A stretch of DNA of 64,000 nucleotides from Candidatus Methanomethylicaceae archaeon. GTDB lineage: Archaea; Thermoproteota; Methanomethylicia; Methanomethylicales; Methanomethylicaceae. The notes below the pieces were generated by a model. It searched no databases. It was not told the origin of the DNA and was given only the letters and a program-made list of their open reading frames with translations. Positions 1 through 64,000 of the stretch are shown here, in pieces. The translations under genes were made by a program, and so were the position numbers. The DNA is taken from positions 14,565 to 78,564 of the forward strand of contig JACTUC010000006.1 in the NCBI GenBank assembly GCA_015660995.1, read 5' to 3'. Within the stretch, counting starts at the first letter, position 1; every line of letters begins with the position of its first letter.

Positions 1-144
1 CTTTTAAATTCTAATTTTGCCACAATATTTGCGGTGGGAATAGTCTTTTTGGTATTCGATCTAGTGGATTTCAGATTTGATGATAACTTCACGCTACCAT
101 TAGCGATAGCCATAGTAGTGCAAGTCTTAGAGGTCCTACTATGA
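1..144 (+). CDS. 3' end of dolichol/phytol kinase-like (cytidylyltransferase family) membrane protein, partial
   Basis: Frame 1 translated by hand: LLNSNFATIFAVGIVFLVFDLVDFRFDDNFTLPLAIAIVVQVLEVLL*. Has the DDNxTxP motif. Stop overlaps the DP2 start (ATGA). Confidence 0.65.
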   Translation, partial: LLNSNFATIFAVGIVFLVFDLVDFRFDDNFTLPLAIAIVVQVLEVLL

Positions 145-3100
145 TAGCCGATCCCACCATGCAGAAGTACTTTGTCGATCTCGAAGAGAACATTACGAAG
201 CTTTACAAGATAGCGAATGAGGCACGGTCCAAAGGGTTCGACCCTATTGATGGGGCTGAGATCTATAGGGCGCAGGACTTGGCAGCAAGGGTCGAGGGGC
301 TCATAGGAGTAAAGGGGGTCGCCAGAAGGATACGGGAATTGAACGAGCTCGTTTCCAGGGAGGAAGTGGCATTCAAGATTATTGAGGAGATTATAAATGG
401 GAAGTTCGGGGTTTTCGATGACAAAATAGGCGCAGATTATGCGCTAAGATTGGCTCTTGCGATAGTGACCGAGGGAATAACTGCCGCCCCACTACAGGGA
501 ATAGAGAAGGTTGAGATCAAAAAGAACTCCGACGGGAGCAGATATTTAGCCGTATATTATGCGGGTCCGATGAGGTCAGCAGGCGGCACCGAGCAGGCTC
601 TTACGGTTCTTTTTGCCGATTATATCCGAATTTTACTGCACCTTGACAGGTATAAGATCAAAGAAGAAGAGGTTGGGCGGTTCATAGAAGAGCTCAGGCT
701 CTACGAGAGAAAGGTAACGCGGTTCCAATACCATCCGACTGACGATGACCTCCGGAGGATTCTACACTATATACCTGTCGAAGTAACTGGTCCACCAACG
801 GACGAGTACCAAGTATCGGTTTACAGGAACCTTGAGAGGATTGATACAAACAGGGTGAGGGGAGGAGCATTAAGGGTAATAAACGATGGTGTTTATGGCA
901 AGGCAGCCAAGCTAAAGAAAATTATCGACAAAGTCGGAATCTCGGACTGGGACTGGCTTAAGGTCAAAAAAGATGAAAAGGCAGAGGATATCACTGCGAA
1001 AGTAGTTCCCGACTCGAAATATCTTGTTGATATTGTTGGGGGGAGGCCAATCTTCGCACATCCCTCAGTCTTTGGTGGCTTCAGATTGCGTTATGGCAGA
1101 GCTAGGAACACTGGCCTTGCCGCTGTTGGCATACATCCCGCCACGATGGTAATACTTGAGAGATTCATTGCTGTTGGGACACAATTGAGGGTGGAGCGAC
1201 CAGGTAAGAGCTCAACCATAACCCCTGTTGACAGGATAGAAGGACCAATTGTCAAGCTAAAAAATGGAGACGTGGTGCGAGTAGAGGACGAGATCGAGGC
1301 AGAGAAGGTTAGACCCGAGGTGGAGGAGGTCCTCTTCTTGGGGGACATGGCAATTGCTTTTGGAGAATTCCTAGAGAACAACCAAAGGCTGTTGCCAGCT
1401 GGCTATTGTGAAGAGATCTGGGGATCTGAACTAAGAAAGGTCGTCAATGAAAAATTCGAGGGTCGATATGACATCCTATCTGATCATCTTGGTCTGAAAG
1501 CAGAAAGACTTCGTAGTTTTGTTGATGAGCCGTCAATAGTCAAGCCCACAGCAGATGAGGCGCTTAATCTCGCAAGCCTGCTATCGATTCCCCTGCATCC
1601 AAGGTACACATATTTCTGGGAGAATATTAGTGTCGACGAAATACTGATCCTTCGCGATTGGCTGAGCGAGTCTTTGAAGATCTGGAAAAGTGGAGAACTC
1701 GCTGTACCGCTTAATGATCCAGTTCCAAAAAAGATACTGGAGAAGGTAGCAGTCCCACACAGGATTATCGATGGTAAGGTGCTGTTGCAAGAACCGCTTA
1801 TAATTAATGCGCTCTTCTCTCATTTCAAATGTCGGAAAGGTCCACCCGAAGAAGACCCTGTAAAATTCCTGAGCGAACTTTCAGGTATTCAGTTGAGGCA
1901 GAAAGGCAGATCCTTTATCGGGGCGCGTATGGGAAGGCCAGAGAAAGCTAAAGAGAGGGTAATGCGACCTCCGGTCCATGCACTCTTTCCTGTTGGTCTC
2001 GCAGGCGGGTCTAAACGCGATCTCACCAAAGCTGTTAGCAAAGACGGTTTTGAGGTCTCAATGATAATACAGCGATGTGTAGAGTGCAACACGATTACAC
2101 ATGAGAATTTCTGCAACAAGTGTGGAAAGAGAACAGTAAGGATCTACTCCTGCCCGACCTGTGGTGATTTCTACCAACTGGAAAGCAAGTGCCCAAAATG
2201 TGGATCCCAAACGGTTCCGTACAAGAGCCGCATGGTGTCAATAAAGAATTATGAGCAGATGTTGGGACGCCTAGGCGTACCCAGAGCCCAAATTATAAAG
2301 GGAGTAAGGGGGTTGTCGAACCCCTCAAAGGTGCCAGAGGCTCTTGAGAAAGGGATTCTCAGGAGCAAACATAAGATCTATGTCTACAAGGATGGCACAG
2401 TGAGATTCGATCTTACAAATGCGCCCCTTACCCACTTCAAACCCGCAGAAATAGGGACGAGCGTAGAGAGGCTCAAGCAGCTAGGCTATTCTAAAGACTA
2501 TAAGGGAAGAGAGCTGGAGAGTCCTGATCAGCTTGTTGAGCTCAGGGTTCAGGATATAATAGTCCCGCACAGTTGTGGCAAGTATTTATTGAGGGTTTCA
2601 AGATATGTAGACGAACTTCTTACAATGCTGTATAAAGTGGCACCATTCTACAATTTAGAACGTTACGAAGACACAATAGGTCAATTTGTGATTGGATTGG
2701 CCCCACACACATCTGCAGGAATCGTGGGGAGGATAATCGGCTTCACTAAGGCATCAGTCTGCTATGCTCATCCCTTCTGGCATGCTGCAAAAAGACGGAA
2801 TTGCGACGGAGATGAGGATGCGGTAATGTTGGTCTTAGAAGGATTGATCGACTTTTCGAAAGAATATCTCCCTGAGAAGATAGGAGGTTTAATGGATGCC
2901 CCGCTAGTGATGACTACAGTAATTGATCCTTCAGAAGTAGATGATGAATGCCACAATATGGAAACTGTCAGTTCTTTACCATTGCAATTTTACCATATGG
3001 CTGAAGAGTACAAAGATCCAAAAGAAGCATTAAAAGTAATAGAAATTATGAAGGGCAGACTAGGAAAACCAGAACAGTATAGGAATTTTTCGTTCTCTAT

Positions 3101-3560
3101 TTTCACAGAGGGCATAGACAGAGGCCCTCTTATGACGGAATATGATAAGCTGAAAACTATGATGGAAAAAGTTGAGAAACAACTGCAGTTGGCTGATAAG
3201 ATAAGAGCGGTTGACAGCAGAGACGTAGCGGAGAGATTGCTAAAACACCACTTTATTCCTGACCTAGCTGGTAATATGCGGGCTTTTTCAACTCAAACCT
3301 TCAGGTGTACAAAATGTGGTGCAAGGTATAGGAGAGTACCGCTCAAAGGAGAATGTTCACGGTGCAGTGGAAACCTTATTCTCACGGTTCATGAAGGAAA
3401 CATTAACAAGTATCTAGGTGCAGCCTTTGCCTTGAGCAGGCAATATGAGCTGGGTATTTTTATTGAGCAACAAATAAGCTTGATCGAAAAAGGTCTCCGC
3501 ACTCTTATCCCAGAAAGAAAAGAGAAGAATACCGATCTGGATCAATTCATCGAACAGTGA
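141..3560 (+). CDS. polC: DNA polymerase D large subunit (DP2)
   Basis: 1139 aa; YAGPMRSAGGT, catalytic HAAKRRNCDGDED, central and C-terminal Zn fingers; no intein. Confidence 0.97.
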   Translation: MIADPTMQKYFVDLEENITKLYKIANEARSKGFDPIDGAEIYRAQDLAARVEGLIGVKGVARRIRELNELVSREEVAFKIIEEIINGKFGVFDDKIGADYALRLALAIVTEGITAAPLQGIEKVEIKKNSDGSRYLAVYYAGPMRSAGGTEQALTVLFADYIRILLHLDRYKIKEEEVGRFIEELRLYERKVTRFQYHPTDDDLRRILHYIPVEVTGPPTDEYQVSVYRNLERIDTNRVRGGALRVINDGVYGKAAKLKKIIDKVGISDWDWLKVKKDEKAEDITAKVVPDSKYLVDIVGGRPIFAHPSVFGGFRLRYGRARNTGLAAVGIHPATMVILERFIAVGTQLRVERPGKSSTITPVDRIEGPIVKLKNGDVVRVEDEIEAEKVRPEVEEVLFLGDMAIAFGEFLENNQRLLPAGYCEEIWGSELRKVVNEKFEGRYDILSDHLGLKAERLRSFVDEPSIVKPTADEALNLASLLSIPLHPRYTYFWENISVDEILILRDWLSESLKIWKSGELAVPLNDPVPKKILEKVAVPHRIIDGKVLLQEPLIINALFSHFKCRKGPPEEDPVKFLSELSGIQLRQKGRSFIGARMGRPEKAKERVMRPPVHALFPVGLAGGSKRDLTKAVSKDGFEVSMIIQRCVECNTITHENFCNKCGKRTVRIYSCPTCGDFYQLESKCPKCGSQTVPYKSRMVSIKNYEQMLGRLGVPRAQIIKGVRGLSNPSKVPEALEKGILRSKHKIYVYKDGTVRFDLTNAPLTHFKPAEIGTSVERLKQLGYSKDYKGRELESPDQLVELRVQDIIVPHSCGKYLLRVSRYVDELLTMLYKVAPFYNLERYEDTIGQFVIGLAPHTSAGIVGRIIGFTKASVCYAHPFWHAAKRRNCDGDEDAVMLVLEGLIDFSKEYLPEKIGGLMDAPLVMTTVIDPSEVDDECHNMETVSSLPLQFYHMAEEYKDPKEALKVIEIMKGRLGKPEQYRNFSFSIFTEGIDRGPLMTEYDKLKTMMEKVEKQLQLADKIRAVDSRDVAERLLKHHFIPDLAGNMRAFSTQTFRCTKCGARYRRVPLKGECSRCSGNLILTVHEGNINKYLGAAFALSRQYELGIFIEQQISLIEKGLRTLIPERKEKNTDLDQFIEQ

Positions 3561-4400
3561 TCATAACGATTTCAGAAGATCGATATCAAATATTATTCCG
3601 ATCACGTCTTCTTTTGCGTTTGTTACAGGAAGTTGATCTATATCGAATTTCTGCATTTGGATGGCGCATTCAATTATGCTTGCGTTCTCGTTGATGGTAA
3701 TGCATGGTGCTGCCATCACTTTATAGATAGGTGTGTTCGGAAGGGCGATTTTGCCTTTTGTTATATAGAGCACCGAGGAGGTTTCCCAATCCCATTCCTG
3801 GCTCTCCGATCCAGATTTGAGGATAGACTTTGTTTCTTCAATCTTGACCTCACTTATCTTCATTAGATCTGTGTTTGAGACGATGCCCGCAATTTTTAAT
3901 TCGTTGTCAATAACCAAGGTGACGTATTCATTTGCTAAATGCATCATTGCGCTTGCGATGTGAACTGGGGTATCCATCCAGCAGCTAAAGACTGATGCCT
4001 TCATAAAGTCTTTTACCTTTTGGTTTGAGTTCGACTTAACTATTACCTTATGCACCACATCGCCGACGGTAATTATGCCTAGCAATTCATCATTTTCTAT
4101 AACTGGTAGTCTTCTGTAGCGCTTCTCGACCATTATCTTTATGCAGTCCTCAAAAGGAACTTCAGGGCCGGTTGTTACAACGTTTGTGTTCATTATGAGG
4201 GCAAGTTGATCTTCATCTGGGTGCTTAAAGAGGTCCTCTCTCGTAATGATCCCGATTAATTTTTTAGTGCCTTTCTTGACTACAGGCATGCCCGAGATTT
4301 TCCTCTCCTTAAGCATATTTAGGACCTGCTCTCGACTGCCTGGAACCTCTGCGTAGATGACATTTTGGTTCATCACGTCTCTTACTTTCATGTTGACCAC
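3561..4400 (-). CDS. Four-CBS-domain protein
   Basis: Repeated CBS signatures (GMPVV..LIGIIT, RRLPVI..LLGIITVGD, DQLPV..VIGII). Confidence 0.9.
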   Translation of the reverse strand: MVNMKVRDVMNQNVIYAEVPGSREQVLNMLKERKISGMPVVKKGTKKLIGIITREDLFKHPDEDQLALIMNTNVVTTGPEVPFEDCIKIMVEKRYRRLPVIENDELLGIITVGDVVHKVIVKSNSNQKVKDFMKASVFSCWMDTPVHIASAMMHLANEYVTLVIDNELKIAGIVSNTDLMKISEVKIEETKSILKSGSESQEWDWETSSVLYITKGKIALPNTPIYKVMAAPCITINENASIIECAIQMQKFDIDQLPVTNAKEDVIGIIFDIDLLKSL

Positions 4401-4441
4401 TCATTTATCGCAATTACATGGTGCTCTCTGGCAACAAGCAA

Positions 4442-5770
4442 CTACCTTATCTTAATGTACTCGTAGGCATCCTTCGTCGAGGAGAAGCAATAATTCACTT
4501 TCTGGAAGCCCTTCTTCAATTCTGCGACCTCAAGAGCCACCTTGGCCGGATCCTTATTGTCACATATTACCTTCTTAAAGAAGTCTGCCACCTCTTCCAT
4601 TTCGGATTTTTTCATGCCCAAGCGGGTTAGTTCTTGGGTACCTACCCTTATGCCGCCAGGTGCCTTGTAGTCCCTGCCCATCCGCTTGTCATATGGCAAC
4701 AAATTCCTATTGACTATAATGTTGGCTTTCTCTAGCCGTTTCTCTACCTCAAAACCATTGCCATATTTTGTCACATCCATAATCATCATGTGAGATTCTG
4801 TGAACCCTTTCTTCTCATACAATACATTTATGCCACGCTCAAATAGTGCCTGAGCAAGTGTTTTTGAATTAATCACAATATTCCTCGCGTAGTCGGGATA
4901 AAACTCCAAGGCTTCCGCAAAAGCTATGGCAACTCCTGCAACTGCGTGAAGATGGTGATTGCTCAACAAGCCAGGGAAAATTACGCGTTTTATTGGTTCC
5001 GCATACTTGGACCATGAAACGATGGCACCATGCTGTGGACCGGCTAGTGTCTTATGTGTGCTCATTGTAAAGGCATCCACACCGTCCCCGATGGGATCCT
5101 GGAATATGCCTCCAGCTATAAGACCAGCCACATGAGCACCATCGTAGATCACCTTGGCATCATAGCCTTTAGCAAGCTCAACTATCTCCTTGACGGGGTG
5201 CGGGAATAGAAAAACGCTGGCTCCAAGTACAAAGATTTTTGGAGGCCTGCCTTGATCCTTTAATTCTCTAACGAATTGAGCCGTTTTATCGATATCAATT
5301 GTAAAATTTTCTTCATCAAAAGGATAGTTGACTACGTCCAACTCCCTTACTGTCCCTGCTGTTCCACCAAGGCTCTTTTTGGAGTGGCTAATGTGTCCTC
5401 CAGTTGGGATTGTGCAAGCCAGAAGCACGTCCCCAGGATTTCCAAATGTTGTGAATGCACACAAATTTGCTAAGACGCCAGATATCGGTCTTACATCAAT
5501 AAACTCAGCTTTGAATAGCTTTTTGCCAAGCTCTATTGCGACGGATTCTACTTCATCAAGATATTTGCATCCAGCATATACCCGTTCCCCCACCCAGCCC
5601 TCGGCATACCTGTTTCCAAAATCGCTTGCTAATGCTTCTCTGACCGCTTGGCTTGGAACGTTTTCGCTTGCAATCATGGGCAGCGATTGTTTGATCATTG
5701 CGTGATGGTTTTCCAAACTCCTAAGGACACTCTCGTAAGCGTCTCTACCGCTGGAGATAGAATTGACCAC
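4442..5770 (-). CDS. glyA: Serine hydroxymethyltransferase (archaeal type)
   Basis: MIASEN, RYAEG, GGHISH, PLP lysine in STHKTLAGPQHG. Confidence 0.96.
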   Translation of the reverse strand: MVNSISSGRDAYESVLRSLENHHAMIKQSLPMIASENVPSQAVREALASDFGNRYAEGWVGERVYAGCKYLDEVESVAIELGKKLFKAEFIDVRPISGVLANLCAFTTFGNPGDVLLACTIPTGGHISHSKKSLGGTAGTVRELDVVNYPFDEENFTIDIDKTAQFVRELKDQGRPPKIFVLGASVFLFPHPVKEIVELAKGYDAKVIYDGAHVAGLIAGGIFQDPIGDGVDAFTMSTHKTLAGPQHGAIVSWSKYAEPIKRVIFPGLLSNHHLHAVAGVAIAFAEALEFYPDYARNIVINSKTLAQALFERGINVLYEKKGFTESHMMIMDVTKYGNGFEVEKRLEKANIIVNRNLLPYDKRMGRDYKAPGGIRVGTQELTRLGMKKSEMEEVADFFKKVICDNKDPAKVALEVAELKKGFQKVNYCFSSTKDAYEYIKIR

Positions 5771-5881
5771 AAAAGATTCCTCCTTTAGACTAAGTACTTC
5801 TAATATGGTGAAAAGAAGGTAATATACATAATGCTTAAAAGAGAAGGTACTCCATTTTTCTTAAAGCTGAAGGTGAATTAA

Positions 5882-6055
5882 TTGCCTAAGAGCGAAAAAA
5901 AGAAAGAAGCGCCAATGCCAATGACCGGCGCAGGGCTGATACGCTTCTTTGAGGACGAGACTTATGGGATAAAAATCAAGCCCATCTTTATCGTAGGAAC
6001 CTCGGTAACGCTTATAGTCGTAGTAATCATGGCGCATCTCTTAACAGGCCTTTAG
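5882..6055 (+). CDS. secG: Preprotein translocase subunit Sec61beta (archaeal SecG), 57 aa, not in ORF track
   Basis: TTG start after AGGTGA; MPKSEKKKEAPMPMTGAGLIRFFEDETYGIKIKPIFIVGTSVTLIVVVIMAHLLTGL*; AGLIRFFE motif plus one C-terminal TM helix. Confidence 0.9.
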   Translation: MPKSEKKKEAPMPMTGAGLIRFFEDETYGIKIKPIFIVGTSVTLIVVVIMAHLLTGL

Positions 6056-6057
6056 AT

Positions 6058-7041
6058 CTAGCACAGCGGCTGGGCATCTATGCCTTTTTTCCTAAGTTTT
6101 GCAGCAAAACTGTCGGCATAGCCATGGACCGTGAAAACTTTTTTGGGGGAGCATTCATCAATAAAACACATCAGTTGGGTGTAGTCCGCATGCCCGCTGA
6201 GTACGAAAGATACGTCCGCGCTTCTCCGACCATAAGTTAATGCCCATCCTGTCACCGTTGCAGTCTTCGCATTTGGGTACACCGTGCTCAGATTTCTTGG
6301 ACCAAGCGATGCTGGGAACAGGCAGACGCAACTCTTGCTGCGCATAAGATCTTCCCCCTCCTTAGCCATGTCATAGAAGACTAAGTCTTCCCCCATTGAG
6401 TTGATCGCAGTGTTTGTTCTAGTTATGGAGGGGTGCGTTACCACAGGAATCGAGGTGTAAAGATTGAATAGCTTTGTAATCTCCTGAGCTTTTCCAACTG
6501 GGTAGACAAGAATAAATGGGAGATCTCCTTCCATAATTGTCTTCGCAGCCCAGTCGACAATGGTGTCGTAAACTTCATTTCTAGGCGGAAAAAGGAAGTT
6601 CGGTCTTCCAAATGTTGTCTCGATAACCAGAATATCACATTCATGCGGCTGCATAGCCTTTTGAGTCAACGTATCCACGAAATTAAAATCCCCTGTATAG
6701 AGAAAAGTCACACCATCTTGTTTAAGCAGAAGAGCTCCTGATCCAAAAACGTGCCCGGAGTTGATGATCCTGAGCTCAGTCTGATGGAGTCTCACTGGTT
6801 TATCATAAGCGCATGGTACTGCGTTCCTGACCTTCTTATTTGATATGGCTTCGAAAAGAGCGATAGTTTCACGCGTAGAATATTTTGGTTTCCTGGCGTC
6901 AATGAATGCGCCTGTATGATCCCGGTGGGCATGGGAGATGAAAGCACAATCTGCTGGACCAATTCGATTCGTGGGATCCAGAACTATCTTGAGGTCATGA
7001 GTCTGAACCATGATTCCATTGTGCCAACTTATTTCAACCAC
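6058..7041 (-). CDS. Metallo-beta-lactamase/beta-CASP nuclease (Snm1/ligase-associated exonuclease-like)
   Basis: SHAHRDH, GHVFGS, YTGDF, ETTFG, SGHADY, VHG motifs. Confidence 0.85.
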   Translation of the reverse strand: MVEISWHNGIMVQTHDLKIVLDPTNRIGPADCAFISHAHRDHTGAFIDARKPKYSTRETIALFEAISNKKVRNAVPCAYDKPVRLHQTELRIINSGHVFGSGALLLKQDGVTFLYTGDFNFVDTLTQKAMQPHECDILVIETTFGRPNFLFPPRNEVYDTIVDWAAKTIMEGDLPFILVYPVGKAQEITKLFNLYTSIPVVTHPSITRTNTAINSMGEDLVFYDMAKEGEDLMRSKSCVCLFPASLGPRNLSTVYPNAKTATVTGWALTYGRRSADVSFVLSGHADYTQLMCFIDECSPKKVFTVHGYADSFAAKLRKKGIDAQPLC

Positions 7042-7142
7042 TCAGTGCACCAGTAACCACTAAATAGCCGAGTCGTTTAAAAAGTTACTACTGAATAAGT
7101 TGTTAACTTTTCAAATGACTGATGATACGGGGATGAAACTTA

Positions 7143-8945
7143 GTGTCGTTTACGGACAGACTTGCCAAGAAATACAGCAATACCTTCAGCCTACCTAGCA
7201 GGAAGGTATTGATCGCGGAGCTGTTCATGCTTGGAGCTCTGGTCGGTACAATTATGTATACGATTGAGCCAAGTTCCAAAGGACCGGTGTTTGGGTTAGC
7301 GGACGGGCTAATATCGTTGGCATTTGGAAGCTTTGTAAGCACGTTTGTTATCCATAAACTGACTAAAAAAGGCATATTAACTTTCAATAGGACCATAGCG
7401 ATGGCTGACTTTAGTATTGTATTCCTTGCAATTGGGCTTATCACCGCAGCGGCTTTTTCTCGGGTATTCAATAATCCAGGAAGCTTTGAAAGCATTTATT
7501 TTGTTTCATGCGGCATCATTGTTGCATTTATCTTCATAATATTATCGATAGCTTCTGATTTTAAACAATATGAACTTTTTATTTTAAGTATATTTCAACC
7601 TTTTGTAATATTAATAATACATACAACGTTAATTTATTTTATTTATTATGTAAATTTACTCAATATAGTAACAAACTTTGCGAGCTTTTTTTTGATGGCA
7701 ATAATTGCTTACGTCCTTGGGAGATGGTACTACTTCTCAATAGGTAAAGTCGGTAAAGAATTGTTGGGATATAGCGGTGTAGTTTTGTTTAAGGCCTTCT
7801 TAGAATCATTAATGTTAGATAAGAGCGGACTTATGGAGCAACTGCTAAAGATCCTAGCGGTTCGGGAAGACGTCGAGGTGAGGAGTATTTATTTCAAGAG
7901 TACAAGGCAAAACGGAGTCGTTGTTGCACCTCTCATCCACCCAGGGCCATTCAAAGATCTTGGTAGTAGTAAGCTCCCTACCCGGATCGCGGCTTCTTTC
8001 TTATCTAAGAATACGCTACCAGTCGTTTTCCATACCCCAACCACACATGAAAAAGACTTGATATTAGCCAAAGATTGCGATAGAGTGGTTCAGATGCTGC
8101 AAGAGCTTGAAGTTATACCAGAAAGAAGCTTATCCAAACCTATTATTGTGAAGAAGAAAGGGTCTGTCACAGTTAGTTGCCAAGTTTTTGACGATATTCC
8201 ATTAGCTGTGATTACTCGAGCGCCCATCCCCACAGAGGATTTGCCTGACTGCATAAACGACCTATGCATGGCAAAAATACAAGAGAATGGGTACTCTGAT
8301 GGTGTTGTGGTGGATGCCCATAACGTGATGGACCTAACTTATTCAGAGCTTAGTAGCGAGGACAAGAAAGATATTGTTGAGGCCCTCGGGGAGGCCCTTG
8401 AGGAAACGCATATTATAGAGGAGGGTCCCCTCATCGCGGGTTTTTCAAATGTTAGATTGGAGAACTATTCACCTAAAGATGGCATTGGAAACGCGGGCAT
8501 AATGGTTCTTGTTACCGAGGTCAAAGGAAACAAGGCCGTATATGTTTCCATAGATGCCAATAACATGGTTGTAGGTTTAAGAGAGAAAATTCAAAAAGCT
8601 TTGAAAGAGATCGGTTATGAACATTCTGAAGTCACTACGACGGATACGCACGTCGTTACTGGGCGTTCAGCAGGCGAGGGGTACTTCCCTCTTGGCAAAA
8701 CCATACCCGAAGATGTTCTAATTGAAAAGATCATAGAAGGAGTTGCTGAAGCTGACTCTAAAAAAGCGGAGTGTTCTGTGAAATTCTCTAAAAGAAAGTT
8801 GGAAGATGTCTACCTCTTAGGCAACAAAGGATTGGAGAACCTTTGGAAGGTTACCGACAAATCTCTCAAGGTTGCAAAAAGAAGACTTATGGTGCTCGTC
8901 CTCCTGCTACTAGCTAGCGGGATCATCGTTTATAGCATATTATGA
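7143..8945 (+). CDS. DUF2070 family membrane protein
   Basis: N-terminal TM helices; HPGPF, DAHN, DANN, TTDTH motifs. Confidence 0.85.
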   Translation: MSFTDRLAKKYSNTFSLPSRKVLIAELFMLGALVGTIMYTIEPSSKGPVFGLADGLISLAFGSFVSTFVIHKLTKKGILTFNRTIAMADFSIVFLAIGLITAAAFSRVFNNPGSFESIYFVSCGIIVAFIFIILSIASDFKQYELFILSIFQPFVILIIHTTLIYFIYYVNLLNIVTNFASFFLMAIIAYVLGRWYYFSIGKVGKELLGYSGVVLFKAFLESLMLDKSGLMEQLLKILAVREDVEVRSIYFKSTRQNGVVVAPLIHPGPFKDLGSSKLPTRIAASFLSKNTLPVVFHTPTTHEKDLILAKDCDRVVQMLQELEVIPERSLSKPIIVKKKGSVTVSCQVFDDIPLAVITRAPIPTEDLPDCINDLCMAKIQENGYSDGVVVDAHNVMDLTYSELSSEDKKDIVEALGEALEETHIIEEGPLIAGFSNVRLENYSPKDGIGNAGIMVLVTEVKGNKAVYVSIDANNMVVGLREKIQKALKEIGYEHSEVTTTDTHVVTGRSAGEGYFPLGKTIPEDVLIEKIIEGVAEADSKKAECSVKFSKRKLEDVYLLGNKGLENLWKVTDKSLKVAKRRLMVLVLLLLASGIIVYSIL

Positions 8946-9246
8946 TGTAAGACGAACTTATCTTTACAGCAACGGTCACACTTATTAGAAATATCACGTC
9001 GTTTATGGTTTCTAAAGACTTTCTATTGGATTATCATCAACTGATGATCTAATATATTTTCATCAATTTCTAATGGTTTTTAGTTATTGTTTTATGGATT
9101 AACGTTGTAGAAAAATGATGTTGAACATATCATTATATAATGTAAAATTCCATTATTACGTTTTGAGAAACCTCTTCTATGTCTTTAATTATGCTGATTT
9201 TTCTTAAAGTCGATGATTTGGAGGATCATGTGACTATGTGATAAAG

Positions 9247-11562
9247 TCACATATCCTTTTGTAAGGATGCTACAGTAGCCTGCCCCGTTGAAGTTCCCCC
9301 ATCCCCACAAGGAATGGTCTTATAACATAAGAATTTTTTATTATTTTTCACAACCTCATCTTTAATATATTTGAACAGCAAGGAATTCACTGCAGATCCA
9401 CCAGTTAGTCCTATCTCGTGTATACAATTTTCATCACAAACCCTACAAGCGAGCTTCCCAAAAGCCCCTCCTAAAGCATGGTGTACTTCGAAAGCGATGT
9501 CTTCTCTGTTGTTATGATGTAAATTCTCAACAATTGACAGCATGAATTCGGATGTGTCAAGAACATATTTACCATTCTGCTGTGATAGTGATAATTCAAG
9601 TGTGACTTTCCCTGGCCGACCTTTCTTGGCTAGGGTTTCCAAACGCATCGGCGGTTCGCCTTCATACGTTCGTAAGTGACATACATTAAGCAAAGTTGCT
9701 ATTGAGTCAAGCAGGCGACCAATGCTTGATGTTTTCAAAACGTTATTTATTTTTGATTGTTTTAATATTGTGTCTAATTCATCTAATCCCTGTTTCAAAT
9801 GTTTAGCATAATCATTTTCAAAAAGACCATAAATCTCATTACAGCCGATTGTTGTTGATAGGATTGCAGCTAGCATCCTTGCTGGATGCGTGGCACAAGC
9901 ATCGCCACCTGGCATTGGTTGATACTTTAGCTGCCCGACCCTCTCGAACTGCGAATAACCACCAAGCAGAATCTCGCCCCCCCAAGCCATATTATCCGTG
10001 CCATAGCCTACTCCGTCAATAGCGATACAAACAATGGAACTTTCTCGTGGTAGAGAATGGTCTGCCATAAGGGACGCCATATGTGCATGATGGTGTTGGA
10101 CGGGAATGTCTTTTGCTTGGTATTGATTGGCTAACTCGCGTGCGTACCTTGTAGTAAGAAAAGATGGGTTTAGATCATGGGCTATTGCCCCAAATTCTTT
10201 CTTATCATAGATTGCCGTAATGAAATTCAAGGCCCTTTTCAAATAGTCTAATGTTTCGAGTTCATTCATGTCTCCAATATGTTGAGTTGTCACAAGACGG
10301 TCTTCGACAAATAAAGATCCAGTTACGTTATATTCTCCTCCAACTGAAATAATTCCCTTAGCCCCTACGTTCCAAGGCATTGGCAAGGTCGATGGAGCAT
10401 ACCCTCGAGACTTTCTTAAGAACAGTGGTTCATTTTCAACTACTTTCATTACAGAGTCGTCGCAACGATTTATTATGGATCGATTATGTGTTAAGTAATA
10501 ATCAACAATATTTTTTAATCCTTCTTGTGCTTCACTGTTTTCAATATAGATTGGTTTGCCGGGATAATTGCCACTTGTCATTACAAGTGCATCTTTTTTG
10601 ATTTTATTGAGTAAAAGGAGGTGAATGCCAGTGTAGGGGAGCATAACGCCGATAGTGTCTAAGCCTGGCGAGACTGAGTCAGCTAAACAATAATGCTCAG
10701 ATTTTTGCAGAGTTATTATCGGATGGTAAATATTGGCTAGAAGCTCTTCTTCTACCTTGGAAACAATTGCAAAGTTTTTTACTTTTGCGATATTTGAGGA
10801 AATGACAGCAAATGGTTGAAATGGCCTAATCCTCCTTGTTCGTAGTTTGTTTACTGCTTCTTCATTAGTCGCATCAACAGCGATATGAAAGCCACCAATG
10901 CCCTTTATTGCAATTATGTAACCTTCATCAAGAAGCTTGGCAGCTTCACATAGAGGCTCACATGTGATTTGCTTGTTGTCATTATTCAATAAATTCAATT
11001 TGGGACCACATAACGGGCAAGTAATTCCTTGAGCATCATATCGTCTGTCCATAGGATTATCGTATTCCGCCTTGCAGTAGACACAAAATGGGAAGTCCAC
11101 CATTGCAGTGTTATCCCTATCATAAGGGAGTTTTCTTATTATAGTGAATCGAGGTCCACATTGTGCACATGACGTAAACGGATAATTATTCCAACGACTC
11201 TTTTTTTGAACATCTGTGATACACACATCACAAATACTGAGATCGGTCGGTATCACAGATCTAACTGTTAAACGCCGTTCCTTGCTTTCTGCTATAAAGA
11301 ATGTATCAAACTCCTTAACTATTCGCTTCCATTCGAGCTCTATTGCATCAATCTTGGCCACGGATGGTTTCTTTTTTCGTATGTCATCAATAAAGGACTT
11401 TATGTCTTGAACTTCGCCTTCGACTAATATTTCAACACCAGCGTCGCCAAGGTTGAGTACATATCCTTTTAGCCGGCGATCTGTCGCGATGGTATAAATA
11501 AATGGTCGAAAACCTACACCTTGCACAAGACCACGCACAAAGATGTGGGCTCGCTTTTGCAT
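9247..11562 (-). CDS. hypF: [NiFe]-hydrogenase maturation carbamoyltransferase HypF
   Basis: Acylphosphatase GLVQGVGFRPF, two Zn fingers, KGIGGFH, QHHHAH, DGVGYG, PCGDGG. Start placed at MQKRAH (11562) rather than 11679. Confidence 0.95.
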   Translation of the reverse strand: MQKRAHIFVRGLVQGVGFRPFIYTIATDRRLKGYVLNLGDAGVEILVEGEVQDIKSFIDDIRKKKPSVAKIDAIELEWKRIVKEFDTFFIAESKERRLTVRSVIPTDLSICDVCITDVQKKSRWNNYPFTSCAQCGPRFTIIRKLPYDRDNTAMVDFPFCVYCKAEYDNPMDRRYDAQGITCPLCGPKLNLLNNDNKQITCEPLCEAAKLLDEGYIIAIKGIGGFHIAVDATNEEAVNKLRTRRIRPFQPFAVISSNIAKVKNFAIVSKVEEELLANIYHPIITLQKSEHYCLADSVSPGLDTIGVMLPYTGIHLLLLNKIKKDALVMTSGNYPGKPIYIENSEAQEGLKNIVDYYLTHNRSIINRCDDSVMKVVENEPLFLRKSRGYAPSTLPMPWNVGAKGIISVGGEYNVTGSLFVEDRLVTTQHIGDMNELETLDYLKRALNFITAIYDKKEFGAIAHDLNPSFLTTRYARELANQYQAKDIPVQHHHAHMASLMADHSLPRESSIVCIAIDGVGYGTDNMAWGGEILLGGYSQFERVGQLKYQPMPGGDACATHPARMLAAILSTTIGCNEIYGLFENDYAKHLKQGLDELDTILKQSKINNVLKTSSIGRLLDSIATLLNVCHLRTYEGEPPMRLETLAKKGRPGKVTLELSLSQQNGKYVLDTSEFMLSIVENLHHNNREDIAFEVHHALGGAFGKLACRVCDENCIHEIGLTGGSAVNSLLFKYIKDEVVKNNKKFLCYKTIPCGDGGTSTGQATVASLQKDM

Positions 11563-11624
11563 TCCTTTAATTCCCCATAAGTTAAATATTATCAAAGTGA
11601 TAGATGGTGCGAGGTTTAATATAA

Positions 11625-12191
11625 ATGGTGGGATTACCGCCAACGCCTGCTGAGTTAAGAGCTTTGCGCAAGAAGGCAAACCTCACACAGAAAGAACTCG
11701 CAAAAAAAGCAGGAATGAGCCAATCATTAATTGCCAGAATAGAAGCTGGAGATGTTGATCCTCGCGTATCAACTCTTAAAAAGATACTAAAGGTTCTTAA
11801 TGATGTTTCTGAAATTAGGGTATCTTTAAAGAATGTGATGCATCAGCCCGTCATTACTGTTGATGCTGACGAAACTATAGGAAAAGCAGTTGATTTGATG
11901 TGGAAACGCGGAATCTCACAACTGCCAGTTATGCAAGAAGATCGCATTATTGGTAGTATAAAAGAAGAAACAATTTTAAAGAAACTCAAAGACGAAAATA
12001 TCAAAGAATTACTTAATCTTACAATTTCTCATTTACTTGAAGAATCTTTTCCTATTGTGAGCATTGAGACGAGCCTTGATGAAGTGTCAAGGTTACTTTC
12101 AAGCGGAAGCGCAGCAGTTCTAGTGAGTGAACATGGGCGCATGATGGGAATAATCACTAAAATCGATCTTATTGCAAAACATATGATGTGA
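11625..12191 (+). CDS. XRE-HTH + CBS-pair transcriptional regulator
   Basis: LRKKANLTQKELAKKAGMSQSLIARIEAG followed by two CBS domains. Confidence 0.9.
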   Translation: MVGLPPTPAELRALRKKANLTQKELAKKAGMSQSLIARIEAGDVDPRVSTLKKILKVLNDVSEIRVSLKNVMHQPVITVDADETIGKAVDLMWKRGISQLPVMQEDRIIGSIKEETILKKLKDENIKELLNLTISHLLEESFPIVSIETSLDEVSRLLSSGSAAVLVSEHGRMMGIITKIDLIAKHMM

Positions 12192-12203
12192 CTTATACTG
12201 CGT

Positions 12204-12219
12204 TGTGATATATATCACA
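12204..12219. promoter_or_regulatory. Perfect 16-bp palindrome TGTGATATATATCACA, candidate regulator site
   Basis: Read directly; intergenic, upstream of the 12342 gene. Confidence 0.5.
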
Positions 12220-12341
12220 GTGATTGTGAGAGAGTACAAGATAGTTAGTAAATTTTCGTGATTTATTGTCACTCACAACCAAAAACCTTAAAATATCAAA
12301 CACATCATATCATATACAAAAATACCAAAAAGGTGCCTAAT

Positions 12342-12950
12342 TTGGCTTTCTCTGAACGGACAGATAGGACAAATGATGAATTAAGAGGCGAATTGGCACT
12401 TATCAGACGCGATTTATTGGAAAGAATGAGAAGGCTTGAAGATTACATAATGGTTTTAGATTCAGACATACGAAGATTGGGTCTTGAAATACAAAGAATA
12501 AATGATAGATTGCAAGATATGCCGTTAGATAGATCAACAATACAAATAACAAAGCCAGAGATCATAAGATCTACATTACCTGAACAATCAATGATCAAAC
12601 CAGAACCTGAAAGCATGCAAGTTTCACAGATAACTCAAGCATCTTTGACTCCATTGGCTGCACAGGTTGTGAAGAATTTAGAAAAGAAGGAAGGACTCAA
12701 TCAGACAGAAGTAGCAATTATCAAGTATCTTATTGATAATCCTGGCACAAAGAGTGCAACTCCGATCGCTCAAACCGTTGGAAAAGCCAGGGAACACGTC
12801 GCGAGAACTTTGAAAAAATTAGCTGATGAAAAGAAGATCATCAGAGATGTAACAACATGGCCATATACTTATGTTGTACCTGAAGAAATCAGAAAAATTG
12901 TGCAAAGTCAAGCTACAGGAACATTTTCTCCGATGCCAAGTACTCAATAA
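12342..12950 (+). CDS. Coiled-coil + C-terminal winged-HTH protein
   Basis: Heptad-like N-terminus; C-terminal SATPIAQTVGKAREHVARTLKKLADEKKI. TTG start after AGGTG preferred over 12258. Confidence 0.75.
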   Translation: MAFSERTDRTNDELRGELALIRRDLLERMRRLEDYIMVLDSDIRRLGLEIQRINDRLQDMPLDRSTIQITKPEIIRSTLPEQSMIKPEPESMQVSQITQASLTPLAAQVVKNLEKKEGLNQTEVAIIKYLIDNPGTKSATPIAQTVGKAREHVARTLKKLADEKKIIRDVTTWPYTYVVPEEIRKIVQSQATGTFSPMPSTQ

Positions 12951-12999
12951 ACTTAAGCTTTGTGACGTATGATGTGATACAGAATTTACTATCACATTT

Positions 13000-13413
13000 T
13001 TATTTCTTATTTAAATCATTTATGAAGGTTTTAACATTGTTGTCGGCTGCAAAATTTATTATTAATTTGTATTGCCAACATGAACGGTTGCCTTTACGTT
13101 CTATATAGCCATTATTGTAAAGCCTTGTGAGGTATGTAGAGATTGTGCTCGATTTAATATTCTCACGATGTTGTTCTTTATATATTAAGGATATATCTTT
13201 ACTAGTGAACCAAGAGTTGTTTAGCTTGGTTTTTATCAGATCAGTGATCTTATCCATTGAAGTCTTTGTGACGGGTATTGATGATTGTTGATATTGATTA
13301 TTATCGAAAAGGCCAATGATCTGCAATAGCCGTTCCTTAGAAAATTGCCCACTTACAGCTACTGTGACTTGTTCCCCGTTTCCATCACAGAATTCTATCT
13401 TCATCTTCTTCAT
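13000..13413 (-). CDS. Small conserved-looking winged-HTH protein
   Basis: C-terminal WFTSKDI..STISTYLTRLYNNGYIERKG wHTH; short beta-rich N-domain. Confidence 0.75.
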   Translation of the reverse strand: MKKMKIEFCDGNGEQVTVAVSGQFSKERLLQIIGLFDNNQYQQSSIPVTKTSMDKITDLIKTKLNNSWFTSKDISLIYKEQHRENIKSSTISTYLTRLYNNGYIERKGNRSCWQYKLIINFAADNNVKTFINDLNKK

Positions 13414-13499
13414 AGACGGATCACTGAGTGAGCAGTTGTTCTCTCTACCATTTCACCAGTATATGAGCATATTGTGGTTAACATTAGCTTGTAAAAGAA

Positions 13500-14510
13500 G
13501 AGAAATTTCATGGTAATTATGGTTCAAAAAGGGGAAATTTCACCGTTTTTAGCTTTTTAAGCTAATATAAGGTGAATCACAGTGAATTGATTTATAAAAG
13601 GAGTGATTCACGCATCTGGAGTGGAAGTGAAGGGGTGAACTCTGAAATGTTTTAATATAAGATAGTACATGGTAATATCACAGTGGGCCTCATAAGCCTT
13701 AAAAATACAGTTTGATGTTATTTTATGATGATTCATTATCCAATGAACTAAGATAAAGTCACTATTATAAATGCAAAGGAAAATCAGCTAGATTTTTTTA
13801 GATAAAAAGCTCTAGGTTTAATGATCTGGAAACACCATTAAATGATTAACATCTCCATGATAAACATCTTCGATGATAGTAAAGTTTATATATTAGATTT
13901 CATGGTGATTTTGTGAGCACGAAATAGAGCAGTTTATAATGAATTATTTTGGAGGTGTTTGATGATAAAGTGTAATACTATATTTACATAACCGTTAAAA
14001 AATAGATGTAATTATACAGTCAAAAACTCTGTATTTGTGCGTATTGATTGTAATATACCTCTTACATAATTCTGAGCCTGATCCTATGTTTTATGACTAT
14101 TCTGAAGTGTATGTTTGTAGAATATTTTAATAGAGATAGGAATTTACACCATATATAATAGGCCAGACTATTGATTTTTATTTATTAGGTCTCTTCCATG
14201 AGGATTTCCACTGGAATATTCTTTAAACAACCATATAAAAAAAATAGAACAAGCTTTAAATAATGCTTCTAGAAAGCAGCAGAAAATTACTTATCCTTCA
14301 GACCCCATAATTTCGTTAGGAAGTTTATATCATTAATATGTTATATTCTTTCTTTAGAAAGAAAACAGTGTAAATGTTAATGTTAAGAACTTTATATAAA
14401 TAGATTACAGTCTAAAAAAATCGAGGTTAGACTCAAAAAAATGACAATTTATGATTTAACATAGCATTCTAGTTTTTGATAATGTTCAAAGGAAGGCATG
14501 GGGTCATGCT
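13500..14510. other. Candidate replication origin (ORB-like repeats around an AT-rich region)
   Basis: CTGGAGTGGAAGTGAAGGGGT (+13616-13636), TTCCAGTGGAAA (-14205-14216), TTCCTAACGAAATTATGGGGT (-14302-14322), GTTCAAAGGAAGGCATGGGGT (+14484-14504), all in about 1.1 kb of non-coding AT-rich DNA. Confidence 0.6.
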
Positions 14511-14537
14511 CTTATAATAGATGTTTTAAAATTACTG

Positions 14538-14846
14538 ATGATATTCATGTCCAATAATACTCTCGAAATTATTCAATTAATAGCACAGTATATTCCAAAA
14601 GAACAACGAATTCTACTTCTGAAAGATCTTCTCGAAGTACACGGGTCTATCTACAAGACTTCTAAAGTAACCAAGATCTCTAGGCCGCAGCTCTATAGTT
14701 ATTTGGCATCAGATAAGAGAAGTTATCCTAACGATCAAGTAACTGCAAGGATACTTGTTAGCTTAATGGATATAAAGAGGACTCTAATAAAAGATAGACT
14801 GCGGCAACTCTCAAAAGATTTTAATGAACTTATAAACAAGATATAA
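14538..14846 (+). CDS. Small HTH protein
   Basis: GSIYKTSKVTKISRPQLYSYL..YPND HTH-like segment. Confidence 0.7.
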   Translation: MIFMSNNTLEIIQLIAQYIPKEQRILLLKDLLEVHGSIYKTSKVTKISRPQLYSYLASDKRSYPNDQVTARILVSLMDIKRTLIKDRLRQLSKDFNELINKI

Positions 14847-15236
14847 ATAATTTTGTAAAAATAGTCATTATATCTTGATTTTATTAAAACATTTTTCTTA
14901 ATAACAATTCTTTCCAGTCATTTTTTTAAATATAAAATTTCTTTTTGTATTTTTTTTTGTTAAACGATCTGATCGTTTGACGGAAAGCTTGTATGTATTA
15001 ATATTATATCCTATTAAACTCATAACATCTTAGAATCAACAAATTATTCTTGCCCAATACTTTATTATAAGAACATAGAGAATTTAAGATTTTTAAATTA
15101 AATATGTCCTGTTGAGAATAAGGAACTATTTTTATCAATTCTTAATATTTAATTTGAATAAATTTTTTCAAATTCATACAGCAAGTTTATATTTAAGTTC
15201 GTAATAAAAACGAAAAACAGTAATAATGGCTCTCAA

Positions 15237-15644
15237 ATGTTTGGGGAGGATCTCGACACAGAAGTGAATCAGTCGTCCTGTCTTCAAGAAGAAAGAGGGA
15301 TCATAGGCAAACACGTCTATGGAAACCTTTATGGTTGCGATACCAAGTCGCTAAATGACGAGTCCGCTCTCAAGAATCTTGTTATTGAGGCTGCTAAAAT
15401 AGCTAAGATGACGATATGGGATACTAAGGTGTGGCGGTTTGGTGGTTCAAAAGGAGGATTGTCTGCCCTGGCATTGATTCTTGAAAGTCATATAGCTGTT
15501 CACACGTGGAATGACTTAGAATATGCAACTGTAGACGTGTTTACATGTGGCGAAAAAAGCGAGCCAGCGTTGGCATTTGATTATATAGTCTCAGTATTGA
15601 AGCCAAAATCAGTAACCCGGCATTTGGCCAATAGGTCCTCATGA
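15237..15644 (+). CDS. Pyruvoyl-dependent arginine decarboxylase proenzyme (AdoMetDC fold, crenarchaeal type)
   Basis: LESHIAVHTW cleavage motif. IIGKHVYGNLY, FGGSKGGLS and C-terminal RSS resemble the crenarchaeal ArgDC paralogue more than SAM decarboxylase. Confidence 0.75.
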   Translation: MFGEDLDTEVNQSSCLQEERGIIGKHVYGNLYGCDTKSLNDESALKNLVIEAAKIAKMTIWDTKVWRFGGSKGGLSALALILESHIAVHTWNDLEYATVDVFTCGEKSEPALAFDYIVSVLKPKSVTRHLANRSS

Positions 15645-15728
15645 ATAAATTATTGTTTTTTTATGAAAATTTTCTTATTTAGCAATTATTTCATAAATAG
15701 AAATTAGCGCTTTTGAAAATAGAAACAA

Positions 15729-16559
15729 TCACCCAAAACAAAACTCGCAGTATGGATCGCCATTTTTAATGCATTTTCTCTCAACCGTATTACCCTTCTT
15801 ATCCATCAATAAGGTTGCTAGACCTGTCAACATTCCTCTCATAAAACTGCTTTGATAACCTTTCAACTCTTTTGTGTTTAAACATTCAAAATTATCAAAA
15901 ACTCTTATATTAAAATTTTTATCTTGAGCACTTAAGATCTCAAACTTTCCCCAGCCAAGTAACTGAAGCTGTATTAATGCCACGTTGAGCTTATGCTGCG
16001 AATTGAGAGGTAATGCTTTTATTGGCCTCATTCCTTCTGCTGATTCTCGACCCATCATCCAAATTATCGAGAGCCCACCGGCCCCGAAGGTGTCGTATAA
16101 CGCTCCAAATAAATAACCCCAAAAAGGATGCGTGAATGCTGTTACAGGAATCTTACTTCCAACAACTTCTAGCATTAAAGGAAAGCTTTTTGTGTTGCAC
16201 ATTACGCCGGGAATATTGGTATGAATATATTCAAACACAACTAATTTTTGACCAAAAAGGCTACGAATATCCTTCTCTATTGTCTCTCTGGCATCGGTTT
16301 TGCCTGTCAGATCCAGTACCGCATAACATGAAACAGAGGCTTCGGTAGATCGATTTACCACCAATTGGTAAGGAACGCCTTTATCCATTAAAATTTTATC
16401 CAAGCCTTCAACATTGCTACTTTGGTCATGTTCATTGTTGACTGTTATATAGATTCCACAATAGTCCTTTTTTGGTTCATAGAAGATGTTGTCTATGAAC
16501 GTAGGATAATTCTTCTGTTCCTCAAGATGTTCCTTGCCTACTGAATCCAACGGTTCCAA
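15729..16559 (-). CDS. V4R-domain protein (N-terminal ACT-like region)
   Basis: LGWGKFE, DNFEC, SFMRGMLTG, ERKCIKNGDPYCEF. Confidence 0.85.
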   Translation of the reverse strand: MEPLDSVGKEHLEEQKNYPTFIDNIFYEPKKDYCGIYITVNNEHDQSSNVEGLDKILMDKGVPYQLVVNRSTEASVSCYAVLDLTGKTDARETIEKDIRSLFGQKLVVFEYIHTNIPGVMCNTKSFPLMLEVVGSKIPVTAFTHPFWGYLFGALYDTFGAGGLSIIWMMGRESAEGMRPIKALPLNSQHKLNVALIQLQLLGWGKFEILSAQDKNFNIRVFDNFECLNTKELKGYQSSFMRGMLTGLATLLMDKKGNTVERKCIKNGDPYCEFCFG

Positions 16560-16820
16560 ACCACCTTTTCCTAAACATCTTGGATTTAGTTTAAATTGAA
16601 TAATCTTGCTGGAGCAGTAAATTCTAACTCTTGCAAGATTGCTGTATTTAGTTATTGAACAGATACAATTAATCTTTTTGTATTGTCCAGAACGATTTAA
16701 AGAGATTTTGTATTAAAAAAAGGGGCGATTGATTATATATTTGATTCAGACATAACCTAATCTGAAACCGAGTTCCGTATGGTTGACAATTAAGTTTGCC
16801 TGATTCAAGGTGTTTATGGT

Positions 16821-17756
16821 ATGACCGAAACTGACGAATGGGTCCACGAGGATGACAAGAAGCAAGCAGAAGGCGAAAAAGATGATTTTGGACTATCTGC
16901 TATTAAACTAGCAGATTTATTGAAAGAAGTTACGAAAGTTGTTGATGTCACTAAGGGAACACTGCAATTACAAATGTTGATCTATCTTAATGATCATGGT
17001 CCACAGAGCGCAGAGCAAATATCAAAAGAATTAGGGAAAAGGAGAAAAGCTGTAACTGATGCCCTACGAAAGTTGAAGCTGAAAGAAGTAGTTAATGAGA
17101 TCGCTCAAACAAACGAAAGGAGCGAATCAGTCATAATGTATCAACTGACTGATAACGGAAAGCATTATGTCGAAAGCTTAAGGGACATCTTTGGAAACAA
17201 AGGTGGTTCGTCAATAACCACAAGCAGGGCTACTGGTTTCAGGCTAATTGAGTTGATTGAGGAGATTCCCCTTCTATTTAATACATATGACGCAATTATC
17301 GCAATTGGACTTTCTGGCAGCCAAGGTCTCTCCTCAAAAAAATTAGCTAATTTATTCAGCCTCAGTGAACAGCGAGCCATAACTTATTTGGACTTGTTTA
17401 CCGATGCTAAAGGAGCTACTTTGTTCAAGAAGAAGTTATCAGGTGATGGATCAAAGGAAGAAGTTCGATACACTCTATCAGATAACGGGCAGCGAATCCT
17501 AAAATTGCTCCCAATGTATAACCAGCTGAAATCTTCATACAGTTTCAAAGTTCTCCGACGCATTACCATGTCTGTACACCCGCGCCAGGTATATCTAAGA
17601 ACAGCAATCATAGCAATCTTTGGTTCAGTTATATTGTTGGTTGATAGAGTTGTGTTTCCTAATACGCCAATATTATCTGCAGTCTGGATTGCTTTCCTTG
17701 CTTTCCTTGCCGGGGTTTTAATCATTGATCAATTAATCGAGCAGCAAAGAGAATAG
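16821..17756 (+). CDS. Membrane-anchored wHTH regulator, ArnR-like
   Basis: N-terminal wHTH (ELGKRRKAVTDALRKL), second wHTH-like segment, two C-terminal TM helices. Confidence 0.7.
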   Translation: MTETDEWVHEDDKKQAEGEKDDFGLSAIKLADLLKEVTKVVDVTKGTLQLQMLIYLNDHGPQSAEQISKELGKRRKAVTDALRKLKLKEVVNEIAQTNERSESVIMYQLTDNGKHYVESLRDIFGNKGGSSITTSRATGFRLIELIEEIPLLFNTYDAIIAIGLSGSQGLSSKKLANLFSLSEQRAITYLDLFTDAKGATLFKKKLSGDGSKEEVRYTLSDNGQRILKLLPMYNQLKSSYSFKVLRRITMSVHPRQVYLRTAIIAIFGSVILLVDRVVFPNTPILSAVWIAFLAFLAGVLIIDQLIEQQRE

Positions 17757-17913
17757 CCCACTCCTGCACATTTTCTATAGAATTTTGCCTTTTATCGTCT
17801 GATCTATGAAAAAAAGTTCTTTACCTTGCCCATTTTTAAGCGACAATCAATCGCCGAAGTTACTCGACCTTATAAAACATTAAGAGAGCTTATGATCTGC
17901 GAGGAAAAACGCG

Positions 17914-18240
17914 ATGACATTCCTTGACGTACTCGTAGACGGCGAGATAGTTATCGAAGCAATGCTTGTGGATCGGGAAGGAAAAGAGGTAATCTACAAA
18001 GGTCTGAACTTCTCAAAGCGTTACCAAAACATTGCTTCTAATCTTATAGATCGCTTGCCTGGCATGAACTATTGTGTTTTAGCAATGCCTAATCGAAAAT
18101 ACCTCATAATTCCCGTGAACGATGCAAAATACCTTTTACTTGGACTTTCATTAGATGTGAAAGCAGAAGATTTCATTGTTCAAATAACTAGAACATTGAA
18201 TAGTATAGAAGCAATTGCAAGTAAAAAACAACTTGCATAA
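17914..18240 (+). CDS. Roadblock/LC7-like small protein
   Basis: 108 aa with alpha-beta-beta-alpha-beta-beta-beta-alpha pattern (EAMLVDREG..YCVL..YLIIPV..YLLLG); GAGG SD and upstream TTATAAA. Confidence 0.55.
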   Translation: MTFLDVLVDGEIVIEAMLVDREGKEVIYKGLNFSKRYQNIASNLIDRLPGMNYCVLAMPNRKYLIIPVNDAKYLLLGLSLDVKAEDFIVQITRTLNSIEAIASKKQLA

Positions 18241-18284
18241 ACTTATAATCTACTTTATAAAAAATTAGCTAACTACATTTTATT

Positions 18285-19247
18285 TCACATTAATTTGTAC
18301 ATTAGAGCATCTAGTAAGGTTACTGCCGCTACGAACGCAATAACAAACACCCAAATACCGGACGTAAAACTGTTGAAAGGGTACTGAAAAAGTGCAATTG
18401 CAGTTGCCCCTCCTGCGCATAGTATCATGTTTAAGCGCTTAAAGATGTTCTTTGGCTGGGACGAGAATGTCATCTTGCTGAAAAATTTGTAGGCAATAGA
18501 TTGCTTAAGCTTCGCATATGTTGGAAGCCTGTAGAAGTGCTGCATGCCATCATTTGTAAGCCCGTAAATAGTTTCCATCTTCTTTGTCTTAGATCTTAAA
18601 CCAAACTTTGACATCAACCTTACCATCTTAGGCGCATCAGTGTATTTTCTAAATAGCTTGGTTGGCCCGTTAAGATATACCTCAAGATAGCTCTCGGCTC
18701 TCTGTTCACTAAGTCCTACCGCTTTCGCGAGATCCTTGCGTGACATTATGTTCCCTTTTGCAGTTCCAAGAGTTAGGATCAGTTCCGACACTACCGCTGC
18801 CATTGGGAAAGCGTTTGCATCATTCTGCATCCCAAGAAACGATCTGGGAGAAGATTGGATAGCTGGACCATCGATAGTATTTTCCAAGGTATCACCACTT
18901 CGTTGGTAACCGATCTTTTCGCCAATGCAGCCTTTATCCGACCCAGTAAACTCTAACAAAGTACTGAGGCAGTTGGACCCAGAGTGGGTAAGTCTGTATC
19001 GCGATGATTTCAGATTTTCGTCCTCTTCAACCTCGTTTACAAGCCCTTTAACCCTGAGCTTTCTCATAGCATCAGTTACGGCTTTCCTTCTCTGGCCTAT
19101 CTCTTTGGCAATCTCTGCAGATGTTTTATCCCCTTTGTTAAGGGTGAGCATTATGTCGATCTGAATGGTACTCTTTGAGATATCGACCAACTTGTCTATG
19201 CTTCTCAACTGATTGATCCTTTCGTTAAGAACTACATAAGTTGACAA
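18285..19247 (-). CDS. Membrane-anchored wHTH regulator, ArnR-like (paralogue of 16821)
   Basis: EIGQRRKAVTDAMRKL, LSEQRAESYL and Y.xLK.S..(Y/F)K shared with the 16821 ORF; C-terminal TM pair. Confidence 0.7.
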   Translation of the reverse strand: MSTYVVLNERINQLRSIDKLVDISKSTIQIDIMLTLNKGDKTSAEIAKEIGQRRKAVTDAMRKLRVKGLVNEVEEDENLKSSRYRLTHSGSNCLSTLLEFTGSDKGCIGEKIGYQRSGDTLENTIDGPAIQSSPRSFLGMQNDANAFPMAAVVSELILTLGTAKGNIMSRKDLAKAVGLSEQRAESYLEVYLNGPTKLFRKYTDAPKMVRLMSKFGLRSKTKKMETIYGLTNDGMQHFYRLPTYAKLKQSIAYKFFSKMTFSSQPKNIFKRLNMILCAGGATAIALFQYPFNSFTSGIWVFVIAFVAAVTLLDALMYKLM

Positions 19248-19734
19248 TACATTACCCCCGAAATTAACTCCGGCAGGAGAACACCTCCTAAAAGGAGTAA
19301 AAAAGGGTTAGTTCCAAGGCAGCGCCGCTGCGTCGCCACAGCGACTATTGTTTAGAGTCCTGAACTGGTGCTCAGTTATGTGTATCTGTTGAAAATACAT
19401 ACAATTCATTATATAAATAATAACAATTTTTTCAAAATAAATTCTAAAAATAAGTTCAATTTATTTCTTATTCTTTTTAAATTGTAATTGTTATGTTAGG
19501 TCTTTCTAGAGCTTGATGGAAAGCATAGTCTATGATTGGTCGCTATTTCTAGTATTATTAAAATATCATATCCCCCATTCTATTTACTGACTAAAAATAA
19601 AAGTAAGAAGGCAACCATATGCATGCTTTGATGTCTTCGCTAGTAGCTGGCTGTGCAATTGCCCATTCCTTTGGACCGTAGTAGAACTAATAAATAACTT
19701 GAAATAAACTAAAAAAAGGAAAAGTTGAAGTGCA

Positions 19735-20193
19735 ATGAGTACTGAGAAAAAAAAGATATTGTTGATTGACGACGACGAGAACATTCTCACTACGCTTAAA
19801 TCATATTTATTGCGAATTGGCTATGCAACAGAGACTGCAAAGAACGGCAAGGAGGCCCTCGAAGTATCCGCGAATCAGTACTTTAATGTATCCATCATCG
19901 ATCTCATCCTGCCCGATATGTTGGGAACCCAATTGCTCGTCAAAATGGACAGTGGTACTCCTAGGATGCGGAAGATCATACTTACCGGTCATGCTACCTT
20001 GGACAACGCCATAGAGGCATTAAACCTTGGCGCCGATGCTTACCTCATGAAGCCAGTGAATCCAAAAGAACTACTTAGGGTTATCGAAGAACAATTAGCT
20101 AAACAACAGGAAGACACAACTGTTACTCAGGAAAAGATGTCCGATTTCGTCAGCACAAAAATAAAACTGCGAGAACAGGAACGCAACGGCTAA
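19735..20193 (+). CDS. Stand-alone response regulator receiver domain
   Basis: ILLIDDD, phospho-acceptor D in IIDLILPDMLG, IILTG, YLMKP. Confidence 0.92.
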   Translation: MSTEKKKILLIDDDENILTTLKSYLLRIGYATETAKNGKEALEVSANQYFNVSIIDLILPDMLGTQLLVKMDSGTPRMRKIILTGHATLDNAIEALNLGADAYLMKPVNPKELLRVIEEQLAKQQEDTTVTQEKMSDFVSTKIKLREQERNG

Positions 20194-20259
20194 AACAGTA
20201 CTCAAAATATTTTATTTTTTACAAAATTAAATATTTAATACTAATTGCCGTTATGAATA

Positions 20260-21486
20260 CTAATTAGTAGTATTTATGTTAGATATTTCTTCTGGCATTT
20301 TGGTATTTCTGAAGTAGAACCAGAACAGTGCGATTGAAATAATATATAATATGCCAGCTAAGAAAAAGGGTGCTGCTAATAATCCCAAACCCATCAGCCA
20401 GCCTCCGACTAATACGCTTGCGGCATTTGGTAATCTCCATAACGCGCCACTGATCCCTGCAGCAGTTCCACGCTCATCCTCCGCCACTAAGCCCATTATC
20501 ATCGAATTCTGTAATGGCGATGCCATATTCATGAGGAAACTCCTTATGGTGTATACAATACTGGCTGAGATATACTCAGGGGAGATGGGTGTGGCGAACA
20601 TGAATATGGTCGAGACTCCTTGGGTCACAACAATGGCTCTCACTAAGCCAATCTTTCTTGCAAGGGGTGGGGCAGCTAAAGTCGCAATCCCAATCACTAT
20701 GTTGGAGATCCCTATAATGGGGACACTTATTGCATCAGTGATGCCATAGCGATAACCGAACCACATGGACATTAATGGAACCACTAGCCCGGCGCCAAAG
20801 GCAATTATCGCATTTGCGAATACGTATTTTATTAGAACATCTCTCGATTTGCTAGGCAATAAATGCCTCAAACCGCCTTCTGTTTTCTTTAAGCTCTTCG
20901 ACTCTGTGATTTTAAGCATTATTGCAGTTGATGCCAGGCTGATCAGAGCCAACATGACATAGAGGAGGACATGCCCTTCCTTACTGGTGAAACCAAAGAT
21001 CTCGAAAATTATCACAAGTGGTACCATAAAACTGCCCACTCCCATAGCTATGCCACTTACGAAACCGAAGAAGGCGAAGGCAACTGTTCTTTTTTCATCC
21101 CCCGCCTTATCTGCAATCAATGCGCTGCCAGATGCAGTAAATGCTGCCTCTGAAATCCCTTCCACCACAGCTGCCAATATCAACAGCAATGGGTTCGTAG
21201 TGAGAACGAACACCGCAATAATTATACTGGCCAGTATATTGCCAATTATCAAGAGTTTTTTCCTGCCGTATTTGTCAGCTGCTATCCCCATGGGGATACT
21301 GGCTAAAACCATGGATATGCCCATTATTGAAATCACTAAACCTGTGAAAAATTCAGACAATCCCTGTACCTGGCTTAGGAAGTAGGATATATCTGTATAG
21401 AACATACCAATAACTAATGACGGGAATATGCTGGCAAAGACAAGATAATTCACTTCCTTTGGCAAACCCCTATATTCTCCAAGCAA
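20260..21486 (-). CDS. MFS transporter
   Basis: GIAADKYGRKK motif A, about 12 TM helices. Confidence 0.9.
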   Translation of the reverse strand: MLGEYRGLPKEVNYLVFASIFPSLVIGMFYTDISYFLSQVQGLSEFFTGLVISIMGISMVLASIPMGIAADKYGRKKLLIIGNILASIIIAVFVLTTNPLLLILAAVVEGISEAAFTASGSALIADKAGDEKRTVAFAFFGFVSGIAMGVGSFMVPLVIIFEIFGFTSKEGHVLLYVMLALISLASTAIMLKITESKSLKKTEGGLRHLLPSKSRDVLIKYVFANAIIAFGAGLVVPLMSMWFGYRYGITDAISVPIIGISNIVIGIATLAAPPLARKIGLVRAIVVTQGVSTIFMFATPISPEYISASIVYTIRSFLMNMASPLQNSMIMGLVAEDERGTAAGISGALWRLPNAASVLVGGWLMGLGLLAAPFFLAGILYIISIALFWFYFRNTKMPEEISNINTTN

Positions 21487-21653
21487 TGCCTATGGCTCCT
21501 TTGAACCCAAACAATATTTCCCTGTATTGAGATTTCTATTTGAGCTAATTGGTGGATTGACCTGATGATATTAGTTGATACGATTCGAATGGGGAGTCAA
21601 TTAACAAGTTCCAGGAGTAATTGCAATTGAAAAATGAAAAAAAGAAAATAGAG

Positions 21654-22259
21654 TTAAATGAAATCCTTGAGTCTTTCGTTCACATAGTCCCAGTTGACAA
21701 TATTCCAGAACGCCTCTACAAACTTTCCCCTAAGGTTCTTGTAATCAAGGTAATACGCGTGCTCCCAAACATCTAGAACCATCAATATGGCGGAAATTGG
21801 CATCACATTGACATTATGCTTCTCAACTTGCATAAGCATTAGCCGGTCTGTATCGGGCGAATATGTTAAGACGGCCCAGCCAGAACCTTCCACACTTGTA
21901 GCGGTTGTAGAGAACAGTTTTTTAAACCTTTCAAGGCTGCCAAAGCTCTTGTCTATTGCATCGGCAAGTACTCCGCCTGGCTTGTCTCCACCTTTCCCCG
22001 GTGGTGCCATATTGTCCCAAAAAATTGAGTGCAGCACGTGTCCGCCTATGTTAAAAGACAACTCTTTGGTGAAAGCCTTTAGATCCAGATCGGTTCCTTC
22101 TTTATTTGCGGCGTCCAGCTTCTTGAATGCGTTATTTGCGTTGTCTACGTAAGTCTGATGATGTTTTGTGTGGTGTATCGTCAACTGTAGTTCTGATATG
22201 TGGGGTGCAAGTTCACCGTATCCATATCGTATTTTTGGAAGCTCATAAAATCCACCCAT
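21654..22259 (-). CDS. sod: Fe/Mn superoxide dismutase
   Basis: [27 protein letters not shown]; ATG at 22259 follows GGAGG. Confidence 0.96.
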
Positions 22260-22388
22260 TAATTGTCCCTCCAAGAACTTCTAACCAATATTTATGTTCA
22301 CTTGCAAATAACTTTAATGTCGCAAATCTAATCTTAATCGGTTTGTTTAAAGCTGCAACGGAAGCTGGGTTGACGAAATAGAGTTTAA

Positions 22389-22482
22389 TGGTAGCGGGGG
22401 GTGGATTTGAACCACCGATCTCGGGGTATCTCAGCGCGGAGCATATGAGCCCCGCGGGATAACCTGGCTACCCTACCCCGCT
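22389..22482 (-). tRNA. Initiator tRNA-Met(CAT) with 16-nt intron (22428-22443)
   Basis: AGCGGGG...CCCGCT-A-CCA with A1-U72; G-C run in anticodon stem; BHB at 37/38 (CTCA/TGAG helix); CCA encoded. Confidence 0.95.
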
Positions 22483-22591
22483 ATGATAAGGTCTGGCTGA
22501 CCATTCCTATCTTCTGATGGAAGTTTAGCGACCTTATAAACTTTTACTGAAACAATAAAAAGCCTCATACAACTTTAAACCATATCGTGGC

Positions 22592-22870
22592 GTGACTAAT
22601 CTCTTGATAATACTGCTCTCTGGCGATGGTAAGTTCTTGCTTGAAGGAAAAAGTTTGGACACAGCCCTCGAATCAGGCAGGCAGCTCTTCTCCCTCCTCA
22701 GGGAAGACCGGATTCAAGAGTTCTCCGAAGCTCTAGACGAGCTTCACTCGTTTGTGAAGCAGAAGGGGCAGCCAGTTGAGATCTATCACAATGCCGACAT
22801 AATAGTTCCGCCGGTAAAGTGCGATCCAAGGACCATCCAGTCGATTATGGGGTTTCAAAAAACACCGTAA
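22592..22870 (+). CDS. Hypothetical protein
   Basis: 92 aa ORF with upstream TTTAAA; protein-like composition; no motif recognised. Confidence 0.45.
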   Translation: MTNLLIILLSGDGKFLLEGKSLDTALESGRQLFSLLREDRIQEFSEALDELHSFVKQKGQPVEIYHNADIIVPPVKCDPRTIQSIMGFQKTP

Positions 22871-24162
22871 AAAGTGCCTACGACACCATCCCAAGACCGC
22901 TTCTCCGCCCCATACCTCTTGAATGGTTTGGTAAGGTGTCTCATCGCCCTTGGCGGAGGGAGATAGGCACCGTTTATCAACTTTCTATCGACTTTCTTCA
23001 GAACCGCCAATTCTGTCTTCAAACCGCATTTCTTACACTGATAGCCTTTACCCTTGCCTTCCGACTTCATACTCTTTTTGCAGTTCGGGCAGATCGGATT
23101 CGCCGGCGCTTCTGTTACAATGTTAAGAAGCTCAAGTCTCTCGAGGTTAAATGTCAGCTTACCACTCTCAAGAAGCCTGACTCCGCCGAACGCCCTCACT
23201 TTGTCCCCTAGCAGGAGATCCCTGACAATGTTCCTGAAGCTTCCTGAAGGCTCATAGCCCGCTATATCAATCTCACCCGAACTATCCCTCATTGATGCTA
23301 TTACGTGACTACCTTTGAGAACATATGGCACTCGCGATATTGTTCCCTCAATTATCGCAGCTTGATATGGCTTCAGCTCGGCTATCAATGCCGATCGAAT
23401 GAGATGCGCTCCTGTCCCTTGGTTGCTGCGACAGACCATCCACCTCTCGCCACCAACAAACTTGATCTTGGATAGTGCCTCCATAACCACCGAGGGACTG
23501 TCCCCTCTCACCCCGAAGAGTATCGGGTCAGGGCCATGAGGTGTTATGAGCACCCGATCTTCCTCAACATCAATGTTATTGAAGGTATGCGACGTGGTAT
23601 CCCTATCAAACATAAGCACGCTTTCGTGATCTACTTCCCTCTTTTTTCCCCAAAGGGCACTGCCGCGGTATGCTATCAGCTCGAATGTGTGGTCCCTTTC
23701 GAGGGCGTTGCCTATGGATGCGAGAGCGCCTACCAGGCCCCTGCCTCCTCTTATGAGCTCGTACTTCACGTTTGCCTTCAATGCTACATCCAGTGCTTCA
23801 GCAGGTGTTATGACATCCCATAGCGCCCGACGCCCAAGATCTCTTACGATCTGTGGAACTTGACCCTCAAGAATAGCTATGCCTGGCTGATTCTTACTAT
23901 CCTTCTTGTCCCTATACTCCTCCACTAAATCTGTTGCATTGCCGAGTATTCCCATAGCGTCTGTGTCTGATGTGAATCTGAGGCATATTGCCGCGTTTCC
24001 GCGGGACTTCCAGGGAACATTTGGGTTTAGCCTAATTAGGTTCGGGTAATCGACGAACTTAGAAATCTTAATTAATCTCTCAACAAGCAGGGCACCAATA
24101 TATGTCGTGCAACCTCGCTTCAGAGAGTCCGTATCATCGATGCCGAGATGATACAGCGCCAT
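22855..24162 (-). CDS. tiaS: tRNA(Ile2) agmatidine synthetase
   Basis: GIDDTD..GCTTY, RLNPNVPWKSRGN, PHGPDPILFGVRG, SNQGT, C-terminal Zn ribbon, RHLTKP. Confidence 0.96.
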   Translation of the reverse strand: MALYHLGIDDTDSLKRGCTTYIGALLVERLIKISKFVDYPNLIRLNPNVPWKSRGNAAICLRFTSDTDAMGILGNATDLVEEYRDKKDSKNQPGIAILEGQVPQIVRDLGRRALWDVITPAEALDVALKANVKYELIRGGRGLVGALASIGNALERDHTFELIAYRGSALWGKKREVDHESVLMFDRDTTSHTFNNIDVEEDRVLITPHGPDPILFGVRGDSPSVVMEALSKIKFVGGERWMVCRSNQGTGAHLIRSALIAELKPYQAAIIEGTISRVPYVLKGSHVIASMRDSSGEIDIAGYEPSGSFRNIVRDLLLGDKVRAFGGVRLLESGKLTFNLERLELLNIVTEAPANPICPNCKKSMKSEGKGKGYQCKKCGLKTELAVLKKVDRKLINGAYLPPPRAMRHLTKPFKRYGAEKRSWDGVVGTFYGVF

Positions 24163-24164
24163 CG

Positions 24165-24422
24165 TTACTTCTCTTCTGCCACGATATGACTATCTGCCAC
24201 TAGAAGGGTAGTTGTGCACTGGACTTCATTTATCCTGCGGATCTTCCAGATTAAGTCTTCCTTCAATTTATCTGGTCGATCCTCAATATTTACCTTGACT
24301 ATTATGTCGTGCATGCCATAAAGGGTATGTACTTCGATAATTCCCCTGATCTTGCGCAGTTCCTGGATTACTTTATCCTCTGTGCCAGATTCCGTGTTGA
24401 TGAGCACAAACGCAAGGGGCAT
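24165..24422 (-). CDS. Stand-alone Lrp/AsnC ligand-binding (RAM) domain
   Basis: AFVLIN..EVHTLYGMHDIIVKV..IRRI..TTTL. Confidence 0.88.
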   Translation of the reverse strand: MPLAFVLINTESGTEDKVIQELRKIRGIIEVHTLYGMHDIIVKVNIEDRPDKLKEDLIWKIRRINEVQCTTTLLVADSHIVAEEK

Positions 24423-24484
24423 TATATCACTTCAAGAGAATCAGTAATATATGCGACTTAAGAAGATTGCCTTTGGGAACAAAC

Positions 24485-25036
24485 ATGGCGCAACCAGAGG
24501 AAGAAACGGCTGATACTGTTTCACCCTCGATATATATCTTCCATATGCGCGAGTGCGATCCTAAAAAGTGCACCGCATTAAAGCTCGGAAGGCTTGGATT
24601 AGCCAAGGTGTCATACTCGATAAACCGACTTCCCACCAGCTCCATCCTTCTCTACCCCTTTGCTAAAGAGGTTCTCTCTCCTCAGGACAGGCAGATTGCA
24701 CTTTCGCGGGGAATTTCTGCCATAGATTGCTCATGGAACAAGATAGAGGAACTGCTTCAATTGCGCCGCTTCAATGCACGGCAGCTCCCATTCATGCTTG
24801 CAGGGAACCCAATTAACTATTCAATACCATTCAAGTTAAGCACCTTGGAAGCATTATCCAGCGCGCTCTACATCACCGGCTTTACTAGGGAGGCGCGCTT
24901 TTTACTTTCGAAAGTGAAATGGGGAGAAACTTTCCTCACTCTAAACAGAGAGCCTTTGGATCTCTACTCTTCAGCAAGGGATCTCGAAGAGGTAAAGAGA
25001 CTATCTGACGAGTACCAGAAAGTGTACAATATTTAA
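24485..25036 (+). CDS. tsr3: 16S rRNA aminocarboxypropyltransferase Tsr3
   Basis: ECDPKKCTALKL, IDCSW, RQLPFMLAGNPINY, LSTLEAL, KWGETF. Confidence 0.95.
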   Translation: MAQPEEETADTVSPSIYIFHMRECDPKKCTALKLGRLGLAKVSYSINRLPTSSILLYPFAKEVLSPQDRQIALSRGISAIDCSWNKIEELLQLRRFNARQLPFMLAGNPINYSIPFKLSTLEALSSALYITGFTREARFLLSKVKWGETFLTLNREPLDLYSSARDLEEVKRLSDEYQKVYNI

Positions 25037-25048
25037 GGCAGAAATAAA

Positions 25049-25350
25049 GGGCGTGTTGGCCATAACCCACCTTCTGTTTTAAGCAGCATTCGACTATGCG
25101 GGCTACCCAGGCTTCCTGTAGGCGTCATAAGCCTCTATTTGCCCTTTCTCCCCGCGGTTTGGCCGTTTCAACGCAACCAGTGGCATCCTCGGCGAGAAGC
25201 ACTCGCCCCATCGACGCACGCCACTGGACGTCCCGTTTCTGTTCCAAGAGCAGGGGTCTCCCCCTGCGCCTCGCGGCGCCGCAGCCCTACATGGAGGGTG
25301 GAGTTTCCTCAGACCTCGAAGAGGCCCGTAAGCTGCTCACCAACTCGCCC
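25049..25350 (-). ncRNA. rnpB: RNase P RNA (type A)
   Basis: GAGGAAACTCC, AACAGAAAC, TGAAACGGC, AACAGAAGGTGGGTTA; P1 pairing of the ends; P8 and P9 hairpins present. Confidence 0.93.
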
Positions 25351-25415
25351 AATAGATTGGGCTCACGCTGTAAGATAAACCTGATTCTTTTTCTTTCTTG
25401 ATGATCTCTCTGTGG

Positions 25416-25970
25416 CTATGCAACCAGCAATAGTGCATAGAACGTGGGTTTCTCGCTCTCGGTCCTTACGACTTTTATCTTGAAACCTGCATTGCGCACT
25501 GTTGCGAACACGTCTACACCGCAGCCTTCCATCGAGGGTCTGGCCTCGTAGGGGTGCCTGCACCTCTCCAGATTGCATTCGTCCTCGCAGAATGGGCAAG
25601 GCCCAGCCACCATCCCAAAAGCCGCATAATAACCTTTAAGAAATGCCTCCCTCTCGACCTTCACTACGAGGTCAGGGACGCTCTTCTCATATTTCTCGGC
25701 ATCTTCAGCATTTCCAGCAGGCGCTCCTTCGAACTTCATGAAAAGTGCCCATTCATATTCCTTAAGAATCCGCCTAGTTTCTTCTGGTGTAGGGCTGTAA
25801 GGTGGGCAGGTGAGCCTCTGACCGTAGCCGCCGCAGCCATACTGGCATTTCCATCTGACCCAATTCCTCACTACAACATCCTCCGGCTTGATTATCTTGG
25901 CATCGGTGGCGCCCAGTTTCTTTGCAATATTTACTAACTCGCCCAGACTTTCTTTAGTCACAGAAACCAT
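25416..25970 (-). CDS. DUF2284 family Cys-rich metal-binding protein
   Basis: KCQYGC..TCPP, GPCPFC..C..C, ARPSMEGCGVDV. Confidence 0.88.
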   Translation of the reverse strand: MVSVTKESLGELVNIAKKLGATDAKIIKPEDVVVRNWVRWKCQYGCGGYGQRLTCPPYSPTPEETRRILKEYEWALFMKFEGAPAGNAEDAEKYEKSVPDLVVKVEREAFLKGYYAAFGMVAGPCPFCEDECNLERCRHPYEARPSMEGCGVDVFATVRNAGFKIKVVRTESEKPTFYALLLVA

Positions 25971-26152
25971 ATTATTAATCCCCACAATCCAGTGTAATTC
26001 ATCTTGACCTATTTATCTTTCTTAGGAGCCATCGAATCGAGTTGCCATAATCCAAAAATGGACGACTGGCTTACGCTGAACATGGATAATCTCAATAAAT
26101 ATTATCGCACATGCATGGTTCCAGCTTTCACGGTTTCACCCAGGCTTAGAAG

Positions 26153-29221
<3,069 letters not shown>

Positions 29222-29348
29222 TACTTCTAAACCTAGTCTGGTGCCGGAAACACTGGAACCAATGCACGGCGGTAATCGCAAGGCAATCGTCACCCTGCTG
29301 CGCCCTTCGCTGGCAGAGTTTCCTCCCCAGCTGCATCTGCTGATTTTT

Positions 29349-30957
<1,609 letters not shown>

Positions 30958-31372
30958 TGTAAGACCTGAAGCTGACCCGGCGGCGTTAGCGCCGGCGTTA
31001 TTCAAGTCCCCATGATTATTACCGCGGCCGGAGAGCGATCGATCACCCCTCGGGCTAGGGCCCGTCTGGTCACGATCAGCGCCGCCGATAGGCCGCGGCT
31101 AGCGTTAATAGCACAGTTCGTGCACCCCCTAACTTGACAAGCCTAAATATATCTGTTATGCCTTGAACTCTTTATGAAAGACTGACGACATTCAGTGAAC
31201 TGTTCTACACGCCAGAATAAAGTAATGGGGGTCAGTGGCATCTGGATTGCTGGTCCACCATAAACTTTACCATCAGCGCCTGATTTTTATAATATCCCAC
31301 TCGACTTTTTCTGAAAATAGTATAATATACTCCCTGTTGGGCATACTTTATCTCTAGAAGGTATAGAATAAA

Positions 31373-31705
31373 ATGTCTCAGGAACTTAAGGTTCAGAAAG
31401 GCAACATTGTGGGCGTCCATTACATCGGCAAATTCCAGGGTGGCAAGATATTTGACACCTCCATGAGGAAGGTGGCGGAAAATGCCGGCATGTTCAACCC
31501 GTCAAGGGACTACAAGCCGCTCCAAGTCCAAGCGGGAGCAGGCCAGGTAATAAAAGGGTTCGACGACGCCCTTATCGGCATGAAGGTAAACGAGGAGAAG
31601 ACGGTCGCCATTCCGCCAGCTTTAGCGTACGGCGAGAAGGGAAAACATCCCCTTGCTGGTAAAACCCTCATATTTACTTTAAGGATCGTCACAATAAAAC
31701 GCTAA
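31373..31705 (+). CDS. FKBP-type peptidyl-prolyl isomerase (short form)
   Basis: VHYIG..IFDTS, GQVIKGFD, PPALAYG, HPLAGKTLIF. Confidence 0.9.
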   Translation: MSQELKVQKGNIVGVHYIGKFQGGKIFDTSMRKVAENAGMFNPSRDYKPLQVQAGAGQVIKGFDDALIGMKVNEEKTVAIPPALAYGEKGKHPLAGKTLIFTLRIVTIKR

Positions 31706-31722
31706 CTCGAAATATAAGGCTG

Positions 31723-32670
31723 CTAGTAGCACACCTTTTGATCCTTACCCTTCGTTAGGTAAGCATATGCCGATAGAATTGCAGTTGCGCCCTGCCCAGC
31801 GGCAATTATGGCCTGGGCATATGGAAAGTCTGTTATGTCTCCAGCTGCGAACATCCCCTCACAGCTGGTGCGGCAGGCTTTGTCAACAACTATCCTGCCC
31901 AGCTCATTGGTCTTCACTAAGCCCTTTACGTAATCTAGCTTTATATCTCTGCCAATATCGATGAAGGTCATTTCCACATCCAGCTCCTTACATTCGCCAG
32001 TGCACAGATTTTTCGCTGCGATCTTCTCCAGCCTCTTCCTCCCCTTCATCTCCTCCACCACCGTGTTAAGGAGAAACTCAACATTGGGGCAGCTCCTAAC
32101 CTTCTCCACCGTCACCTCATCGGACCTGAACTGGTCCCTCCTGTGTATCAAATAGACCTTCGCGGCTGTTTTGGATAGTACTTCTGCCCTCTGCAGGGCA
32201 GTATTTCCCCCGCCCACTATTGCCACGTTCTTGCCGATGGTCAGATCTAGGTTGCAAGTTAGGGATGTGCTTACTCCCTTACCTATTAACTCCTCTTCGC
32301 CTGGCACATTCAGCCTCCTGGGCATCCTGCCTCCCGTAACTATTACCGATCTGCTCATGAAGTCTCCAGCAGAGCTGTGCACCGTGAAAAGGCCGCTTTC
32401 CTTCTCGATCCTCTTCACCTCGCCAATGATTATCTCAGTGCCGTATTTTCTCGCCTGCTTCTCGAAGATTATCGCCAGCCCCGGGCCGCTCTTCTCGGTA
32501 TAACCAAGGTAGTTTTCAATGTTCTCGGTTAGAACCACCTGTCCCCCTATGTCCATGGTCAGTACCAACGTCTTCAGTAGCCTACGCCTGGCATAGATTG
32601 CCGCGGTCAGGCCAGCAGGACCCGCTCCGACAATGATTACATCATAGGTGTCTTCTGTCATTCCTCGCAT
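31723..32670 (-). CDS. Thioredoxin reductase-like flavoprotein with degenerate redox motif
   Basis: GAGPAGLTAA, GGGNTA, HRRDQFR, FAAGD; CxxC replaced by SLTC. Confidence 0.8.
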   Translation of the reverse strand: MRGMTEDTYDVIIVGAGPAGLTAAIYARRRLLKTLVLTMDIGGQVVLTENIENYLGYTEKSGPGLAIIFEKQARKYGTEIIIGEVKRIEKESGLFTVHSSAGDFMSRSVIVTGGRMPRRLNVPGEEELIGKGVSTSLTCNLDLTIGKNVAIVGGGNTALQRAEVLSKTAAKVYLIHRRDQFRSDEVTVEKVRSCPNVEFLLNTVVEEMKGRKRLEKIAAKNLCTGECKELDVEMTFIDIGRDIKLDYVKGLVKTNELGRIVVDKACRTSCEGMFAAGDITDFPYAQAIIAAGQGATAILSAYAYLTKGKDQKVCY

Positions 32671-32673
32671 AGG

Positions 32674-33267
32674 TTATGTCCTCTTGATAACTCTCGGTCC
32701 GAGTGGTAGGGTGTTTGACCCCATCACCGAGTTTGTCACGATAGCGAAGCTAGTGTAGGCTGCGAACCCCGCAGTTAGAAAGCCAAGGTATCCACCTACT
32801 TGAGTCAGGCTGGAGTTACCTGCGAGATCGCCCCCCCCCAAGGAGAAGAAGGTCAGCCAGAGGAAGAAGAACGTCATTGTCAGCGTAAGGTTCATGTTAA
32901 GTGTGGGTATCCACATGTATAGGCTGAACACTCCCCACAGTATTAATGCCATGCCCACGGCACTAGCTGGGGGGTTGATTATACCCGCGAACTTCAGGAA
33001 GACCAGCATGGCATAGAAGATCCAAAAGGCGCCATAGCTTGTGAAGGCTGTAAAGCCAAAGGTATTGCCCTTTCTCATCTCGAAGGCGCCCGTTATCAGT
33101 TGAGTAATTCCACCGTAGGTGAAGGCTAGGGGCATGACCACTGCTACCGTAGATGCTGGGAGGAGACCTGCGTTGGCGAAGCTTAAGAGGAATGTTGTTA
33201 TAGCGAACGCTGATAGGCCGAGAGGCGCAGGATCCCCAAGCATTGCCTTTTCTGAAGTGTTGCTCAT
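32674..33267 (-). CDS. satP: Acetate uptake transporter (SatP/GPR1/FUN34/YaaH family)
   Basis: DPAPLGLSAF, GNTFGFTAFTSYGAFW; 6 TM helices. Confidence 0.93.
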   Translation of the reverse strand: MSNTSEKAMLGDPAPLGLSAFAITTFLLSFANAGLLPASTVAVVMPLAFTYGGITQLITGAFEMRKGNTFGFTAFTSYGAFWIFYAMLVFLKFAGIINPPASAVGMALILWGVFSLYMWIPTLNMNLTLTMTFFFLWLTFFSLGGGDLAGNSSLTQVGGYLGFLTAGFAAYTSFAIVTNSVMGSNTLPLGPRVIKRT

Positions 33268-33273
33268 TGCTCA

Positions 33274-35244
33274 TTACCTGAGATTCTCTTCAACAGAGAG
33301 TATTTCTAGCTTAAACTCTTCGTAGGCCTTCTTTGCCTCCTCCACACTCGTCTCGTCTTCCAATGTCGTTATGTCACCGATGTTCCTCTCCTCAGCTACG
33401 GCACCTATCACTCTTCTCATTATCTTGCCGCTTCTGGTCTTTGGCAACTTATTTACAAAGTATAGGGCCTGAGGAGCAGCTATGGGCCCAATTGCCTGCC
33501 TTATTTGATTGATGAGCTCAACTCTCAGCTGTGGAGAAGGTGTGTATCCAGGTCTGAGGATGACGAAGGCAACGGGTACCTGCATCTTTATTGGATCAGC
33601 CTTGCCTATCACCGCAGACTCAGCAACAGCGGGATGCGATATCAAAACATTCTCCAATTCAATGGTTCCGATTCTGTGGCCAGCCACCTTGAGAACTTCG
33701 TCAGCCCTACCCAAAAGCCAGAGATATCCATCGCTATCCTTCATGGCAAAATCCCCTGGGTAATAGAAACCTGGGAACTTCGTGAAGTAGGTCTTTTTAA
33801 ACCTCTCATGGTCTCCCCAGATGGTTATGAATTCGCCTGGCCACGGTTTTCGTATGACGAGATATCCCTTCTCGTCAGGCTTGGCTATCATTTTATCTTC
33901 TGTATAAACATCTGCGTCCACTCCTGGCAAGGGGAAGGTAGCTGAACCTGGCTTGAGGGGAACTAGGGCGAGGCCAGGCTGTGGAGAAATCATTATCCCC
34001 CCTGTTTCAGTCTGCCACCAAGTATCAACTATTGGCGTTTTTTCTTGGCCGATATACTTGTAATACCAGCTCCATGCCTCAGGATTGATAGGTTCGCCAA
34101 CGGAACCAAGTATCCTTAGGGTGGATAATTGGTGTTTTTTTGCCCAGCTCTCCCCATGCTTCATGTGCATCCTTATGGAGGTCGGGGAAGTGTAGAATAT
34201 GGTTACACCATACCTCTCAATCATATCCCACCACCTATCGGGTGTGGGGTAATCCGGTGCACCTTCGTATATTAATGAGGTTACCCCGCTTATCAATGGA
34301 CCATAGACAATGTAGGTATGGCCGGTAATCCAGCCAACATCGGCAGCGCACCAGAAGATGTCTTTGTCGTTCACATCGAAGACAACCTTCTGGGTAAAAT
34401 ATGCCCACACCATATAGCCAGCGGTTCCGTGGGTGGCTCCTTTTGGTTTGCCCGTCGTTCCAGAGGTATAAAGAATAAAGCTGGGGTGCATCCCGTCAAG
34501 CTTCTCAGGCTCAACGTAGGCGTCTGCCGACTCAACCAACTCGTGGTACCACACATCCCTGTCCTCAACCATGTTAACAATATTGTGGCCTCTCCGCACC
34601 ACCAAAACTTTTTCCACGGTGGTTGTATGCTTTAGCGCCTCGTCCACAACCCCCTTGATCTCAATGGTCTTGCCCCTCCTGTAACTTTCGTCAGCAGTTA
34701 TGATCACCTTGCTCTGGGAGTCATTCACTCGATCTGCTATCGCTTGGGCAGCAAACCCGGCGAAGATAACAGAATGAATTGCCCCAATCCTAACCGTAGC
34801 AAGCATGCTGATCAGCAGTTCAGGGATCATGGGCATGTAGATTGTAACCCTGTCCCCTTTCCTCACTCCTAAACTTCTCAAAACCGACGCAAATTTGTTT
34901 ACCTCACGGTACAGATCATAGTAAGTCAGGGTACGTTTCTCCCCATTCTCGCCTTCCCAATAATATGCAACCTTGTTCTTTCTCCAACTCTCAACGTGCC
35001 GATCAAGGGCATTATATGAAATGTTGGTCTTCATCGACGCAAACCACTTGGCGTATGGAGGTTCTTCCATAGGCTGAAAGGCAAGGCCGTTCTTTTCGTA
35101 CCAAAATAGTTCATCAGCGAACTTCTGCCAAAACAACTCAGGGTTCTCCAAACTGCGTTTATGAACGTCCTTCAGAACGTTCACATCAGGATGGATGGTT
35201 TTTGAAGTTGGCAGGGCATTTAAAATTTTTTCCAATTCTCCCAC
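33274..35244 (-). CDS. acs: AMP-forming acetyl-CoA synthetase
   Basis: YTSGTTGKPKG, DTWWQTETG, LPKTRSGKIMRR. Confidence 0.95.
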   Translation of the reverse strand: MGELEKILNALPTSKTIHPDVNVLKDVHKRSLENPELFWQKFADELFWYEKNGLAFQPMEEPPYAKWFASMKTNISYNALDRHVESWRKNKVAYYWEGENGEKRTLTYYDLYREVNKFASVLRSLGVRKGDRVTIYMPMIPELLISMLATVRIGAIHSVIFAGFAAQAIADRVNDSQSKVIITADESYRRGKTIEIKGVVDEALKHTTTVEKVLVVRRGHNIVNMVEDRDVWYHELVESADAYVEPEKLDGMHPSFILYTSGTTGKPKGATHGTAGYMVWAYFTQKVVFDVNDKDIFWCAADVGWITGHTYIVYGPLISGVTSLIYEGAPDYPTPDRWWDMIERYGVTIFYTSPTSIRMHMKHGESWAKKHQLSTLRILGSVGEPINPEAWSWYYKYIGQEKTPIVDTWWQTETGGIMISPQPGLALVPLKPGSATFPLPGVDADVYTEDKMIAKPDEKGYLVIRKPWPGEFITIWGDHERFKKTYFTKFPGFYYPGDFAMKDSDGYLWLLGRADEVLKVAGHRIGTIELENVLISHPAVAESAVIGKADPIKMQVPVAFVILRPGYTPSPQLRVELINQIRQAIGPIAAPQALYFVNKLPKTRSGKIMRRVIGAVAEERNIGDITTLEDETSVEEAKKAYEEFKLEILSVEENLR

Positions 35245-35442
35245 CTAACCCATTTCCCTATTTACTAGAGTTTATGGTTGCTCTTGACTTATTTGATCTG
35301 CGACTTCTGGCAAAGGAGCGATGTTAGGTTTGACTTAATATACATTTCCTTTGCCATAAGACAAGCGCTTAATTGTCATATTATATAAACGTTCTCAATG
35401 ATTATAATTATATATAATTACAGATTAAGCTGCCATTCCATG

Positions 35443-36189
35443 TCAACTTTTTAGGTAATCTAAGAGGGCATAGGCATCTGTCGGGGAATGACCAGAATAA
35501 TATTTGTTGCAATAGACAAAGACTTCATTTGAGTCATCAATCAACTTCCTGATCTTTCCTGCCCATTCCTTTGTATCTGCGGTTCTATCTCTCTCAACCT
35601 TGCCAGTTGTCCCCTTTATTTTCTTGTTGTCCCCTTCTAGCCTTATGTATGTGAATCCAGCTGTTAAAACATCAATCTTTGGCATGGAAGGATGATCAAC
35701 AATAGCGAGCGCAATCCCCCTGTCTCTTAGGATTGAATATAGTCGGTCTTCAAGCATCTTCCTGTTCTTAACTTCCATAACAAACCGGTGCGCCCTGGGT
35801 AGTATGCCAAGGAACTCCCTTAAATTTGGCAAGTCCTCTGGAGTGAACTCAGGAGAGAGCTGAATGAGCAGAGGACCTTCTTTCTCCTTGAGAAGTGACA
35901 TCCTGTTCAAGAAAACGCGTGTCTCTTCCTCCACGCCTAGAAGCTTCTTCTCCTGGGTGACCTTCTTGGGGAACTTTGCGGAAAAGAGAAAACCAGATGG
36001 AGTCTGGTCCCTCCAGTTTTCCACCACGGCAATACTAGGTATTCTGTAAAACGTATTGTCGATCTCGACCGAGCCGAAGTGCTTGGAATATTCAGAGAGG
36101 AACTGAGCCGGCTTCAGCCCTTCAGGATAAAAATTCCCGACCCAAAAATCGTAGCCCCACCCCACAGTGCCTAGATGCAGTTTATCCAA
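35443..36189 (-). CDS. DUF72 (YecE-like) protein
   Basis: GTVGWGY..W..FYP, VEIDNTFYRIP, F.FSAKFP, LLIQL, YIRL. Confidence 0.9.
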   Translation of the reverse strand: MDKLHLGTVGWGYDFWVGNFYPEGLKPAQFLSEYSKHFGSVEIDNTFYRIPSIAVVENWRDQTPSGFLFSAKFPKKVTQEKKLLGVEEETRVFLNRMSLLKEKEGPLLIQLSPEFTPEDLPNLREFLGILPRAHRFVMEVKNRKMLEDRLYSILRDRGIALAIVDHPSMPKIDVLTAGFTYIRLEGDNKKIKGTTGKVERDRTADTKEWAGKIRKLIDDSNEVFVYCNKYYSGHSPTDAYALLDYLKS

Positions 36190-36583
36190 GCTTATCCCTC
36201 GTCTTCATCACTAACCATTGCTTCTCCCCCGCCTTTTTGAACCTCATTAGTGCATACCTTCCATGCAACCTTCTGCCATTGATAATGAACTCGATCATGT
36301 CCTCCCCCCATGCTATCGGTTCGTAGGTGCCACTATCCCAAATAGACACAGCTCCCGCTCCATACTCGCCCTTGGGTATCTCCCCCTCGAAACTGCCGTA
36401 CTCCAGTGGGTGATCCTCAACCTCGATAGCAAGATGTTTCTCGCCAGGGTTCTCCGGCATACCCTTGGGCACGGCCCAGCTCTTGAGGACCCCATCTTTC
36501 TCAAGCCTCAGGTCGTAGTGGAGCCTCCTGGCACGGTGCTCTTGAATGACGTAAGCTCTCCTGCCGCCCCTGGATCCACTCAA
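36182..36583 (-). CDS. Stand-alone LigD 3'-phosphoesterase domain
   Basis: VIQEHRARRLHYDLRLE..VLKSWAVPKG, LAIEVEDHPLEY..FEG.IP..YGAG.V.IWD.G. Confidence 0.93.
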   Translation of the reverse strand: MSGSRGGRRAYVIQEHRARRLHYDLRLEKDGVLKSWAVPKGMPENPGEKHLAIEVEDHPLEYGSFEGEIPKGEYGAGAVSIWDSGTYEPIAWGEDMIEFIINGRRLHGRYALMRFKKAGEKQWLVMKTRDKLG

Positions 36584-36637
36584 GACTTCTCCACCTGGTA
36601 TGGTACAATATATCTATGCCCGAGGCATTAAAATGAG

Positions 36638-36711
36638 TGGGCCCGGAGGGATTTGAACCCTCGACCACTCGATTATCAGTCGAGTGCTCAACCAGGCTGA
36701 GCTACGAGCCC
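36638..36711 (-). tRNA. tRNA-Ile(GAT)
   Basis: GGGCTCG..CTCGA-CT-GAT-AA-TCGAG..GGTTCAAATCC..CGGGCCC-A; CCA not encoded. Confidence 0.95.
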
Positions 36712-36902
36712 TCCCTTCGAAGAAATAAACTCCCTACGGATTTATTCTTTTTGCCAGTTCCGTAAAACCTTCATCCGCCTTAGAAGATTTGTCATTGAGA
36801 ACACTGAGCGTAAGCATTCAGCCTCCGGCCTTCCTCTCAGGAAGCTTATTGTTCCCCATCCTAAATGCTTAAATCCTCCGTTAAAATCTTCCATTAGTGG
36901 AA

Positions 36903-36977
36903 GGGCCGGTAGATCAGTCGCAGATCACCTGCCTCGCACGCAGGGGGCCGCGGGTTCAAGTCCCGCCCGGTCCACCA
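36903..36977 (+). tRNA. tRNA-Ala(CGC)
   Basis: G3:U70 pair; CCTGC-CT-CGC-AC-GCAGG; CCA encoded. Confidence 0.92.
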
Positions 36978-37116
36978 TTTTAGATAATAAAGGCAATAAC
37001 ATGAAGATCCCTCCAAAAAATAGAACCAAAGGGTATCTCGAAAGCTAAATTAAAACCCAGTACAGTTAACGAAGCAACGAAAAAGTATATACCTCATCAC
37101 GATAACCTTTTCTCGA

Positions 37117-37734
37117 GTGATCAGAATGAAGATTGGAGAAGAGTTCTACCCAAGTTCGAAGATGATGATGCTTTATGTGACCTACCTTCTAATGGCTATC
37201 ATCCCGCTCTATGCGCTTGGGATTGGCATATCTTTGGTTGTAGCATATTATGCCTCAGTTTTTGCAGCCGAAGTATTTGCACTCGCTTACCTCCTGCCCC
37301 TGACTGTTATCACACTCTTCGCCCTATTCTGGATCCCTAAGTACTTCAAATCCATAAAATACCTTTTCACGGAAACCGACGTTAGGGTTGAGATAGGCGT
37401 GTGGTGGAAGGAACGCCACGCAATTCCCTACTCAAGGATAATGAACGTTGACACAATCCAGGGTCCGATTTCAAGGATTTATGGTCTTGGAACTGTAGAC
37501 ATCTATACTGCTGGATATACTGGAGTTGCCGGAGGGACAGGCGGGCCAAAAGCCAGGCGCGCCGAGGCTTCATTAATAAACGTTCCAGACTTTCACGATC
37601 TGAGAGAGCAGGTGTTAGAAGTTGTCCGAGGAAAGCCTTTGTTCGGTCTGCCTGCTGCAGCTACCGACAATATTAGCGAGCAGATGCTGAGCGAGCTTAA
37701 AGAGATCAGGAAATTGATGGAAACAAAATCCTGA
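37117..37734 (+). CDS. Membrane protein with bacterial PH domain (YdbS-like)
   Basis: Two TM helices, then GVWW..IPYSRI.NV..QGP..R.YGLG.V.I.TAG. Confidence 0.85.
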   Translation: MIRMKIGEEFYPSSKMMMLYVTYLLMAIIPLYALGIGISLVVAYYASVFAAEVFALAYLLPLTVITLFALFWIPKYFKSIKYLFTETDVRVEIGVWWKERHAIPYSRIMNVDTIQGPISRIYGLGTVDIYTAGYTGVAGGTGGPKARRAEASLINVPDFHDLREQVLEVVRGKPLFGLPAAATDNISEQMLSELKEIRKLMETKS

Positions 37735-37795
37735 CTCTCTTTTTCTTTGCTTGTAATCAAAATCTTAAATATCAACAGCATGATTTTATCTTCTA

Positions 37796-38638
37796 GTGAT
37801 TAATGTTATGGTCATCGGCGGCAGCTCCGGCGGGGAGCGTGGATGCAGAAAAGAGCTGAGATCGGCAAAGTTGGTAGTCGTCAAGATAGGTGCATCATCA
37901 CTGTCTGGATCTTCAGGCTCGTTGGATCTTGGCAGATTGGGCTCCCTCTGTAAGGAGCTGGTGGCAGTCAAGAATAAAGGGATCAATGTAGTCTTGGTCT
38001 CGTCGGGCGCCATAAGGGCGGGCAGGGCCACAATGATGGATCTGACCAAGAATGGTGAGATGGCAGGCCTCCAGGCTTTGGCTGCCATTGGACAGGTAGT
38101 GCTGATGGAGGCTTATCGTGATATTATGGCGGACAAAGGTTGCAAAGTCGCCCAGATCCTCCTCACTTGGGACGACTTCAGGAACAAGAGAAGGCTGAGA
38201 AACCTGCTTAACACCTTCAACAGCCTCCTTTTACTGGGCGTTGTCCCCATAATCAACGAGAACGATACCATTGCAGTCGACGAGATAAAGTTTGGCGATA
38301 ATGACACTCTCTCGGCATTGGTTGCCAAGTACATGCAGGCAGATCTGCTAGTCCTGCTTTCGGACATCGATGGCCTTTACACTGGAGATCCAGGAAACGT
38401 CGGCTCCAAGTTAGTCCCTTGCATCGATTCTATCACCCCTGACGTGGAGAAGGTCGTCTCGGAGAAGCACGATGGGTTTGGCGGCATGGAAACTAAGCTC
38501 AAAGCCGCCAAGATTGCAACGGGATCGGGCATTCCCATGGTGATCGCCAACGGGGGTAGCCCGAAGGTGCTCGAAAGGATAATAAATGGTGAGCGGATAG
38601 GCACGCTCTTTTTGCCGGGGGACCAAGATGGGCAGTAG
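37796..38638 (+). CDS. proB: Glutamate 5-kinase (no PUA domain)
   Basis: VVKIGASS, VSSGAI, PIINENDT, FGDNDTLS, GGMETK. Confidence 0.95.
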   Translation: MINVMVIGGSSGGERGCRKELRSAKLVVVKIGASSLSGSSGSLDLGRLGSLCKELVAVKNKGINVVLVSSGAIRAGRATMMDLTKNGEMAGLQALAAIGQVVLMEAYRDIMADKGCKVAQILLTWDDFRNKRRLRNLLNTFNSLLLLGVVPIINENDTIAVDEIKFGDNDTLSALVAKYMQADLLVLLSDIDGLYTGDPGNVGSKLVPCIDSITPDVEKVVSEKHDGFGGMETKLKAAKIATGSGIPMVIANGGSPKVLERIINGERIGTLFLPGDQDGQ

Positions 38639-39968
38639 CCTGATGGAAAAGGTTGCAAGGGCAAAGAGAGCAGGTCTCCTGCTTTCACAGACACCCCGCA
38701 GAACCAGAGACCACGCTCTGAACTCTGCGGCAAAGATGTTGCTGGAGAAAAAAGAGGAGATACTAAAAGCCAACTCGAAGGACATCGCTGCGGCCAGGGC
38801 GCAGCTAGCTGAGGGAAAGCTCTCCAAGTCCCTGCTGGATAGGCTTGAGCTTGATCAGGCAAAGCTAACCGAAATATCGAAGATGATCGAGAGCGTGGCG
38901 AAGCTCGACGATCCCGTGGGCAAGACTGTTTATGCAGTAAAGCTGGATAGTGGCTTAGACCTCTTCAAGATAACCGTTCCCTTTGGGCTCATAGCATCTA
39001 TATTTGAGAGCAGGCCTGATGCTCTGCCCCAGATAGCCTCGCTTTGCTTGAAATCAGGCAACGCTGTCCTGCTGAAGGGCGGCTCAGAGGCGCAAGAGAC
39101 TAACCGCTCAATCTTCCAAGTTATGAGCCAGGCTTTCGCCTCTGCAGGCGTCCCCGATGGAAGCATGGTACTCGTGGAGGGCAGGGCAGCCATTGCTGAA
39201 ATCTTGAAGATGGAGGGCACTGTGGACCTAATAATTCCGAGAGGTAGCAATGAGTTCGTGAGGCACATCCAAGAGAGCACCAGGATACCTGTACTAGGAC
39301 ACTCTTCTGGAATATGCCACATATACGTTGAAAGCACTGCCGACCACGAAAAAGCAGTTGGGATCTGCCATGACGCAAGGGTGCAGTATCCTGCTGCGTG
39401 CAATTCTATGAAAGTCCTGCTTATAGACGACAAGATTGCACCGGTGCTTTTGCCGAAAATAGCCAATAAGCTCGTTGGCAGTGGGGTGAAATTGAAGGGG
39501 TGCAAAGAAACGATCAAGGTGCTCAGTGCTCGAGGCATCCCAGTTGAGCCAGCGCAAGAGTCCGACTACCATCACGAGTACCTTGAACTCACCCTGCCAA
39601 TTAGGATCGTGAAGGGTGTCGACGAGGCTGTGGCGCATATCAACCGCCACGGATCCAAGCACACAGACTCTATCATCTCCGAAGACGCTAAAGCTGTGAA
39701 GACTTTTCTGAACGGCGTAGACTCATCTACAGTGATCCGTAACGCCTCAACACGCTTCAGCGACGGCTACCGGTATGGTCTGGGTGCAGAAGTCGGTATA
39801 AGCACAAACAAGATTCATGCGAGAGGACCAGTGGGGCTTGAAGGACTGGTGACAACAAAATATGTGCTGTTGGGATCGGGCCAGAGGGTGCTAGATTACG
39901 CTGGCAAAGGCGCCAAACCCTTCGTTCATGAAAGGATCGATGGCAAATGGGAGGAACGATTGAAATGA
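38628..39968 (+). CDS. proA: Gamma-glutamyl phosphate reductase
   Basis: FESRP, LKGGSEA, IPRG, PAACNS, NASTRFSDG..GLGAEVGIST.KIHARGPVG. Confidence 0.96.
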   Translation: MGSSLMEKVARAKRAGLLLSQTPRRTRDHALNSAAKMLLEKKEEILKANSKDIAAARAQLAEGKLSKSLLDRLELDQAKLTEISKMIESVAKLDDPVGKTVYAVKLDSGLDLFKITVPFGLIASIFESRPDALPQIASLCLKSGNAVLLKGGSEAQETNRSIFQVMSQAFASAGVPDGSMVLVEGRAAIAEILKMEGTVDLIIPRGSNEFVRHIQESTRIPVLGHSSGICHIYVESTADHEKAVGICHDARVQYPAACNSMKVLLIDDKIAPVLLPKIANKLVGSGVKLKGCKETIKVLSARGIPVEPAQESDYHHEYLELTLPIRIVKGVDEAVAHINRHGSKHTDSIISEDAKAVKTFLNGVDSSTVIRNASTRFSDGYRYGLGAEVGISTNKIHARGPVGLEGLVTTKYVLLGSGQRVLDYAGKGAKPFVHERIDGKWEERLK

Positions 39969-40777
39969 GCAAGATGTCACTCGCCGTAATCGGCTATGGG
40001 AAGATGGGGTCATCACTAATTAAAGGCGCACTAAAATCAGGTCTCATAATACCAGGAGATACCAAAGTCTTTGACACCGATGGTGAACGGGCGGACCTGG
40101 CAAGGAAAGATGGACTCGTGGTCATAGAGAAACTTGACAGCGTAGCAGGATCGGACGCGGTGCTACTCTCGGTCAAGCCCAAGGACATGGGAGAGCTGTT
40201 GGACAAGCTGAAGCCAATTATCACGGCCAGCAGCACCCTCTTCGTATCAATCGCTGCAGGCGTGAAGATCGCATATATTGAATCCAAGCTCGGCGAGGGT
40301 TCAAGGGTCGTGCGGGTAATGCCAAACATTGCTGCCTCGGTCAACGAGGCTGCCAGCGCCTTCACTGCAAATAGGTGGGTCAAGGACGCGGATCTGCTCT
40401 TCGTCGGCTCCCTCCTTAAAGGAGTCGGCCTGGCTTACTGGCTAGACGGCGAAGACATGATCGATTCAGTCACAGGCATCAGCGGGAGCGGGCCAGCATA
40501 CTTTTTTAAGCTAATGAAGGCTATGGAGGAAGCTGGGAAAAAGACTGGTCTCTCGGAGAAGCTTGCGAGATCACTAGTCGCCCAGACCTGCAAAGGCTCC
40601 GGTGCTCTTGCGCTGCAGTCTGACCAATCCTTCGACCAGCTTATCAATGCTGTCGCCTCGCCTGGCGGTACAACGGAAGAGGCTCTAAAGGTAATGGACT
40701 CCAAGGGTTTCTCTGAAACTGTGACAGGCGCTGTCTTGGCTGCCATTGAAAAGTCGAAAAGGATGAGCCGCAGCTGA
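39965..40777 (+). CDS. proC: Pyrroline-5-carboxylate reductase
   Basis: GYGKMG, SVKP, VRVMPN, SGSGPAY, SPGGTT. Confidence 0.95.
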   Translation: MSKMSLAVIGYGKMGSSLIKGALKSGLIIPGDTKVFDTDGERADLARKDGLVVIEKLDSVAGSDAVLLSVKPKDMGELLDKLKPIITASSTLFVSIAAGVKIAYIESKLGEGSRVVRVMPNIAASVNEAASAFTANRWVKDADLLFVGSLLKGVGLAYWLDGEDMIDSVTGISGSGPAYFFKLMKAMEEAGKKTGLSEKLARSLVAQTCKGSGALALQSDQSFDQLINAVASPGGTTEEALKVMDSKGFSETVTGAVLAAIEKSKRMSRS

Positions 40778-42028
40778 TTATTCTTGGGATGCATACCTCA
40801 GTATCGCAACTATCCCACCGAAGGACCCAAGCAGCATCTTACCCTCGTCGGTTTCTGTTGAGATGACCTCTACCTTTGCGTTCGTCTTCTCAGCGAGGGC
40901 AGCCAGCTCGTCAACGATGCTCTTTGCCTCCCCCTCTTCCATCATGCCACCGCATTTGCCGCAGGCCTCCTTACCCCCCTTTGCCAGCAGCGCCTCTTTA
41001 CTGAGGGTCTCCTCCACGATGTTGCCACATTGCTGGCACTGGAAGCTGACCCTGTAGGTATCGATCCCAGCAGAGAGGAGAAGGGACTTGACAACACCCT
41101 TCTCAAGCTTCTGCCTAACCTCCTTCTCGCCATATGTAACTTGGTTGGGGCTCTTCGCAAGCAAATACAAAAAGTTCTGGACTATCTTCTTGTCCTTTAC
41201 ATAGTCGACAGTCTTCAGCAGGTCCGCCGCTCTCTCAAGCAGCTCGTACACGCCCGGCTCCTCCGTGTACCCTAGGTCCTCAACGCCAAGGACCTTCTTC
41301 TGCAGCTGGTATTGCAGATACTCCCCACTGTTGAAGTCGTCCTTGGTAGGTCCGGGGCCGCCTATGATTATACCTTTTAGATTCTCTATAGGCAGGAAGA
41401 TCTTCTCCGCGTGCTCCGCTACCCTTTTGTTGAAGTCGTGGGCCATGATCTCGATGAGCCTCTGGAACCTCCTTGCCGACTGGCCACCCGCGTCGTGCTT
41501 GCTTGGGACTCCAGATGTTATGGTCTCAACGATCTCTACCCTGCGCCCCCTCAGAAGGGCGAAGGTAGCGTCGCTCCTGTCCATGACTATGAGCCCATAA
41601 GTGTCCTTCTCCGCTAGTATATCCTTTATCGGGTCCAAGTAGAACTTCGCATCGCAACGGTAATAGTAGATGCTTATGGGCTCCGGCGGCTCGATGACGT
41701 AGGTCTCGATCTTCTCAGTGCCAGGCCCGCCGCGCGGTATCGCTCCGCAGAAGATGATGAGCCCGTTGGGGGGCGGGACTCTGAAGAGCTTCAGCTTCTG
41801 CATCAAGCTCTCAATTGCGTCCTGAACGTTCTTCTTCGTTGCCTTCGATTTTATGTTGGCCGCGGTGCCGTACTCCTCCCTGAGGTTACTCATTGCGTCG
41901 GAGATCTGCCTGCCAGGGGGGACGTAAAGGGAGACCAGTTCCGTAGCCTTTCCTTCCTTGGACTCAAGCTCCTCCACCAGTCTCTTGAGCCTGTATAACT
42001 CCAGCGAGCTCCTTTTGGTCTCTGACAA
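40778..42028 (-). CDS. prf1: Peptide chain release factor aRF1
   Basis: NIKS, YRCD and GGQS motifs; C-terminal Zn-ribbon insert. Confidence 0.97.
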   Translation of the reverse strand: MSETKRSSLELYRLKRLVEELESKEGKATELVSLYVPPGRQISDAMSNLREEYGTAANIKSKATKKNVQDAIESLMQKLKLFRVPPPNGLIIFCGAIPRGGPGTEKIETYVIEPPEPISIYYYRCDAKFYLDPIKDILAEKDTYGLIVMDRSDATFALLRGRRVEIVETITSGVPSKHDAGGQSARRFQRLIEIMAHDFNKRVAEHAEKIFLPIENLKGIIIGGPGPTKDDFNSGEYLQYQLQKKVLGVEDLGYTEEPGVYELLERAADLLKTVDYVKDKKIVQNFLYLLAKSPNQVTYGEKEVRQKLEKGVVKSLLLSAGIDTYRVSFQCQQCGNIVEETLSKEALLAKGGKEACGKCGGMMEEGEAKSIVDELAALAEKTNAKVEVISTETDEGKMLLGSFGGIVAILRYASQE

Positions 42029-42095
42029 CTAATGCGACCTCGGCGTGTTGGTGAACATTCAACCTTTATATAGCTTCCACTATTAAGTTTCTGCG

Positions 42096-42785
42096 GTGGA
42101 TAGCTTGAACGTTACCATCAAGCTCAGCGGGCATGTACTTTTCCCATCACTCGTGGCAAAATCCGACATTAAAAGTTATGTAAGATGCATCAGGGAGGTC
42201 AAAGCGCTTAAGCACAACCCCTTCGTTGTCGTGGGGGGTGGGGAACCCGCCCGCCATTACATCAAGATCGCCAGGGAGAATGGGGCAGACGAGTCGACCT
42301 GCGACCAGATAGGTATAGCAATCGCAAACATCAACGCCAAGATCTTCATCAGGGCAATGGGAGAGGAGGCATGTCAGTTTGTTCCTACGAACGCTGACGA
42401 ACTTGATAAGGCACTTTCCACAGGGAAGGTGGTCGTGATGGGTGGCTTGCAGCCAGGGCAGTCCACAAACGCCGTTGCCTGTATCTTGGCTGAGCGGTCG
42501 GGCTCCAAGCTTCTGATCAACACGACTACCGTCGACGGGGTCTACAGTGGCGATCCGAAGAAGGACAGATCTGCGAAGAAGTACTCGAAGATAACCGTGG
42601 CAGAACTAACCAAGATCCTAGTGGGTCTTGGGGGCAAAGCCGGTGAGTATGACCTCCTCGACCCAGTGGCTTTGAAGATCATCCAGAGGTCCAAGATAAT
42701 AACCAAGATGATAGATGGGAGCGATCCGAAGAATATTTTAAGGGCGATAAAAGGTGAGGATGTCGGAACTACAATAGTGCCGTGA
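42096..42785 (+). CDS. pyrH: UMP kinase
   Basis: KLSG, VVGGG..AR.YI, GGLQPGQSTNAV, VDGVY..DPK. Confidence 0.93.
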   Translation: MDSLNVTIKLSGHVLFPSLVAKSDIKSYVRCIREVKALKHNPFVVVGGGEPARHYIKIARENGADESTCDQIGIAIANINAKIFIRAMGEEACQFVPTNADELDKALSTGKVVVMGGLQPGQSTNAVACILAERSGSKLLINTTTVDGVYSGDPKKDRSAKKYSKITVAELTKILVGLGGKAGEYDLLDPVALKIIQRSKIITKMIDGSDPKNILRAIKGEDVGTTIVP

Positions 42786-42798
42786 CGGTGTTTCGATA

Positions 42799-43023
42799 AT
42801 GTCCAAAAGAAGAGATGAGGAGAAATGGGGGCCGCACGCCCACTGCTTGATATGTGGCAACGCCATAGCCGAGGACCAAAAAACCTGTTCTGAAGCCTGC
42901 GCTAAGAAGTACGAGACAGACCTCAAGAAGTATAAAAGACAGCAGAACATGAGCTGGCTATTCATAGCTGCCATGGCTGTTGTTATTGTTCTCTTCTTCG
43001 CCGTGTCCTACTTTTTCAAATAA
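42799..43023 (+). CDS. DUF2116 family Zn-ribbon membrane protein
   Basis: PHAHCLICGNAI..CSEAC plus C-terminal TM helix. Confidence 0.85.
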   Translation: MSKRRDEEKWGPHAHCLICGNAIAEDQKTCSEACAKKYETDLKKYKRQQNMSWLFIAAMAVVIVLFFAVSYFFK

Positions 43024-43058
43024 AAGATAAATACCGCCCGAACCCTTTCTTCATCAAG

Positions 43059-43158
43059 GCGGGGGTTCCCAAGCCAGGCTAAAGGGGAAGGACTCAAGAT
43101 CTTAAGATGGGTTATCCTTTGTCGAAGGACTTCGAGGGTTCAAATCCCTCCCCCCGCA
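43059..43158 (+). tRNA. tRNA-Leu(CAA) with 15-nt intron (43099-43113)
   Basis: GCGGGGG acceptor stem; AAGGA-CT-CAA-G^A-TCCTT; long variable arm; BHB (CTCA/TGGG). Confidence 0.93.
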
Positions 43159-43251
43159 CTCCTATCCAGTCCTCTCTTCCAGGGGTCAAGACCATCTCAT
43201 CTTTAAAAGTAGCAAGGCCAAAAACGAAGACATCAGGCAGAGTGGTGCTCG

Positions 43252-43677
43252 TTGCAGCTATCCCGAAACGAAAAATCCGCAGGCTTTGTGATCTTCAGGA
43301 GGAATGGCGGGACGAAGTTCCTCTTCCTCACCAACAAAGGAAGGTATGACGTTCCCAAGGGCCTTAAGCAGAAGGGGGAGGACGATCTGGAATGCGCCCT
43401 CAGGGAGCTCAAAGAAGAGACTGGAATAAGCGATGTTAGCATTATCCCGAACTTCAAAAGGGCAACACACTACTTCTATCGTTGGGAAAACACCCTGATA
43501 AGCAAAGATGTTGTCTATTTCCTTGGTGAGGCCAATTCAGGCGAGGTTCAGATATCCTCTGAGCACGATGGATATTCTTGGCTTACAAAAGATGAAGTCC
43601 TTTCAAAGATAAAATACAAAAATCTAAGGGGCATAATCATGGAAGTCGACCAGATGATTTCGACCATGAAAAAGTAG
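43252..43677 (+). CDS. Nudix hydrolase (Ap4A hydrolase-like)
   Basis: EKSAG, PKG..GEDDLECALRELKEETG, SSEHDGYSW. Confidence 0.9.
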   Translation: MQLSRNEKSAGFVIFRRNGGTKFLFLTNKGRYDVPKGLKQKGEDDLECALRELKEETGISDVSIIPNFKRATHYFYRWENTLISKDVVYFLGEANSGEVQISSEHDGYSWLTKDEVLSKIKYKNLRGIIMEVDQMISTMKK

Positions 43678-43699
43678 CCCGTTCAATTTATTAAATCCC

Positions 43700-44320
43700 T
43701 TGCCTTTCCCTCATGTGGTGCGAATAGTGAAGGTTCCTGAGGTTGTAGGTCTACTCATTTCTTGGATCGTAATCAGCATCTGCTTCTCGGTGGCGTACCT
43801 CTTTTCTGACCTATCTCTTTTCCCCCTCGCTTTCCTATTGGCAGCAGGCTCCGCAGGCGTTGGCTTCCTCTTGCACGAGCTGGCTCATCGGACTGTCGCG
43901 AGGAGATACGGTTGCTATGCTGTCTACCAGCTTTGGATTTGGGGGCTCGTCCTTGCACTAGCTATGGCAATATTAACCCAGGGGCAGCTAATATTCGCCG
44001 CACTTGGTGCAGTTTACATCACCCCCATGGCGATCTCCCCCTATGTCGACACGAATACCATGAAGCGGGTCTATGGTCTAATCTCTCTGGCGGGACCCTC
44101 AATGAACCTGCTGTTAGTAGTCATCTTCTTCTTCCTTTATCTACAGAATGGGATAGTAGGAGATTTGGGATACATAGGCATGCAGATCAATCTATGGCTA
44201 GCCGCATTCAATCTCATTCCAATCCCTCCCTTCGACGGCTCGAAAATATTCAGCTGGTCAAAAATAGTATGGGCAATCTTCACCATCCCGGCTTGGCTTC
44301 TGTTATTCTTTGTGTTATAA
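43700..44320 (+). CDS. Site-2 protease (M50)
   Basis: HELAH, AGP..N, FNLIPIPPFDG; start uncertain. Confidence 0.92.
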   Translation: MPFPHVVRIVKVPEVVGLLISWIVISICFSVAYLFSDLSLFPLAFLLAAGSAGVGFLLHELAHRTVARRYGCYAVYQLWIWGLVLALAMAILTQGQLIFAALGAVYITPMAISPYVDTNTMKRVYGLISLAGPSMNLLLVVIFFFLYLQNGIVGDLGYIGMQINLWLAAFNLIPIPPFDGSKIFSWSKIVWAIFTIPAWLLLFFVL

Positions 44321-44352
44321 GCAGCACACAATAAATAAAATCCTTAAATTAA

Positions 44353-45555
44353 ATGTCAGCGCAGTCTGATCTGGTGCTCATAATGGCAGGTTTGGATTAC
44401 GAACTCTCCTTACTTGGCGAGCTAGTTGAGATTAACACCGACACTGCAAAGAAGACTGGCTATCCGCAATGTGCCTCGCTAATCTCCAAGAGGATGGAGG
44501 AACTAGGTTTGCGGGTGGAAGTTGTAGACCCAGAGGAAAAAGTGGGCGATGGTCTCCCGAGGCCTAGCGTCGTAGGCACCTTGGATGTGGGTGCCCAGGA
44601 GACGATCGGTCTGGTGACCCACTATGATGTAGTCCCTCCTGGCGACAACTGGCAGAGGGATCCTTTCAAGTTCACTGTTGAGGGAGATCGTGCCTATGGG
44701 CGGGGGTCTTCCGATGACAAGAGCGCCATCGCTGTCTGCATGGGCGCCGTGAAAACAGTTGGCAAGGATGCGCGGCACAACGTTAAGATCATAGCCTCTC
44801 CAGAAGAGGAGATCGGGGGGACGTGGGGGATAGGTTACGTAATGGGCGATTATGGGCTGCGGTTCGACTACGGAGTAATCGTTGATGCCCAACCTAACAT
44901 GATATCCATAGGAGCTAGCGGCATAATCCAAGGCGAGACAAGGGTGTTTGGCAAGCAGGGGCACGCCGGTTACCCCCACCACGCCAACAACCCAATACCC
45001 AAGCTCGCCCGCCTCCTGACCGCGTTCGAAGAGTTTGCTAGGTTTAGGGAGCGCAAGCTCTCGTCCATCGATGCCCCGCCGAACTCCCCCAAGAAGAAGC
45101 TGTGGGGGAGGATCTCCTTCACAATGATCGGCGGAGGGGAAAAGGAGAATGTTATCCCTGGCGAGGCATGGGCAAGGTTCGACATGCGCCTCCTCCCGGA
45201 CGAGAACCCTGCCGAAGCAAAGAATGAGCTGCAGGAGTTCTTCGACCGAACGAAGGAGAGGCTCGCCATAAATGCCCAGCTCACGTTCACAAAATTCGAT
45301 GACGCTTACCTCACACCGCCCTCAAGCGAGATCGTAAAACGCTTTGCCGATGCTACTGCTGCCGTATTCGGAGTTCCGCTCCCATTAGCAGCATCCCTGG
45401 GAGGGGACGATGGCAAGTTCCTCTTCGAGAAAGGCATACCAGTTGTGAGCTACGGCGCCATTGCGGAGGATTCCAACTTCCATGGAAAAGATGAATTCGT
45501 CCGACTGTCCGACCTTCAGAACGTCAGAGATGTATTGATCCGCCTCATCGGATAG
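44353..45555 (+). CDS. M20 metallopeptidase/deacylase (ArgE/DapE family)
   Basis: HYDVVP, GRGSSDDK, PEEEIGG, GHA, FHGKDE. Confidence 0.9.
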   Translation: MSAQSDLVLIMAGLDYELSLLGELVEINTDTAKKTGYPQCASLISKRMEELGLRVEVVDPEEKVGDGLPRPSVVGTLDVGAQETIGLVTHYDVVPPGDNWQRDPFKFTVEGDRAYGRGSSDDKSAIAVCMGAVKTVGKDARHNVKIIASPEEEIGGTWGIGYVMGDYGLRFDYGVIVDAQPNMISIGASGIIQGETRVFGKQGHAGYPHHANNPIPKLARLLTAFEEFARFRERKLSSIDAPPNSPKKKLWGRISFTMIGGGEKENVIPGEAWARFDMRLLPDENPAEAKNELQEFFDRTKERLAINAQLTFTKFDDAYLTPPSSEIVKRFADATAAVFGVPLPLAASLGGDDGKFLFEKGIPVVSYGAIAEDSNFHGKDEFVRLSDLQNVRDVLIRLIG

Positions 45556-45630
45556 CTGAACTGCAAGTCGAAAAAATGCGCCTTTGGGTGGCTGCCATCG
45601 ACCCACTATGTGCATACCCGCCTTTCTGGA

Positions 45631-46116
45631 TCAGAAGAGGTATCCAAAGCCCCAAACGACTGCTGTTACAATTATCGCTGCCCCAAGCACGCCTAGGGCA
45701 ATCGACGCAAATGCCTTCTTGAAATCCATGCCCAACAGGTAAGCCAAGATGCAGCCTGTCCATGCTCCCGTAAATGGTATAGGAACTGCCACGAAAATAG
45801 CCAGCCCCCCATAGCCGTATTTGTCAATCTGCGACTTGTACTTTGACCTGACGTAAACAATGTACTTTACATAATACTTCTTCAGCCGATTAGTGTCCTT
45901 CATCCCAAGTATCCAACTATTGACCTTCCCCATTAAAAGAAGTACGAACGGTATGAAAATAATGTTGCCGAACAATGAGGCAAAGAATACGACCCAGATG
46001 TTCATGCCCGCAAGAAATCCGTATATGATGGACCCCCTGCACTCACTTATGGGCGCCAGTGCGAACAGGACGACATATAGTATCTGCTGAATGGAGTCCA
46101 TGAAGGTAAAAATCAA
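45631..46116 (-). CDS. COG2426 small multidrug-export-like membrane protein
   Basis: PISECRGSI, FVAVPIPFTGAWTG. Confidence 0.85.
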   Translation of the reverse strand: MIFTFMDSIQQILYVVLFALAPISECRGSIIYGFLAGMNIWVVFFASLFGNIIFIPFVLLLMGKVNSWILGMKDTNRLKKYYVKYIVYVRSKYKSQIDKYGYGGLAIFVAVPIPFTGAWTGCILAYLLGMDFKKAFASIALGVLGAAIIVTAVVWGFGYLF

Positions 46117-46172
46117 TTCTGGCTTATAGCCTTATTTATACAGCGAGTAATGAGAATATTTGATGTGAGAGA

Positions 46173-46916
46173 ATGCGAGCCATAGTTCTGGCCGGGGGCT
46201 ACGCCAAGAGGCTCTGGCCCCTTACCAAAGACTGCCCAAAACCCCTGCTGCCCATAGGCGACTCCCACATCTTGGACTACATTGTCTCCAAGATCAACGA
46301 TGTCAATAGAATCGAAGAGATAATCCTCGCAACGAACCAGAGGTTCGAGGGCAATTTCCTCGAATGGGTAAGGGAGAGGGGGTACAGAAACATCACGGTC
46401 TTTCCAGAACCTTCTATGCAAGAGGAAGAGAAGCTTGGCCCCGTAAAGGCGATTGATCTCATAATCAAGGAAACCCCCCGAGACGACTTTCTCATTGCTG
46501 CGGGCGACAACCTCTTCTCCCTCGACCTTGCCGAGCTTGTCACCTTCTACAGAAAGGTAAAGTCACCCGTAATTGCCCTCTATGAGGTCGGAAGTCTTGA
46601 ACTCGCGAAGAAGTATGCCTCCGTCGAAGTGAATGAGAAACGGAAGATAGTCAGCTTTGAGGAGAAGCCCGAGTACCCCAAGAGCCAACTCGTCTCTACA
46701 GGGATTTACGTCCTGCCGTGGAAGAGCATATCCAAAATAGGGGCATACCTCCAAGATGGCAACCTCCCAGATCCCATTGGCAGGTTCATTGGTTGGCTCT
46801 CTGAACGTGAAAATGTATACGGTTTCAAGTTTGCTGGGTACTGGTACGACATAGGATCGTTGGAGTCTTACGCGAGCGCCCAAGAAGATTTCAGGAAGAG
46901 GCCATCAAAGCGCTAA
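46173..46916 (+). CDS. Sugar-phosphate nucleotidyltransferase
   Basis: LAGGYAKRLWPLT..PKPLLP, GDNL, FEEKP, WYDIG. Confidence 0.92.
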   Translation: MRAIVLAGGYAKRLWPLTKDCPKPLLPIGDSHILDYIVSKINDVNRIEEIILATNQRFEGNFLEWVRERGYRNITVFPEPSMQEEEKLGPVKAIDLIIKETPRDDFLIAAGDNLFSLDLAELVTFYRKVKSPVIALYEVGSLELAKKYASVEVNEKRKIVSFEEKPEYPKSQLVSTGIYVLPWKSISKIGAYLQDGNLPDPIGRFIGWLSERENVYGFKFAGYWYDIGSLESYASAQEDFRKRPSKR

Positions 46917-46946
46917 GGCGATATCTACATTAAAGGGGCAACTGGC

Positions 46947-47912
46947 CTAAAGAAGGGTGCGAGCCCCTTTCACTTGCCCAAGCTCTTTCTCGAACCATGC
47001 CAGGGTTCTCCCAAGGCCCTCTCGGATGCCTACCTTTGCCTTCCATCTCAACTCACGCTCTGCCTTTCCCACATCAGGCCGCGTTAGTTCGACATCGCCG
47101 AGCCACGCTACCCCGCCCCTGGCGCTGACTTCCACGCCCCCCAGACCCAGTATCTCGAGCATCATCTTCACAAGCCCAATGACGCTGCAGGACTCGCCTA
47201 GGCCGATGTTGTATGCTTCCCCTGCGCACTTCGACTTCGGCGCAAGCAGAAAGGCATCGATGGCATCGTCTATGTACAAGTAGTCCTTTGTCTGCTCCCC
47301 TGAGCCTAGAACCTCCAGCCTCGCCGAGCCCCTCAGAAGCTTCCTGTAGAGATCTATCATCACGCCTTTGTTTGTCCCAGGCCCGTAGACGTTGAACAGC
47401 CTCAGGGTGACGGTGGGGACATGATATAGCTCGCTGTAGATCCTGCAGTAGTGCTCAGCCGCCATCTTCGATAGGCCATAGAACGAGTAAGGTATGAGGG
47501 CTTCGTCCTCGGGGGTAGGCGTCCTTGCAGCGTTTCCGTAAACAGTGGACGATGAGGCGAAGACCACCCTGGCGCTGCCCGCTTTTGCTGCCTCAAGTAT
47601 GTTGAAGGTGCCATCTATATTTATGCTCATGTCTAAGCGAGGGTCCTTCGTAGAGACAGGAACGCTCGACTGTGCCGCGAGGTGGTAGATCAGGTCGCAC
47701 CCCTTGGCCACTCCCGCCACCGCCTTCGCGTCCCTTATGTCGCCATTGATGAACTCCACTCCGCCGGTCTTGACAAGACCAGATATATTGGAGAGGCTCC
47801 CTGTTGAGAGATTGTCAAAGATCCTGAGCATCTCTCCCTGCCTTATCAGTTGCTCTGCCAGCTTAGGACCAATGAAGCCTGCCCCACCTGTAATAAGGAT
47901 CAACGTTTCCAC
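46947..47912 (-). CDS. NAD-dependent sugar epimerase/dehydratase
   Basis: ITGGAGFIG, HLAA, YGLSK, FNVYGP; start moved to the GTG at 47912. Confidence 0.92.
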   Translation of the reverse strand: METLILITGGAGFIGPKLAEQLIRQGEMLRIFDNLSTGSLSNISGLVKTGGVEFINGDIRDAKAVAGVAKGCDLIYHLAAQSSVPVSTKDPRLDMSINIDGTFNILEAAKAGSARVVFASSSTVYGNAARTPTPEDEALIPYSFYGLSKMAAEHYCRIYSELYHVPTVTLRLFNVYGPGTNKGVMIDLYRKLLRGSARLEVLGSGEQTKDYLYIDDAIDAFLLAPKSKCAGEAYNIGLGESCSVIGLVKMMLEILGLGGVEVSARGGVAWLGDVELTRPDVGKAERELRWKAKVGIREGLGRTLAWFEKELGQVKGARTLL

Positions 47913-48072
47913 CTGAGCTAGAAGTTTGGGGGGAGTGATATTAAAGGTTCTACGTGCGAAGTGCACTGCCGAACCCCCGGCGCCATAAAAACGATATAAC
48001 TCTGTAATTGGGAAAGTCTTAATTCGATCGAGCATTAACCTTTCTACAACAACTCACTTACCAGGGTCTAAC

Positions 48073-49242
48073 TTGAGATATTTCACCAGCCCATACAACT
48101 TTCTTCACCAGGAATGCAGACAGATAAAGATCTACGATACGACCCTCAGGGATGGGGAGCAAACCCCGGGCGTCAAGTTCACGAAAGAGCACAAGGTCCA
48201 GATCGCGAGGAAGCTCGACACCTTGGGCGTGCACACAATTGAGGCTGGGTTCCCTGTAATATCCGCCTATGACGAGGAGGCAGTCAGGGCCGTCGCAGCC
48301 GAGCACCTCAGCGCCGACGTCATATGCCTTTGCAGGTCAAAGAAGAAGGACATAGATGCCGCGCTGAGGGCAGACGTAGACGGAGTAATAATATTCCTGG
48401 CTGTGTCAGATCTACACCTGAAGCACAAGCTGCACATTGATCTCACGACCGCCGTGAACATGGCAGCAGAATCAATCTCCTACGCTAAGGAGCACGGCCT
48501 CTATGTCCAGCTCTCGGCTGAGGATGCCACACGAACCTCGCTTGACTCGCTGACAGCACTCTACAGTGCAGCAGAGGAGAGCGGGGCAGACAGGCTAGGC
48601 ATTGCGGACACGACAGGTTGCATAAGACCCCAGGGGATGCACTACCTCGTGGAATCGCTGCGGAAGGTCTTTGACACAGAGCTCTCGGTCCATTGCCACG
48701 ACGACTTCGGGCTGGCAGTGGCAAACTCGCTCGCAGCCTACGAGGCTGGCGTGGATGCGATATCTGTCACAGTCAACGGTCTCGGCGAGAGGTGTGGCAA
48801 CGCTGCACTGGAGGAGGTCGTTATGGCTCTCTATTCCCTATACGGGGTAGACCTCAAGTTCAGGATCGATCTGCTCAAGTCACTCTCTGACATGGTCTCG
48901 GAGTACTCTGGTATCCCTATCCCGATAAACAAGGCCGTCGTAGGCCCCAACGCTTTCAGGCATGAATCGGGGATCCACGTGGCTGCCGTGATGAAGTGCC
49001 CGTTCACCTATGAATCCTACGAGCCGCAGCTGGTGGGTCAGGACAGGAAGCTAGTCTTCGGCAGGCACTCCGGGTCCGACGGCGTCAGGGAGAAACTCAA
49101 GTCCTTTGGCTTAGCTATCAGCGATGAAGAGCTTGCTGACATCGTAAGCCAACTGAAGACCCTACCGATGGACGCCTATCTCGATAACGATGGGCTAGCC
49201 GATTTCGCCAAGAAGATCCTGGCGAAGAGGGGCAGAAGTTGA
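48073..49242 (+). CDS. aksA: Methanogen (R)-homocitrate synthase
   Basis: MRYFTSPYN..IYDTTLRDGEQTPGV, DVDGVI.F...SDLHLKHKL, HCHDDFGLA, GLGERCGN, HESGIH; no LeuA regulatory domain. Confidence 0.85.
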   Translation: MRYFTSPYNFLHQECRQIKIYDTTLRDGEQTPGVKFTKEHKVQIARKLDTLGVHTIEAGFPVISAYDEEAVRAVAAEHLSADVICLCRSKKKDIDAALRADVDGVIIFLAVSDLHLKHKLHIDLTTAVNMAAESISYAKEHGLYVQLSAEDATRTSLDSLTALYSAAEESGADRLGIADTTGCIRPQGMHYLVESLRKVFDTELSVHCHDDFGLAVANSLAAYEAGVDAISVTVNGLGERCGNAALEEVVMALYSLYGVDLKFRIDLLKSLSDMVSEYSGIPIPINKAVVGPNAFRHESGIHVAAVMKCPFTYESYEPQLVGQDRKLVFGRHSGSDGVREKLKSFGLAISDEELADIVSQLKTLPMDAYLDNDGLADFAKKILAKRGRS

Positions 49243-50066
49243 GCAAAGGAGTCTATTCACTCGCCACATCCAACAAGGCAAAGGTGGCGGTTGGGCTCAA
49301 TTCGGACCTCCCGTCAGCGGAGAGGGTGGTGAACTCGGCCCTCTTCGCCAAGAGGGAAGGTTACGCCGAGCCAATTTTCATCTCTGCGAAGAAACCCGAA
49401 TCCCCCCTATTCGATGCAGTAGGCAAGGACATGTCTCTTATCGTGGACAAATCTCCACACGTGACACTGGTCGAGCTCCTGAAGGAAGGCACGGTGGATT
49501 CTGCCATCAGGGGCAACCTCGCTTCCAAGGAACTCATACCCCTGCTCCGCGAGGAGTTCAATTGTCCCAACCTCTGCCGCATCACCCTGCTCGACATAGC
49601 AAATAGGCTCGTTATGCTGGCGCCTGTGGGCATAGACGAGGGGGACAAGCTGGAGGACCTACTCATGATAGCAGGGCACGCAAAGAGGCTGGCAGAGGCG
49701 CTCAGGATGCCATGCAATGTCGCAGTCATCTCAGGAGGGCGGCTCGAGGACAGGGGAAGAAGCAAGAAAGTGGACAGCATGCTATCTGCCTCGGAATCGC
49801 TCACGAAGGAGCTGAAGGCGGTGGGTATTAGCGCTGTGAATGTCGGGATCGAGATCGAGCGGGCAATAGAGGGCGACTCAACCCTCATACTTGCTCCCGA
49901 TGGCGTGATGGGAAACCTGATCTTCAGATCGCTTGTCCTAGTTGGGAACGTCGAGAGCTTCGGGGCCTACGCGGCTGCACTGCCGAGGGTTTATGTCGAC
50001 ACCTCGCGGGCTAAGGGAAGCTTCATGCTGCCAATAGTCCTTGCCAGCGCCCTCAGCAAGCTTTAA
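49239..50066 (+). CDS. mtxX: Methanogenesis marker protein 4 (MtxX family)
   Basis: VDSAIRG, LAPVGIDEG, SGGRLEDRGRS..VD, APDG..GNLIFRSL, VDTSR. Confidence 0.88.
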   Translation: MSKGVYSLATSNKAKVAVGLNSDLPSAERVVNSALFAKREGYAEPIFISAKKPESPLFDAVGKDMSLIVDKSPHVTLVELLKEGTVDSAIRGNLASKELIPLLREEFNCPNLCRITLLDIANRLVMLAPVGIDEGDKLEDLLMIAGHAKRLAEALRMPCNVAVISGGRLEDRGRSKKVDSMLSASESLTKELKAVGISAVNVGIEIERAIEGDSTLILAPDGVMGNLIFRSLVLVGNVESFGAYAAALPRVYVDTSRAKGSFMLPIVLASALSKL

Positions 50067-50144
50067 AGGCCCCGCACTGCTTGGCGCGGCATTACGACAA
50101 CTAAAAATAGCCGCCATACCCTCTTATAGGAAGAGGTCTCAACA

Positions 50145-51380
50145 TTGGGAAGCACAGCTGTTGAGAAGATAATTTCTCGTTCCGCGGGCCGAGCCGTGCA
50201 GGTGGGCGAGTTCGTCGAGGTTCCTGTAGATTTTGCCTATTTACACGATGGCACAGGCCCATTGATCGTAGATGCCCTCGGCAAGATGGGCGTTGAGAAG
50301 GTCATTGACCCAGACAGAGTGGGGATAGTCTTCGATCACTCCGTCCCGCCATACAGCGACCAGGCAGCAACTCTGCAAGCAAAAGTTAGGAAGTTTGCAA
50401 GGTCTCAGGGGATATTGAAGTTCCATGACCTCGGCGAAGGCATATGCCACCAGGTTATGCCCGAGAAGGGCTATGTCAGCCCTGGAACAGTTGTGATAGG
50501 CGCCGATTCCCATAGCTGCACTCTCGGCTGCTTCGGGCTCTTCTCATCTGGTGTGGGTGCAACGGACCTGGCCTACATACTCGCCACCGGGGGCACATGG
50601 CTCAAGGTCCCTGAGACTCTGAAGGTAGAATGCACAGGGGTTCTGAAAGGCAAGTTGTCGTCGAAGGACCTCATACTAGAGATCGTGAAGATGGTCGGGA
50701 CCGACGGCGCAACCTACAAGGCGCTTGAATTCAGTGGCGAGGCGGTCCGGCAGATGTCCCAATCATCAAGGATGACCATGTCCAACATGGCTGTGGAGAT
50801 GGGCGCAAAGACTGGATTCATGGAGGCGGACGCGAAGACATTCGAGTTCCTCGGCAGGACAGGTCCCGTCGTCAAGACCGACTCCAAGACCGAGACCGTG
50901 ACCGTCGATGCTGGCAGTCTCGATCCCAAGGTCGCCTGCCCGGGGAGCGTAGCCAACGTGAAATCAGTTGTAGAGGTAGAGGGTACCCACATCGATCAGG
51001 CATTCCTGGGCTCGTGCACCAACGGGAGGTATGAGGACCTCTACGAAGCCGCGAAGATAATAAAGGGGAAGAAGGTGCACCAGGATACTAGGTTCATTGT
51101 AATCCCCGCCTCGAAGACTATACAGCTGGCGGCGCAGAAGGACGGGCTCATGGACATATTCCAGGAAGCTGGCGCAATTATAGGTGTTACCGGCTGCGGG
51201 CCGTGCTTGGGCGTGCATATGGGGGTCTTGGGTGAGAATGAGGTCTGCGTATCCACTTCCAACAGGAACTTCATTGGGAGGATGGGTCACCCCAAGTCCT
51301 CGGTCTACCTTGCTTCCGCGCAGACGGTTGCGGCGTCAGCAGTCGAGGGGAAGATAACCGATCCAAGGAGGTTTGCTTGA
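50145..51380 (+). CDS. aksD: Homoaconitase large subunit
   Basis: [42 protein letters not shown]. Confidence 0.85.
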
Positions 51381-51868
51381 TGCTAAAAGGTCGAGTCTGG
51401 AAGTTCGGGGATGACGTCGACACCGATGTGATTATACCTGCAAAGTACCTCCGGTCTGTGGACCAGACTGTATGGCCGAAGCACGTTCTGGAGGGGCTCG
51501 ATCCCAGCTTCAGCTTAAAGGTGAAGCTTGGCGACATAATCGTCGCGGGTAAGAACTTTGGCTGCGGCTCCAGCAGGGAACAGGCAGCACTGGCGATCAA
51601 GTGGGCTGGTGTGGCTGCCGTGATTGCCGAATCCTTCGCTAGAATATTCTTCAGGAACGCCATAAACAACGGCCTACCCCTGATCGAATGCAGGGGGATA
51701 AGCAAGCTCGTGGAGGAGGGAGAGGTCATAGCGGTTGACCTCGATCGCGGCGAGGTCCGCACAAACAATGGGATGTTGAGGTCGGTCCCACTGCCGCCAT
51801 TCCTGCAGGAAATTGTCAACAGCGGTGGCCTCGTCGAGTACTATAAAGCAAGAAAGAAGGTGCATTGA
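51377..51868 (+). CDS. aksE: Homoaconitase small subunit
   Basis: [13 protein letters not shown] (YLRx loop of tricarboxylate-acting enzymes), [20 protein letters not shown]. Confidence 0.85.
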
Positions 51869-53473
51869 TTGTCTAGGATCACACAACGGGATGCCGGATC
51901 GCCCAACACATCCCAGGTCGTGGTGAAGGCCCTTGAGAAGCTCGGCATTGGCGTCGCCTTCGGCATACCAGGCATGTGGTCATTGCCAATCTATGATGCG
52001 CTCTGCGACTCGAAGATACGACACGTCCTCGTCAGGCACGAGCAGTTTGCGGCCTATGCTGCTGACGGGTACGCAAGGGCTTCCGGGAAGCCAGGCTTCT
52101 GCCTAGGCACGGCTGGACCTGGCGCAGTCAACATCGCAGCAGGCATCGCTGTGCCGTTCCGAGACCATTCCCCGGTCATCGCAGTGACCGGTCAGGTTCC
52201 CACTTTCGAGCAAGGGAAAGGATGGATAGAGGATCTCGACCTCCAGGCAATATTTTCTCCCGTTACCAAATCCACAGCGCAGATCTCGGACCCAACAAAT
52301 GCATACGAGACCATCACCGCCGCATACCTTTCATCAATCGAGGGGTGTCCCGGCCCCTCCCACGTAAGCATACCTGGGGATATCCAGAAGGCGCCATCCA
52401 AGATGAGGGATTACTCCCCGCTCCCTTCCAAGCCCGAACCCGACCCATCAGCCATCGACCAAGTCATGGACGCCATAGCCTCGTCGCAAGCCCCGCTCAT
52501 AATCTCAGGGTGGGGTGCAATCCTATCCGAATCCTCCGAGGGCATTCTGAAGCTCGCCGAGGCGCTTCCAGCACCCGTAACCACATCCTACATGGGCAGA
52601 GGAATAATACCGGAGGACAACCCGCTTTCCCTTGGTCCTGCAGGAAGAAGGGGGACGAAGGAAGCAAACGCTGCTCTCTCCAGATGCGACCTGCTCATAA
52701 CCCTAGGATGCAGGCTGACCAACCTGACGGTCGCGGGCGCTAAGCTGACCTGCAAAGTAGTTCAGGTGGATGTCGATGAAAACAACTTTTCATCCTACGC
52801 CTCGGTCAGGGTGAAAAGCGACGTTGCACTCTTCCTGGACGCAATACTGCCCAAAATCCAACATCGCTCAGGTGAACTTAACCCTCTGATGGGCTCTGTG
52901 AGCGAGCTGCCCGAAAAAGGGGAGGCCCCTGCCTTCGCCAGGGCCATCGCATCCTTCAATGATGCCCTATTCTCCCTCGACATTGGACAGCATACCATTT
53001 GGCTGATGCACGCGCTGAAGGTCAAGAGACCGCGGAGCGTGATCCTCTCGGGCAACCTCTCTGCAATGGGTTACTCCCTGCCTGCAGCCATCGGGGCAAA
53101 GCTGGCCTCGCCAGAACGCAGGGTCATTGTCGTGATCGGCGATGGCGGCTTCCAGATGACCGCCCCCGAGCTCTCTACCATCAGGGAGAACGACCTCGAC
53201 ATATCCATATGCGTATTCAACAACCGTACGCTGGGACTGATAAAGCAGCAGCAGGAGGTCGTCTACGGCAGGACGTGCGGTGTGGACTATACACGCCCTC
53301 CAGACTATGTCAAGCTTGCTCAAGCCTATGGCATTAAGGGACTAAAGATAGATTCCCCCTCCGCCCTCAAAGAAGCACTCCAGATAGCTGACGAGCCTAC
53401 GGTCTTTGATATTCCAATCCCAAAGAAGGAAGGCGTCGAGATGTCAAGACCTAGGATCCTCGACAATCAATGA
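51869..53473 (+). CDS. ThDP-dependent enzyme (three-domain decarboxylase/AHAS-like family), substrate unknown
   Basis: FGIPG, RHEQ catalytic Glu, GPG..N, GDGGFQM...NN; lacks AHAS-specific motifs. Confidence 0.85.
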   Translation: MSRITQRDAGSPNTSQVVVKALEKLGIGVAFGIPGMWSLPIYDALCDSKIRHVLVRHEQFAAYAADGYARASGKPGFCLGTAGPGAVNIAAGIAVPFRDHSPVIAVTGQVPTFEQGKGWIEDLDLQAIFSPVTKSTAQISDPTNAYETITAAYLSSIEGCPGPSHVSIPGDIQKAPSKMRDYSPLPSKPEPDPSAIDQVMDAIASSQAPLIISGWGAILSESSEGILKLAEALPAPVTTSYMGRGIIPEDNPLSLGPAGRRGTKEANAALSRCDLLITLGCRLTNLTVAGAKLTCKVVQVDVDENNFSSYASVRVKSDVALFLDAILPKIQHRSGELNPLMGSVSELPEKGEAPAFARAIASFNDALFSLDIGQHTIWLMHALKVKRPRSVILSGNLSAMGYSLPAAIGAKLASPERRVIVVIGDGGFQMTAPELSTIRENDLDISICVFNNRTLGLIKQQQEVVYGRTCGVDYTRPPDYVKLAQAYGIKGLKIDSPSALKEALQIADEPTVFDIPIPKKEGVEMSRPRILDNQ

Positions 53474-53518
53474 GATTAATAGCTGGCGACATAAAAACAA
53501 AGAGCGAGGGTACATCCA

Positions 53519-54490
53519 ATGGCGGAATACTATTCTAGAGACGCCATAGTGAAACTCCTTTCCTCGAAGAAATGGATCTCCCCCCATAAGAAGGTCGTCG
53601 TGGCCGTGGACAAGAAGGCTGGAGTGGCGGAACTTATCGAGGATCACGCCAGAGGAACATGCCTCGGGGGATCGGCTTGGTCGCTCTACCACTATACGGA
53701 GAACAGCAAGTCTGTCTTCTGGTCAAAGAGAGAGGGCTCGCGCCTCTTCTATAAGCTGAAGCTGTCTGAAGAGAATGCTCCAAGTAAGTTGGAGGCGAGC
53801 TACCACCCAGCATCCATAGAGTCGATCCACTTGGATGGTGACAAGGTAAGGGTGACCTATTCTGGGCTCGCCGGAGCTGGCGTGGCAGCCCTCAGCAGAG
53901 GCTTGGCAGAGGGTGTTGAGGCAGTTGAAGTTCAGGAATGGGGGGGTGGGAAGAAACTGGGCAGAGCAACCATCATCCTCCCACTGAAGGAAAAGCTGAT
54001 AATCGGCGTTGACGACACAGACAAATCCGATGAGGGCGCCACCTGGTCCTTGGTTAACGAGATTGCCTTTGAGATCTCAAAATTGGAGGGGGTCGACTAT
54101 CTTGAGCATGCCATTGTACAGCTCTACCCACAGAATCCCTTCAAGACCCAGAACTGCGTCTCCCTCTCCGTCTCATTCGCCGTCCCTCCGTCCCTAAAAG
54201 AAGGGATAGTAGAAAGGTTCAAAGACGCCATTGGGGAAAGGACGTTCTCCAAGGAGACCGCCATGGCATACTTCAATGGTGTAATGATCAAGGAAGAACT
54301 GATGGCTTTCTCCAAAAGGGCAAAGTTGGAGATGGTGACCGTTGAAGACGCGGAAGAGGCAGCAGAAATGGCTGGCGTCTCGACTATTAAAATAACGGGT
54401 GCTAGGGGGCTAATAGGTGCAGTAGCCGCAATACCCTATGTTGAGTATCCCGACGAAGCCGTTCGCATCTCTGGCGATCAAGTTGTTTGA
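53519..54490 (+). CDS. Methanogenesis marker protein 11 (TiaS-kinase-like C-terminal half)
   Basis: W..P.KKV, GLAGAGV..RGLAEGV, GGGKKLGRA, IGVDDTD..EGATW, VQLYPQNPFKTQNCVS. Confidence 0.85.
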   Translation: MAEYYSRDAIVKLLSSKKWISPHKKVVVAVDKKAGVAELIEDHARGTCLGGSAWSLYHYTENSKSVFWSKREGSRLFYKLKLSEENAPSKLEASYHPASIESIHLDGDKVRVTYSGLAGAGVAALSRGLAEGVEAVEVQEWGGGKKLGRATIILPLKEKLIIGVDDTDKSDEGATWSLVNEIAFEISKLEGVDYLEHAIVQLYPQNPFKTQNCVSLSVSFAVPPSLKEGIVERFKDAIGERTFSKETAMAYFNGVMIKEELMAFSKRAKLEMVTVEDAEEAAEMAGVSTIKITGARGLIGAVAAIPYVEYPDEAVRISGDQVV

Positions 54491-55664
54491 CTTTATCGTC
54501 GTCGGTTCTGGGGCGGGGGGCGCAACTGTAGCCAAGGAACTCTCCGCAGCGGGAAAGAAGGTGCTGCTGCTTGAGAGGGGCATACAACTGCCACCACGAA
54601 AGTCCTCCAAAGCATACTCTATTCTGAAATCCGACGTGGAGGTCTGGCATACCCAATGCCTGGGCGGAACAACGGTGGTTACCATGGGCAACGCTGTCAG
54701 GAGCAAGCTCGATGGTTCACTTTCGCGTTATTACGCCGAGGCAGAGGAGGGGCTTGGGGTTATCCCGGTGCCGGAAGACCACTTGGGCATGGCAACCAAG
54801 TCACTGCTCTCCCTCTCAGATGAATGGGTCAGAATGCCCAAGGCTATAGACTTCAGTAAGTGTAGAGGCTGTGGGCACTGCTCCTCGGGGTGTCCGACAT
54901 CGGCCAGATGGGACGCCACAGCCTATATTCGGGAGGCTATCTCTAACAGCTGCAAGGTTTCTACCAGTGTCGACATAAAGAAAGTATTGATTAAGGGCAA
55001 TAGAGCGGTGGGCGTTGAAGCCTCTGACGGAAAAACCTTCGAAGCTGGCGGCGTAATCCTAGCTGCAGGAGCCATCGAAACGCCTAGGATCCTATCACGA
55101 TCAGGCATAATCTCGGCTGGGAAGGGGCTCTTCGTCGACACCTTCGTAACCATCGGGGGCTTTAAAAGAGGTGTTTCGATGGATCGGGAGCTCGGTATGG
55201 CTGCCTTTCTAAAGAGGGAAGGTTACCTGATATCACCTCATTACTCAAGTTTTCTACCCAATCTGATAGAAGAGAAAGGTGTGTCGCTCAAACCATCCGA
55301 CATATTGAGCCTAATGGTAAAGATTGAAGATGAGCCCATCGGCGAGGTTACCCCAAATGGCATTGTTAAAACCATATCACGGCGGGACTCTACCCTTTTG
55401 GAGAGTGGTAAGCGCGAAGCGATGGAGCTTCTAATCAAAGCCGGGGTAGACTCGGACACAGTTGTATCTGTACACCCAAGGGGCGCACACCCAGGCGGAA
55501 CCTGTTCCAATATGGTGAAATCGCCTTTGGAAGCTAGCACAGAGATTGACTCCCTGTACATCTCGGACGCGAGCATACTTCCCGGTCCATTTGGCCTGCC
55601 GCCAATGCTCACAATAATCGCAATTTCCAAGAGGATATCTGGCATACTACTTGGAAGAGCCTAG
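54483..55664 (+). CDS. GMC-family FAD oxidoreductase with CxxCxxCxxxC motif
   Basis: VGSGAGG, CRGCGHCSSGCP, LAAGAIETPRIL, HPGGT, DASILP..G.PP.LTI; TTG start overlaps the Mmp11 stop. Confidence 0.85.
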   Translation: MFDFIVVGSGAGGATVAKELSAAGKKVLLLERGIQLPPRKSSKAYSILKSDVEVWHTQCLGGTTVVTMGNAVRSKLDGSLSRYYAEAEEGLGVIPVPEDHLGMATKSLLSLSDEWVRMPKAIDFSKCRGCGHCSSGCPTSARWDATAYIREAISNSCKVSTSVDIKKVLIKGNRAVGVEASDGKTFEAGGVILAAGAIETPRILSRSGIISAGKGLFVDTFVTIGGFKRGVSMDRELGMAAFLKREGYLISPHYSSFLPNLIEEKGVSLKPSDILSLMVKIEDEPIGEVTPNGIVKTISRRDSTLLESGKREAMELLIKAGVDSDTVVSVHPRGAHPGGTCSNMVKSPLEASTEIDSLYISDASILPGPFGLPPMLTIIAISKRISGILLGRA

Positions 55665-56102
55665 CAGAAATTCCGATATAACTTCCGCAATTGTGCTGGG
55701 CTCCTCGACATACTTCTTAGGCTCCCAGGTTTTTACCTCCGCCAGTTTCTGCTCCAGCTCCTCAGGGCTCTGGCAGAATAATATGTAACCTTCCTTGCTG
55801 AGCTTTTCCGCAAGCTCGTGGTTCTCTACAACGCCCCGGTTCGGGACGGCGATGGCCTTCCTGTCCGCCTTTATTACCTCGAAGAGAGTGCCTGCCCCTG
55901 TGTGCGTTATGACGAGGTCAGAGGCCACGTAAAGCTCATTGAGATCCTTCCTGAACCTGAACCACTTGGCATTCTTCGGTTCATACTTACCATTACCGAT
56001 CTGCATCATTACATTAGTAAGAGCGCCTCTGCCAGCCAACTCGTCAACCTTCATGGCAAGTTCGTCAAAGGGGGCGACCGACCCTACAGTAACAAAGATC
56101 AT
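55647..56102 (-). CDS. Alg13/PssE-like glycosyltransferase subunit (GT28 C-terminal)
   Basis: MIFVTVGS..FDEL, QIG, VITHTGAGT, VPN. Confidence 0.88.
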   Translation of the reverse strand: MIFVTVGSVAPFDELAMKVDELAGRGALTNVMMQIGNGKYEPKNAKWFRFRKDLNELYVASDLVITHTGAGTLFEVIKADRKAIAVPNRGVVENHELAEKLSKEGYILFCQSPEELEQKLAEVKTWEPKKYVEEPSTIAEVISEFLLGSSK

Positions 56103-56575
56103 GCAAGTCTCCCCGCATAGATAGCCTTTGGATAGACTGCCTTCAGCTCAGGCCACTGGATAAAGAACAGGTCCGAGAACCTGTAGATGATCTTGCCGGA
56201 CGTGGAGGCCTTGGAGACCCTCGAATAGTCCTCAACGAATATCACCTTCTTCCCTAAGAACTTCCCGAGCACAGAAAAGGGGACAGCCATTCCAGGACCT
56301 GCGCTAACGATAGCGGCTGGCTCGGCCTTGCGAATCACCCGCCAAGCCTCTCCAAAGAGCCTAAGAACTTTCCCAATGGCCACAAGGATATTGTCACCAT
56401 GCTCCCTCGCCTTATGTGCGTAGTATACTTGCCCTGCCTTCTCGATCTTCTCGGCTGAGAGCTGGTCTTCCTTCGAGACCACGTAGACATACTCGAACCT
56501 GTCTCCGAGCAGACTGACAAGCTTCAGCATATTGGTTGTGTGCCCGCCGCTGCTGAGTATGACAAGTAACTTCAA
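56099..56575 (-). CDS. Alg14/PssD-like glycosyltransferase subunit
   Basis: SSGGHT, SAGPGMAVP, IFVED.SR..S.SGK, FIQWP. Confidence 0.88.
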   Translation of the reverse strand: MKLLVILSSGGHTTNMLKLVSLLGDRFEYVYVVSKEDQLSAEKIEKAGQVYYAHKAREHGDNILVAIGKVLRLFGEAWRVIRKAEPAAIVSAGPGMAVPFSVLGKFLGKKVIFVEDYSRVSKASTSGKIIYRFSDLFFIQWPELKAVYPKAIYAGRLA

Positions 56576-56581
56576 GACAGT

Positions 56582-57682
56582 TCACTGGTACTTCTTGATT
56601 ATCTCCAGCATCTTCTCCAAATCGTTTGCCATGACAAGGGGGTTCACCGGAAGCGAAAGAACAGTCTCTGCTGCTCTCTCTGTTTCTGGCAGATCCAGCT
56701 TGTCGTAACCTTGATCGGCGTAGTATGGGGTTCTGTGCACAGGAATGGGATAGTAGATCGCAACCCCGAACCCTGCTTCGGTCAGCTTCTGTCTAAGTCC
56801 CTCCCTCTCCTTGTTAGAGTTGCACCTGATCGTGTAGAGGTACCAGTTGTGCTTCATACCCTCCGGAACAAGGGGTGGTACAACCTTGGTTCCTGCAAGC
56901 TCCTCTGTCAGGACCTTCGCATTCTCTGCCCTCTTGGCCAGGAAACCTGGCAGCTTCTTGAGCTGCACCCTCCCCAGCGCCGCCTCGATCTCCGGCATCC
57001 TGAAATTGCCGCCGAGCATAACCGAGTCGTAGCCCTTTATTTGCCCGTGGGTCCTCGTCCGCCTAAGCCTCTCAGCCAGAGCGTCATCGTCGGTGATTAC
57101 TGCCCCGCCCTCCCCGGTCGTCATGACCTTCCCCGGGTAGAAGCTGAAGCAACCCATGTTACCCAAGGTACCAGCCATCCTTCCGCCACTCGATGCGCCC
57201 TGCGCTTGGCAGGCGTCCTCAATTACTGAAATGCCCTTGTCCTCTGCTATCTCGCCTATGGCATCAATGTGGGCTGGCAATCCGTAGAGATCTACCGGGA
57301 TGACCGCCTTCGTTTTTCTTGTTATAGCCTTCTTGAATGCGTCTGGGCTCATATTGTAAGTACCCGGGTCGATATCGACGAATACTGGCTTTGCCCCCTT
57401 GATCATGACCGCGCTTGCGGTTGCTATGAACGTGAACGAAGGCACTATCACCTCGTCTCCGGGACCGACTCCAACAACAAGCAGCGAAAGATAAAGAGCA
57501 GCTGTACCTGAGTTGACCGCGACAGCATGCTTTGCCCTCGTGTAGGATTCAAGCTCTGCCTCGAATGCCCTCAGGTTCGGTCCCCCCTCGGGCATTGGAT
57601 TTGTGAGAATCCCACTCTGTAAGACTTTGAGAACAGCGTCCGCCTCTTCCTTCCCCAAAAGTGGCTTGTTAATCGGTATCAT
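56582..57682 (-). CDS. DegT/DnrJ/EryC1 sugar aminotransferase (WbpE/GnnB-like)
   Basis: NSGTAAL, EDACQA, FSFYPGKVMTTGEGG. Confidence 0.92.
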   Translation of the reverse strand: MIPINKPLLGKEEADAVLKVLQSGILTNPMPEGGPNLRAFEAELESYTRAKHAVAVNSGTAALYLSLLVVGVGPGDEVIVPSFTFIATASAVMIKGAKPVFVDIDPGTYNMSPDAFKKAITRKTKAVIPVDLYGLPAHIDAIGEIAEDKGISVIEDACQAQGASSGGRMAGTLGNMGCFSFYPGKVMTTGEGGAVITDDDALAERLRRTRTHGQIKGYDSVMLGGNFRMPEIEAALGRVQLKKLPGFLAKRAENAKVLTEELAGTKVVPPLVPEGMKHNWYLYTIRCNSNKEREGLRQKLTEAGFGVAIYYPIPVHRTPYYADQGYDKLDLPETERAAETVLSLPVNPLVMANDLEKMLEIIKKYQ

Positions 57683-57740
57683 TTGCTCTCACTACACAGA
57701 GTATTCTGTAACTAAATAAAATAGAATTTGCTCTTGGAGA

Positions 57741-58436
57741 TCAAGTCTGCGCCAGGTAGTCCTTCTGTTTCCTATCGTACTCTTCCCTGCTCATCACTGG
57801 CTTGGCTGGCACCCCGACAACCACCGTTCTTGGCTTTACATCCTTGGTGACCACTGCGCCAGCGCCAATCAGTGCGCCCTCGCCGATTTTTATGCCCGCT
57901 ATGAGTACTGCCCTGCAGCCCACCGCCGCATTGTCTCCAATCGTCACGCCGGAGACCTTTGGAGTAGGTGGGTACCTGTCGTTGGTTACCGTGACGTAGG
58001 GGCCCATGAAGATATTCGAGCCGATCTTGGTGCCTGGCGGTATGTAAACCCCAGTTTGTATGTTGTTCCTGCCGCCTATCTGCACATTGCCATCAATAAC
58101 TGAATGTGTGCCAATCCTCGTTCCCTCGCCAACGATCGTCTTCTCCCTAATGAGCACACCGTGGCCCGTCTCAACGCCCTTGGAAAGCTTGGAACCCTCA
58201 TAGATTATTGATCCAGACCTTATGATGCACCCTTCGCCGATCTCGACGCCCTCGCTGACCTTGTCATACTGCTCAAAAGACGCTTTGCTGCCAAGGTCGA
58301 TGACCTTCCGCCTGGTCGGATATCCCACGATTACCCCTTCGCCGATTACTGTGGTCTTACCGATCCTTGTAGCCCCGAGTATCTTCGCTTCCCCTTCAAG
58401 TATGCCTTCAATCCTTGCCTTTTTAGATATGAACAT
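57741..58436 (-). CDS. Hexapeptide-repeat N-acetyltransferase (WbpD-like)
   Basis: IG-x hexapeptide repeats, TNDRYP, GAGAVVTKDV..VVGVPAK. Confidence 0.88.
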   Translation of the reverse strand: MFISKKARIEGILEGEAKILGATRIGKTTVIGEGVIVGYPTRRKVIDLGSKASFEQYDKVSEGVEIGEGCIIRSGSIIYEGSKLSKGVETGHGVLIREKTIVGEGTRIGTHSVIDGNVQIGGRNNIQTGVYIPPGTKIGSNIFMGPYVTVTNDRYPPTPKVSGVTIGDNAAVGCRAVLIAGIKIGEGALIGAGAVVTKDVKPRTVVVGVPAKPVMSREEYDRKQKDYLAQT

Positions 58437-58510
58437 TGCAGGTCACCATTTTAAGATTCTAACCCAACTCTGTCTCTCTACAACCTTCGGGTAATTATCT
58501 TTAATGTTCT

Positions 58511-59419
58511 TTATTGTCCTCCCTCCCTCAGTGCTTTAAGCGCAACCTCCAAATTCCTCATGCCCTCCACGCCGTCGACTATGGGCTTCTTCTTATGAAC
58601 CACACACTCAACAAAATGCTCGAGCTCTACCTTAAGGGGTTCGCGCTTGTTCACCTCTACCATGCGCTTCGTTGTACCGGTAAGTACCTCCAAGGTCTGA
58701 TCGATGTAATTCAGGTTGGCAAGTCCTCCGGTTGCAGTGGCAACGAGCGTCCTGATCTTGATAGGAGTAAACCAGTTAACCTCGATGTTGGCTATGCCAT
58801 CGCCGAAATCCAGTAGCAGTACAGCATAATCCTCATTGGGCAGCTTGTTGTTCCCGTATTTCGCACACACCCTCTCGGGCTCCCTGCCAAACAAGAATCT
58901 TGTAACATCAATATCATGGGTAGCAGAATCGATGATTATCCCCACGTCCCTTATCCTGGGAGGAATCGGCCCGACTCTCCTGGTGGAGACTACCAGCAGT
59001 TTCCCCAGTTCCTGGCTGTCCAATATTTCCTTGAATTTGAGTACCGCCGGATTGAACCTCTCTATGTGTCCAACCATGAGGATGGCTCCGGACTTCTCTG
59101 CCTCTGCGATAATTTCTTTCGCCGCCTCTACAGTTGGCGCAATGGGCTTCTCTACGAAGCAGCTTATCCCCTTCCTCAAGAATTTAATTGCAACCTCTCT
59201 ATGAAGCGACGTGGGGACGACGATGCTAACGGCATCTGGCTTCAGGCTCAGCATCTCCTCGATTGAGCTGACGACCTTCGTGTGGTACTTCCCTGCTATC
59301 TCCCTGGCACGTGCCAGGTCTGTATCCATGACGCCTATGAGCTCGCATCCACTCATCTCGGAATAAACCCTAGCGTGGTGCTCTCCCATCACGCCAACTC
59401 CGACAACTCCTGCTTTCAT
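58511..59419 (-). CDS. Gfo/Idh/MocA UDP-sugar 3-dehydrogenase (WbpB/GnnA-like)
   Basis: GVVGVGVMG..HAR, VEKP, VGHIERFNPA, D.ATHDID; start at MKAG. Confidence 0.88.
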   Translation of the reverse strand: MKAGVVGVGVMGEHHARVYSEMSGCELIGVMDTDLARAREIAGKYHTKVVSSIEEMLSLKPDAVSIVVPTSLHREVAIKFLRKGISCFVEKPIAPTVEAAKEIIAEAEKSGAILMVGHIERFNPAVLKFKEILDSQELGKLLVVSTRRVGPIPPRIRDVGIIIDSATHDIDVTRFLFGREPERVCAKYGNNKLPNEDYAVLLLDFGDGIANIEVNWFTPIKIRTLVATATGGLANLNYIDQTLEVLTGTTKRMVEVNKREPLKVELEHFVECVVHKKKPIVDGVEGMRNLEVALKALREGGQ

Positions 59420-59505
59420 TGTCCTCTCCTTTACTCGGCTATGGTCGTATAAACTTAAATATACTCTTTTCCTATTTCTCGACAATAGTCATGGGCGGCT
59501 AAAAG

Positions 59506-60498
59506 ATGAATTTGTGGTTACTGCTTGCCTTCCCTCTTGCCTTCTCTATCACACTTTGGTTTATCCTAAAGTGGATAAAGGTTGCAAAGCGCTCCAACAT
59601 AATGGGCAAGGACATGAACAAAGTGGGTGGTCCGCTTGTTCCAGAAATGGGGGGCATACCTGTTCTGGCCGGCATCCTCAGCGGGTTCCTGTTCTATATT
59701 GCAATCAATACATTCATCCTAAGCCAGGAGATCTACAACGTATATGTCCTGGCAGGCATGGCAACAGCACTGATAATCTTCATTGTTGGCATCCTGGATG
59801 ACCTGCTCGGATGGAAGATCGGCCTCTCGAAGATCGAAAAGCCCCTGCTGACAATTCCGGCTGCCATACCCATGATGGTCATAAACGCTGGCCATTCATT
59901 GATCAATCTTCCCTTCATTGGAAACGTAGACCTGGGCATCCTCTACCCGCTTCTCATCGTCCCCATAGGGATCGTGATTGCAGCGAACGCCTACAATATG
60001 CTGGCAGGCTACAACGGTCTCGAATGCGGCATGGGCATAATAATGTTCTCGGCAATAACCATAGTTTGTTACTTCACTGGCAGTGCTTGGGTTGCACTTT
60101 TGGGCGGAATAATGATCTCAGCACTTGCAGCTTTCATGATATTCAACTGGTACCCGGCCAAGATCTTCCCAGGTAACGCATTTACCTACATGGTCGGTGC
60201 AATGGTCGCCGTGCTGGTCTTCTTCGGCAACGTCGAAAAGCTGGCCCTCATCCTCTTCATACCCTATTATCTTGACTTCATTTTGCCCCTGAGAAAGAAG
60301 ATGAACGTTGAGGCTTACGCAAAGGTTAATCCCGATGGCAGCCTAGACCTGCCCTACGACGGGATATACGATCTCACTCACCTCTCAATAAAAATCCTGA
60401 GCAAATTGAAGAAGAAGGTCTACGAGAACGAAGTTGTGGCGCTGATCTTAGCAATGGAAGTGATCATTGCCATTCTCGGCATCGCGTTATACCTTTAA
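59506..60498 (+). CDS. aglH: UDP-GlcNAc:dolichol-phosphate GlcNAc-1-P transferase (AglH/Alg7-like)
   Basis: GKDMNK..VPEMGG, GILDD, ANAYNMLAGYNGLE, FNWYPAKIFPGN. Confidence 0.85.
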   Translation: MNLWLLLAFPLAFSITLWFILKWIKVAKRSNIMGKDMNKVGGPLVPEMGGIPVLAGILSGFLFYIAINTFILSQEIYNVYVLAGMATALIIFIVGILDDLLGWKIGLSKIEKPLLTIPAAIPMMVINAGHSLINLPFIGNVDLGILYPLLIVPIGIVIAANAYNMLAGYNGLECGMGIIMFSAITIVCYFTGSAWVALLGGIMISALAAFMIFNWYPAKIFPGNAFTYMVGAMVAVLVFFGNVEKLALILFIPYYLDFILPLRKKMNVEAYAKVNPDGSLDLPYDGIYDLTHLSIKILSKLKKKVYENEVVALILAMEVIIAILGIALYL

Positions 60499-60601
60499 GA
60501 CGTCAAAAATGCTGTCAGGAAAGGCATAACCAGCAATCATTAAATGACAGTTAAATATGGACTCCGCAGATATTTATTCAAAGTAATTGGGTGCGTTCGC
60601 G

Positions 60602-61711
60602 ATGCCATTAAAGAAGGTTGCCGTTAAGCCTAACACTATGACGATTGCTTCTGTAGTGGGGGCGCGCCCTAACTTCATAAAACTGGCAGCGATGGCTGCT
60701 GCTGTTTCGGAAGAAAAGATTAGCCACGTCATTATTCATACGGGTCAGCACTACGATTTTGAGATGTCCCAGGTGTTCTTTGAGGGGATGGCCCTTCCAA
60801 AGCCTGATTACAACCTTGAAGTCGGCTCTGGCACGCAAGGCGCGCAGCTGGGTGAGATGACCAAACGCTGCGAGGCCGCTCTGCTGAAGGTAAAGCCTCA
60901 TTTGGTTCTGGTTTATGGTGATACCAACTCCACCCTTGCGGGCGGTCTGGCGGCATCGAAAAACAATATCCCCTTGGGTCACATCGAAGCGGGTCTGAGG
61001 AGCTTCGACATGAGGATGCAGGAGGAGAAGAACAGGGTCCTGGTCGACCACATCTCAGACTATCTCTTCTGCCCGACCCAGACTGCGATGGAGAATTTGA
61101 AGAGAGAGGGTCTGGCTACAAAATCTTACATGACCGGCGATGTGATGGTGGACTCTATGGTGAAGTTCTCACCGCCCCAGAAGCTCATAGACTCCAAACT
61201 AGGCAAGCTCGGCCTTAAGAAGAAGGGGTACGTACTTACCACTATCCACCGGGCTGAGAACACAGACTCCATTGAGAGGCTCTCGCGAATAATAACTGCA
61301 CTGAACGACCTCTCCAAGGAAATACCCATTGTATTCCCAATGCACCCGAGGACAGAAGGCTTTCTGAAGAAATACGGCCTTCTGGATAAGATCTCCAACT
61401 TGGTGGTAACCAAACCCCAGGGCTACCTGGAGTTTCTTGCGCTTGAAAAATACGCAAAGAGGATAGTCACCGATTCTGGGGGGGTCCAGAAGGAAGCCTA
61501 CATCCTCGGAGTCCCGTGCATCACCCTAAGGGAGAGTACCGAGTGGGTAGAGACAGTTAAGGACGGCTGGAACGTTCTTGTTGGCGCTGACAGGAAAAAG
61601 ATGTTCGATCAAACGTTAGGTTTCAAACCGCCAAAAACTGGATCGAACCTCTTTGGAGACGGCCACGCGGCTGAGCGGATTTTAGCCATAATCAGGAAGG
61701 ATACCCGGTGA
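60602..61711 (+). CDS. wecB: UDP-GlcNAc 2-epimerase (non-hydrolysing; WecB/WbpI-like)
   Basis: GARPNFIK, HTGQHYD, GDTNS, HIEAGLRS, TDSGGVQKEA; start uncertain. Confidence 0.92.
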   Translation: MPLKKVAVKPNTMTIASVVGARPNFIKLAAMAAAVSEEKISHVIIHTGQHYDFEMSQVFFEGMALPKPDYNLEVGSGTQGAQLGEMTKRCEAALLKVKPHLVLVYGDTNSTLAGGLAASKNNIPLGHIEAGLRSFDMRMQEEKNRVLVDHISDYLFCPTQTAMENLKREGLATKSYMTGDVMVDSMVKFSPPQKLIDSKLGKLGLKKKGYVLTTIHRAENTDSIERLSRIITALNDLSKEIPIVFPMHPRTEGFLKKYGLLDKISNLVVTKPQGYLEFLALEKYAKRIVTDSGGVQKEAYILGVPCITLRESTEWVETVKDGWNVLVGADRKKMFDQTLGFKPPKTGSNLFGDGHAAERILAIIRKDTR

Positions 61712-62889
61712 AACGCGTCTGCTTGGTTGTCCTCGATGATGTGGTTAAGGATGCAAGGGTACTCAAGCTGAAAGACGCGCTAGCCAAAGAGTACGACTTG
61801 AAGATTGTAGGCATAACCGAAGCCGCTGGTGAAAATCCCCCTGGAATAATCCTCGCCCGATCCTTTTGGTTCAGCCAGCTTGTTAAGGTAAAGAACTACA
61901 TGAAAACTCGAACGGACACTGCCGCAAAAGGTGGCACTGCTAATCAAGGCTTTTCATTCATGGGCCTAATCCGTGACCTCTTTCGCCATTTCTACTTTAC
62001 AGCTGGCTCGAGGGCGATCTATAAGGAACTGAAGAAGATTGATTCAGATGTCTACCACGCCAATGATCTGGATGTGCTTGGTCCCTGTGCCCGCGTGGCA
62101 AAAGCGAAGGGGGCAAAGTTGGTCTATGACTCACACGAACTCTACCTCGAAATGGGCCTCTTCAGGACCGACTACATGCAAAAGAGATATTTAGCGATGG
62201 AAGGCAGGCTGATTAAAAAAGCTGACAAGGTCATAACCGTCAACCGCTTTATAGCAGAAGAACTGGCGAGACGTTATGGTGTGCCCACCCCTGAGGTCAT
62301 CCACAACTACCCCGAGCCATGCAATAGCGTTCCCCCAAAAAGAGGTGATACAACCATCAGGGTTCTCTACCAAGGTGCCTACGGCCCTGGCAGAGGCCTC
62401 GATGAACTTGTTAAATCAGCCAAGATTCTACCTGAGGGTTACCAGATATATCTCAGGGGTGTGGGGGCTTATGGAAAGATACTTGAGCAGCTAGCTCAGA
62501 ATACGGGTTCACTAGACAAGAACGTCTTCTTCCTGCAACCTCTTCCCCCCAACGAACTAATCGAGAAAGCAACCTTCGCCGACGTAGGCATCACCTTCAA
62601 CATCCCCTACTGTCTGAACAACTACTTCGCATCACCAAACAAGGTGTTCGAATACCTCAGCGCGGGGCTAGCAGTAATAAGCAATAAGATTCCATTCCTC
62701 GAGGAGGTAATCGGGGGGCGTTCTGGGGTACTAATTGACGAAGTGACAACGCAATCAGTTGCAGGGGCGATTGTGCAGTTCACATCCTCTAATATCATGA
62801 ACTACCGGGTTGCTGCGTATGAATCTTCAAAAAAATACGTATGGGAAAAAGAAAAACTGCTTGGTGTTTACCGATCTTTGTTTGGCTGA
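61708..62889 (+). CDS. GT4 family glycosyltransferase
   Basis: DARV.K, HAND, YDSHE, RGLDEL, SPNKVFEY..AGL. Confidence 0.9.
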   Translation: MKRVCLVVLDDVVKDARVLKLKDALAKEYDLKIVGITEAAGENPPGIILARSFWFSQLVKVKNYMKTRTDTAAKGGTANQGFSFMGLIRDLFRHFYFTAGSRAIYKELKKIDSDVYHANDLDVLGPCARVAKAKGAKLVYDSHELYLEMGLFRTDYMQKRYLAMEGRLIKKADKVITVNRFIAEELARRYGVPTPEVIHNYPEPCNSVPPKRGDTTIRVLYQGAYGPGRGLDELVKSAKILPEGYQIYLRGVGAYGKILEQLAQNTGSLDKNVFFLQPLPPNELIEKATFADVGITFNIPYCLNNYFASPNKVFEYLSAGLAVISNKIPFLEEVIGGRSGVLIDEVTTQSVAGAIVQFTSSNIMNYRVAAYESSKKYVWEKEKLLGVYRSLFG

Positions 62890-62979
62890 ATTAAATCATA
62901 TCCAAATAGGCAGATCTTCAATAGAAGAAAAAATATTACTTTTAGGTATGCGTGATATCTGGGGAATAATGGAAATCAT

Positions 62980-63744
62980 CTATAACTCGCAATTTATTAT
63001 GGCACCAATTGTGCTCCAACGTTCATCAGGCCAATCTTCTCTTAATAGCTTCCTCACTTGGATCTTCTCTTTAGATGCAAAGTTGCTGAGTAATGTTGTG
63101 TAATCTCGAATCCAATTCCCATTAAAATACTCGCCTAGTCCTGAATCAGGTTTAGGCGACTGCCACTCCACGAAGACCAGTCCCTTCTTCGCCAATCGCG
63201 TAAATTCTTTGATTGTATTCATTATCTTGTCTGGCCCAATGTAGATCAAGACTGCATCTGTAAAAACTACATCAAAGCTCTTGTTTTCGAACTGGGCGAG
63301 TTCGTCCGCCTTGGTGCAGATAAGCTTCGCGTTGGAAAAACCCTCTCTCCTAAGCAGGTCATTACCTCTCTCAACTGCTAGGGGATTAATGTCTACACCT
63401 ACTATCTTTGCATTGGGGAACTTCTTGGCCAAAAGGTAAACATTTGGTCCGCAGTTTGAACCAACCTCAAGCACGCTATTCGGTTTATACTGCGCGATGG
63501 TTTCAACAAGAAGAATCCTGTGTGGGTGATCTTTCGACTTCCAATAGCTCCCGACCCAATCCTCCTCTCCTTCAGCGGGGCCCAGGAGGTCCTTTCCATC
63601 CCTTAGGTGGCGAGTGGCCCATTGCTTCTCTTTCACACTGGTGCCGAGTACCCTCACCTTCAGGTACCTTGCATTATAACGAGTTTTAGATGCTGCGTCG
63701 TAAAGTGTGGGGGACTTTTTCAGCAGTTTTTTCAGCTTATCCAT
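62980..63744 (-). CDS. Class I SAM-dependent methyltransferase
   Basis: VLEVGSNCG, GVDIN, FDVVFT. Confidence 0.85.
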   Translation of the reverse strand: MDKLKKLLKKSPTLYDAASKTRYNARYLKVRVLGTSVKEKQWATRHLRDGKDLLGPAEGEEDWVGSYWKSKDHPHRILLVETIAQYKPNSVLEVGSNCGPNVYLLAKKFPNAKIVGVDINPLAVERGNDLLRREGFSNAKLICTKADELAQFENKSFDVVFTDAVLIYIGPDKIMNTIKEFTRLAKKGLVFVEWQSPKPDSGLGEYFNGNWIRDYTTLLSNFASKEKIQVRKLLREDWPDERWSTIGAIINCEL

Positions 63745-63752
63745 ACCATCGC

Positions 63753-64000
63753 CTAGGCGCTCTTGTAGAAGTTATGCACCACTCTGATAACGTAATTCAC
63801 TTGCTCGTCGGTGAGCTCTGGGTACAAGGGTAGAGACAACACCTCCCTTGAGATCTTCTCGGTGTTGGGAAGGTTAAAGTGCTCGAGCTTCAGAGCTGAC
63901 TGTAGATGGTTTGGAGTTCGCCAGGAGACCAGAATCTCAACGGAGTTGTTCTCCAGATATTTAACGAGCCTTTCGCGATCGCTCGCTTTCACCCTTATCA
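63753..64000 (-). CDS. DegT/DnrJ aminotransferase C-terminus (partial, runs off window)
   Basis: LPNTEKISREVLSLPLYPEL..EQV. Confidence 0.8.
   Translation of the reverse strand, partial: IRVKASDRERLVKYLENNSVEILVSWRTPNHLQSALKLEHFNLPNTEKISREVLSLPLYPELTDEQVNYVIRVVHNFYKSA

Follow-up and report, generated by a model that had tools for sequence, protein, structure and literature searches.

A probable coenzyme B gene cluster in a Methanomethylicales genome, with candidate enzymes for late steps of the pathway

Seven genes in the MAG (98.3% complete) of an uncultured, methane-producing archaeon of the Methanomethylicales raise the question of whether enzymes for late steps of coenzyme B (CoB) biosynthesis are encoded side by side with those for its early steps. 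They occupy positions 48073 to 55664 of the window, by which we mean the whole 64,000-nucleotide stretch of DNA that was analyzed, and an initial annotation had described them as a co-oriented operon matching the missing CoB chemistry. ORF calls and family searches bear out the seven co-oriented genes, and we regard the cluster as a probable CoB operon with at least one late-step enzyme (probability of about 0.6). The genes are as follows:

48073-49242, + strand: AksA-like enzyme of the homocitrate/isopropylmalate synthase family, 389 aa (HMGL-like, 1.7e-82; HCS_D2)
49239-50066, + strand: Mmp4/MtxX, phosphotransacetylase-fold protein with DTSR motif, 275 aa (TIGR03270; PDB 9nzy match)
50145-51380, + strand: HacA/AksD-like homoaconitase large subunit, 411 aa (hacA_fam, 546 bits)
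51377-51868, + strand: HacB/AksE-like small subunit with loop YLRS, 163 aa (LEUD_arch, 218.7 bits)
51869-53473, + strand: IlvB-family ThDP enzyme, candidate 2-oxosuberate decarboxylase, 534 aa (TPP_enzyme_N/M/C)
53519-54490, + strand: Mmp11, candidate ATP-dependent activating enzyme, 323 aa (TIGR03280; TiaS_TCKD)
54483-55664, + strand: short GMC-type FAD protein with CxxCxxCxxxC motif, 393 aa from 54483 (GMC_oxred_N, 1.1e-17)

The TTG and ATG starts of the cluster genes are predicted, as those of the longest ORFs; for the GMC protein the longest ORF runs from 54438 to 55664, and in eight homologues the protein starts at the position corresponding to 54483 (MFDFIVVGSG). Provided that the GMC gene starts at this TTG, it overlaps the Mmp11 gene by 8 nt. 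The AksA and Mmp4 genes (49239/49242) and the HacA and HacB genes (51377/51380) overlap by 4 nt each, the HacB and ThDP genes abut (51868/51869), and gaps of 78 and 45 nt follow the Mmp4 and ThDP genes, respectively, so that the sequence confirms the described four overlapping or abutting junctions out of six. Both flanks carry opposite-strand genes of sugar or polysaccharide type, and the cluster is therefore bounded as initially annotated. The same seven-gene order is found, as far as the contigs reach, in 10 related Methanomethylicales genome loci (53 to 84% protein identity) as well as in further metagenome loci, indicating that the arrangement is more than chance.

AksA, HacA, and HacB family enzymes, together with a homoisocitrate-type dehydrogenase, elongate 2-oxoglutarate to 2-oxosuberate, and we know of no methanogen-specific end product of this Aks pathway other than CoB. 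The synthase and two-subunit hydrolyase of the cluster belong to the same families as AksA and AksD-AksE of Methanocaldococcus jannaschii, where the aks genes are dispersed, and methanogen HacA/HacB NCBIfam models are among the top matches, but all three scores fall under the equivalog cut-offs (LEU1_arch, 468.5 against 484.75 bits; HacA_Meth, 522.8 against 550; HacB_Meth, 200.1 against 230). Unlike in M. jannaschii, AksF is neither in the cluster nor found as a dedicated third Iso_dh gene in the genome, and the proposed elongation, in which we include the cluster's three proteins by inference, would depend on a dehydrogenase encoded elsewhere; a sister family carries an Iso_dh/AksF gene within the cluster. 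The AksA-like gene is one of four closer paralogues and HacA is the third LeuC-type gene of the genome, the cluster's aks-type genes forming a third paralogous set apart from a LeuCD-type set with an Iso_dh gene beside LysX (contig C20) and another with a LeuB-type gene (contig C15). Among the three small subunits of the genome, only that of the cluster has an Arg in the specificity loop (YLRS), which we take to be a mark of the homoaconitase type.

The initial annotation placed a decarboxylase-type ThDP enzyme beside these genes, and this protein proves to be a three-domain paralogue of the genome's own IlvB (C20:44110-45732). Its best NCBIfam matches are acetolactate synthases (ALS), all far under the equivalog cut-offs, and it falls in a clade separate from ALS. 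Of 401 Thermoproteota genomes sampled, 32 have orthologues, all within the three Mmp11-bearing families (f1, f2, and f5); these score at least 606 bits in 31 genomes and 505 bits in one truncated copy, the best ALS-type match scoring 476. In 31 of the 32 genomes Mmp11 also exceeds its cut-off, and in the remaining one it is truncated. Non-oxidative decarboxylation of 2-oxosuberate to 7-oxoheptanoate would suit such an enzyme, and we lean slightly toward this role. The late steps of coenzyme M synthesis (ComDE and ComF/MMP16, COG1900) follow the same logic, in which a ThDP enzyme decarboxylates a 2-oxoacid and the resulting aldehyde undergoes reductive thiolation, although the decarboxylase here is of the IlvB family rather than ComDE (ComD was not found in this genome) and a GMC-type Fe-S flavoprotein is proposed in place of ComF/MMP16.

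This flavoprotein has weak Fer4 matches in addition to its GMC domain, and C127, C130, C133, C137, and H336 are invariant in nine divergent sequences. The Fe-S motif had been missed by the initial annotation. Its model (pLDDT 77.8) has as top Foldseek matches the catalytic subunits of Gluconobacter japonicus fructose dehydrogenase and Burkholderia cepacia FAD-glucose dehydrogenase (E of ~4e-21; TM of 0.77 to 0.79 by query), which are GMC-fold flavoproteins with an Fe-S cluster; the cluster protein, however, is ~140 residues shorter, shares 13 to 19% identity, appears by context to be cytoplasmic, and has no cytochrome or small-subunit partner gene among the cluster and flanking genes. Because of its CxxCxxCxxxC motif it is a redox candidate for the thiol-forming step, in which electrons would be taken up at the Fe-S cluster and passed on from FAD as hydride, two of them converting an aldehyde-sulfide adduct to the thiol 7-mercaptoheptanoate, but of all the roles proposed here we find this one the most doubtful. 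COG1900-type enzymes have been suggested for the CoB thiol step (PMC12068725); COG1900/HcyBio proteins (MMP16/ComF, L-ASST) were not found in this 98.3%-complete genome, so the enzymes suggested in the literature appear to be missing here. GMC-like homologues (268 to 427 bits) also occur in four genomes without McrA or Mmp11, and those in f5 lie apart from aks genes.

For the coupling of the thiol acid to threonine, Mmp11 and Mmp4 come into consideration. Mmp11 (methan_mark_11, 316.9 bits; cut-off, 255.8) has an AF2 model (pLDDT 95.1) with two domains, of which the 155-residue N-terminal one has no significant Foldseek match, while the C-terminal half is a TiaS-type kinase domain (TiaS_TCKD, 1.3e-17; Foldseek E of 2.7e-08 to TiaS over ~155 columns). 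Across 49 sequences T167 and T175 do not vary, while D165, D166, and D168 are at least 90% conserved, and this DDTD...T motif aligns with D8, D9, D11, and T18 in the GxDDTD...T motif of TiaS, the tRNA(Ile2) agmatidine synthetase. TiaS phosphorylates the C2 oxygen of cytidine, which an amine then attacks, and by analogy Mmp11 would phosphorylate 7-mercaptoheptanoate on its carboxylate oxygen, at the expense of ATP, ahead of amine attack. In contrast to TiaS, Mmp11 is without the other, tRNA-binding domains, only positions 3 to 152 of 422 in the TiaS model being aligned, and the genome has its own full-length TiaS (22855-24162 of the window). The ATP-dependent activating enzyme of the initial annotation thus gains a kinase-type domain, and we hold its activating role tentatively, at somewhat less than even odds.

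Mmp4 scores just below the cut-off of its family (methan_mark_4/MtxX, 186.2 against 190 bits) and matches PDB 9nzy (MTH_231; E of 1.1e-26), and the published MtxX structure, with its phosphotransacetylase/PlsX-like fold and cleft (PMC12978539), corroborates the assignment of Mmp4 to an acyl-phosphate-transferase fold. It keeps the catalytic Ser-Arg pair (DTSR) of phosphotransacetylase, phosphotransbutyrylase, and PlsX, enzymes partnered with kinases as in Ack-Pta, and Arg and Ser residues are invariant in 13 sequences. Compared with these enzymes, Mmp4/MtxX lacks the proposed catalytic Asp, is 30 to 100 residues shorter, and has extra conserved Arg residues in the cleft, and the acceptor proposed for it is an amine, not CoA or phosphate. 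Acyl transfer from the acyl phosphate to the threonine amino group is accordingly a speculative role for it, less probable than that of Mmp11, and phosphorylation of the threonine hydroxyl might be due to a second activity of Mmp11 or to an unlinked kinase.

The genome encodes McrA and four CCG-domain HdrB/D-like proteins, as a CoB-dependent reading had called for. The McrA gene sits on another contig, and the window contains no mcr genes. Mmp11 exceeds its cut-off in 35 of the 401 Thermoproteota genomes, 29 of which have McrA, and five of the six others belong to McrA-bearing families. In one complete (100%), McrA-positive genome (G002) the search found only a TiaS-type match, with neither Mmp11 nor the ThDP orthologue, and a 98%-complete genome (G378), placed in Bathyarchaeia through a 100% match to a named protein, carries Mmp4-Mmp11-radical SAM and gave no match in a search for McrA.

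When ORFs within 6 kb of 102 Mmp11 genes in 12 clades were clustered all against all, the only neighbor families in at least three clades were AksA, ThDP, Mmp4, HacA, HacB, and GMC-like. AksA orthologues adjoin the ThDP gene and Mmp11 in clades A to D; lineages A, B, and C are related to one another and do not count as independent cases. The sister family has the order Mmp4-AksA-HacA-HacB-AksF-ThDP-Mmp11-x-GMC, and in another family of the class five of nine loci have AksA-ThDP-Mmp11, while two of its loci with at least 9 kb of flank on each side show no linkage; in genome G186 the ThDP gene lies ~20 kb from mmp11. The trio recurs, rearranged, in a different phylum, in Ca. Methanofastidiosum-like loci (80 to 86% identity to named proteins), as Mmp11-AksA-ThDP with a convergent GMC gene (L096 and L108) or, in a short locus (L120), Mmp11-AksA-ThDP only; the ThDP enzymes there fall outside the A-C ThDP clade, and this cluster may have been acquired by transfer. 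In one Mmp11 subclade, all 10 loci have an unrelated, IorA-like gene of ThDP-binding type that overlaps the mmp11 end, a second, non-homologous hint. The synteny of aks genes with mmp4, mmp11, and the ThDP and GMC-like genes reaches other families of the class as well as Methanofastidiosa but not Methanococcales-like loci or clades E and H, and clade I has a different ThDP-type gene instead. No cluster genes lie near mmp11 in Methanocaldococcus/Methanotorris-like loci (0/5), in clade H (0/4), or, except for one Mmp4, in clade E. In Methanobacteriales-like loci, a LeuC/LeuD/LeuB-type trio (HacA_Meth, 562 bits, over the cut-off; best dehydrogenase match, AksF2_Meth; but small-subunit loop YLIY or YLVL) precedes mmp11, separated from it by ribH, and this trio may be either Aks or Leu; Kaster et al. 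give both gene sets as alternatives.

The strongest alternative, unlikely in our estimate, is that the CoB carbon chain is made by AksA and HacAB, possibly with the ThDP enzyme, while Mmp4, Mmp11, and the GMC protein have a different MCR-linked task (for example, modifying MCR after translation, assembling it, or making some other cofactor), their adjacency reflecting co-regulation or shared inheritance. It would account for the separation of mmp11 from aks genes in Methanococcales-like loci, for the TIGR04043 radical SAM gene tightly paired with Mmp11 in all seven clade E/E2 loci having a downstream flank, and for mtxX lying in Euryarchaeota beside uppS, mmp12, mmp2 (component A2 cluster), or mtxAH (PMC12978539). 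One Mmp11 sublineage has ycaO-tfuA-hycI-mmp11, an arrangement that points towards MCR modification. Both YcaO and TiaS use ATP to activate a carbonyl oxygen. However, the families recurring in at least three Mmp11 clades are only the cluster's own, AksA-ThDP-Mmp11 is kept in two phyla, ThDP orthologues in the 401 genomes occur only where Mmp11 does, and mcr is absent from the window.

More improbable still is another product of elongated 2-oxoacids, e.g., a pimelate/biotin precursor or other thiol or amide metabolite, with Mmp11 and Mmp4 ligating an amine other than threonine; the fold-based chemistry of decarboxylase, kinase-type activator, acyl-phosphate transferase, and flavoprotein is not specific to C7 or threonine, and the Bathyarchaeia genome and the GMC-like homologues of non-MCR genomes would fit, but the co-occurrence of Mmp11 with McrA, the small size of its family (171 representatives among 1.84 billion proteins), and the lack of any known methanogen-specific Aks end product other than CoB argue against it. 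It is very improbable that the genes form a standard operon for branched-chain amino acids or lysine (LeuA/CimA, LeuCD, IlvB) into which unrelated marker genes have been inserted, even though three of the proteins have isopropylmalate synthase, the IPM dehydratase family, and acetolactate synthase as their best NCBIfam names and the equivalog scores of AksA, HacA, and HacB fall short: the ThDP enzyme stands apart from ALS, ilvN, ilvC, and leuB are not in the cluster, the HacB loop has its Arg, and further LeuA-family, LeuCD-type, Iso_dh, and IlvB genes are present elsewhere in the genome. A cluster making only 2-oxoadipate for lysine fails because another LeuCD/Iso_dh set adjoins LysX, and these separate sets, IlvB, and TiaS together indicate that the cluster is not amino-acid or tRNA housekeeping.

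We therefore retain the CoB operon as the probable reading; every descriptive element of the initial annotation held, while the functions are proposed from homology and fold and the linkage is confined to some lineages. We consider the late-step assignments plausible, and the literature searched contains no published version of them; the tight clustering of four function-unassigned enzymes with early CoB genes makes them testable candidates for the late steps of CoB biosynthesis.

Our results indicate that a cluster of seven genes at 48073-55664 is conserved, and strongly so, and that it is best explained as a candidate operon for coenzyme B (CoB, 7-mercaptoheptanoyl-threonine phosphate) that includes candidates for the late steps of the pathway, a reading to which we assign a probability of about 0.6. 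The ORF listing bears out the seven co-oriented genes described in the initial annotation, which are, in order:

48073-55664, + strand, gene 1: AksA-like protein, an HMGL-type synthase of the archaeal LeuA/homocitrate synthase subfamily (LEU1_arch 468.5, cut-off 484.75)
Same span, + strand, gene 2: Mmp4, also known as MtxX (methan_mark_4, TIGR03270; 186.2 bits, cut-off 190)
Same span, + strand, gene 3: HacA, a LeuC-type large subunit (HacA_Meth 522.8, cut-off 550; subfamily model hacA_fam passed)
Same span, + strand, gene 4: HacB, a LeuD-type small subunit (HacB_Meth 200.1, cut-off 230; subfamily model LEUD_arch passed)
Same span, + strand, gene 5: three-domain ThDP enzyme, like acetolactate synthase (ALS) but far under every ALS cut-off (TIGR00118 403.5, cut-off 538.35)
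Same span, + strand, gene 6: Mmp11 (methan_mark_11, TIGR03280; 316.9 bits, cut-off 255.8, model positions 2-291 of 292), with the TCKD domain of TiaS
Same span, + strand, gene 7: GMC-type FAD protein of ~393 residues (GMC_oxred_N 1.1e-17; GMC_oxred_C weak, 0.0011)

The junctions, read from the sequence, likewise agree with that annotation: the genes overlap at three of them (by 4, 4, and 8 nt), abut at one, and are separated by 78 and 45 nt at the other two. The 8-nt Mmp11/GMC overlap presupposes the TTG at 54483 as the start of the GMC gene; its longest ORF runs from 54438, and eight GMC homologues start at the equivalent of 54483. Because opposite-strand genes for sugar-nucleotide and polysaccharide enzymes flank it on both sides, we regard the cluster as a discrete unit. 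As for MCR and Hdr, on which the CoB reading had been made to depend, the window's own genome (G000; 1.63 Mb in 28 contigs, 98.3% complete, with the window at C3:14565-78564) encodes McrA on another contig and has four genes whose products carry paired HdrB/D-type CCG domains. Elsewhere in the window, an ORF-free, GC-rich stretch is accounted for by an archaeal rRNA operon (23S rRNA at 26156-29216 and 16S rRNA at 29400-30897, both − strand) and by RNase P RNA at 25051-25348 (−), and the region 12001-16000 has a G+C content of 0.31-0.34, against 0.40-0.56 elsewhere, with few long ORFs.

Ten Methanomethylicales genome loci (to the contig limits) and several metagenome loci preserve the order of the seven genes, with a one-gene insertion between mmp4 and hacA in some loci and a 6-kb insertion in one. 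Genome G165, of a sister family, has the order Mmp4-AksA-HacA-HacB-X-ThDP-Mmp11-(opposite-strand methyltransferase)-GMC, in which X is an Iso_dh protein with AksF2_Meth and AksF_Meth among its best equivalog matches; judged by these matches, the dehydrogenase that is absent from the window's cluster lies inside that of G165. The same genome carries three Mmp11-like genes (loci L044, L052, and L053), one of which adjoins a second Mmp4 paralogue (L052), and at L044:12644-15085 mmp4 is immediately preceded, on its own strand, by genes for an E1 of the ThiF/MoeB/UbaA type and a Thi4 thiazole synthase. In f5, a second family of the class, AksA-ThDP-Mmp11 was found in five of nine loci; two loci were short, and two of the nine lack the linkage although their flanks extend 9 kb or further to either side.

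Our genome searches reached the window's own phylum at widest, and for a broader view a 16-row subset of an Mmp11 alignment, obtained from a HMMER search, was used to scan metagenome contigs, giving at least 597 candidate stretches, of which at least 436 encoded relatives and the best 80 were kept. The euryarchaeal context comes from these best 80 of at least 436 loci, the genome-contig scan having yielded Methanomethylicota-type loci only, and, since loci were picked for resembling a Methanomethylicales query, too few from Methanosarcinales and Methanomicrobiales may have been sampled. A FastTree phylogeny of Mmp11 with 105 rows (98 from the loci and the window, 7 named references) was labelled by gene neighbours and comprised about a dozen clades, and every ORF within 6 kb of mmp11 was assigned to a neighbour family by all-against-all clustering. 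The only families near mmp11 in at least three clades were AksA and ThDP (clades A, B, C, and D), Mmp4 (A, B, E, and a paralogue clade), HacA and HacB (A, B, and F), and GMC (A, B, and D); the Iso_dh family was found there in F and B. Clade D, 80-86% identical to named proteins of Ca. Methanofastidiosum, from a euryarchaeal class, has the order Mmp11-AksA-ThDP with a convergent GMC gene (L096, L108), the short locus L120 showing Mmp11-AksA-ThDP only. Of the synteny of aks genes with mmp4 and mmp11 that was to be checked across MCR-encoding genomes, linkage of AksA to Mmp11 was seen in clades A to D, in two phyla, and that of Mmp4 in A and B as well; the cluster genes were near mmp11 in none of five Methanocaldococcus/Methanotorris-like loci (G) and none of four clade H loci, and within clade E Mmp4 stands beside Mmp11 only in the Bathyarchaeia genome G378.

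Other genes accompany mmp11 in some of these lineages. A TIGR04043 (MSMEG_0568-type) radical SAM gene overlaps its 3' end in all seven clade E/E2 loci with downstream flank (L049:10484-11635, L078:10935-11972, L085, L086, L103, L106, and L088:6678-7781, labelled Bathyarchaeia or Archaeoglobaceae); the encoded protein has a weak likeness to LipS2 and BioB and could conceivably be a sulfur-inserting partner of Mmp11. The main subclade of clade I has the order truD-mmp11-IorA-like gene in 10 of 10 loci (L134:8673-12339 and nine further loci), with 0-14 bp between the last two; the 480-residue product (TPP_enzyme_C, ThDP-binding) represents a second ThDP-type gene tied to mmp11 and is unrelated to that of the cluster. 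In one locus of the other clade I subclade (L141:91-2939), ycaO (methan_mark_1), tfuA, and a gene for a hycI-like protease precede mmp11, which in this sublineage adjoins the McrA thioglycine genes. Two radical SAM genes come after mmp11 at L069:1319-4267, the first of them LipS1-like (224 bits, cut-off 230).

The phyletic pattern is sharp. McrA was found in 37 of 401 sampled Thermoproteota genomes and Mmp11 scored over its cut-off in 35, with both present in 29. A profile of the linked ThDP enzymes matched 31 genomes at 606-793 bits and one truncated copy at 505, the best ALS-type match reaching 476. All 32 of these genomes belong to families f1, f2, and f5, and Mmp11 is over cut-off in 31 of them, a co-occurrence that we treat as a pattern and not as a statistical test, the three families being kin; the Mmp11 of the 32nd genome is truncated and lies at a contig end, and no ThDP orthologue was found in any of the 401 genomes that gave no Mmp11 match. 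The pattern has its exceptions, such as genome G002 (f11 lineage; 100% complete), which has McrA at C1:245172-245555 and an unclustered GMC-like gene at C6:90797-92029 and in which we found neither Mmp11 (a TiaS-type match only) nor a ThDP orthologue. G378 (98% complete) has the Mmp4-Mmp11 pair and gave no McrA match, and four genomes that lack both McrA and Mmp11 carry GMC-like genes (268-427 bits).

The families represented in the cluster also occur in amino acid and tRNA-modification pathways, and the possibility that it supplies leucine, isoleucine, lysine, or agmatidine has to be weighed. Its hydrolyase subunits belong to one of three LeuC/LeuD-type pairs in G000 (contigs C20 and C15 and the window), and the methanogen homoaconitase models HacA_Meth and HacB_Meth are among their best equivalog matches, slightly under the cut-offs. 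A LeuB-type gene is situated 3.6 kb away from the C15 pair, and the C20 pair adjoins an Iso_dh fragment and LysX and is read as the lysine (aminoadipate) set, so that the aks-type set of the cluster is separate from the leucine and lysine sets; the suggestion that the cluster makes 2-oxoadipate for lysine only, which the initial annotation had raised against its own proposal, is rejected on account of this C20 set. An ALS function of the ThDP gene was rejected in view of its sub-cut-off scores, its distribution, the presence of G000's own IlvB at C20:44110-45732, and a ThDP tree that places the linked enzymes from clades A, B, and C together in a single clade of 27 rows (local support 100%), distinct from ALS and also from a 535-residue Methanobacterium "TPP-binding" clade, while G000's IlvB falls with named ALS; the Methanofastidiosum enzymes occupy their own long branch. 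Agmatidine synthesis by Mmp11 as the cell's TiaS was rejected because a full-length TiaS homologue is encoded at 22855-24162 (−), 29 kb upstream of Mmp11 (NF040849 388.6 bits, cut-off 600, model positions 3-419 of 422). Mmp11 itself scores 49.3 against that cut-off and aligns to positions 3-152 of 422 alone, and thus differs from TiaS in lacking the full architecture, whose parts beyond TCKD are tRNA-binding domains. Since other LeuCD-type sets, an IlvB, and a full-length TiaS exist in G000, none of these four products is supplied by the cluster.

The aksADEF genes for CoB chain elongation were identified years ago, and the window's AksA, HacA, and HacB are candidate elongation enzymes that may act on 2-oxoglutarate, 2-oxoadipate, and 2-oxopimelate. 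No dedicated AksF was found in G000, where the search gave two Iso_dh genes, one of them split over two contig ends; its fragments (C15:11469-12041, model positions 153-348, and C20:42-419, model positions 1-141) look like one gene broken by assembly, which would join C15 to C20. The specificity loop of the small subunit is YLRS in the window's HacB, compared with YLVL and YKFK in the G000 paralogues, so that only the window protein has an Arg at this site, which we take to be a homoaconitase signature. The loop of clade B is YLRT, the sequence that Jeyakanthan et al. reportedly described in 2010 for M. jannaschii HacB. Clade F (Methanobacterium/Methanobrevibacter, the listed loci being 76-90% identical to named proteins) has the order HacA-HacB-Iso_dh-(SufS in some)-RibH-Mmp11, a large subunit that passes HacA_Meth (562 against 550), and a dehydrogenase nearest AksF2_Meth (506 against 540). 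Because its loop is YLIY or YLVL, without Arg, and because Kaster et al. 2011, in the portion of that paper available, name either Methanothermobacter gene set as a possible one for CoB and do not choose between Aks and Leu, we have withdrawn Methanobacteriales synteny as independent support. At L074:8054-9253 and L077:6550-7806, upstream of mmp11, a SufS-family cysteine desulfurase gene separates the Iso_dh gene from ribH.

The remaining proteins of the cluster have folds that match the missing chemistry. TiaS splits ATP and phosphorylates the C2 oxygen of cytidine for attack by the agmatine amine, and it autophosphorylates Thr18. Mmp11 has the TCKD fold, the DDTD motif, and the Thr18 equivalent in common with it: HMMER aligns its DDTD...T residues to TiaS D8, D9, D11, and T18, and T167 and T175 do not vary among 49 members of the family, in which D165, D166, D168, and G173 are at least 90% conserved (171 representatives of the family were found by HMMER at E up to 1e-3 among 1.84 billion proteins). 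In its AF2 model (pLDDT 95.1), residues ~160-315 superpose on TiaS structures (Foldseek probability 1.00, rmsd ~3 Å, 155-159 columns); the first 155 residues gave no significant Foldseek match, ACT-like and M20-like matches being insignificant, and nothing useful in Pfam at E up to 10. The CxxCxxCxxxC motif of the GMC protein and its GMC histidine, H336, are invariant in nine sequences with identities down to 34%. Its AF2 model, of moderate confidence (pLDDT 77.8), belongs to the GMC fold and is nearest the fructose dehydrogenase and FAD-glucose dehydrogenase catalytic subunits (Foldseek E ~4e-21), which are Fe-S flavoproteins, with many other GMC enzymes matching at 4e-21 or weaker.

The window's Mmp4 keeps the DTSR motif, with D254 and R257 invariant, matches MTH_231 (PDB 9nzy) at E 1.1e-26, and retains the extra conserved cleft Arg residues of MtxX (PMC12978539). 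It differs from phosphotransacetylases (PTA/PTB) in that no Pfam family, PTA_PTB included, was matched at E up to 10, and in that their catalytic Asp is not conserved in MtxX according to the available text of the same February 2026 structure paper (PMC12978539). In that text, MtxX is still of unknown function, its neighbours in Euryarchaeota are uppS, mmp12, mmp2, or mtxAH, and the synteny analysis leaves out Thermoproteota and the aks genes.

Near-complete as it is, G000 yielded no COG1900/HcyBio protein, neither MMP16/ComF nor L-ASST, and no ComD or FlpD/MvhD domain. The routes known to lead to the thiols of CoM and CoB thus appear to be missing; ComD not having been found, the organism may lack the one to CoM as well. 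Chadwick and colleagues suggest, in the part of their paper available, that COG1900 enzymes may serve CoB (PMC12068725), and the absence of such a protein from this genome lends some weight to a role of the GMC protein in the thiol step.

These observations lead us to propose a pathway in which, from family knowledge, the aks-type enzymes would make 2-oxosuberate and every later step is inferred. The ThDP enzyme would decarboxylate 2-oxosuberate to 7-oxoheptanoate, the thiol would arise through reduction of an aldehyde-sulfide adduct by the Fe-S flavoprotein (GMC), ATP-dependent activation of the carboxylate would be the task of Mmp11, Mmp4 would hand the acyl group to threonine, and the last phosphorylation would fall to Mmp11 or to an unlinked kinase. 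For the IlvB-derived ThDP enzyme alone, we marginally favor the role of a 2-oxosuberate decarboxylase. That the whole scheme is correct, with Mmp11 forming 7-mercaptoheptanoyl phosphate and Mmp4 passing the acyl group to threonine as a new amide ligase, GMC replacing COG1900, the ThDP enzyme acting as decarboxylase, and the CoB pathway thereby complete, seems to us improbable.

The broader reading of the cluster as a CoB operon draws on synteny in two phyla, the phyletic pattern, and the matching folds; it is weakened by the lack of linkage in several classical methanogen orders and by a McrA-positive genome without Mmp11. The late CoB steps have posed a question since the pathway was outlined: Kaster et al. 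2011 speak, in the available portion, of an "estimated 2 unknown proteins," and the available text of a 2025 paper states that the pathway "is still unknown" (PMC12068725). We found neither a late-step CoB gene assignment nor a function for Mmp11 in the full-text literature searched, which includes few subscription journals, and an earlier suggestion elsewhere is possible.

Four specific genes of matching chemistry emerge from the cluster and its relatives as candidates for the late steps of CoB synthesis. If the reading is true, two of the four would give conserved methanogenesis marker families their first assigned functions, and the genes could enable heterologous hosts to produce CoB, as MCR expression requires. 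They would also provide new targets for methane-mitigation inhibitors and improve metabolic calls in MCR-encoding metagenome-assembled genomes.

Follow-up and report, generated by a model that had tools for sequence, protein, structure and literature searches.

Introduction

What does the protein Mmp4/MtxX do, and what is its gene doing between genes of 2-oxoacid elongation in an archaeon of the Methanomethylicia (Verstraetearchaeota)? The question is raised by a 64,000-nucleotide stretch of DNA, here called the window, from a genome that encodes methyl-coenzyme M reductase (MCR; mcrA on contig C24). To our knowledge, Mmp4 and Mmp11 (methanogenesis marker 11) belong to the small set of proteins common to all methanogens that still await a functional assignment. 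Coenzyme B is required by every MCR, and we know of no genes assigned to the enzymes that act after 2-oxosuberate in its synthesis, namely those for decarboxylation, thiol insertion, threonine coupling, and phosphorylation. The available part of Kaster et al. 2011 (PMC3087415) lists only Aks-type steps for coenzyme B synthesis, and no link of Mmp4 or Mmp11 to coenzyme B was found in the literature searched, which mostly lay outside the subscription journals. The novelty of the present analysis lies in the genomic context of mmp4, an operon with aks genes, a thiamine diphosphate (ThDP) enzyme gene, and mmp11.

Results

A seven-gene operon places mmp4 among aks genes

The window carries seven co-directional genes at 48073-55664, in the order aksA-mmp4-aksD-aksE-ThDP enzyme-mmp11-FAD/FeS oxidoreductase. 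Neighbouring genes overlap or stand no more than 78 bases apart, and genes on the opposite strand lie on both flanks. The genes are the following:

48073..49242, plus strand: AksA-type short homocitrate synthase, first gene, 389 aa, without the LeuA regulatory domain
49239..50066, plus strand: Mmp4/MtxX, 275 aa, single copy (TIGR03270, match to PDB 9nzy, AF2 model)
50145..51380, plus strand: AksD/HacA-type homoaconitase large subunit (PF00330; TIGR01343, 546 bits)
51377..51868, plus strand: AksE/HacB-type small subunit (TIGR02087, 218.7 bits; loop YLRS)
51869..53473, plus strand: three-domain ThDP enzyme (PF02775, PF02776, PF00205), not an acetolactate synthase; candidate 2-oxosuberate decarboxylase
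53519..54490, plus strand: Mmp11 with a TiaS-type kinase domain (TCKD; PF22641), TIGR03280 316.9 bits, above the cut-off of 255.8
54438..55664, plus strand: last gene, a short FAD oxidoreductase of GMC type that contains an insert for 4Fe-4S binding (PF00732, 65 bits; Fer4 at residues 137-156); the start given is that of the longest ORF, and translation may in fact begin further downstream

The TTG start of mmp4 and the TGA stop of aksA share the tetranucleotide TTGA, a 4-base overlap that the original prediction had described and that the ORF coordinates bear out. Its account of the neighbours was also right, with a homocitrate-synthase-type (HMGL) gene upstream and homoaconitase-type large and small subunit genes downstream. 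The window AksA matched PF00682 (277 bits) and PF22617, and scored 468.5 against TIGR02090, where the cut-off of 484.75 is not reached. The other HMGL genes of the host genome are of LysS, LeuA, and CimA type; in a quick tree these paralogues fell outside the group that the window AksA forms with the cluster synthases of a sister-family locus (L097) and of Hydrothermarchaeota (SH-aLRT 99). The Aks genes of coenzyme B synthesis that were characterised in Methanocaldococcus jannaschii, and are presumably scattered in that genome, have AksA-, AksD-, and AksE-type counterparts flanking mmp4 here. These counterparts remain below the cut-offs of the curated methanogen equivalogs (AksD against HacA_Meth, 522.8, cut-off 550; AksE against HacB_Meth, 200.1, cut-off 230), and the operon holds no AksF. 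The AksE specificity loop, YLRS, resembles the YLRT of homoaconitase 2pkp, compared to YLVY in the isopropylmalate isomerase 3vba; the overall score was higher with 3vba (187 bits) than with 2pkp (163 bits).

The ThDP enzyme scored 403.5 against TIGR00118, below the cut-off of 538.35, compared to 776.8 for the true IlvB of the host on contig C20. Its relatives at 54% identity or more bear Methanomethylicia names only; outside Methanomethylicia, score alone does not separate its orthologues from relatives of IlvB. The true TiaS is a separate gene of the window (22855-24162, minus strand), distinct from mmp11. The host genome holds one Mmp4 and one Mmp11, and gave no match above noise for ComE or Mmp16/ComF.

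Mmp4 is a divergent family member with a predicted phosphotransacetylase-like fold

ORF 49239-50066 is a real member of the Mmp4/MtxX family. The match to NCBIfam TIGR03270 (E 4.4e-55, 186.2 bits) aligns residues 72-259 with profile positions 5-192 of 204 and falls 3.8 bits short of the curated cut-off of 190; since 25 relatives from the same taxonomic family scored 174-199 bits, the shortfall reflects a divergent clade and not a different family. A phmmer search of the PDB matched 9nzy, the MtxX of Methanothermobacter thermautotrophicus (MthMtxX), with E 1.1e-26, and the phosphotransacylase 1yco without significance (E 1.3). The Pfam scan of Mmp4 returned no family at E ≤ 0.01, hence neither PF01515 nor PF00180, and the sole additional NCBIfam match, over residues 205-245 (E 0.0054), was to the phosphate-acetyltransferase portion of PRK08190. 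Among homologues of Mmp4, precomputed Pfam annotation places PF01515 on several and PF02504 on one.

The AF2 model of Mmp4 (pLDDT 92.7) was searched with Foldseek, one of the checks that the original prediction had called for. The best match was 9nzy, chains A and B (E 6.6e-19, TM 0.73/0.84), followed by Ptb 7vg9, Pta 1td9, EutD, and the PTA domain of MaeB, with E values from 1e-14 to 1e-11 for matches of the Pta/Ptb/EutD type and of about 1e-11 to 1e-12 for MaeB. Judged by this model, Mmp4 has the phosphotransacetylase/phosphotransbutyrylase/PlsX fold, as an alpha/beta protein of dimer type whose conserved cleft is strongly basic. The predicted resemblance to Pta and PlsX is thus clear at the level of the fold, while at the level of sequence it is real but weak. 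No methyltransferase fold was present among the Foldseek matches listed, nor any methyltransferase family among the Pfam and NCBIfam matches, in agreement with the suggestion that Mmp4 is probably not a methyltransferase. That conclusion is correct but not new, having been published in 2026 (PMC12978539): the available part of that study describes a crystal fold of MthMtxX homologous to phosphate acetyl/butyryltransferases and reports detecting no significant structural homology with methyltransferases.

Mmp4 and MthMtxX share family and fold at 28-29% identity over the structural alignment, and the TIGR03270 model does not cover the N-terminal 70 residues of Mmp4. All eleven cleft residues that the available part of PMC12978539 names for MthMtxX (R54, R74, R128, R134, N185, F188, R189, L193, D213, S215, R216) are kept in Mmp4 as R91, R114, R168, R174, N226, F229, R230, L234, D254, S256, and R257, a correspondence taken from the phmmer alignment to 9nzy after allowing for a 33-residue chain offset. 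Of these positions, nine were invariant in 26 sequences; the exceptions were F229, nearly invariant, and L234. Both motifs that had first suggested the fold are present:

49893..49919, plus strand: APDGVMGNL motif at residues 219-227, part of the lining of the conserved cleft (alignment of 26 members)
49998..50009, plus strand: DTSR motif, residues 254-257, whose Ser/Arg are the counterparts of the catalytic Ser/Arg of Pta

In and near these motifs, P220, G222, G225, N226, R230, D254, S256, and R257 were invariant in the 26-member alignment. S256/R257 align with S215/R216 of 9nzy, which in turn superpose on S309/R310 of Methanosarcina thermophila Pta, this last superposition being that of PMC12978539 in its available part. 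According to the same source, MtxX has extra cleft arginines and does not conserve the catalytic Asp of Pta (D316 in the M. thermophila enzyme); by an eye count along the sequence, the residue seven positions past S256 in Mmp4 is Met. It further reports MtxX to be without an NADP-binding loop, a phosphorylation loop, and metal-binding histidines, and in its Table 2 gives a distant relationship of the fold to isocitrate/isopropylmalate dehydrogenases. In our alignment of 26 Mmp4 sequences, where a PdxA-like metal-binding His was looked for, no column that is invariant or nearly so holds a His.

Compared to Pta, Ptb, and EutD (PF01515), with which it shares the two-subdomain alpha/beta fold, Mmp4 is 30-100 residues shorter and has no Pfam match. 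PlsX (PF02504), which handles medium/long acyl-phosphate, belongs to the same fold superfamily, but the two show no significant sequence match and the mmp4 locus has no ACP or fatty-acid synthesis context. The PTA-like regulatory domain of the hybrid malic enzyme MaeB indicates that the fold can also act as a ligand sensor; that domain is fused and non-catalytic, whereas Mmp4 is a protein of its own that has retained the Ser/Arg pair. The ligand of MtxX was proposed to be probably hydrophobic and acidic in the accessible text of PMC12978539, and coenzyme B intermediates would fit this description.

The operon is conserved in the family and linked through Mmp11 to other lineages

In one set of 10 Methanomethylicaceae loci, AksA lay directly upstream of Mmp4 in 9, the tenth locus beginning at Mmp4; a second set also gave 9 of 10, and some contigs are common to both. 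Within this family, unrelated genes upstream of the operon are also syntenic. In the sister family (37-60% identity), L097 has the order ThiF-like-Mmp4-AksA-AksD-AksE-Iso_dh-ThDP-Mmp11-(methyltransferase, opposite strand)-GMC, a rearranged cluster that additionally holds a ThiF-like gene and a dehydrogenase of AksF type and lacks the upstream housekeeping synteny. Among the loci examined, direct embedding of Mmp4 amid aks genes was confined to one taxonomic order. In the Mmp4 tree, the Mmp4s linked to aks genes fall together in one weakly supported group (86/56) on long branches, and the embedding may have a single origin. In 67 of the 80 loci surveyed, none of the genes of the operon was near Mmp4.

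Other lineages provide independent links. A Hydrothermarchaeota operon reads rSAM-Mmp11-rSAM-DUF7714-AksA-AksD-AksE(YLRT)-Iso_dh-ThDP, where rSAM is a radical SAM gene, and 13 of 40 Halobacteriota Mmp11 loci had AksA-AksD-AksE-DUF7714-Iso_dh within 9 kb; in one of the Halobacteriota (L214), an IOR-alpha-like ThDP protein lies between Mmp11 and the aks genes. The DUF7714 protein of these clusters was considered as a distant relative of Mmp4 and rejected (hhalign probability 0.13, no PDB match). Mmp4 occurred within 9 kb of canonical Mmp11 in none of the 40 Halobacteriota loci. Mmp11 or an Mmp11 paralogue was immediately adjacent to and co-directional with Mmp4 in 10 distinct loci (L095, L096 (= L023), L059, L067, and L113-L118), which are spread over no fewer than two distinct regions of the Mmp4 tree; in three or more other lineages Mmp4 has an Mmp11 paralogue as its immediate neighbour, and in L096, L114, and L118 the paired genes overlap by 4 bases.

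Mmp4 occurs here in a genome that encodes MCR, and this association is not universal: mcrA was not found in three Mmp4-carrying genomes, G378 (98% complete, with the order Mmp4-Mmp11-rSAM), G402, and G529, so the Mmp4-Mmp11 pair is not tied strictly to MCR. No small subunit of YLR type was found in G378 and G529, a result of little weight given that a Methanocellales genome has the loops YLTI and YKYD only, which makes YLR[ST] unreliable as a marker of the Aks pathway.

Together, this operon and the neighbourhood network that joins aks genes, the ThDP enzyme, Mmp11 with radical SAM proteins, and Mmp4 best support a late role for Mmp4 in coenzyme B synthesis. The operon most likely makes coenzyme B, a reading in which its four non-Aks genes are placed in the pathway by association. 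Going one step further, from pathway to reaction, we infer by analogy with the acyl-phosphate chemistry of Pta that Mmp4 may be a transferase that uses an acyl-phosphate in a late step; this is our best reading and is held tentatively. AksA, AksD, and AksE, with an Iso_dh encoded elsewhere, would produce 2-oxosuberate, which the ThDP enzyme would decarboxylate to 7-oxoheptanoate; the flavin/iron-sulfur protein would assist reductive thiolation, and the kinase-like Mmp11 would spend ATP to form a phosphorylated intermediate. The Pta-like Ser/Arg site of Mmp4 would then bind the acyl-phosphate, 7-mercaptoheptanoyl phosphate, and, as the original prediction had proposed, acylate threonine or phosphothreonine at its amino group, so that the acceptor would be an amine where Pta uses CoA. 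Against this reading stand the possible single origin of the aks embedding, the position of Mmp4 beside Mmp2, uppS, or mtxAH elsewhere, the occurrence of the Mmp4-Mmp11 pair in genomes where mcrA was not found, and the reported non-conservation of the catalytic Asp of Pta in MtxX, a fold that can also be non-catalytic.

Other neighbourhoods of mmp4 point to competing roles

One alternative partner suggests a different function. Mmp2, an AIR-synthase/PurM-like, ATP-using protein, was encoded immediately upstream of Mmp4 and co-directionally, or within two genes of it, in 17 of 34 Halobacteriota loci (L119-L152, four of which had been chosen for long open frames), spread over several separate parts of the Mmp4 tree; the Mmp2 in question scored 412.5 bits against TIGR03267, above the cut-off of 365. 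A fusion of the two proteins, suspected from the long open frames, was rejected, the genes lying in different frames in L119 and L120. The available part of PMC12978539 describes the same adjacency in Methanomicrobiales and Methanotrichales, and describes mmp2 as usually clustered with other marker genes (Mmp3, 5, 6, 15, 17). In the host itself, mcrA lies some 2 kb from the Mmp2-like gene, which converges with the gene for MCR component A2. Mmp4 and Mmp2 might on this basis act together in the maturation, modification, or activation of MCR, the aks position in Methanomethylicales being an accident of the lineage. We consider this unlikely: the host Mmp4 lies inside the aks operon, away from Mmp2 and mcr, Mmp4 is present in the three genomes where mcrA was not found, and the Mmp2-Mmp4 pairs that were inspected each consist of just those two genes, behind a divergently oriented gene for replication factor C and outside any larger marker cluster. 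Nor does the link to Mmp2 name a reaction.

The same operon and neighbourhood evidence would apply if Mmp4 belonged to the coenzyme B pathway without forming the amide, as a sensor or chaperone of a 2-oxodicarboxylate or of coenzyme B, or in another phosphoryl- or acyl-dependent step, with the TiaS-like Mmp11 alone making the C-N bond. TiaS couples an amine to an ATP-activated carbonyl, so Mmp11 may be able to do without a separate transferase. The basic cleft, with its six invariant arginines, would also suit di-/tricarboxylates or phosphorylated products, the Pta fold serves in MaeB as a non-catalytic sensor of acetyl-CoA, and the absence of the Pta catalytic Asp from MtxX agrees with such a role. 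The invariance of the Ser/Arg pair in the 26 aligned sequences, the conservation of Mmp4 as a free-standing single copy, and its translational coupling to an Mmp11 paralogue, which suggests an enzyme pair, argue against this reading, and we regard a sensory or other non-amide-forming role as quite unlikely.

The reading from which MtxX took its name, as an accessory of a corrinoid methyl-transfer system (MtxXAH), now appears very improbable. MtrA-/MtrH-like genes follow Mmp4 in the Methanosarcina-type loci L029, L123, and L127, which belong to one clade of the tree, and the accessible text of PMC12978539 likewise limits the mtxXAH context to some Methanosarcinales (Methanosarcina, Methanohalophilus, Methanococcoides). 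Elsewhere it gives uppS or mmp12 as neighbours of mtxX, with uppS beside the gene of MthMtxX in contrast to aks, ThDP enzyme, and Mmp11 genes here; its synteny survey, from which we took the gene order in Methanobacteriota and Thermoplasmatota, makes no mention of aks genes or coenzyme B in the part available. In all five loci of our group f5, the neighbour was a polyprenyl synthetase. The statement of the original prediction that mtxA and mtxH are not nearby held among the window ORFs scanned with Pfam and NCBIfam profiles, which include no MtrA- or MtrH-like gene; the single MtrH-family gene of the host lies on another contig (C21), and the predicted fold, judged by the Foldseek matches listed, is not that of a methyltransferase.

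That Mmp4 replaces the AksF dehydrogenase, as had also been suggested, would account for an operon without an Iso_dh gene and for the distant kinship of the fold with isocitrate/isopropylmalate dehydrogenases, but we reject it on the grounds that the host has two Iso_dh genes (one complete on contig C15, with AksF2_Meth as best equivalog, the second split across two contig ends), that Iso_dh lies within the clusters of Hydrothermarchaeota and of L097, the latter with Mmp4 as well, and that Mmp4 has no invariant His, with NADP loop and metal ligands reported absent from MtxX.

Discussion

The acyl-phosphate transferase reading of Mmp4 can be extended to the operon as a whole. The seven genes at 48073-55664 could together encode all of the missing second half of coenzyme B synthesis in the simplest form known, with an acetolactate-synthase-like ThDP enzyme as 2-oxosuberate decarboxylase, the GMC flavin/iron-sulfur protein for reductive thiolation, Mmp11 as an ATP-dependent kinase, and Mmp4 as the N-acyltransferase that would form the amide from 7-mercaptoheptanoyl phosphate. 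In this complete form the proposal is possible but doubtful. If it holds, amide formation would be a new reaction type for the phosphotransacylase fold, two universal methanogenesis markers would be assigned to cofactor synthesis, and the presence of Mmp4 and Mmp11 in archaea without MCR would point to a use of coenzyme B outside methane metabolism.

The operon, together with the clusters of aks, Mmp11, and radical SAM genes in other phyla, provides a short list of candidate genes for the late steps of coenzyme B synthesis. Should these assignments be confirmed, a decades-old gap in the biochemistry of methanogens would be closed, new methanogen-specific inhibitor targets would become available, and the persistence of marker genes in archaea that have lost MCR would be explained.

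Mmp4 is encoded in an operon with putative coenzyme B elongation genes

With NCBIfam TIGR03270 (methanogenesis marker protein Mmp4/MtxX) the Mmp4 open frame scores 186.2 bits (E 4.4e-55), 3.8 bits under the curated cut-off, and a Pfam scan gave no match at E <= 0.01. A large protein collection holds 475 relatives at E <= 1e-5, the nearest named ones being from Candidatus Methanomethylicaceae / Verstraetearchaeota MAGs (51-67% identity), followed by Methanoperedens and Methanosarcinales proteins (about 36-41%). There is exactly one copy in the host genome (1.63 Mb, 98% complete, mcrA present). We conclude that the open frame is real and is a divergent but ordinary member of an established family that has no assigned function. 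It is the second of seven co-directional genes whose overlaps and intergenic gaps do not exceed 78 bases, flanked by opposite-strand genes at 46947-48035 and 55647-56102.

Genes of the operon (48073 to 55664), in order
Gene 1, + strand, short HMGL-type synthase (Pfam/NCBIfam scan)
Gene 2, 49239..50066, + strand, Mmp4/MtxX (TIGR03270), 275-aa open frame with a TTG start
Gene 3, + strand, homoaconitase-type large subunit
Gene 4, + strand, homoaconitase-type small subunit
Gene 5, + strand, three-domain ThDP enzyme
Gene 6, 53519-54490, + strand, methanogenesis marker 11 (Mmp11) with a TiaS-type kinase domain (TIGR03280, 316.9 bits, above cut-off)
Gene 7, + strand, short GMC-type flavoprotein with a 4Fe-4S insert

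The position between aksA and aksD in the original prediction holds, with the synthase directly before Mmp4 and the homoaconitase-type subunits after it; the ORF listing also confirms that the TTG start overlaps the aksA stop, sharing four bases with the TGA of the preceding 389-aa ORF. Besides the TiaS-kinase-domain paralogue Mmp11, the window carries a full-length TiaS (tRNA agmatidine synthetase) at 22855-24162 on the minus strand (NF040849, 388.6 bits, under the cut-off of 600).

The host genome has a LysS-type homocitrate synthase (TIGR02146, 428.8 bits, above cut-off), further HMGL-type paralogues of LeuA type and CimA type (the latter 684 bits, above cut-off), and two more aconitase-type subunit pairs, both of which have an Iso_dh gene close by. 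The true acetolactate synthase on contig C20 scores 776.8 with TIGR00118, versus 403.5, under the cut-off, for the window ThDP enzyme. The small-subunit loop, which is reported to set specificity, reads YLRS in the operon and YLVL and YKFK in the other two host subunits, compared with YLRT in the M. jannaschii homoaconitase subunit 2pkp and YLVY in the isopropylmalate isomerase subunit 3vba; by overall score the window subunit comes closer to 3vba than to 2pkp, which leaves this line of evidence mixed. In a quick tree the window synthase grouped (SH-aLRT 99) with synthases of two other aks-type clusters, those of L097 (a sister-family locus) and of a Hydrothermarchaeota operon, with the host LysS, LeuA and CimA paralogues outside the group. 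The window Aks-type genes narrowly miss the curated methanogen equivalog cut-offs. By elimination and context, these sequence comparisons identify genes 1, 3 and 4 as the putative coenzyme B elongation (Aks) genes.

The gene order is retained in relatives and rearranged in a sister family

Ten of the 80 loci fetched with the Mmp4 profile came from Methanomethylicaceae-type MAGs. AksA directly precedes Mmp4 in nine of them (the tenth contig begins at Mmp4), and AksD-AksE-ThDP-Mmp11-GMC follow as far as the contig extends; a second set of ten same-family loci, sharing some contigs with the first, showed the same arrangement. Conserved order alone is weak evidence here because unrelated upstream genes are also syntenic. 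In Methanosuratincola-type loci (L017, L038, L108, L112), a 5.7-kb opposite-strand insert carrying a glutamate-synthase-like protein, an amidotransferase, PII and an ammonium transporter splits aksA-mmp4 from aksD, and Mmp4 remains with aksA. The informative case is L097 (37-60% protein identity), where upstream synteny is lost and the order has changed to ThiF/MoeB-like, Mmp4, AksA, AksD, AksE, Iso_dh, ThDP enzyme, Mmp11, divergent methyltransferase and GMC. Since this cluster holds Mmp4 together with an AksF-type dehydrogenase, and the host genome has two Iso_dh genes, the earlier suggestion that Mmp4 replaces AksF is ruled out. The gene heading L097, directly upstream of Mmp4 (10822-11565, minus strand), encodes a ThiF/MoeB-type E1-like adenylyltransferase, a possible sulfur-relay component for the coenzyme B thiol.

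Locus L080 (DASPRZ010000019.1) lies on a contig whose title names a bacterial MAG, 'Candidatus Acidiferrales', and has Methanomicrobia-like neighbours around Mmp4; it is probably a mis-binned archaeal contig.

Mmp4 has a predicted phosphotransacetylase-type fold

Both motifs highlighted in the original prediction, APDG..GNL and DTSR, are present and conserved in the family alignment.

Conserved motifs of Mmp4 (+ strand gene)
Residues 219-227, APDGVMGNL
Residues 254-257, DTSR

Among 26 diverse family members, P220, G222, G225, N226, R230, D254, S256 and R257 are invariant, as are six arginines (R91, R114, R168, R174, R230, R257). The family has a solved structure, PDB 9NZY (MTH_231), which matches the window protein at E 1.1e-26. 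An AF2 model of the latter (pLDDT 92.7, pTM 0.91) retrieved both 9NZY chains as top Foldseek matches (E 6.6e-19), followed by phosphotransbutyrylase 7vg9, Pta 1td9, EutD 4e4r and the MaeB PTA domain, so that the model supports the Pta-type fold anticipated earlier.

The MtxX structure paper (FEMS Microbes, February 2026; PMC12978539), in the part drawn on here, describes a fold homologous to phosphate acetyl/butyryltransferases, with weaker homology to PdxA and isocitrate/isopropylmalate dehydrogenases; structural comparison with methyltransferases gave nothing significant. Within DTSR, S215/R216 are reported as counterparts of the Pta catalytic Ser/Arg, whereas MtxX lacks the catalytic aspartate of Pta, the histidines of PdxA and the NADP loop of IDH. 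Its ligand is probably hydrophobic as well as acidic, and the mtxXAH arrangement is restricted to some Methanosarcinales. Counted along the alignment, all eleven cleft residues named in that paper have identical counterparts in the window protein. The prediction that Mmp4 is probably not a methyltransferase is thus borne out by that paper, with which our own model agrees, and was therefore right but already published.

Mmp11 adjoins Mmp4 and, separately, aks genes in some genomes

Mmp11, or a lower-scoring paralogue of it (about 200 bits), adjoins Mmp4 co-directionally in ten distinct loci, a count that is not a frequency, since L113-L118 were picked for adjacency already visible in coordinates.

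Loci with adjoining Mmp4 and Mmp11
L059, L067, L113-L116, L118: Methanocellales-type
L117: further locus
L095: non-methanogenic Thermoproteota class
L096 (same contig as L023): window's sister family

The two genes overlap by four bases in L096, L114 and L118, a Mmp4-Mmp11-radical SAM triplet occurs in L067, L095 and L096, and the pair lies within 1.5 kb in at least 7 of 127 Mmp4-bearing Halobacteriota genomes. One sister-family genome (G165) has two Mmp4 genes, one in the aks cluster L097 and the other (L096) translationally coupled to a Mmp11 paralogue behind a radical SAM gene.

In the Hydrothermarchaeota genome G402, nine genes form a tightly packed operon (L184, G402:C4:44000-63900, 17-9201, minus strand) in the order radical SAM, Mmp11, radical SAM, DUF7714, AksA, AksD, AksE (loop YLRT), Iso_dh and acetolactate-synthase-like ThDP enzyme, with Mmp4 on a different contig. 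For Halobacteriota we sampled 9 kb each side of canonical Mmp11 in 40 genomes, picked from a score list blind to neighbours. AksA-AksD-AksE-DUF7714-Iso_dh lie close to Mmp11 in 13 of the 40 loci (L199, L201, L202, L209, L211-L215, L217, L218, L222, L226), usually behind a radical SAM gene and often with a tandem Mmp11 paralogue; an MSMEG_0568-type radical SAM gene adjoins Mmp11 in nine, another radical SAM type only is found in one, and no query protein was found within 9 kb in 17. In L214 radical SAM and AksA are separated by a gene with a match to indolepyruvate oxidoreductase alpha, in its ThDP-binding part. In these Halobacteriota loci the uncharacterised family DUF7714 is in every case placed after AksE and before the dehydrogenase. 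Aks genes are thus associated with Mmp11 and a ThDP enzyme in three phyla, by clusters of three different builds, and the Mmp4-Mmp11 tie stands separately from this Aks-Mmp11 tie.

Other contexts of Mmp4 and a possible role in MCR maturation

Several observations count against a part for Mmp4 in coenzyme B synthesis. Aks-embedded Mmp4 was found in one gene order only, and in the Mmp4 tree the aks-linked sequences fall together on long branches, in one group with weak support (86/56), so the embedding may have a single origin. No Mmp4 lies near canonical Mmp11 or aks clusters in any of the 40 Halobacteriota loci, and no operon gene was found near Mmp4 in 67 of the 80 profile-fetched loci. A synteny survey lists uppS, mmp12, mmp2 and mtxA/mtxH as Mmp4 neighbours, with neither aks genes nor coenzyme B in the part of the paper concerned (PMC12978539). 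In five of five loci of family f5, within the window's class (L098-L102), Mmp4 has a trans-polyprenyl synthetase gene (PF00348) immediately upstream or at one gene's distance, an arrangement reminiscent of the uppS neighbours that have been reported in Methanobacteria and Methanococci.

A role of Mmp4 in MCR maturation is possible. Its commonest neighbour in Halobacteriota is Mmp2 (AIR-synthase-like; TIGR03267, 412.5 bits), found in 17 of 34 loci (L119-L152), four of which were chosen for long open frames. The Mmp2-like gene of the host (G000:C24:79974-80906; L161 1492-2424; 249 bits, under the cut-off of 365) is far from Mmp4; it faces MCR component A2 in convergent orientation and lies about 2 kb from mcrA, which is compatible with this reading. 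A search for mcrA gave no match in G378 (98% complete), G402 or G529, three genomes that all have Mmp4 and Mmp11, and this too counts against a coenzyme B role. According to the part of Adam et al. 2022 (PMC9635834) drawn on here, such lineages may still use the CoM-CoB heterodisulfide with Hdr-like complexes. G402, which gave no mcrA match, retains its full aks cluster, so that a non-methanogen would here encode a pathway of coenzyme B type; a YLR-type small subunit was not seen in G378 or G529, by a loop criterion that proved unreliable.

A tentative late-step role in coenzyme B synthesis

R. H. White and colleagues reportedly traced the late steps from 7-oxoheptanoate to 7-mercaptoheptanoate, followed by ATP-dependent coupling to threonine and phosphorylation. 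The relevant part of Kaster et al. 2011 (PMC3087415) gives a route via 2-oxosuberate and suberate semialdehyde, with genes only for the Aks-type steps. The host genome has one Mmp4 and one Mmp11, and searches of it found neither DUF7714 nor anything closely homologous to the radical SAM genes of the clusters, and also no ComE (sulfopyruvate decarboxylase; best 34.8 bits) and no Mmp16/ComF (best 28.3 bits) at 98% completeness, which therefore leaves four non-Aks genes for four missing steps. In the simplest assignment, the ThDP enzyme would carry out the decarboxylation, the flavin/iron-sulfur protein the reductive thiolation and Mmp11 the ATP-dependent phosphorylation, while Mmp4 would move the acyl group from an acyl-phosphate onto an amine. 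The ThDP enzyme and the flavin/FeS protein might in addition take part in making coenzyme M, unless the organism obtains that cofactor by import.

In TiaS, phosphorylation by the kinase domain takes place on a carbonyl oxygen as well as on a threonine hydroxyl. Three features of Mmp4 fit the assignment, though none is specific to it: its Pta-like Ser/Arg pair, its basic cleft and the hydrophobic-plus-acidic ligand predicted in the structure paper. We put forward a catalytic late-step role of this kind for Mmp4 tentatively, giving it slightly less than even weight, and the exact acyl-transfer reaction is less likely still. As far as we found, neither the operon context nor the wider aks-ThDP-Mmp11-radical SAM-Mmp4 neighbourhood network has been described before; full-text searches, which covered the main text of mostly open-access papers, gave none that connects Mmp4 or Mmp11 with coenzyme B. 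The finding narrows the long-standing gap in coenzyme B synthesis to a short list of testable genes.

Follow-up and report, generated by a model that had tools for sequence, protein, structure and literature searches.

The open reading frame (ORF) at positions 51,869 to 53,473 of the window, the whole 64,000-nucleotide stretch of Candidatus Methanomethylicaceae DNA that was analysed, encodes a thiamine diphosphate (ThDP) enzyme, and it is well supported that this enzyme is not the housekeeping acetohydroxyacid synthase (AHAS), because its scores fall below the AHAS cut-offs and a canonical ilvB-ilvN pair is found elsewhere in the genome. The protein belongs to a small, sharply bounded clade, named clade X here. 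We propose that clade X is a candidate non-oxidative decarboxylase that would convert the Aks product 2-oxosuberate into 7-oxoheptanoate for coenzyme B synthesis, a proposal to which we give about an even chance of being correct. The gene is located in the following seven-gene unit (48,073–55,664).

48,073–49,242, + strand: AksA-like homocitrate or 2-oxoacid-elongating synthase (389 aa, lacking the regulatory domain of LeuA)
49,239–50,066, + strand: methanogenesis marker 4 (Mmp4), MtxX-like (TIGR03270, 186.2 bits, below the cut-off of 190)
50,145–51,380, + strand: homoaconitase large subunit, HacA/AksD-like (hacA_fam TIGR01343, 546 bits, above cut-off)
51,377–51,868, + strand: homoaconitase small subunit, HacB/AksE-like (LEUD_arch, 218.7 bits, above cut-off)
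51,869–53,473, + strand: clade X ThDP enzyme, candidate 2-oxosuberate decarboxylase (534 aa)
53,519–54,490, + strand: methanogenesis marker protein 11 (Mmp11; TIGR03280, 316.9 bits, above the cut-off of 255.8)
54,438–55,664, + strand: small GMC-type FAD oxidoreductase with a 4Fe-4S motif (GMC_oxred_N, FAD-binding and Fer4 matches)

The ThDP enzyme is distinct from the housekeeping AHAS

The ThDP ORF starts with TTG at 51,869 without any gap after the TGA of the hacB-like ORF (51,866–51,868), confirming the junction with the aksE stop described in the initial annotation, and a Shine-Dalgarno-like AAGGTG is located about 8 nt upstream of the TTG. Pfam identifies TPP_enzyme_N, M and C domains (PF02776, PF00205 and PF02775) in this order, which is the three-domain architecture of the POX/AHAS type, and AlphaFold predicts the fold confidently (mean pLDDT of 87.8, pTM of 0.89). 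The predicted fold can be matched to A. thaliana and E. coli AHAS with TM scores of 0.88–0.90, and HKA synthase is also among the fold matches. The fold search yielded only AHAS structures and contributes no information beyond that of the sequence. Among the sequencing runs listed as containing the stretch, 24 are of DNA, from peat and wetland metagenomes, and none is of RNA.

The top NCBIfam matches of the ThDP protein are models of the AHAS large subunit, each of them below its cut-off: 403.5 bits against 538.35 for TIGR00118 and 425.4 against 866 for PRK06276, with all 25 AHAS-type models listed for the protein falling short. The initial annotation had advised looking for a separate canonical ilvBN, which is indeed present on contig C20, where ilvB (776.5 bits, above the cut-off) is directly followed by the sole ilvN match in the host genome. 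The ThDP gene is flanked by the genes for HacB and Mmp11, with neither ilvN nor ilvC beside it, as had been claimed.

The ThDP protein shares 36% identity with the host's own IlvB. Like the AHAS large subunit (IlvB/IlvI, TIGR00118), it has the three-domain ThDP fold, the catalytic Glu and the GDG...NN motif; the alignment with the genome's own IlvB bears out that the ThDP motifs are intact, with E58 of RHEQ, D425 and N452 conserved. Unlike the AHAS large subunit, clade X lacks an ilvN partner and resides in an aks operon. The replacement of the AHAS signatures reported initially was also confirmed for KDAFQEAD (KGWIEDLD in the ThDP protein), MRFSDRS (CRLTNLT) and MVRQWQ (LIKQQQ). However, the change from QWQ to QQQ alone is not diagnostic, because the alignment shows that E. 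coli AHAS I, the structure of which has been solved (6lpi), has QQQ as well. Among the FAD-site motifs of AHAS, GGG (307–309 in A. thaliana AHAS, hereafter At numbering) is replaced by GWG and RFDDR by RLTNL, and FAD binding may have been lost.

Clade X carries a fixed set of active-site substitutions

We aligned 68 clade X sequences with 60 canonical or Methanobacterium-type sequences, using At numbering verified against the W574L entry 7u25. The catalytic, ThDP-activating Glu and the Asp of GDG are kept in all 68 clade X sequences, and the second Asn of NN is kept throughout except in three of the five rows from a metagenome group (g57). At the Q207 site, clade X invariably has Glu (68/68), whereas all 60 comparison sequences have Gln. 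Phe206 and Arg377 are likewise present in 60/60 comparison sequences and in none of clade X (0/68), and the same contrast holds for Lys256 and Trp574 (57/60 each against 0/68). Gly308 occurs in one of 68 clade X sequences, compared with 25/60 in the comparison set and 24/24 in canonical IlvB. In the window protein, the sites of F206, Q207, K256, R377 and W574 are occupied by I120, E121, G170, L286 and Q461, so that none of these AHAS residues, for which, like those of E. coli oxalyl-CoA decarboxylase (Oxc), we assume active-site and acceptor-binding roles, is retained. These substitutions are not chance events, because they are fixed across the 68 clade X sequences and absent from the 60 comparison sequences. 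Arg261 (the At-H352 position) and Lys/Arg459 are common to the Methanobacterium-type paralogue and are thus not clade-specific markers.

In the tree, the 17 clade X rows are monophyletic (SH-aLRT 99) and separate from canonical IlvB, with the Methanobacterium-type paralogue as their sister (SH-aLRT 96) and E. coli Oxc as a distant, long-branch outgroup. In a profile search over 1.84 billion representatives, five of the best 150 matches carry the clade X signature. P0093, judged by its alignment, and P0246, in which the signature site is gapped, probably belong to the clade as well, and these seven score between 789 and 508 bits. At 475 bits and below, 142 of the remaining 143 rows have F-Q, the single exception being P0347 with F-E and the Arg kept. 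Judged by these sequences, clade X is a small family.

The sister paralogue, a 535-aa 'thiamine pyrophosphate-binding protein' in Methanobacterium (e.g. P0120), shares with clade X the Arg at At-H352 and Lys/Arg at 572, but unlike clade X keeps F-Q, K256, R377 and W574 in 36/36 sequences. In M. ferruginis it adjoins B12-radical-SAM genes and acetyl-CoA synthetase, with no aks genes. AHAS III, PoxB and Gcl all retain F-Q. E. coli Oxc (DYEE), which belongs to the same superfamily and decarboxylates non-oxidatively with ThDP, resembles clade X in carrying Glu where AHAS has Gln and in lacking the AHAS Lys, Arg and Trp. However, Oxc acts on a CoA thioester and shares 25% identity with the ThDP protein, which seems to lack an ADP/CoA site and does not cluster by sequence with Oxc and 2-hydroxyacyl-CoA lyases, the Glu-for-Gln replacement being the only common feature.

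Could clade X be a second, divergent AHAS isozyme? Its closest matches in sequence and fold are AHAS, and QQQ for QWQ is shared with E. coli AHAS I. Against this stand the scores below all curated AHAS cut-offs, the loss of the active-site Gln, Phe, Lys, Arg and Trp, the missing ilvN partner with a canonical ilvBN elsewhere in the genome, and an operon context other than branched-chain amino acid synthesis. We consider such an isozyme highly improbable; together with the separate clade, these observations uphold the initial reading of the protein as not AHAS.

Clade X genes reside in 2-oxoacid-elongation operons

The genes around the ThDP ORF resemble those of 2-oxoacid chain elongation. The AksA-like protein has HMGL-like and HCS_D2 domains, matches LEU1_arch (468.5 bits) and the nifV homocitrate synthase model (387.6 bits), both below cut-off, and is one of six HMGL-type matches in the host genome. 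The homoaconitase-like subunits score 522.8 bits against a cut-off of 550 for HacA_Meth and 200.1 against 230 for HacB_Meth. The substrate loop of the HacB/AksE-like protein reads KYLRS, compared with KYLVL and KYKFK in the other two LeuD-like proteins of the genome; we take the YLR[ST] loop to be of the homoaconitase type. Mmp11 contains a TiaS TCKD kinase-like domain (PF22641), and the genes for Mmp4 and Mmp11 are neighbours in four archaeal loci unrelated to each other (L098, L099, L100 and L106). The listed GMC ORF overlaps the Mmp11 ORF by 53 nt, and its true start may be downstream of the listed one. In the protein atlas, the neighbours of the GMC protein are generic GMC-family clusters.

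This arrangement was compared in four groups: Methanomethylicaceae (f1), a sister family (f2), a Nezhaarchaeota-labelled family (f5) and g57. In Methanomethylicaceae, the order is hacA-hacB-ThDP, with hacB directly upstream of the ThDP gene in 15/15 loci and mmp11 directly downstream in 14, the fifteenth being at a contig end. In the sister family, G165 has mmp4-aksA-hacA-hacB-aksF-ThDP-mmp11 with overlapping stops and starts. In the Nezhaarchaeota-labelled family, aksA adjoins the ThDP gene in all six loci, with mmp11 next in two of them, and g57 has aksA-hacA-hacB-aksF-ThDP followed by the GMC oxidoreductase gene. Clade X is thus found within aksA/hacAB/aksF operons of four lineages, the genes being arranged in three different ways. 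This ties clade X to 2-oxoacid elongation much more strongly than the single sequence had indicated, and clade X was found only in Mmp11-bearing genomes.

The GMC gene follows the Mmp11 or ThDP gene in f1, f2 and g57 and is directly downstream of the ThDP gene in 4/4 g57 loci. GMC enzymes oxidise alcohols and aldehydes, and 2-oxosuberate was reportedly described by Howell et al. in 1998 as a precursor for both biotin and coenzyme B. An aldehyde derived from the Aks product could accordingly yield pimelate through oxidation by the neighbouring GMC/FeS oxidoreductase, perhaps for biotin, or it could serve biotin and coenzyme B alike. This fate seems very unlikely to us, as clade X is confined to Mmp11-bearing lineages and absent from non-methanogenic relatives in the class, which a need for biotin does not predict, and Mmp11 and Mmp4 are markers of methanogens.

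Lipoate-type genes are also found at some loci, namely LplA-like and LipS1/LipS2-like genes after the ThDP gene in G179 and an LplA-like gene after the GMC gene in g57. A reaction linked to these genes, or an Aks intermediate of shorter chain (2-oxoadipate or 2-oxopimelate, for instance) as the substrate, is a possible but unlikely alternative. Substrate and chain-length specificity cannot be read from the sequence, and many ligase activities have evolved in the AHAS family, such as that of HKA synthase found among the fold matches. On the other side, the HacB loop, if of the homoaconitase type, suggests dicarboxylate intermediates, the demand for Aks products known in methanogens is for C8, and the loss of acceptor-site residues together with the Oxc-like Glu for Gln argues against a decarboxylase or ligase for another substrate.

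Clade X is restricted to Mmp11-bearing Thermoproteota

All clade X sequences that were found come from Mmp11-bearing Thermoproteota, namely Methanomethylicaceae, the sister family, the Nezhaarchaeota-labelled family and the one metagenomic group. In a sample of 201 genomes of the phylum, Mmp11 scored above its cut-off in 20 genomes, all from f1, f2 and f5, the same families that have clade X; in G151 (f5, about 93% complete), neither Mmp11 nor clade X was found. As methanogen-marker carriers, the hosts of clade X must make coenzyme B, and a cultured relative, Methanosuratincola petrocarbonis LWZ-6, which has an orthologue (P0050 cluster), grows in a medium to which no coenzyme B is added (PMC12244365). 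The survey of orthologues in methanogens suggested by the initial annotation found them in these families. However, clade X was not found in any of the 10 Mmp11-bearing genomes searched outside the class, which include Methanobacterium, Methanocellales, Mnemosynella, Bathyarchaeota, Thermoplasmata and Methylarchaceae. Clade X is therefore not a universal enzyme, because coenzyme B is needed in these archaea, too, and should some universal enzyme for the step exist, coenzyme B synthesis would not require clade X.

Three paralogues were considered as equivalents in these other archaea and rejected. In the 535-aa paralogue of Methanobacterium, the AHAS residues are intact and the context is unrelated. 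One Mnemosynella paralogue is glyoxylate-carboligase-like and located beside glyoxylate reductase, and a second is beside a gene without a family match; neither has an aks link.

The phyletic pattern also bears on coenzyme M. Clade X might be a sulfopyruvate decarboxylase analogue that replaces ComDE in Thermoproteota methanogens. ComDE (TIGR03845/TIGR03846), to which the initial annotation drew the analogy, is a ThDP decarboxylase producing the aldehyde precursor, later thiolated, of a methanogen thiol cofactor, as proposed for clade X. It differs in consisting of two subunits from another ThDP subfamily, and the ThDP protein scores 30.6 bits against the 221.5-bit cut-off of the ComE model with no match to ComD. 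ComE and ComA are each found in 0/61 genomes of the class, the host genome has no ComD match and only generic ThDP matches to the ComE model, and clade X and ComDE appear mutually exclusive among the Mmp11-bearing archaea sampled. Nevertheless, we regard this substitution as quite unlikely. The host genome (98.3% complete) has no known sulfopyruvate route and no known sulfoacetaldehyde consumer: ComA is absent, the cysteate synthase model reaches 104 bits against a cut-off of 325, and Mmp16 gives matches at the Fer4 level only. The ThDP gene is in aks operons, which have no coenzyme M role, in four lineages. Moreover, coenzyme M is supplied in the growth medium of LWZ-6 (PMC12244365).

A proposed decarboxylase model for coenzyme B synthesis

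The family membership, the loss of AHAS residues, the clade boundaries, the operon linkage and the phyletic pattern are shown by the analysis. We infer that the enzyme acts as a decarboxylase and not as a ligase, that its substrate is the C8 acid, and where its product goes. Clade X would require ThDP and Mg, but probably not FAD, and would decarboxylate a 2-oxoacid non-oxidatively; of AHAS-lineage origin, it would have been recruited to end the AksA/HacAB/AksF chain elongation. Glu58 would activate ThDP, and the ylide would attack C2 of 2-oxosuberate. Because the acceptor-binding Arg, Lys, Trp and Phe have been lost, the enamine left after departure of CO2 would not be passed on to another 2-ketoacid but protonated, plausibly by Glu121 at the site of the AHAS Gln. 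Thiolation of the 7-oxoheptanoate released, coupling to threonine and phosphorylation would then lead to coenzyme B, with these late steps possibly carried out by the co-operonic Mmp11, Mmp4 and GMC/FeS proteins. The branched-chain 2-keto acid decarboxylases KdcA and KivD are said to act on 2-oxopimelate in engineered pathways and to convert Aks 2-oxo-diacids to omega-oxo acids; they belong to the PDC/IPDC subfamily and are not native to methanogens.

In the literature on coenzyme B or on cofactor synthesis in Methanomethylicia, we found no gene assigned to 2-oxosuberate decarboxylation, and the paper on Methanonezhaarchaeia cultivation does not cover coenzyme M or coenzyme B synthesis. A 2025 paper still describes the coenzyme B pathway as unknown (PMC12068725).

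More broadly, the unit at 48,073–55,664 could be an almost complete operon for coenzyme B synthesis in Thermoproteota methanogens, with candidates for all orphan late steps, although we think this extension unlikely to hold in full. The clade X enzyme would again be the 2-oxosuberate decarboxylase. As no Mmp16 was found in the host genome, the GMC/FeS flavoprotein might thiolate 7-oxoheptanoate reductively. Mmp11, with its TiaS-like carbonyl-activating kinase domain, and the phosphate-acyltransferase-like Mmp4 could together join 7-mercaptoheptanoate to threonine at the expense of ATP and/or phosphorylate it. If this were true, Mmp11 and Mmp4 would be the enzymes common to all methanogens, with a lineage-specific decarboxylase.

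Implications

Methyl-coenzyme M reductase takes its electrons from coenzyme B, so that almost all biological methane production and anaerobic methane oxidation depend on this cofactor. To our knowledge, the pathway beyond 2-oxosuberate has been without genes since its chemistry was solved around 1989. Clade X offers a concrete candidate gene from organisms with cultured relatives, which makes the step testable by a simple enzyme assay, and the operon marks Mmp11 and Mmp4, present in other methanogens, as candidates for the remaining steps. If the proposed function is correct, an AHAS scaffold would have been turned from a carboligase into a decarboxylase through a defined set of substitutions, and clade X could provide a native enzyme for the production of C7 omega-oxo acids.

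An AHAS-like ThDP enzyme in a genome with a separate canonical IlvB

The open reading frame at 51869-53473 (+) was confirmed as a real gene encoding a 534-residue protein with the three domains of POX/AHAS-type ThDP enzymes (Pfam). As the initial annotation had claimed, its start abuts the stop of the upstream hacB-like (aksE) frame: the TGA at 51866-51868 is followed directly by the TTG start at 51869, and with an AAGGTG stretch about 8 nt upstream of this TTG the two genes are thus translationally juxtaposed. The best NCBIfam matches of the protein were all acetolactate synthase large-subunit models and all fell far under the curated cut-offs (403.5 against 538.35 for TIGR00118). The window corresponds to C3:14565-78564 of a 1.63-Mb genome, 98.3% complete, that holds only two AHAS-type genes, the window gene and a canonical ilvB on contig C20 (776.5 bits, above the cut-off). 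The latter is directly followed by ilvN, so the separate canonical ilvBN pair that we had been advised to look for is present.

Alignment with the genome's own IlvB made all three of the proposed motif replacements visible, namely KDAFQEAD to KGWIEDLD, MRFSDRS to CRLTNLT and MVRQWQ to LIKQQQ, although the last is weaker evidence than had been supposed, since the solved E. coli AHAS I likewise has QQQ. The ThDP motifs are intact, as noted initially, with the RHEQ catalytic glutamate and GDGG...NN unchanged. The window protein is overall nearer to AHAS than to the E. coli oxalyl-CoA decarboxylase Oxc: it is 36% identical to its own IlvB and 25% to Oxc, among proteins of solved structure E. coli AHAS I matches its sequence best (275 bits), and its predicted model (pLDDT 87.8) gave TM-scores of 0.88-0.90 to AHAS structures.

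A clade without the AHAS active-site residues

Homologues at 54-100% identity to the window protein came without exception from Methanomethylicia, and after a gap the next were at 43% or less; the named homologues assign the organism to the Methanomethylicia (Verstraetearchaeota). In an IQ-TREE quick search (40 rows, SH-aLRT support only), with E. coli Oxc and PoxB as outgroups and an uncertain root because both form long branches, the window protein fell into a single 17-row clade with a support of 99, which we term clade X. Its members came from Methanomethylicaceae (f1), genome G165 of the sister family f2, a Nezhaarchaeota-labelled family (f5), a metagenome group (g57) and the protein cluster P0093. 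Its sister was a 535-residue paralogue typical of Methanobacterium (support 96), and canonical IlvB, E. coli IlvI included, fell outside both.

We compared 68 clade X sequences with 60 canonical or Methanobacterium-type sequences at positions that we take to be the acceptor-binding and herbicide-binding residues of AHAS. The rows were homologue matches longer than 480 residues and translations of loci, leaving out P0002, which is identical to the window protein. Positions follow A. thaliana numbering from alignment to solved AHAS, confirmed by the title of 7u25 (W574L mutant). All 128 sequences had the catalytic Glu and the Asp of GDG, and 125/128 had the second Asn of NN, with Asp at that site in three of the five g57 rows.

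Table. Residues at AHAS positions in clade X and in the comparison sequences
Q207: clade X, Glu 68/68; comparison, Gln 60/60
F206: clade X, Phe 0/68; comparison, Phe 60/60
K256: clade X, Lys 0/68; comparison, Lys 57/60
R377: clade X, Arg 0/68; comparison, Arg 60/60
F374: clade X, Leu 68/68; comparison, Phe 60/60
W574: clade X, Trp 0/68; comparison, Trp 57/60
G308: clade X, non-Gly 67/68; canonical IlvB, Gly 24/24

A clade X profile searched against 1.84 billion representatives retrieved 10,100 proteins at E <= 1e-30. Among the best 150 of these, the signature of Glu at Q207 without the Lys and the Arg was found in clusters P0059, P0017, P0243, P0244 and P0245; the 68-versus-60 alignment reveals it in P0093, which is misaligned in that of the profile search, and P0246 has a gap at the Q207 site and neither Lys nor Arg. 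These seven clusters scored 789-508 bits. From 475 bits down, 142 of the 143 remaining rows of the best 150 had F-Q, the lone exception being P0347 (F-E, Arg kept). The cluster source names were Nezhaarchaeota, Methanomethylicota/Verstraetearchaeota, and "Thermoprotei archaeon" and "Nitrososphaerales archaeon" MAGs.

When the window protein was aligned with annotated E. coli K-12 ThDP proteins, the non-oxidative oxalyl-CoA decarboxylase showed DYEE at the site of AFQE in AHAS III, sharing Glu for Gln with clade X and likewise lacking the AHAS Lys, Arg and Trp. In contrast, the ligases AHAS III and glyoxylate carboligase (DFQA) and the pyruvate oxidase (YFQE) retain F-Q. We read this as convergence of clade X on a decarboxylase-type active site in an AHAS scaffold. 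The Methanobacterium-type paralogue, despite being the sister of clade X, has kept all AHAS active-site residues. Its representative in M. ferruginis (L181 9033-10628; 495.6, narrowly under the AHAS cut-off of 538.35) adjoins B12-radical-SAM genes and an acetyl-CoA synthetase gene.

Linkage to aks-type chain-elongation genes

The ThDP gene is the fifth of a seven-gene unit on the + strand (48073-55664), flanked on both sides by sugar-nucleotide and glycosyltransferase genes, mostly on the opposite strand:

Gene 1, +, AksA-like synthase
Gene 2, 49239-50066, +, methanogenesis marker 4 (Mmp4, MtxX-like)
Gene 3, +, HacA large subunit
Gene 4, +, HacB small subunit
Gene 5, 51869-53473, +, ThDP enzyme
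Gene 6, 53519-54490, +, methanogenesis marker 11 (Mmp11), TiaS kinase-like domain
Gene 7, 54438-55664, +, small GMC-type FAD oxidoreductase with a 4Fe-4S motif

YLR[ST] is reportedly the mark of homoaconitases and YLVx that of isopropylmalate isomerases (Drevland et al. 2007; Jeyakanthan et al. 2010). The HacB loop is KYLRS, which would fit the aks assignment; those of the other two LeuD-like proteins of the genome are KYLVL and KYKFK. About 4 kb separate the gene for the protein with the latter, unusual loop (KYKFKT; C15:1623-2090) from the best match to an LEU3_arch/AksF-type dehydrogenase (C15:5709-6680, 402.6 bits).

Among 15 f1 loci, HacB lies directly upstream of the ThDP gene in 15/15 and Mmp11 directly downstream in 14/15 (a contig end cuts the last), with the GMC gene after Mmp11 in 14/14. 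AksA-Mmp4 directly precedes HacA in eight loci, is displaced by about 1-6 kb in four (in three of them only Mmp4 is in range) and was not seen in three, where a contig end cuts the locus or the examined range held no match. In the single f2 locus (G165) the order is mmp4-aksA-hacA-hacB-aksF-ThDP-mmp11, stops overlap starts, and the gene between hacB and ThDP is 61% identical to an AksF-type dehydrogenase. The four g57 loci read aksA-hacA-hacB-aksF-ThDP-GMC oxidoreductase, with the last two genes adjacent in 4/4. In f5 the ThDP gene directly follows aksA in 6/6 loci, and Mmp11 is the next gene in two, 4 kb downstream in one and about 20 kb off in one, the remaining two contigs being too short to place it. 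The f5 protein is 33-34% identical to the window protein and scores about 235-241 bits against clade X proteins and 185-196 bits against IlvB. Related genomes inherit synteny from their common ancestor, but the ThDP gene stands beside aks genes in three distinct gene orders, and this speaks for selection to keep them linked.

The GMC-type oxidoreductase (about 400 residues, 4Fe-4S motif) accompanies the ThDP gene or Mmp11 in f1, f2 and g57 (window 54438-55664, where the listed frame overlaps Mmp11 by 53 nt; L198 10595-11824; L071 4078-5304) and could process an aldehyde product by reductive thiolation or oxidation. Before aksA in g57 lies a gene for a 399-residue protein with a weak butyrate-kinase-like match (L198 3743-4942, 39 bits), which, with the phosphate-acyltransferase-like Mmp4 elsewhere, hints at acyl-phosphate chemistry. 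Lipoate-type genes adjoin the cluster in three lineages (L166 5882-9052; L198 11837-12580; L098 8925-10004): in genome G179 the ThDP gene is followed by LplA-, LipS1- and LipS2-like genes, in g57 the GMC gene is followed by an LplA-like large subunit gene, and in Methanocellales a radical SAM gene of MSMEG_0568/LipS2-like type immediately precedes Mmp11. They may be coincidental, or may represent an acyl-AMP ligase and sulfur-insertion chemistry recruited to make the C7 thiol acid.

Distribution with Mmp11 and the coenzyme M alternative

In a phylum sample of 201 genomes, high-scoring orthologues occurred in 16/16 other f1 genomes (one split across two contig ends) and a 396-bit match in the single f2 genome; all other matches were IlvB-level (361 bits or less). 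Mmp11 exceeded its cut-off in 20 of the 201 genomes, in f1, f2 and f5 only, and a truncated copy is present in one more f1 genome. All three f5 genomes with Mmp11 carry the f5-type clade X gene; G151 (f5, about 93% complete) has neither, and no clade X gene was found in the Mmp11-less class relatives f3, f4 and f6. In the survey of methanogens proposed initially, the association holds for Mmp11-bearing f1, f2 and f5 but not outside the class. There, a clade X gene was found in 0/10 genomes with Mmp11 that were reached through loci; the ten comprise Methanobacterium ferruginis, Mnemosynella, Methylarchaceae HK01M, one MAG each of Methanocellales, Bathyarchaeota and Thermoplasmata, and four others. 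The Thermoplasmata MAG lacked any AHAS-type match.

Several unrelated lineages show Mmp11 itself in linkage with aks genes (Mmp11/Mmp4 linkage loci L098, L099, L100, L106, L120, L142, L178 and L179). Mmp11 is adjacent to aksA on a Thermoplasmata contig, ends the run hacA-hacB-aksF-SufS-like-ribH-Mmp11 in M. ferruginis, occurs as aksA-ThDP-Mmp11 in the Nezhaarchaeota-labelled family, and has Mmp4 as its neighbour in Methanocellales and in three further archaea. Mmp11 and Mmp4 are candidates for late, ATP-dependent steps in the synthesis of coenzyme B.

Clade X might instead substitute for the sulfopyruvate decarboxylase ComDE in coenzyme M synthesis. The window's genome yielded no ComD, ComA, cysteate synthase (104 bits against a cut-off of 325) or Mmp16 (Fer4-level matches only), and only generic ThDP matches to the ComE model; neither ComE nor ComA was detected in any of 61 genomes of the class. 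This complementary distribution of clade X and ComDE is real evidence for substitution. However, the sulfopyruvate supply and the known last enzyme are both missing, an aks operon has no place in coenzyme M synthesis, and, according to PMC12244365, the cultured relative LWZ-6 requires yeast extract and grows in medium supplied with coenzyme M. On these grounds we consider the substitution improbable and favour the absence of any known route to coenzyme M in these organisms; Methanomethylicia methanogens would either import it or synthesize it by a route other than the known ones.

A candidate 2-oxosuberate decarboxylase

Section 14.5 of Kaster et al. 2011 lists only Aks enzymes for coenzyme B and names suberate semialdehyde as an intermediate, and Chadwick et al. 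2025 (PMC12068725) describe the coenzyme B pathway as still unknown. A literature search on the substrate names, whose coverage excludes most subscription-journal papers, found no paper about the enzyme's gene. The decarboxylase reading is now backed by the conservation of the operon, the fixed residue signature and the methanogen-restricted distribution. The window protein is probably a non-AHAS 2-oxoacid decarboxylase acting on an Aks product, and we give even chances to its being specifically the 2-oxosuberate decarboxylase of coenzyme B synthesis. A candidate 2-oxosuberate decarboxylase is the best available reading, and not one general to all methanogens: the absence of clade X from 10/10 Mmp11-bearing genomes outside the class makes it a speciality of Thermoproteota rather than the universal enzyme.

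Follow-up and report, generated by a model that had tools for sequence, protein, structure and literature searches.

Methanogenesis marker protein 11 (Mmp11) contains a kinase domain of the type found in TiaS, and is very probably a small-molecule ATP-using enzyme rather than a tRNA enzyme. Its gene (53519..54490, + strand, 323 aa) stands inside a coenzyme B gene cluster of the window, by which we mean the whole stretch of 64,000 nucleotides that was analyzed, and this place makes it a testable candidate for one of the last steps of coenzyme B (CoB) synthesis. A function in the late part of the CoB pathway, or in that of a CoB-like thiol cofactor, is on balance probable. Our best explanation, put forward tentatively, is that Mmp11 would be an ATP-dependent small-molecule phosphotransferase acting after 2-oxosuberate together with Mmp4. 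The homology, the fold, the conserved residues, the neighbourhoods and the phyletic patterns are observations, from which the probable substrate, products and partnership are deduced.

Methyl-coenzyme M reductase (MCR) receives its electrons from coenzyme B in all methane-forming and methane- or alkane-oxidizing archaea. To our knowledge, the genes assigned so far in the synthesis of coenzyme B are those of chain elongation (Aks) alone, and the decarboxylation, the thiol insertion, the threonine amide formation and the phosphorylation have, as far as we know, been activities without genes since the 1990s. A literature search brought up no paper assigning genes to the late CoB steps and nothing relevant that links TiaS to CoB; in the same literature, no published function was found for methanogenesis marker protein 11, TIGR03280, DUF1743 or COG1571. 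Should a TiaS-fold Mmp11 carry out one or two of the CoB steps, this old gap would become testable with Mmp11, Mmp4, a ThDP enzyme and an FeS-flavoprotein, and new methanogen-specific targets for methane mitigation would come into reach.

The Mmp11 family

Mmp11 matches TIGR03280 over profile positions 2–291 of 292, with 316.9 bits against a cut-off of 255.8 (E 1e-94). A search of the proteins of the source genome, which is McrA-bearing (945.7 bits), gave a single full-length copy. Against the TiaS equivalog profile NF040849 the protein scores 49.3 bits (cut-off 600), and only profile positions 3–152 of 422 are aligned. In the databases, homologues go under the names “marker protein 11,” “hypothetical,” “DUF1743 domain-containing protein” and “methanogenesis (imperfect) marker protein 11,” and PF22641 and PF08489 are already precomputed on nearly all of them; since the domain relation is on record there, the homology itself is not new. 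Methanococcus maripaludis MMP1593 appears as a member of the family in the table of Gao and Gupta (2007). Where the literature mentions MMP1593, it is labelled “hypothetical protein,” and “Mmp11” combined with methanogen leads to M. maripaludis locus tags only. Matching DNA is contained in 24 sequencing runs, from peat and wetland metagenomes, and no RNA run is listed.

A TiaS-type kinase domain

TiaS is a dual kinase that phosphorylates both the C2 carbonyl oxygen of cytidine and the hydroxyl of its own Thr18. Its kinase fold is known to us so far only from a tRNA enzyme; the details of its chemistry are said to have been given by Terasaka and by Osawa in 2011. The window encodes a real TiaS of its own (22855..24162, − strand, 435 aa), which matches NF040849 with E 2.7e-116 and 388.6 bits, below the cut-off of 600. 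Residues about 157–310 of Mmp11 (53987..54448, +) form a TiaS-type kinase domain (TCKD), as supported by PF22641, by hhalign and by comparison of a model with PDB entry 3amt_A. BLASTP aligns Mmp11 with the window's TiaS at 28% identity over 151 residues (E 1e-10), the Pfam profile PF22641 (TiaS_TCKD) is matched over positions 1–154 of 156 with 64.7 bits against a gathering cut-off of 27 (E 1.3e-17), and the profile-profile alignment reaches a probability of 99.8% over 148 columns (E 6.9e-28). With the AF2 model of Mmp11 (pLDDT 92.1), the best nine PDB matches in Foldseek are all TiaS entries. Superposition on TiaS, suggested in the initial annotation as a check, bore the likeness out: VIA-align fits the model to 3amt_A over 153 residues with Z 21.8 and rmsd 1.9 Å, the next unrelated row standing at Z 7.6. 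The likeness is far beyond chance.

It extends to the motifs. GVDDTD (residues 163–168, nt 54005–54022), with its acidic D165/D166/T167/D168, and the GATW that follows (residues 173–176) together span 54005..54046 (+) and correspond to GIDDTD (7–12) and GCTT (17–20) of the window's TiaS, T175 being aligned with TiaS Thr18. Among 40 cluster representatives, paralogues included, no variation occurs at D165, T167 or T175, and conservation reaches at least 90% at D166, D168, G173 and A174. The QLYPQNPFKTQNC loop (residues 201–213; 54119..54157, +) has as its TiaS counterpart RLNPNVPWKSRGN (44–56); over 21 sequences Q201, L202, P207, K209, T210 and N212 are invariant and C213 is at least 90% conserved. 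Lastly, the Gly-rich ARGLIGAVA (residues 295–303; 54401..54427, +; G297, G300, A301, A303) aligns with TiaS GRGLVGALA (140–148), and both G297 and G300 are invariant in the 40 representatives. The initial annotation had Mmp11 carrying the ATP-activating motifs of TiaS, a statement that must be restricted to the acidic, Thr, Lys and Gly motifs: K209 is kept, but Q201 and Q211 stand where TiaS has R44 and R54, two residues invariant among TiaS sequences, so that nucleotide handling may differ. Some loci contain tandem TCKD paralogues, in which DDTD, GATW and the Lys are kept in both copies; such a pair would fit two ATP-dependent steps. In one locus (L098), a Mmp11 paralogue is fused to an HTH.

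The other domains of TiaS are missing. The absence of the OB fold and the Zn ribbon, already claimed from the letters, stands: Pfam finds both in the window's TiaS (271–346 and 355–395), and gives no match to PF01336 or PF23783 in Mmp11. To this we add the TiaS FLD, which is a separate stretch in the window's TiaS (140–253) and has no such counterpart in Mmp11, as the protein ends 20 residues past the GxxGxxA motif and a weak PF08489 match (27.7 bits, residues 195–255) falls inside the TCKD match.

The N-terminal domain

Residues 1–156 (53519..53986, +) form a domain distinct from anything in TiaS, again as previously described, and one with no known fold relative. Pfam has no match in the N-terminal 156–159 or so residues. 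Modelled alone with AF2 (pLDDT 93.1), the domain found no solved relative, the best values being Z 5.8 in VIA and E 0.062 in Foldseek, and a protein-atlas search with residues 1–158 returned its own family only, with scores of 0.76–0.81. Invariant or near-invariant columns over 26 sequences comprise E41, C48, W54, Y59, R127, a YxGLxGxGV loop (114–123) and GGG (142–144). An ACT-like or ferredoxin-like ligand-binding domain was considered, the former on account of weak Foldseek matches of the whole model to SerB2 and aspartate kinase (rmsd 12–16 Å); the ACT-like reading was given up once the isolated domain showed no match that rose above noise. Mmp11 may be pictured as a TiaS kinase domain preceded by a family-specific substrate domain.

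A row of seven genes

On a single strand, seven genes follow each other: AksA-like, Mmp4/MtxX, HacA, HacB, ThDP enzyme, Mmp11 and GMC/FeS-flavoprotein. The AksA-like gene (48073..49242, +) belongs to the homocitrate/isopropylmalate synthase family, with HMGL-like and HCS_D2 domains and a TIGR02090 score of 468.5 bits, below the cut-off of 484.75. Mmp4/MtxX (49239..50066, +, 275 aa) is of the phosphotransacetylase/butyrylase family (TIGR03270, 186.2 bits, cut-off 190). The large and small subunits of a homoaconitase-type enzyme (50145..51868, +) come next, HacA at 50145–51380 (NF040615 HacA_Meth, 522.8 bits, cut-off 550) and HacB at 51377–51868 (NF040604 HacB_Meth, 200.1 bits, cut-off 230). Then, 45 nt upstream of Mmp11, lies the gene of a ThDP-dependent enzyme with three TPP domains (51869..53473, +, 534 aa), a candidate 2-oxosuberate decarboxylase; it scores 400.1 bits against an ALS cut-off of 538, and a true ALS (776.5 bits) is on another contig. 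Overlapping the end of Mmp11, a GMC-type FeS-flavoprotein gene (54438..55664, +, 408 aa) matches GMC_oxred_N and Fer4 and carries an inserted CxxCxxCxxxC motif (Cys142/145/148/152).

A possible acyl phosphate route

What, then, might Mmp11 do in such a row? Together, the TiaS catalytic motifs, the missing RNA-binding parts and the CoB (Aks) cluster make a small-molecule ATP-dependent kinase/ligase in CoB synthesis the best-supported reading. Such an enzyme had been proposed from the outset, with three possible tasks, namely activation of 7-mercaptoheptanoate, phosphorylation of threonine and sulfur insertion through Cys213; the evidence favours the class of enzyme and leaves the three tasks unseparated. 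A preference can be drawn from Mmp4. A profile of six Mmp4 sequences matches 9nzy_A (MTH_231) with E 9.2e-59 and chains of PTB and PTA with E 9.6e-11 to 1.7e-5 (PTB 7vg9, 9.6e-11; PTA 1r5j, 3.2e-10). To judge by these profile matches, Mmp4 belongs to the PTA/PTB family, handlers of acyl phosphates, and such a partner favours carboxyl activation. Activation of a carboxyl group, so that the amide with threonine can form, is the step that we think likeliest, and we hold it tentatively, with slightly more reserve than our best explanation as a whole.

As we infer it, the DDTD/Thr175/Lys209 site would pass a phosphoryl group from ATP to a substrate oxygen, in the way that TiaS acts on the cytidine C2 carbonyl. 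The most likely target would be the carboxylate of 7-mercaptoheptanoate, converted into an acyl phosphate. Mmp4 would then serve as the transferase that uses this acyl phosphate, letting the amino group of L-threonine take the place of phosphate and yielding 7-mercaptoheptanoyl-threonine. Since TiaS is a dual kinase, acting on a carbonyl oxygen and on the hydroxyl of its own Thr, phosphorylation of the threonine hydroxyl, which would complete CoB, may likewise fall to this Mmp11 site or, in loci with a tandem copy, to the paralogue. A bolder reading, which we consider unlikely, would see in the seven genes the whole missing second half of CoB synthesis: the ALS-like ThDP enzyme would decarboxylate 2-oxosuberate, the FeS-flavoprotein would make the thiol, and a dual-specificity Mmp11 would first make 7-mercaptoheptanoyl phosphate, passed by Mmp4 to threonine, and then phosphorylate the threonine hydroxyl. 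If this were true, the finding of Mmp11 and Mmp4 in genomes of Archaeoglobi type that lack MCR would suggest that a thiol cofactor resembling CoB is used beyond methane metabolism.

Neighbourhoods in other genomes and a possible role in the sulfur step

Gene neighbourhoods were compared over 94 Mmp11 loci. In the 18 loci of Methanomethylicia type (L003–L020), a ThDP gene is always beside Mmp11, HacA/HacB are found in 17, and a GMC-like gene lies at most 28 nt away, also in 17, the remaining locus (L015) being too short and holding a partial match. HacA-HacB-AksF stand upstream of Mmp11 in 30 of the 40 Methanobacteriaceae-type loci; the HacA of L058 exceeds the HacA_Meth cut-off (588.5 vs 550). 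AksA is directly upstream in L037 and L039, the order in Methanofastidiosum (L069) is Mmp11-AksA-ThDP-GMC, and two of the 14 picked Halobacteriota-type loci (L091 and L096) read paralogue-Mmp11-radical SAM-ThDP-AksA-HacA-HacB-AksF. In L085, L086, L089 and L095, the gene immediately after Mmp11 encodes a ThDP enzyme. In all, a linkage of Aks and ThDP genes to Mmp11 was seen in five or more distinct types of lineage. Mmp4 adjoins Mmp11 in L021, L022 and L023, and in L027 it adjoins the radical SAM gene next to Mmp11.

A radical SAM gene overlaps or abuts Mmp11 in 21 of the 94 loci; two of these proteins score 330.9 (L021) and 304.1 bits (L023) against the TIGR04043 cut-off of 303.7. The source genome has no radical SAM gene of this type (best match 71.6 bits), and there the ThDP and FeS-flavoprotein genes fill the partner slot. 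SufS-like genes are near Mmp11 in 38 loci, 37 of them among the 40 Methanobacteriaceae-type loci, at 0.7–2.5 kb upstream. A TrxR-like gene was also seen among the neighbours. Overall, the genes found nearest to Mmp11, and most often, encode aldehyde-forming ThDP enzymes and sulfur/redox enzymes, and none with an evident threonine link was found in the loci compared.

Neighbours of these types agree with thiol formation no less than with amide formation, and together with the only two cysteines of Mmp11, C48 and C213, both conserved, they suit the sulfur step equally. The substrate of Mmp11 would here derive from an aldehyde, as its hydrate or thiohemiacetal; the aldehyde would be 7-oxoheptanoate and, for coenzyme M, sulfoacetaldehyde. 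Mmp11 would phosphorylate the oxygen of this intermediate, and sulfide or a persulfide would displace the phosphate; lineage-specific reductases (FeS-flavoprotein, radical SAM) would yield the thiol, with Mmp4 swapping phosphate for sulfur. The ThDP enzymes are expected to make aldehydes directly beside Mmp11, the Mmp4 family exchanges phosphate for thiol at an activated carbon, and ComDE lie about 2.9 kb from Mmp11 in L081, L093 and L094, with a cysteate-synthase-like gene also near in L081. Other routes from aldehyde to thiol are known (ComF/MJ1681, COG1900) and could explain McrA-positive genomes without Mmp11. Against the idea, the sulfur/redox neighbours vary by lineage beside a constant Mmp11, as would be expected of enzymes working elsewhere in the pathway; L069 has lost C48; and we know of no precedent for the kinase-driven thiolation of an aldehyde. 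We regard this role as rather unlikely, and prefer the acyl phosphate route.

Distribution of Mmp11 and Mmp4

In a test of 20 genomes, some of them with MCR and some lacking it, Mmp11 and Mmp4 were every time either both there or both missing: Mmp4 was found in five of five genomes having McrA and Mmp11, in five of five having Mmp11 and no McrA, and in none of ten having McrA and no Mmp11. In the sample of 301 genomes from the phylum of the source, 26 have both, two Mmp11 only, two Mmp4 only and 271 neither. McrA is present in 25 of the 28 Mmp11-bearing genomes of this sample and in 54 of 61 in a second one, so that seven of the 61 have a true Mmp11 without an McrA match, three being single-contig (G349, G363, G369). 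Conversely, 11 of the 67 McrA-positive genomes of one sample have no match to the Mmp11 family, and the ten of these searched for Mmp4 have none; G002, 100% complete and McrA-positive, is without both. As a marker of MCR, Mmp11 is therefore imperfect in both directions. If Mmp11 made an obligatory bond of CoB, McrA-positive genomes without it would need another route; those searched for HacA_Meth gave HacA-family matches all below the cut-off.

This two-way mismatch lends some weight to a different reading, in which Mmp11 and Mmp4 make or modify some other small molecule, such as a thiol or amide cofactor, and the proximity to Aks genes reflects only a shared regulation of methanogen cofactor genes. 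The neighbours in L090 (HycI, TfuA and YcaO) and the seven of 94 loci without any probe gene agree with it, but the Aks/ThDP linkage across the lineage types speaks against it. So do the HacA-family genes of the McrA-less genomes with Mmp11, two or three in each and one (G349) over the HacA_Meth cut-off, since these genomes may make a CoB-like compound. We think this reading improbable, on a par with the sulfur step.

Less probable still is that Mmp11 acts as the final kinase only, converting 7-mercaptoheptanoyl-threonine and ATP into CoB after another enzyme has made the amide. The TiaS domain does phosphorylate a threonine hydroxyl, that of its own Thr18, and Mmp11 keeps the catalytic motifs within a CoB cluster; yet this would leave the tight partnership with Mmp4 without a role, and the conserved row holds no other candidate for an ATP-using ligase. 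As for a TiaS-derived RNA or protein kinase or regulator, for which the kept kinase fold and autophosphorylation-site Thr and the HTH-fused paralogue might speak, we consider it most improbable given the missing OB fold, Zn ribbon and FLD, the replaced R44 and R54, the separate full TiaS in the same window and the metabolic operons in which Mmp11 is found.

Comparison with known systems

The window's Mmp11 is a full-length member of the TIGR03280 family (COG1571 in part), and no difference from it was seen. The closest known system is TiaS, the tRNA(Ile2) 2-agmatinylcytidine synthetase (PDB 3amt, 3amu, 4rvz, 5xob; Pyrococcus furiosus fragment 3u02), which shares the TCKD fold, DDTD, the Thr that corresponds to Thr18, the Lys (K209 being aligned with Lys52 of the window's TiaS) and GxxGxxA. 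The FLD, OB fold and Zn ribbon are found in TiaS only, and the 156-residue N-terminal domain in Mmp11 only; the residues changed in Mmp11 are R44 and R54 (to Gln), C18 (to Ala) and N56 (to Cys). Contrary to TiaS, of which a separate full copy is present in the same genome and window, Mmp11 sits in metabolic operons.

Nit1C-type clusters offer a second comparison, in that their MSMEG_0568-family radical SAM protein (TIGR04043) is of the type that also abuts many Mmp11 genes. The third is with the ack-pta and buk-ptb pairs, in which a kinase gene travels with a gene of the PTA/PTB family, as Mmp11 does with Mmp4; by analogy, this suggests an acyl-phosphate relay by Mmp11 and Mmp4. The acyl kinases of those pairs have an ASKHA-family fold, unlike the TiaS fold of Mmp11, and their acceptor is CoA, whereas the acceptor proposed for Mmp11 and Mmp4 would be an amine or sulfide.

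The kinase core of Mmp11

Methanogenesis marker protein 11 (Mmp11) of the window is encoded at 53519-54490 on the forward strand. Its 323 residues cover the whole TIGR03280 profile of NCBIfam with 316.9 bits (cut-off 255.8), and the 1.63-Mb genome, which also encodes McrA (945.7 bits), has no second full-length copy. Its closest relatives (69-79% identity) are labelled Candidatus Methanosuratincola or Methanomethylicia, which points to a Methanomethylicia-type methanogen. The initial annotation had read in it the ATP motifs of TiaS without the tRNA-binding domains, and the motifs quoted from both proteins all lie at the positions given there. The kinship is borne out by BLASTP against the window TiaS (E 1e-10, 28% identity over 151 residues), by a Pfam TiaS_TCKD match (E 1.3e-17), and by hhalign between alignments of 21 Mmp11 and nine TiaS sequences (99.8%, E 6.9e-28, 148 columns). 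Superposition, the check proposed with that claim, agrees: the AF2 model (pLDDT 92.1, pTM 0.90) fits 3amt_A with a Z score of 21.8 and an rmsd of 1.9 Å over 153 residues, the top unrelated row standing at Z 7.6, and the best nine Foldseek matches are TiaS entries and nothing else. This likeness is not chance. Nor is it new: databases already hold it, with PF22641 precomputed on all 120 homologues listed and PF08489 on most, some sources naming them “DUF1743 domain-containing protein.” No paper found in open-access text gives a function for the family. The window TiaS itself (22855-24162, reverse strand) carries TCKD, FLD, OB and Zn-ribbon domains and, despite all four, scores 388.6 bits against an NCBIfam equivalog cut-off of 600; it is a divergent TiaS.

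Mmp11 has a TiaS-type kinase core whose acidic, threonine, lysine and glycine motifs are intact. In window TiaS numbering, D9, D10, T11 and D12 are kept as Mmp11 D165-D168, T19 (Thr18 of A. fulgidus TiaS) as T175, K52 as K209, and G142, G145, A146 and A148 as G297, G300, A301 and A303. Among 40 cluster representatives, paralogues included, D165, T167, T175, G297 and G300 are invariant. The TiaS-invariant R44 and R54 are instead glutamines (Q201 and Q211), while C18 is replaced by A174 and N56 by C213.

The RNA-binding parts are missing. Mmp11 lacks the OB fold and Zn ribbon, as annotated, and has no separate FLD either, a point not made at that time. In their stead is the distinct N-terminal domain already recognized in the annotation, residues 1-156, to which no Pfam family matches. 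Across 26 diverse sequences, E41, W54, Y59, G73, L91, G116, L117, G119, G121, R127, G143 and G144 are invariant in this domain. Modelled alone it reaches a pLDDT of 93.1, and searches with it found no recognizable solved relative (VIA top Z 5.8, Foldseek top E 0.062). Because it occupies the place of the RNA- and substrate-holding parts of TiaS, it probably holds the substrate.

Gene neighbourhood

In the window, Mmp11 is part of a same-strand row of seven genes: AksA-like, Mmp4/MtxX (49239-50066, forward), HacA, HacB, a ThDP enzyme, Mmp11 and a GMC-type flavoprotein. The sequencing runs listed as covering this stretch include no RNA run. The ThDP enzyme (51869-53473, forward, 534 residues) is acetolactate synthase-like without being the acetolactate synthase of the cell: its score of 400.1 bits falls short of the 538 cut-off, and the true enzyme (776.5 bits) is encoded on another contig. 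It is a candidate decarboxylase of 2-oxosuberate. The flavoprotein (54438-55664, forward, 408 residues) overlaps the end of Mmp11 and has a ferredoxin-like CxxCxxCxxxC motif (C142-x2-C145-x2-C148-x3-C152) inserted in its GMC N domain. This protein is a candidate thiol-forming reductase. Elsewhere in the window are a low-GC part at about 12000-16000 (GC 0.31-0.34, no ORF of at least 140 residues in 12950-15729) and a 5.7-kb high-GC stretch (25985-31723, 0.56) without long ORFs, either of which could be an RNA operon or island.

Mmp11 is repeatedly linked to Aks and ThDP genes. Using tblastn, probe genes were sought within 6 kb of Mmp11 at 94 loci, 80 from a scan of genome contigs and 14 hand-chosen among the 69 genomes of the second phylum sample in which the family was found, with preference for single-contig genomes and varied score classes. 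At the 18 Methanomethylicia-type loci, a ThDP gene adjoins Mmp11 in every case and a GMC-like gene does so in 17; 17 loci contain HacA/HacB. HacA-HacB-AksF lies upstream in 30 of 40 Methanobacteriaceae-type loci, the flanks being short in most others, and a SufS-like gene stands between this trio and Mmp11 in 37/40; this gene may supply the sulfur for the CoB thiol or serve as its lyase. At one locus (L058), where HacA exceeds the HacA_Meth cut-off, it (7086-8282, forward) resembles a SufS-family cysteine desulfurase or C-S lyase (409.3 bits, cut-off 475.1); there and across the 37 loci it has AksF on one side and RibH-Mmp11 on the other. AksA is immediately upstream in two Thermoplasmata MAG loci, and in Methanofastidiosum (L069) the order is Mmp11-AksA-ThDP-GMC. 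Among the 14 chosen loci, a divergent ThDP enzyme directly follows Mmp11 in four, and two (L091, L096) read paralogue-Mmp11-radical SAM-ThDP-AksA-HacA-HacB-AksF. The adjacent ThDP enzymes are IOR-alpha-like (513-546 residues) at L085, L086, L089 and L095, and of a short form (393-438 residues) at L091 and L096. A radical SAM gene abuts Mmp11 at 21/94 loci, in some belonging to the MSMEG_0568 family, which the window genome lacks. HycI, TfuA and YcaO adjoin Mmp11 instead at L090, and none of the probe genes was seen within 6 kb at seven of the 94 loci.

Distribution and paralogues

Mmp11 is co-inherited with Mmp4. The counts in this section were compared by hand and overstate the support, related genomes not being independent. 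Mmp11 (over cut-off), Mmp4 and McrA each occur in 28 of 301 genomes of the own-phylum sample, Mmp11 with Mmp4 in 26 and with McrA in 25. In a second sample (121 genomes), Mmp11 passes the cut-off in 61, 54 of them with McrA; the seven others have no McrA match (three are single-contig), and a family match is missing from 11/67 McrA-positive genomes. Mmp4 tracks Mmp11 and not McrA in 20/20 genomes tested, being present in 5/5 with both, in 5/5 with Mmp11 and no McrA, and in 0/10 with McrA and no Mmp11. McrA-positive genomes lacking Mmp11 and Mmp4, together with McrA-less genomes holding them, argue against a simple model in which these proteins are essential for CoB in all. Three single-contig genomes without a McrA match (G349, G363 and G369; loci L087, L093 and L094) encode Mmp11 beside a radical SAM gene; they also have Mmp4, a divergent thioredoxin-reductase-like gene and HacA-family genes scoring close to the HacA_Meth cut-off, and the latter two genomes have ComDE as well. 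Such a gene set may point to the making of CoM/CoB-like thiols apart from methane metabolism.

In many genomes Mmp11 has one or two additional full-length paralogues, frequently arranged in tandem. Tandem copies keep the catalytic motifs (L091 7857-8813, reverse; L096 6884-7900, forward) and have the TiaS-like arginine in “RLIQLNP.” Another is fused to an HTH and follows homoserine dehydrogenase (L098 6695-7813, forward), and a degenerate one reads DDTG...TETWE (L097 6917-7894, reverse).

A proposed role in coenzyme B synthesis

No paper giving genes for the later CoB steps was found in open-access text. We infer that in CoB synthesis, past 2-oxosuberate, Mmp11 phosphorylates a small molecule on an oxygen. 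The top-ranked substrate would be the carboxyl of 7-mercaptoheptanoate, activated for the amide bond with threonine. Threonine phosphorylation is a possible second activity, by analogy with the dual specificity of TiaS (PMC11938285).

Nearly as good is a role at the sulfur step of CoB synthesis, for which speak the ThDP, radical SAM, SufS-like and FeS-flavoprotein genes adjoining Mmp11, and its only two cysteines, C48 and C213, both conserved.

For carboxyl activation, the partner would be Mmp4. Its six-sequence profile matches an unannotated solved structure, 9nzy (MTH_231), at E 9.2e-59, and phosphate butyryl-/acetyltransferases at E 9.6e-11 to 1.7e-5, a family whose enzymes exchange acyl-bound phosphate for a thiol. 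Mmp4 would be the transferase in threonine amide formation. Mmp11 travelling with Mmp4 recalls the ack-pta and buk-ptb pairs, which likewise unite a kinase with a phosphotransacylase.
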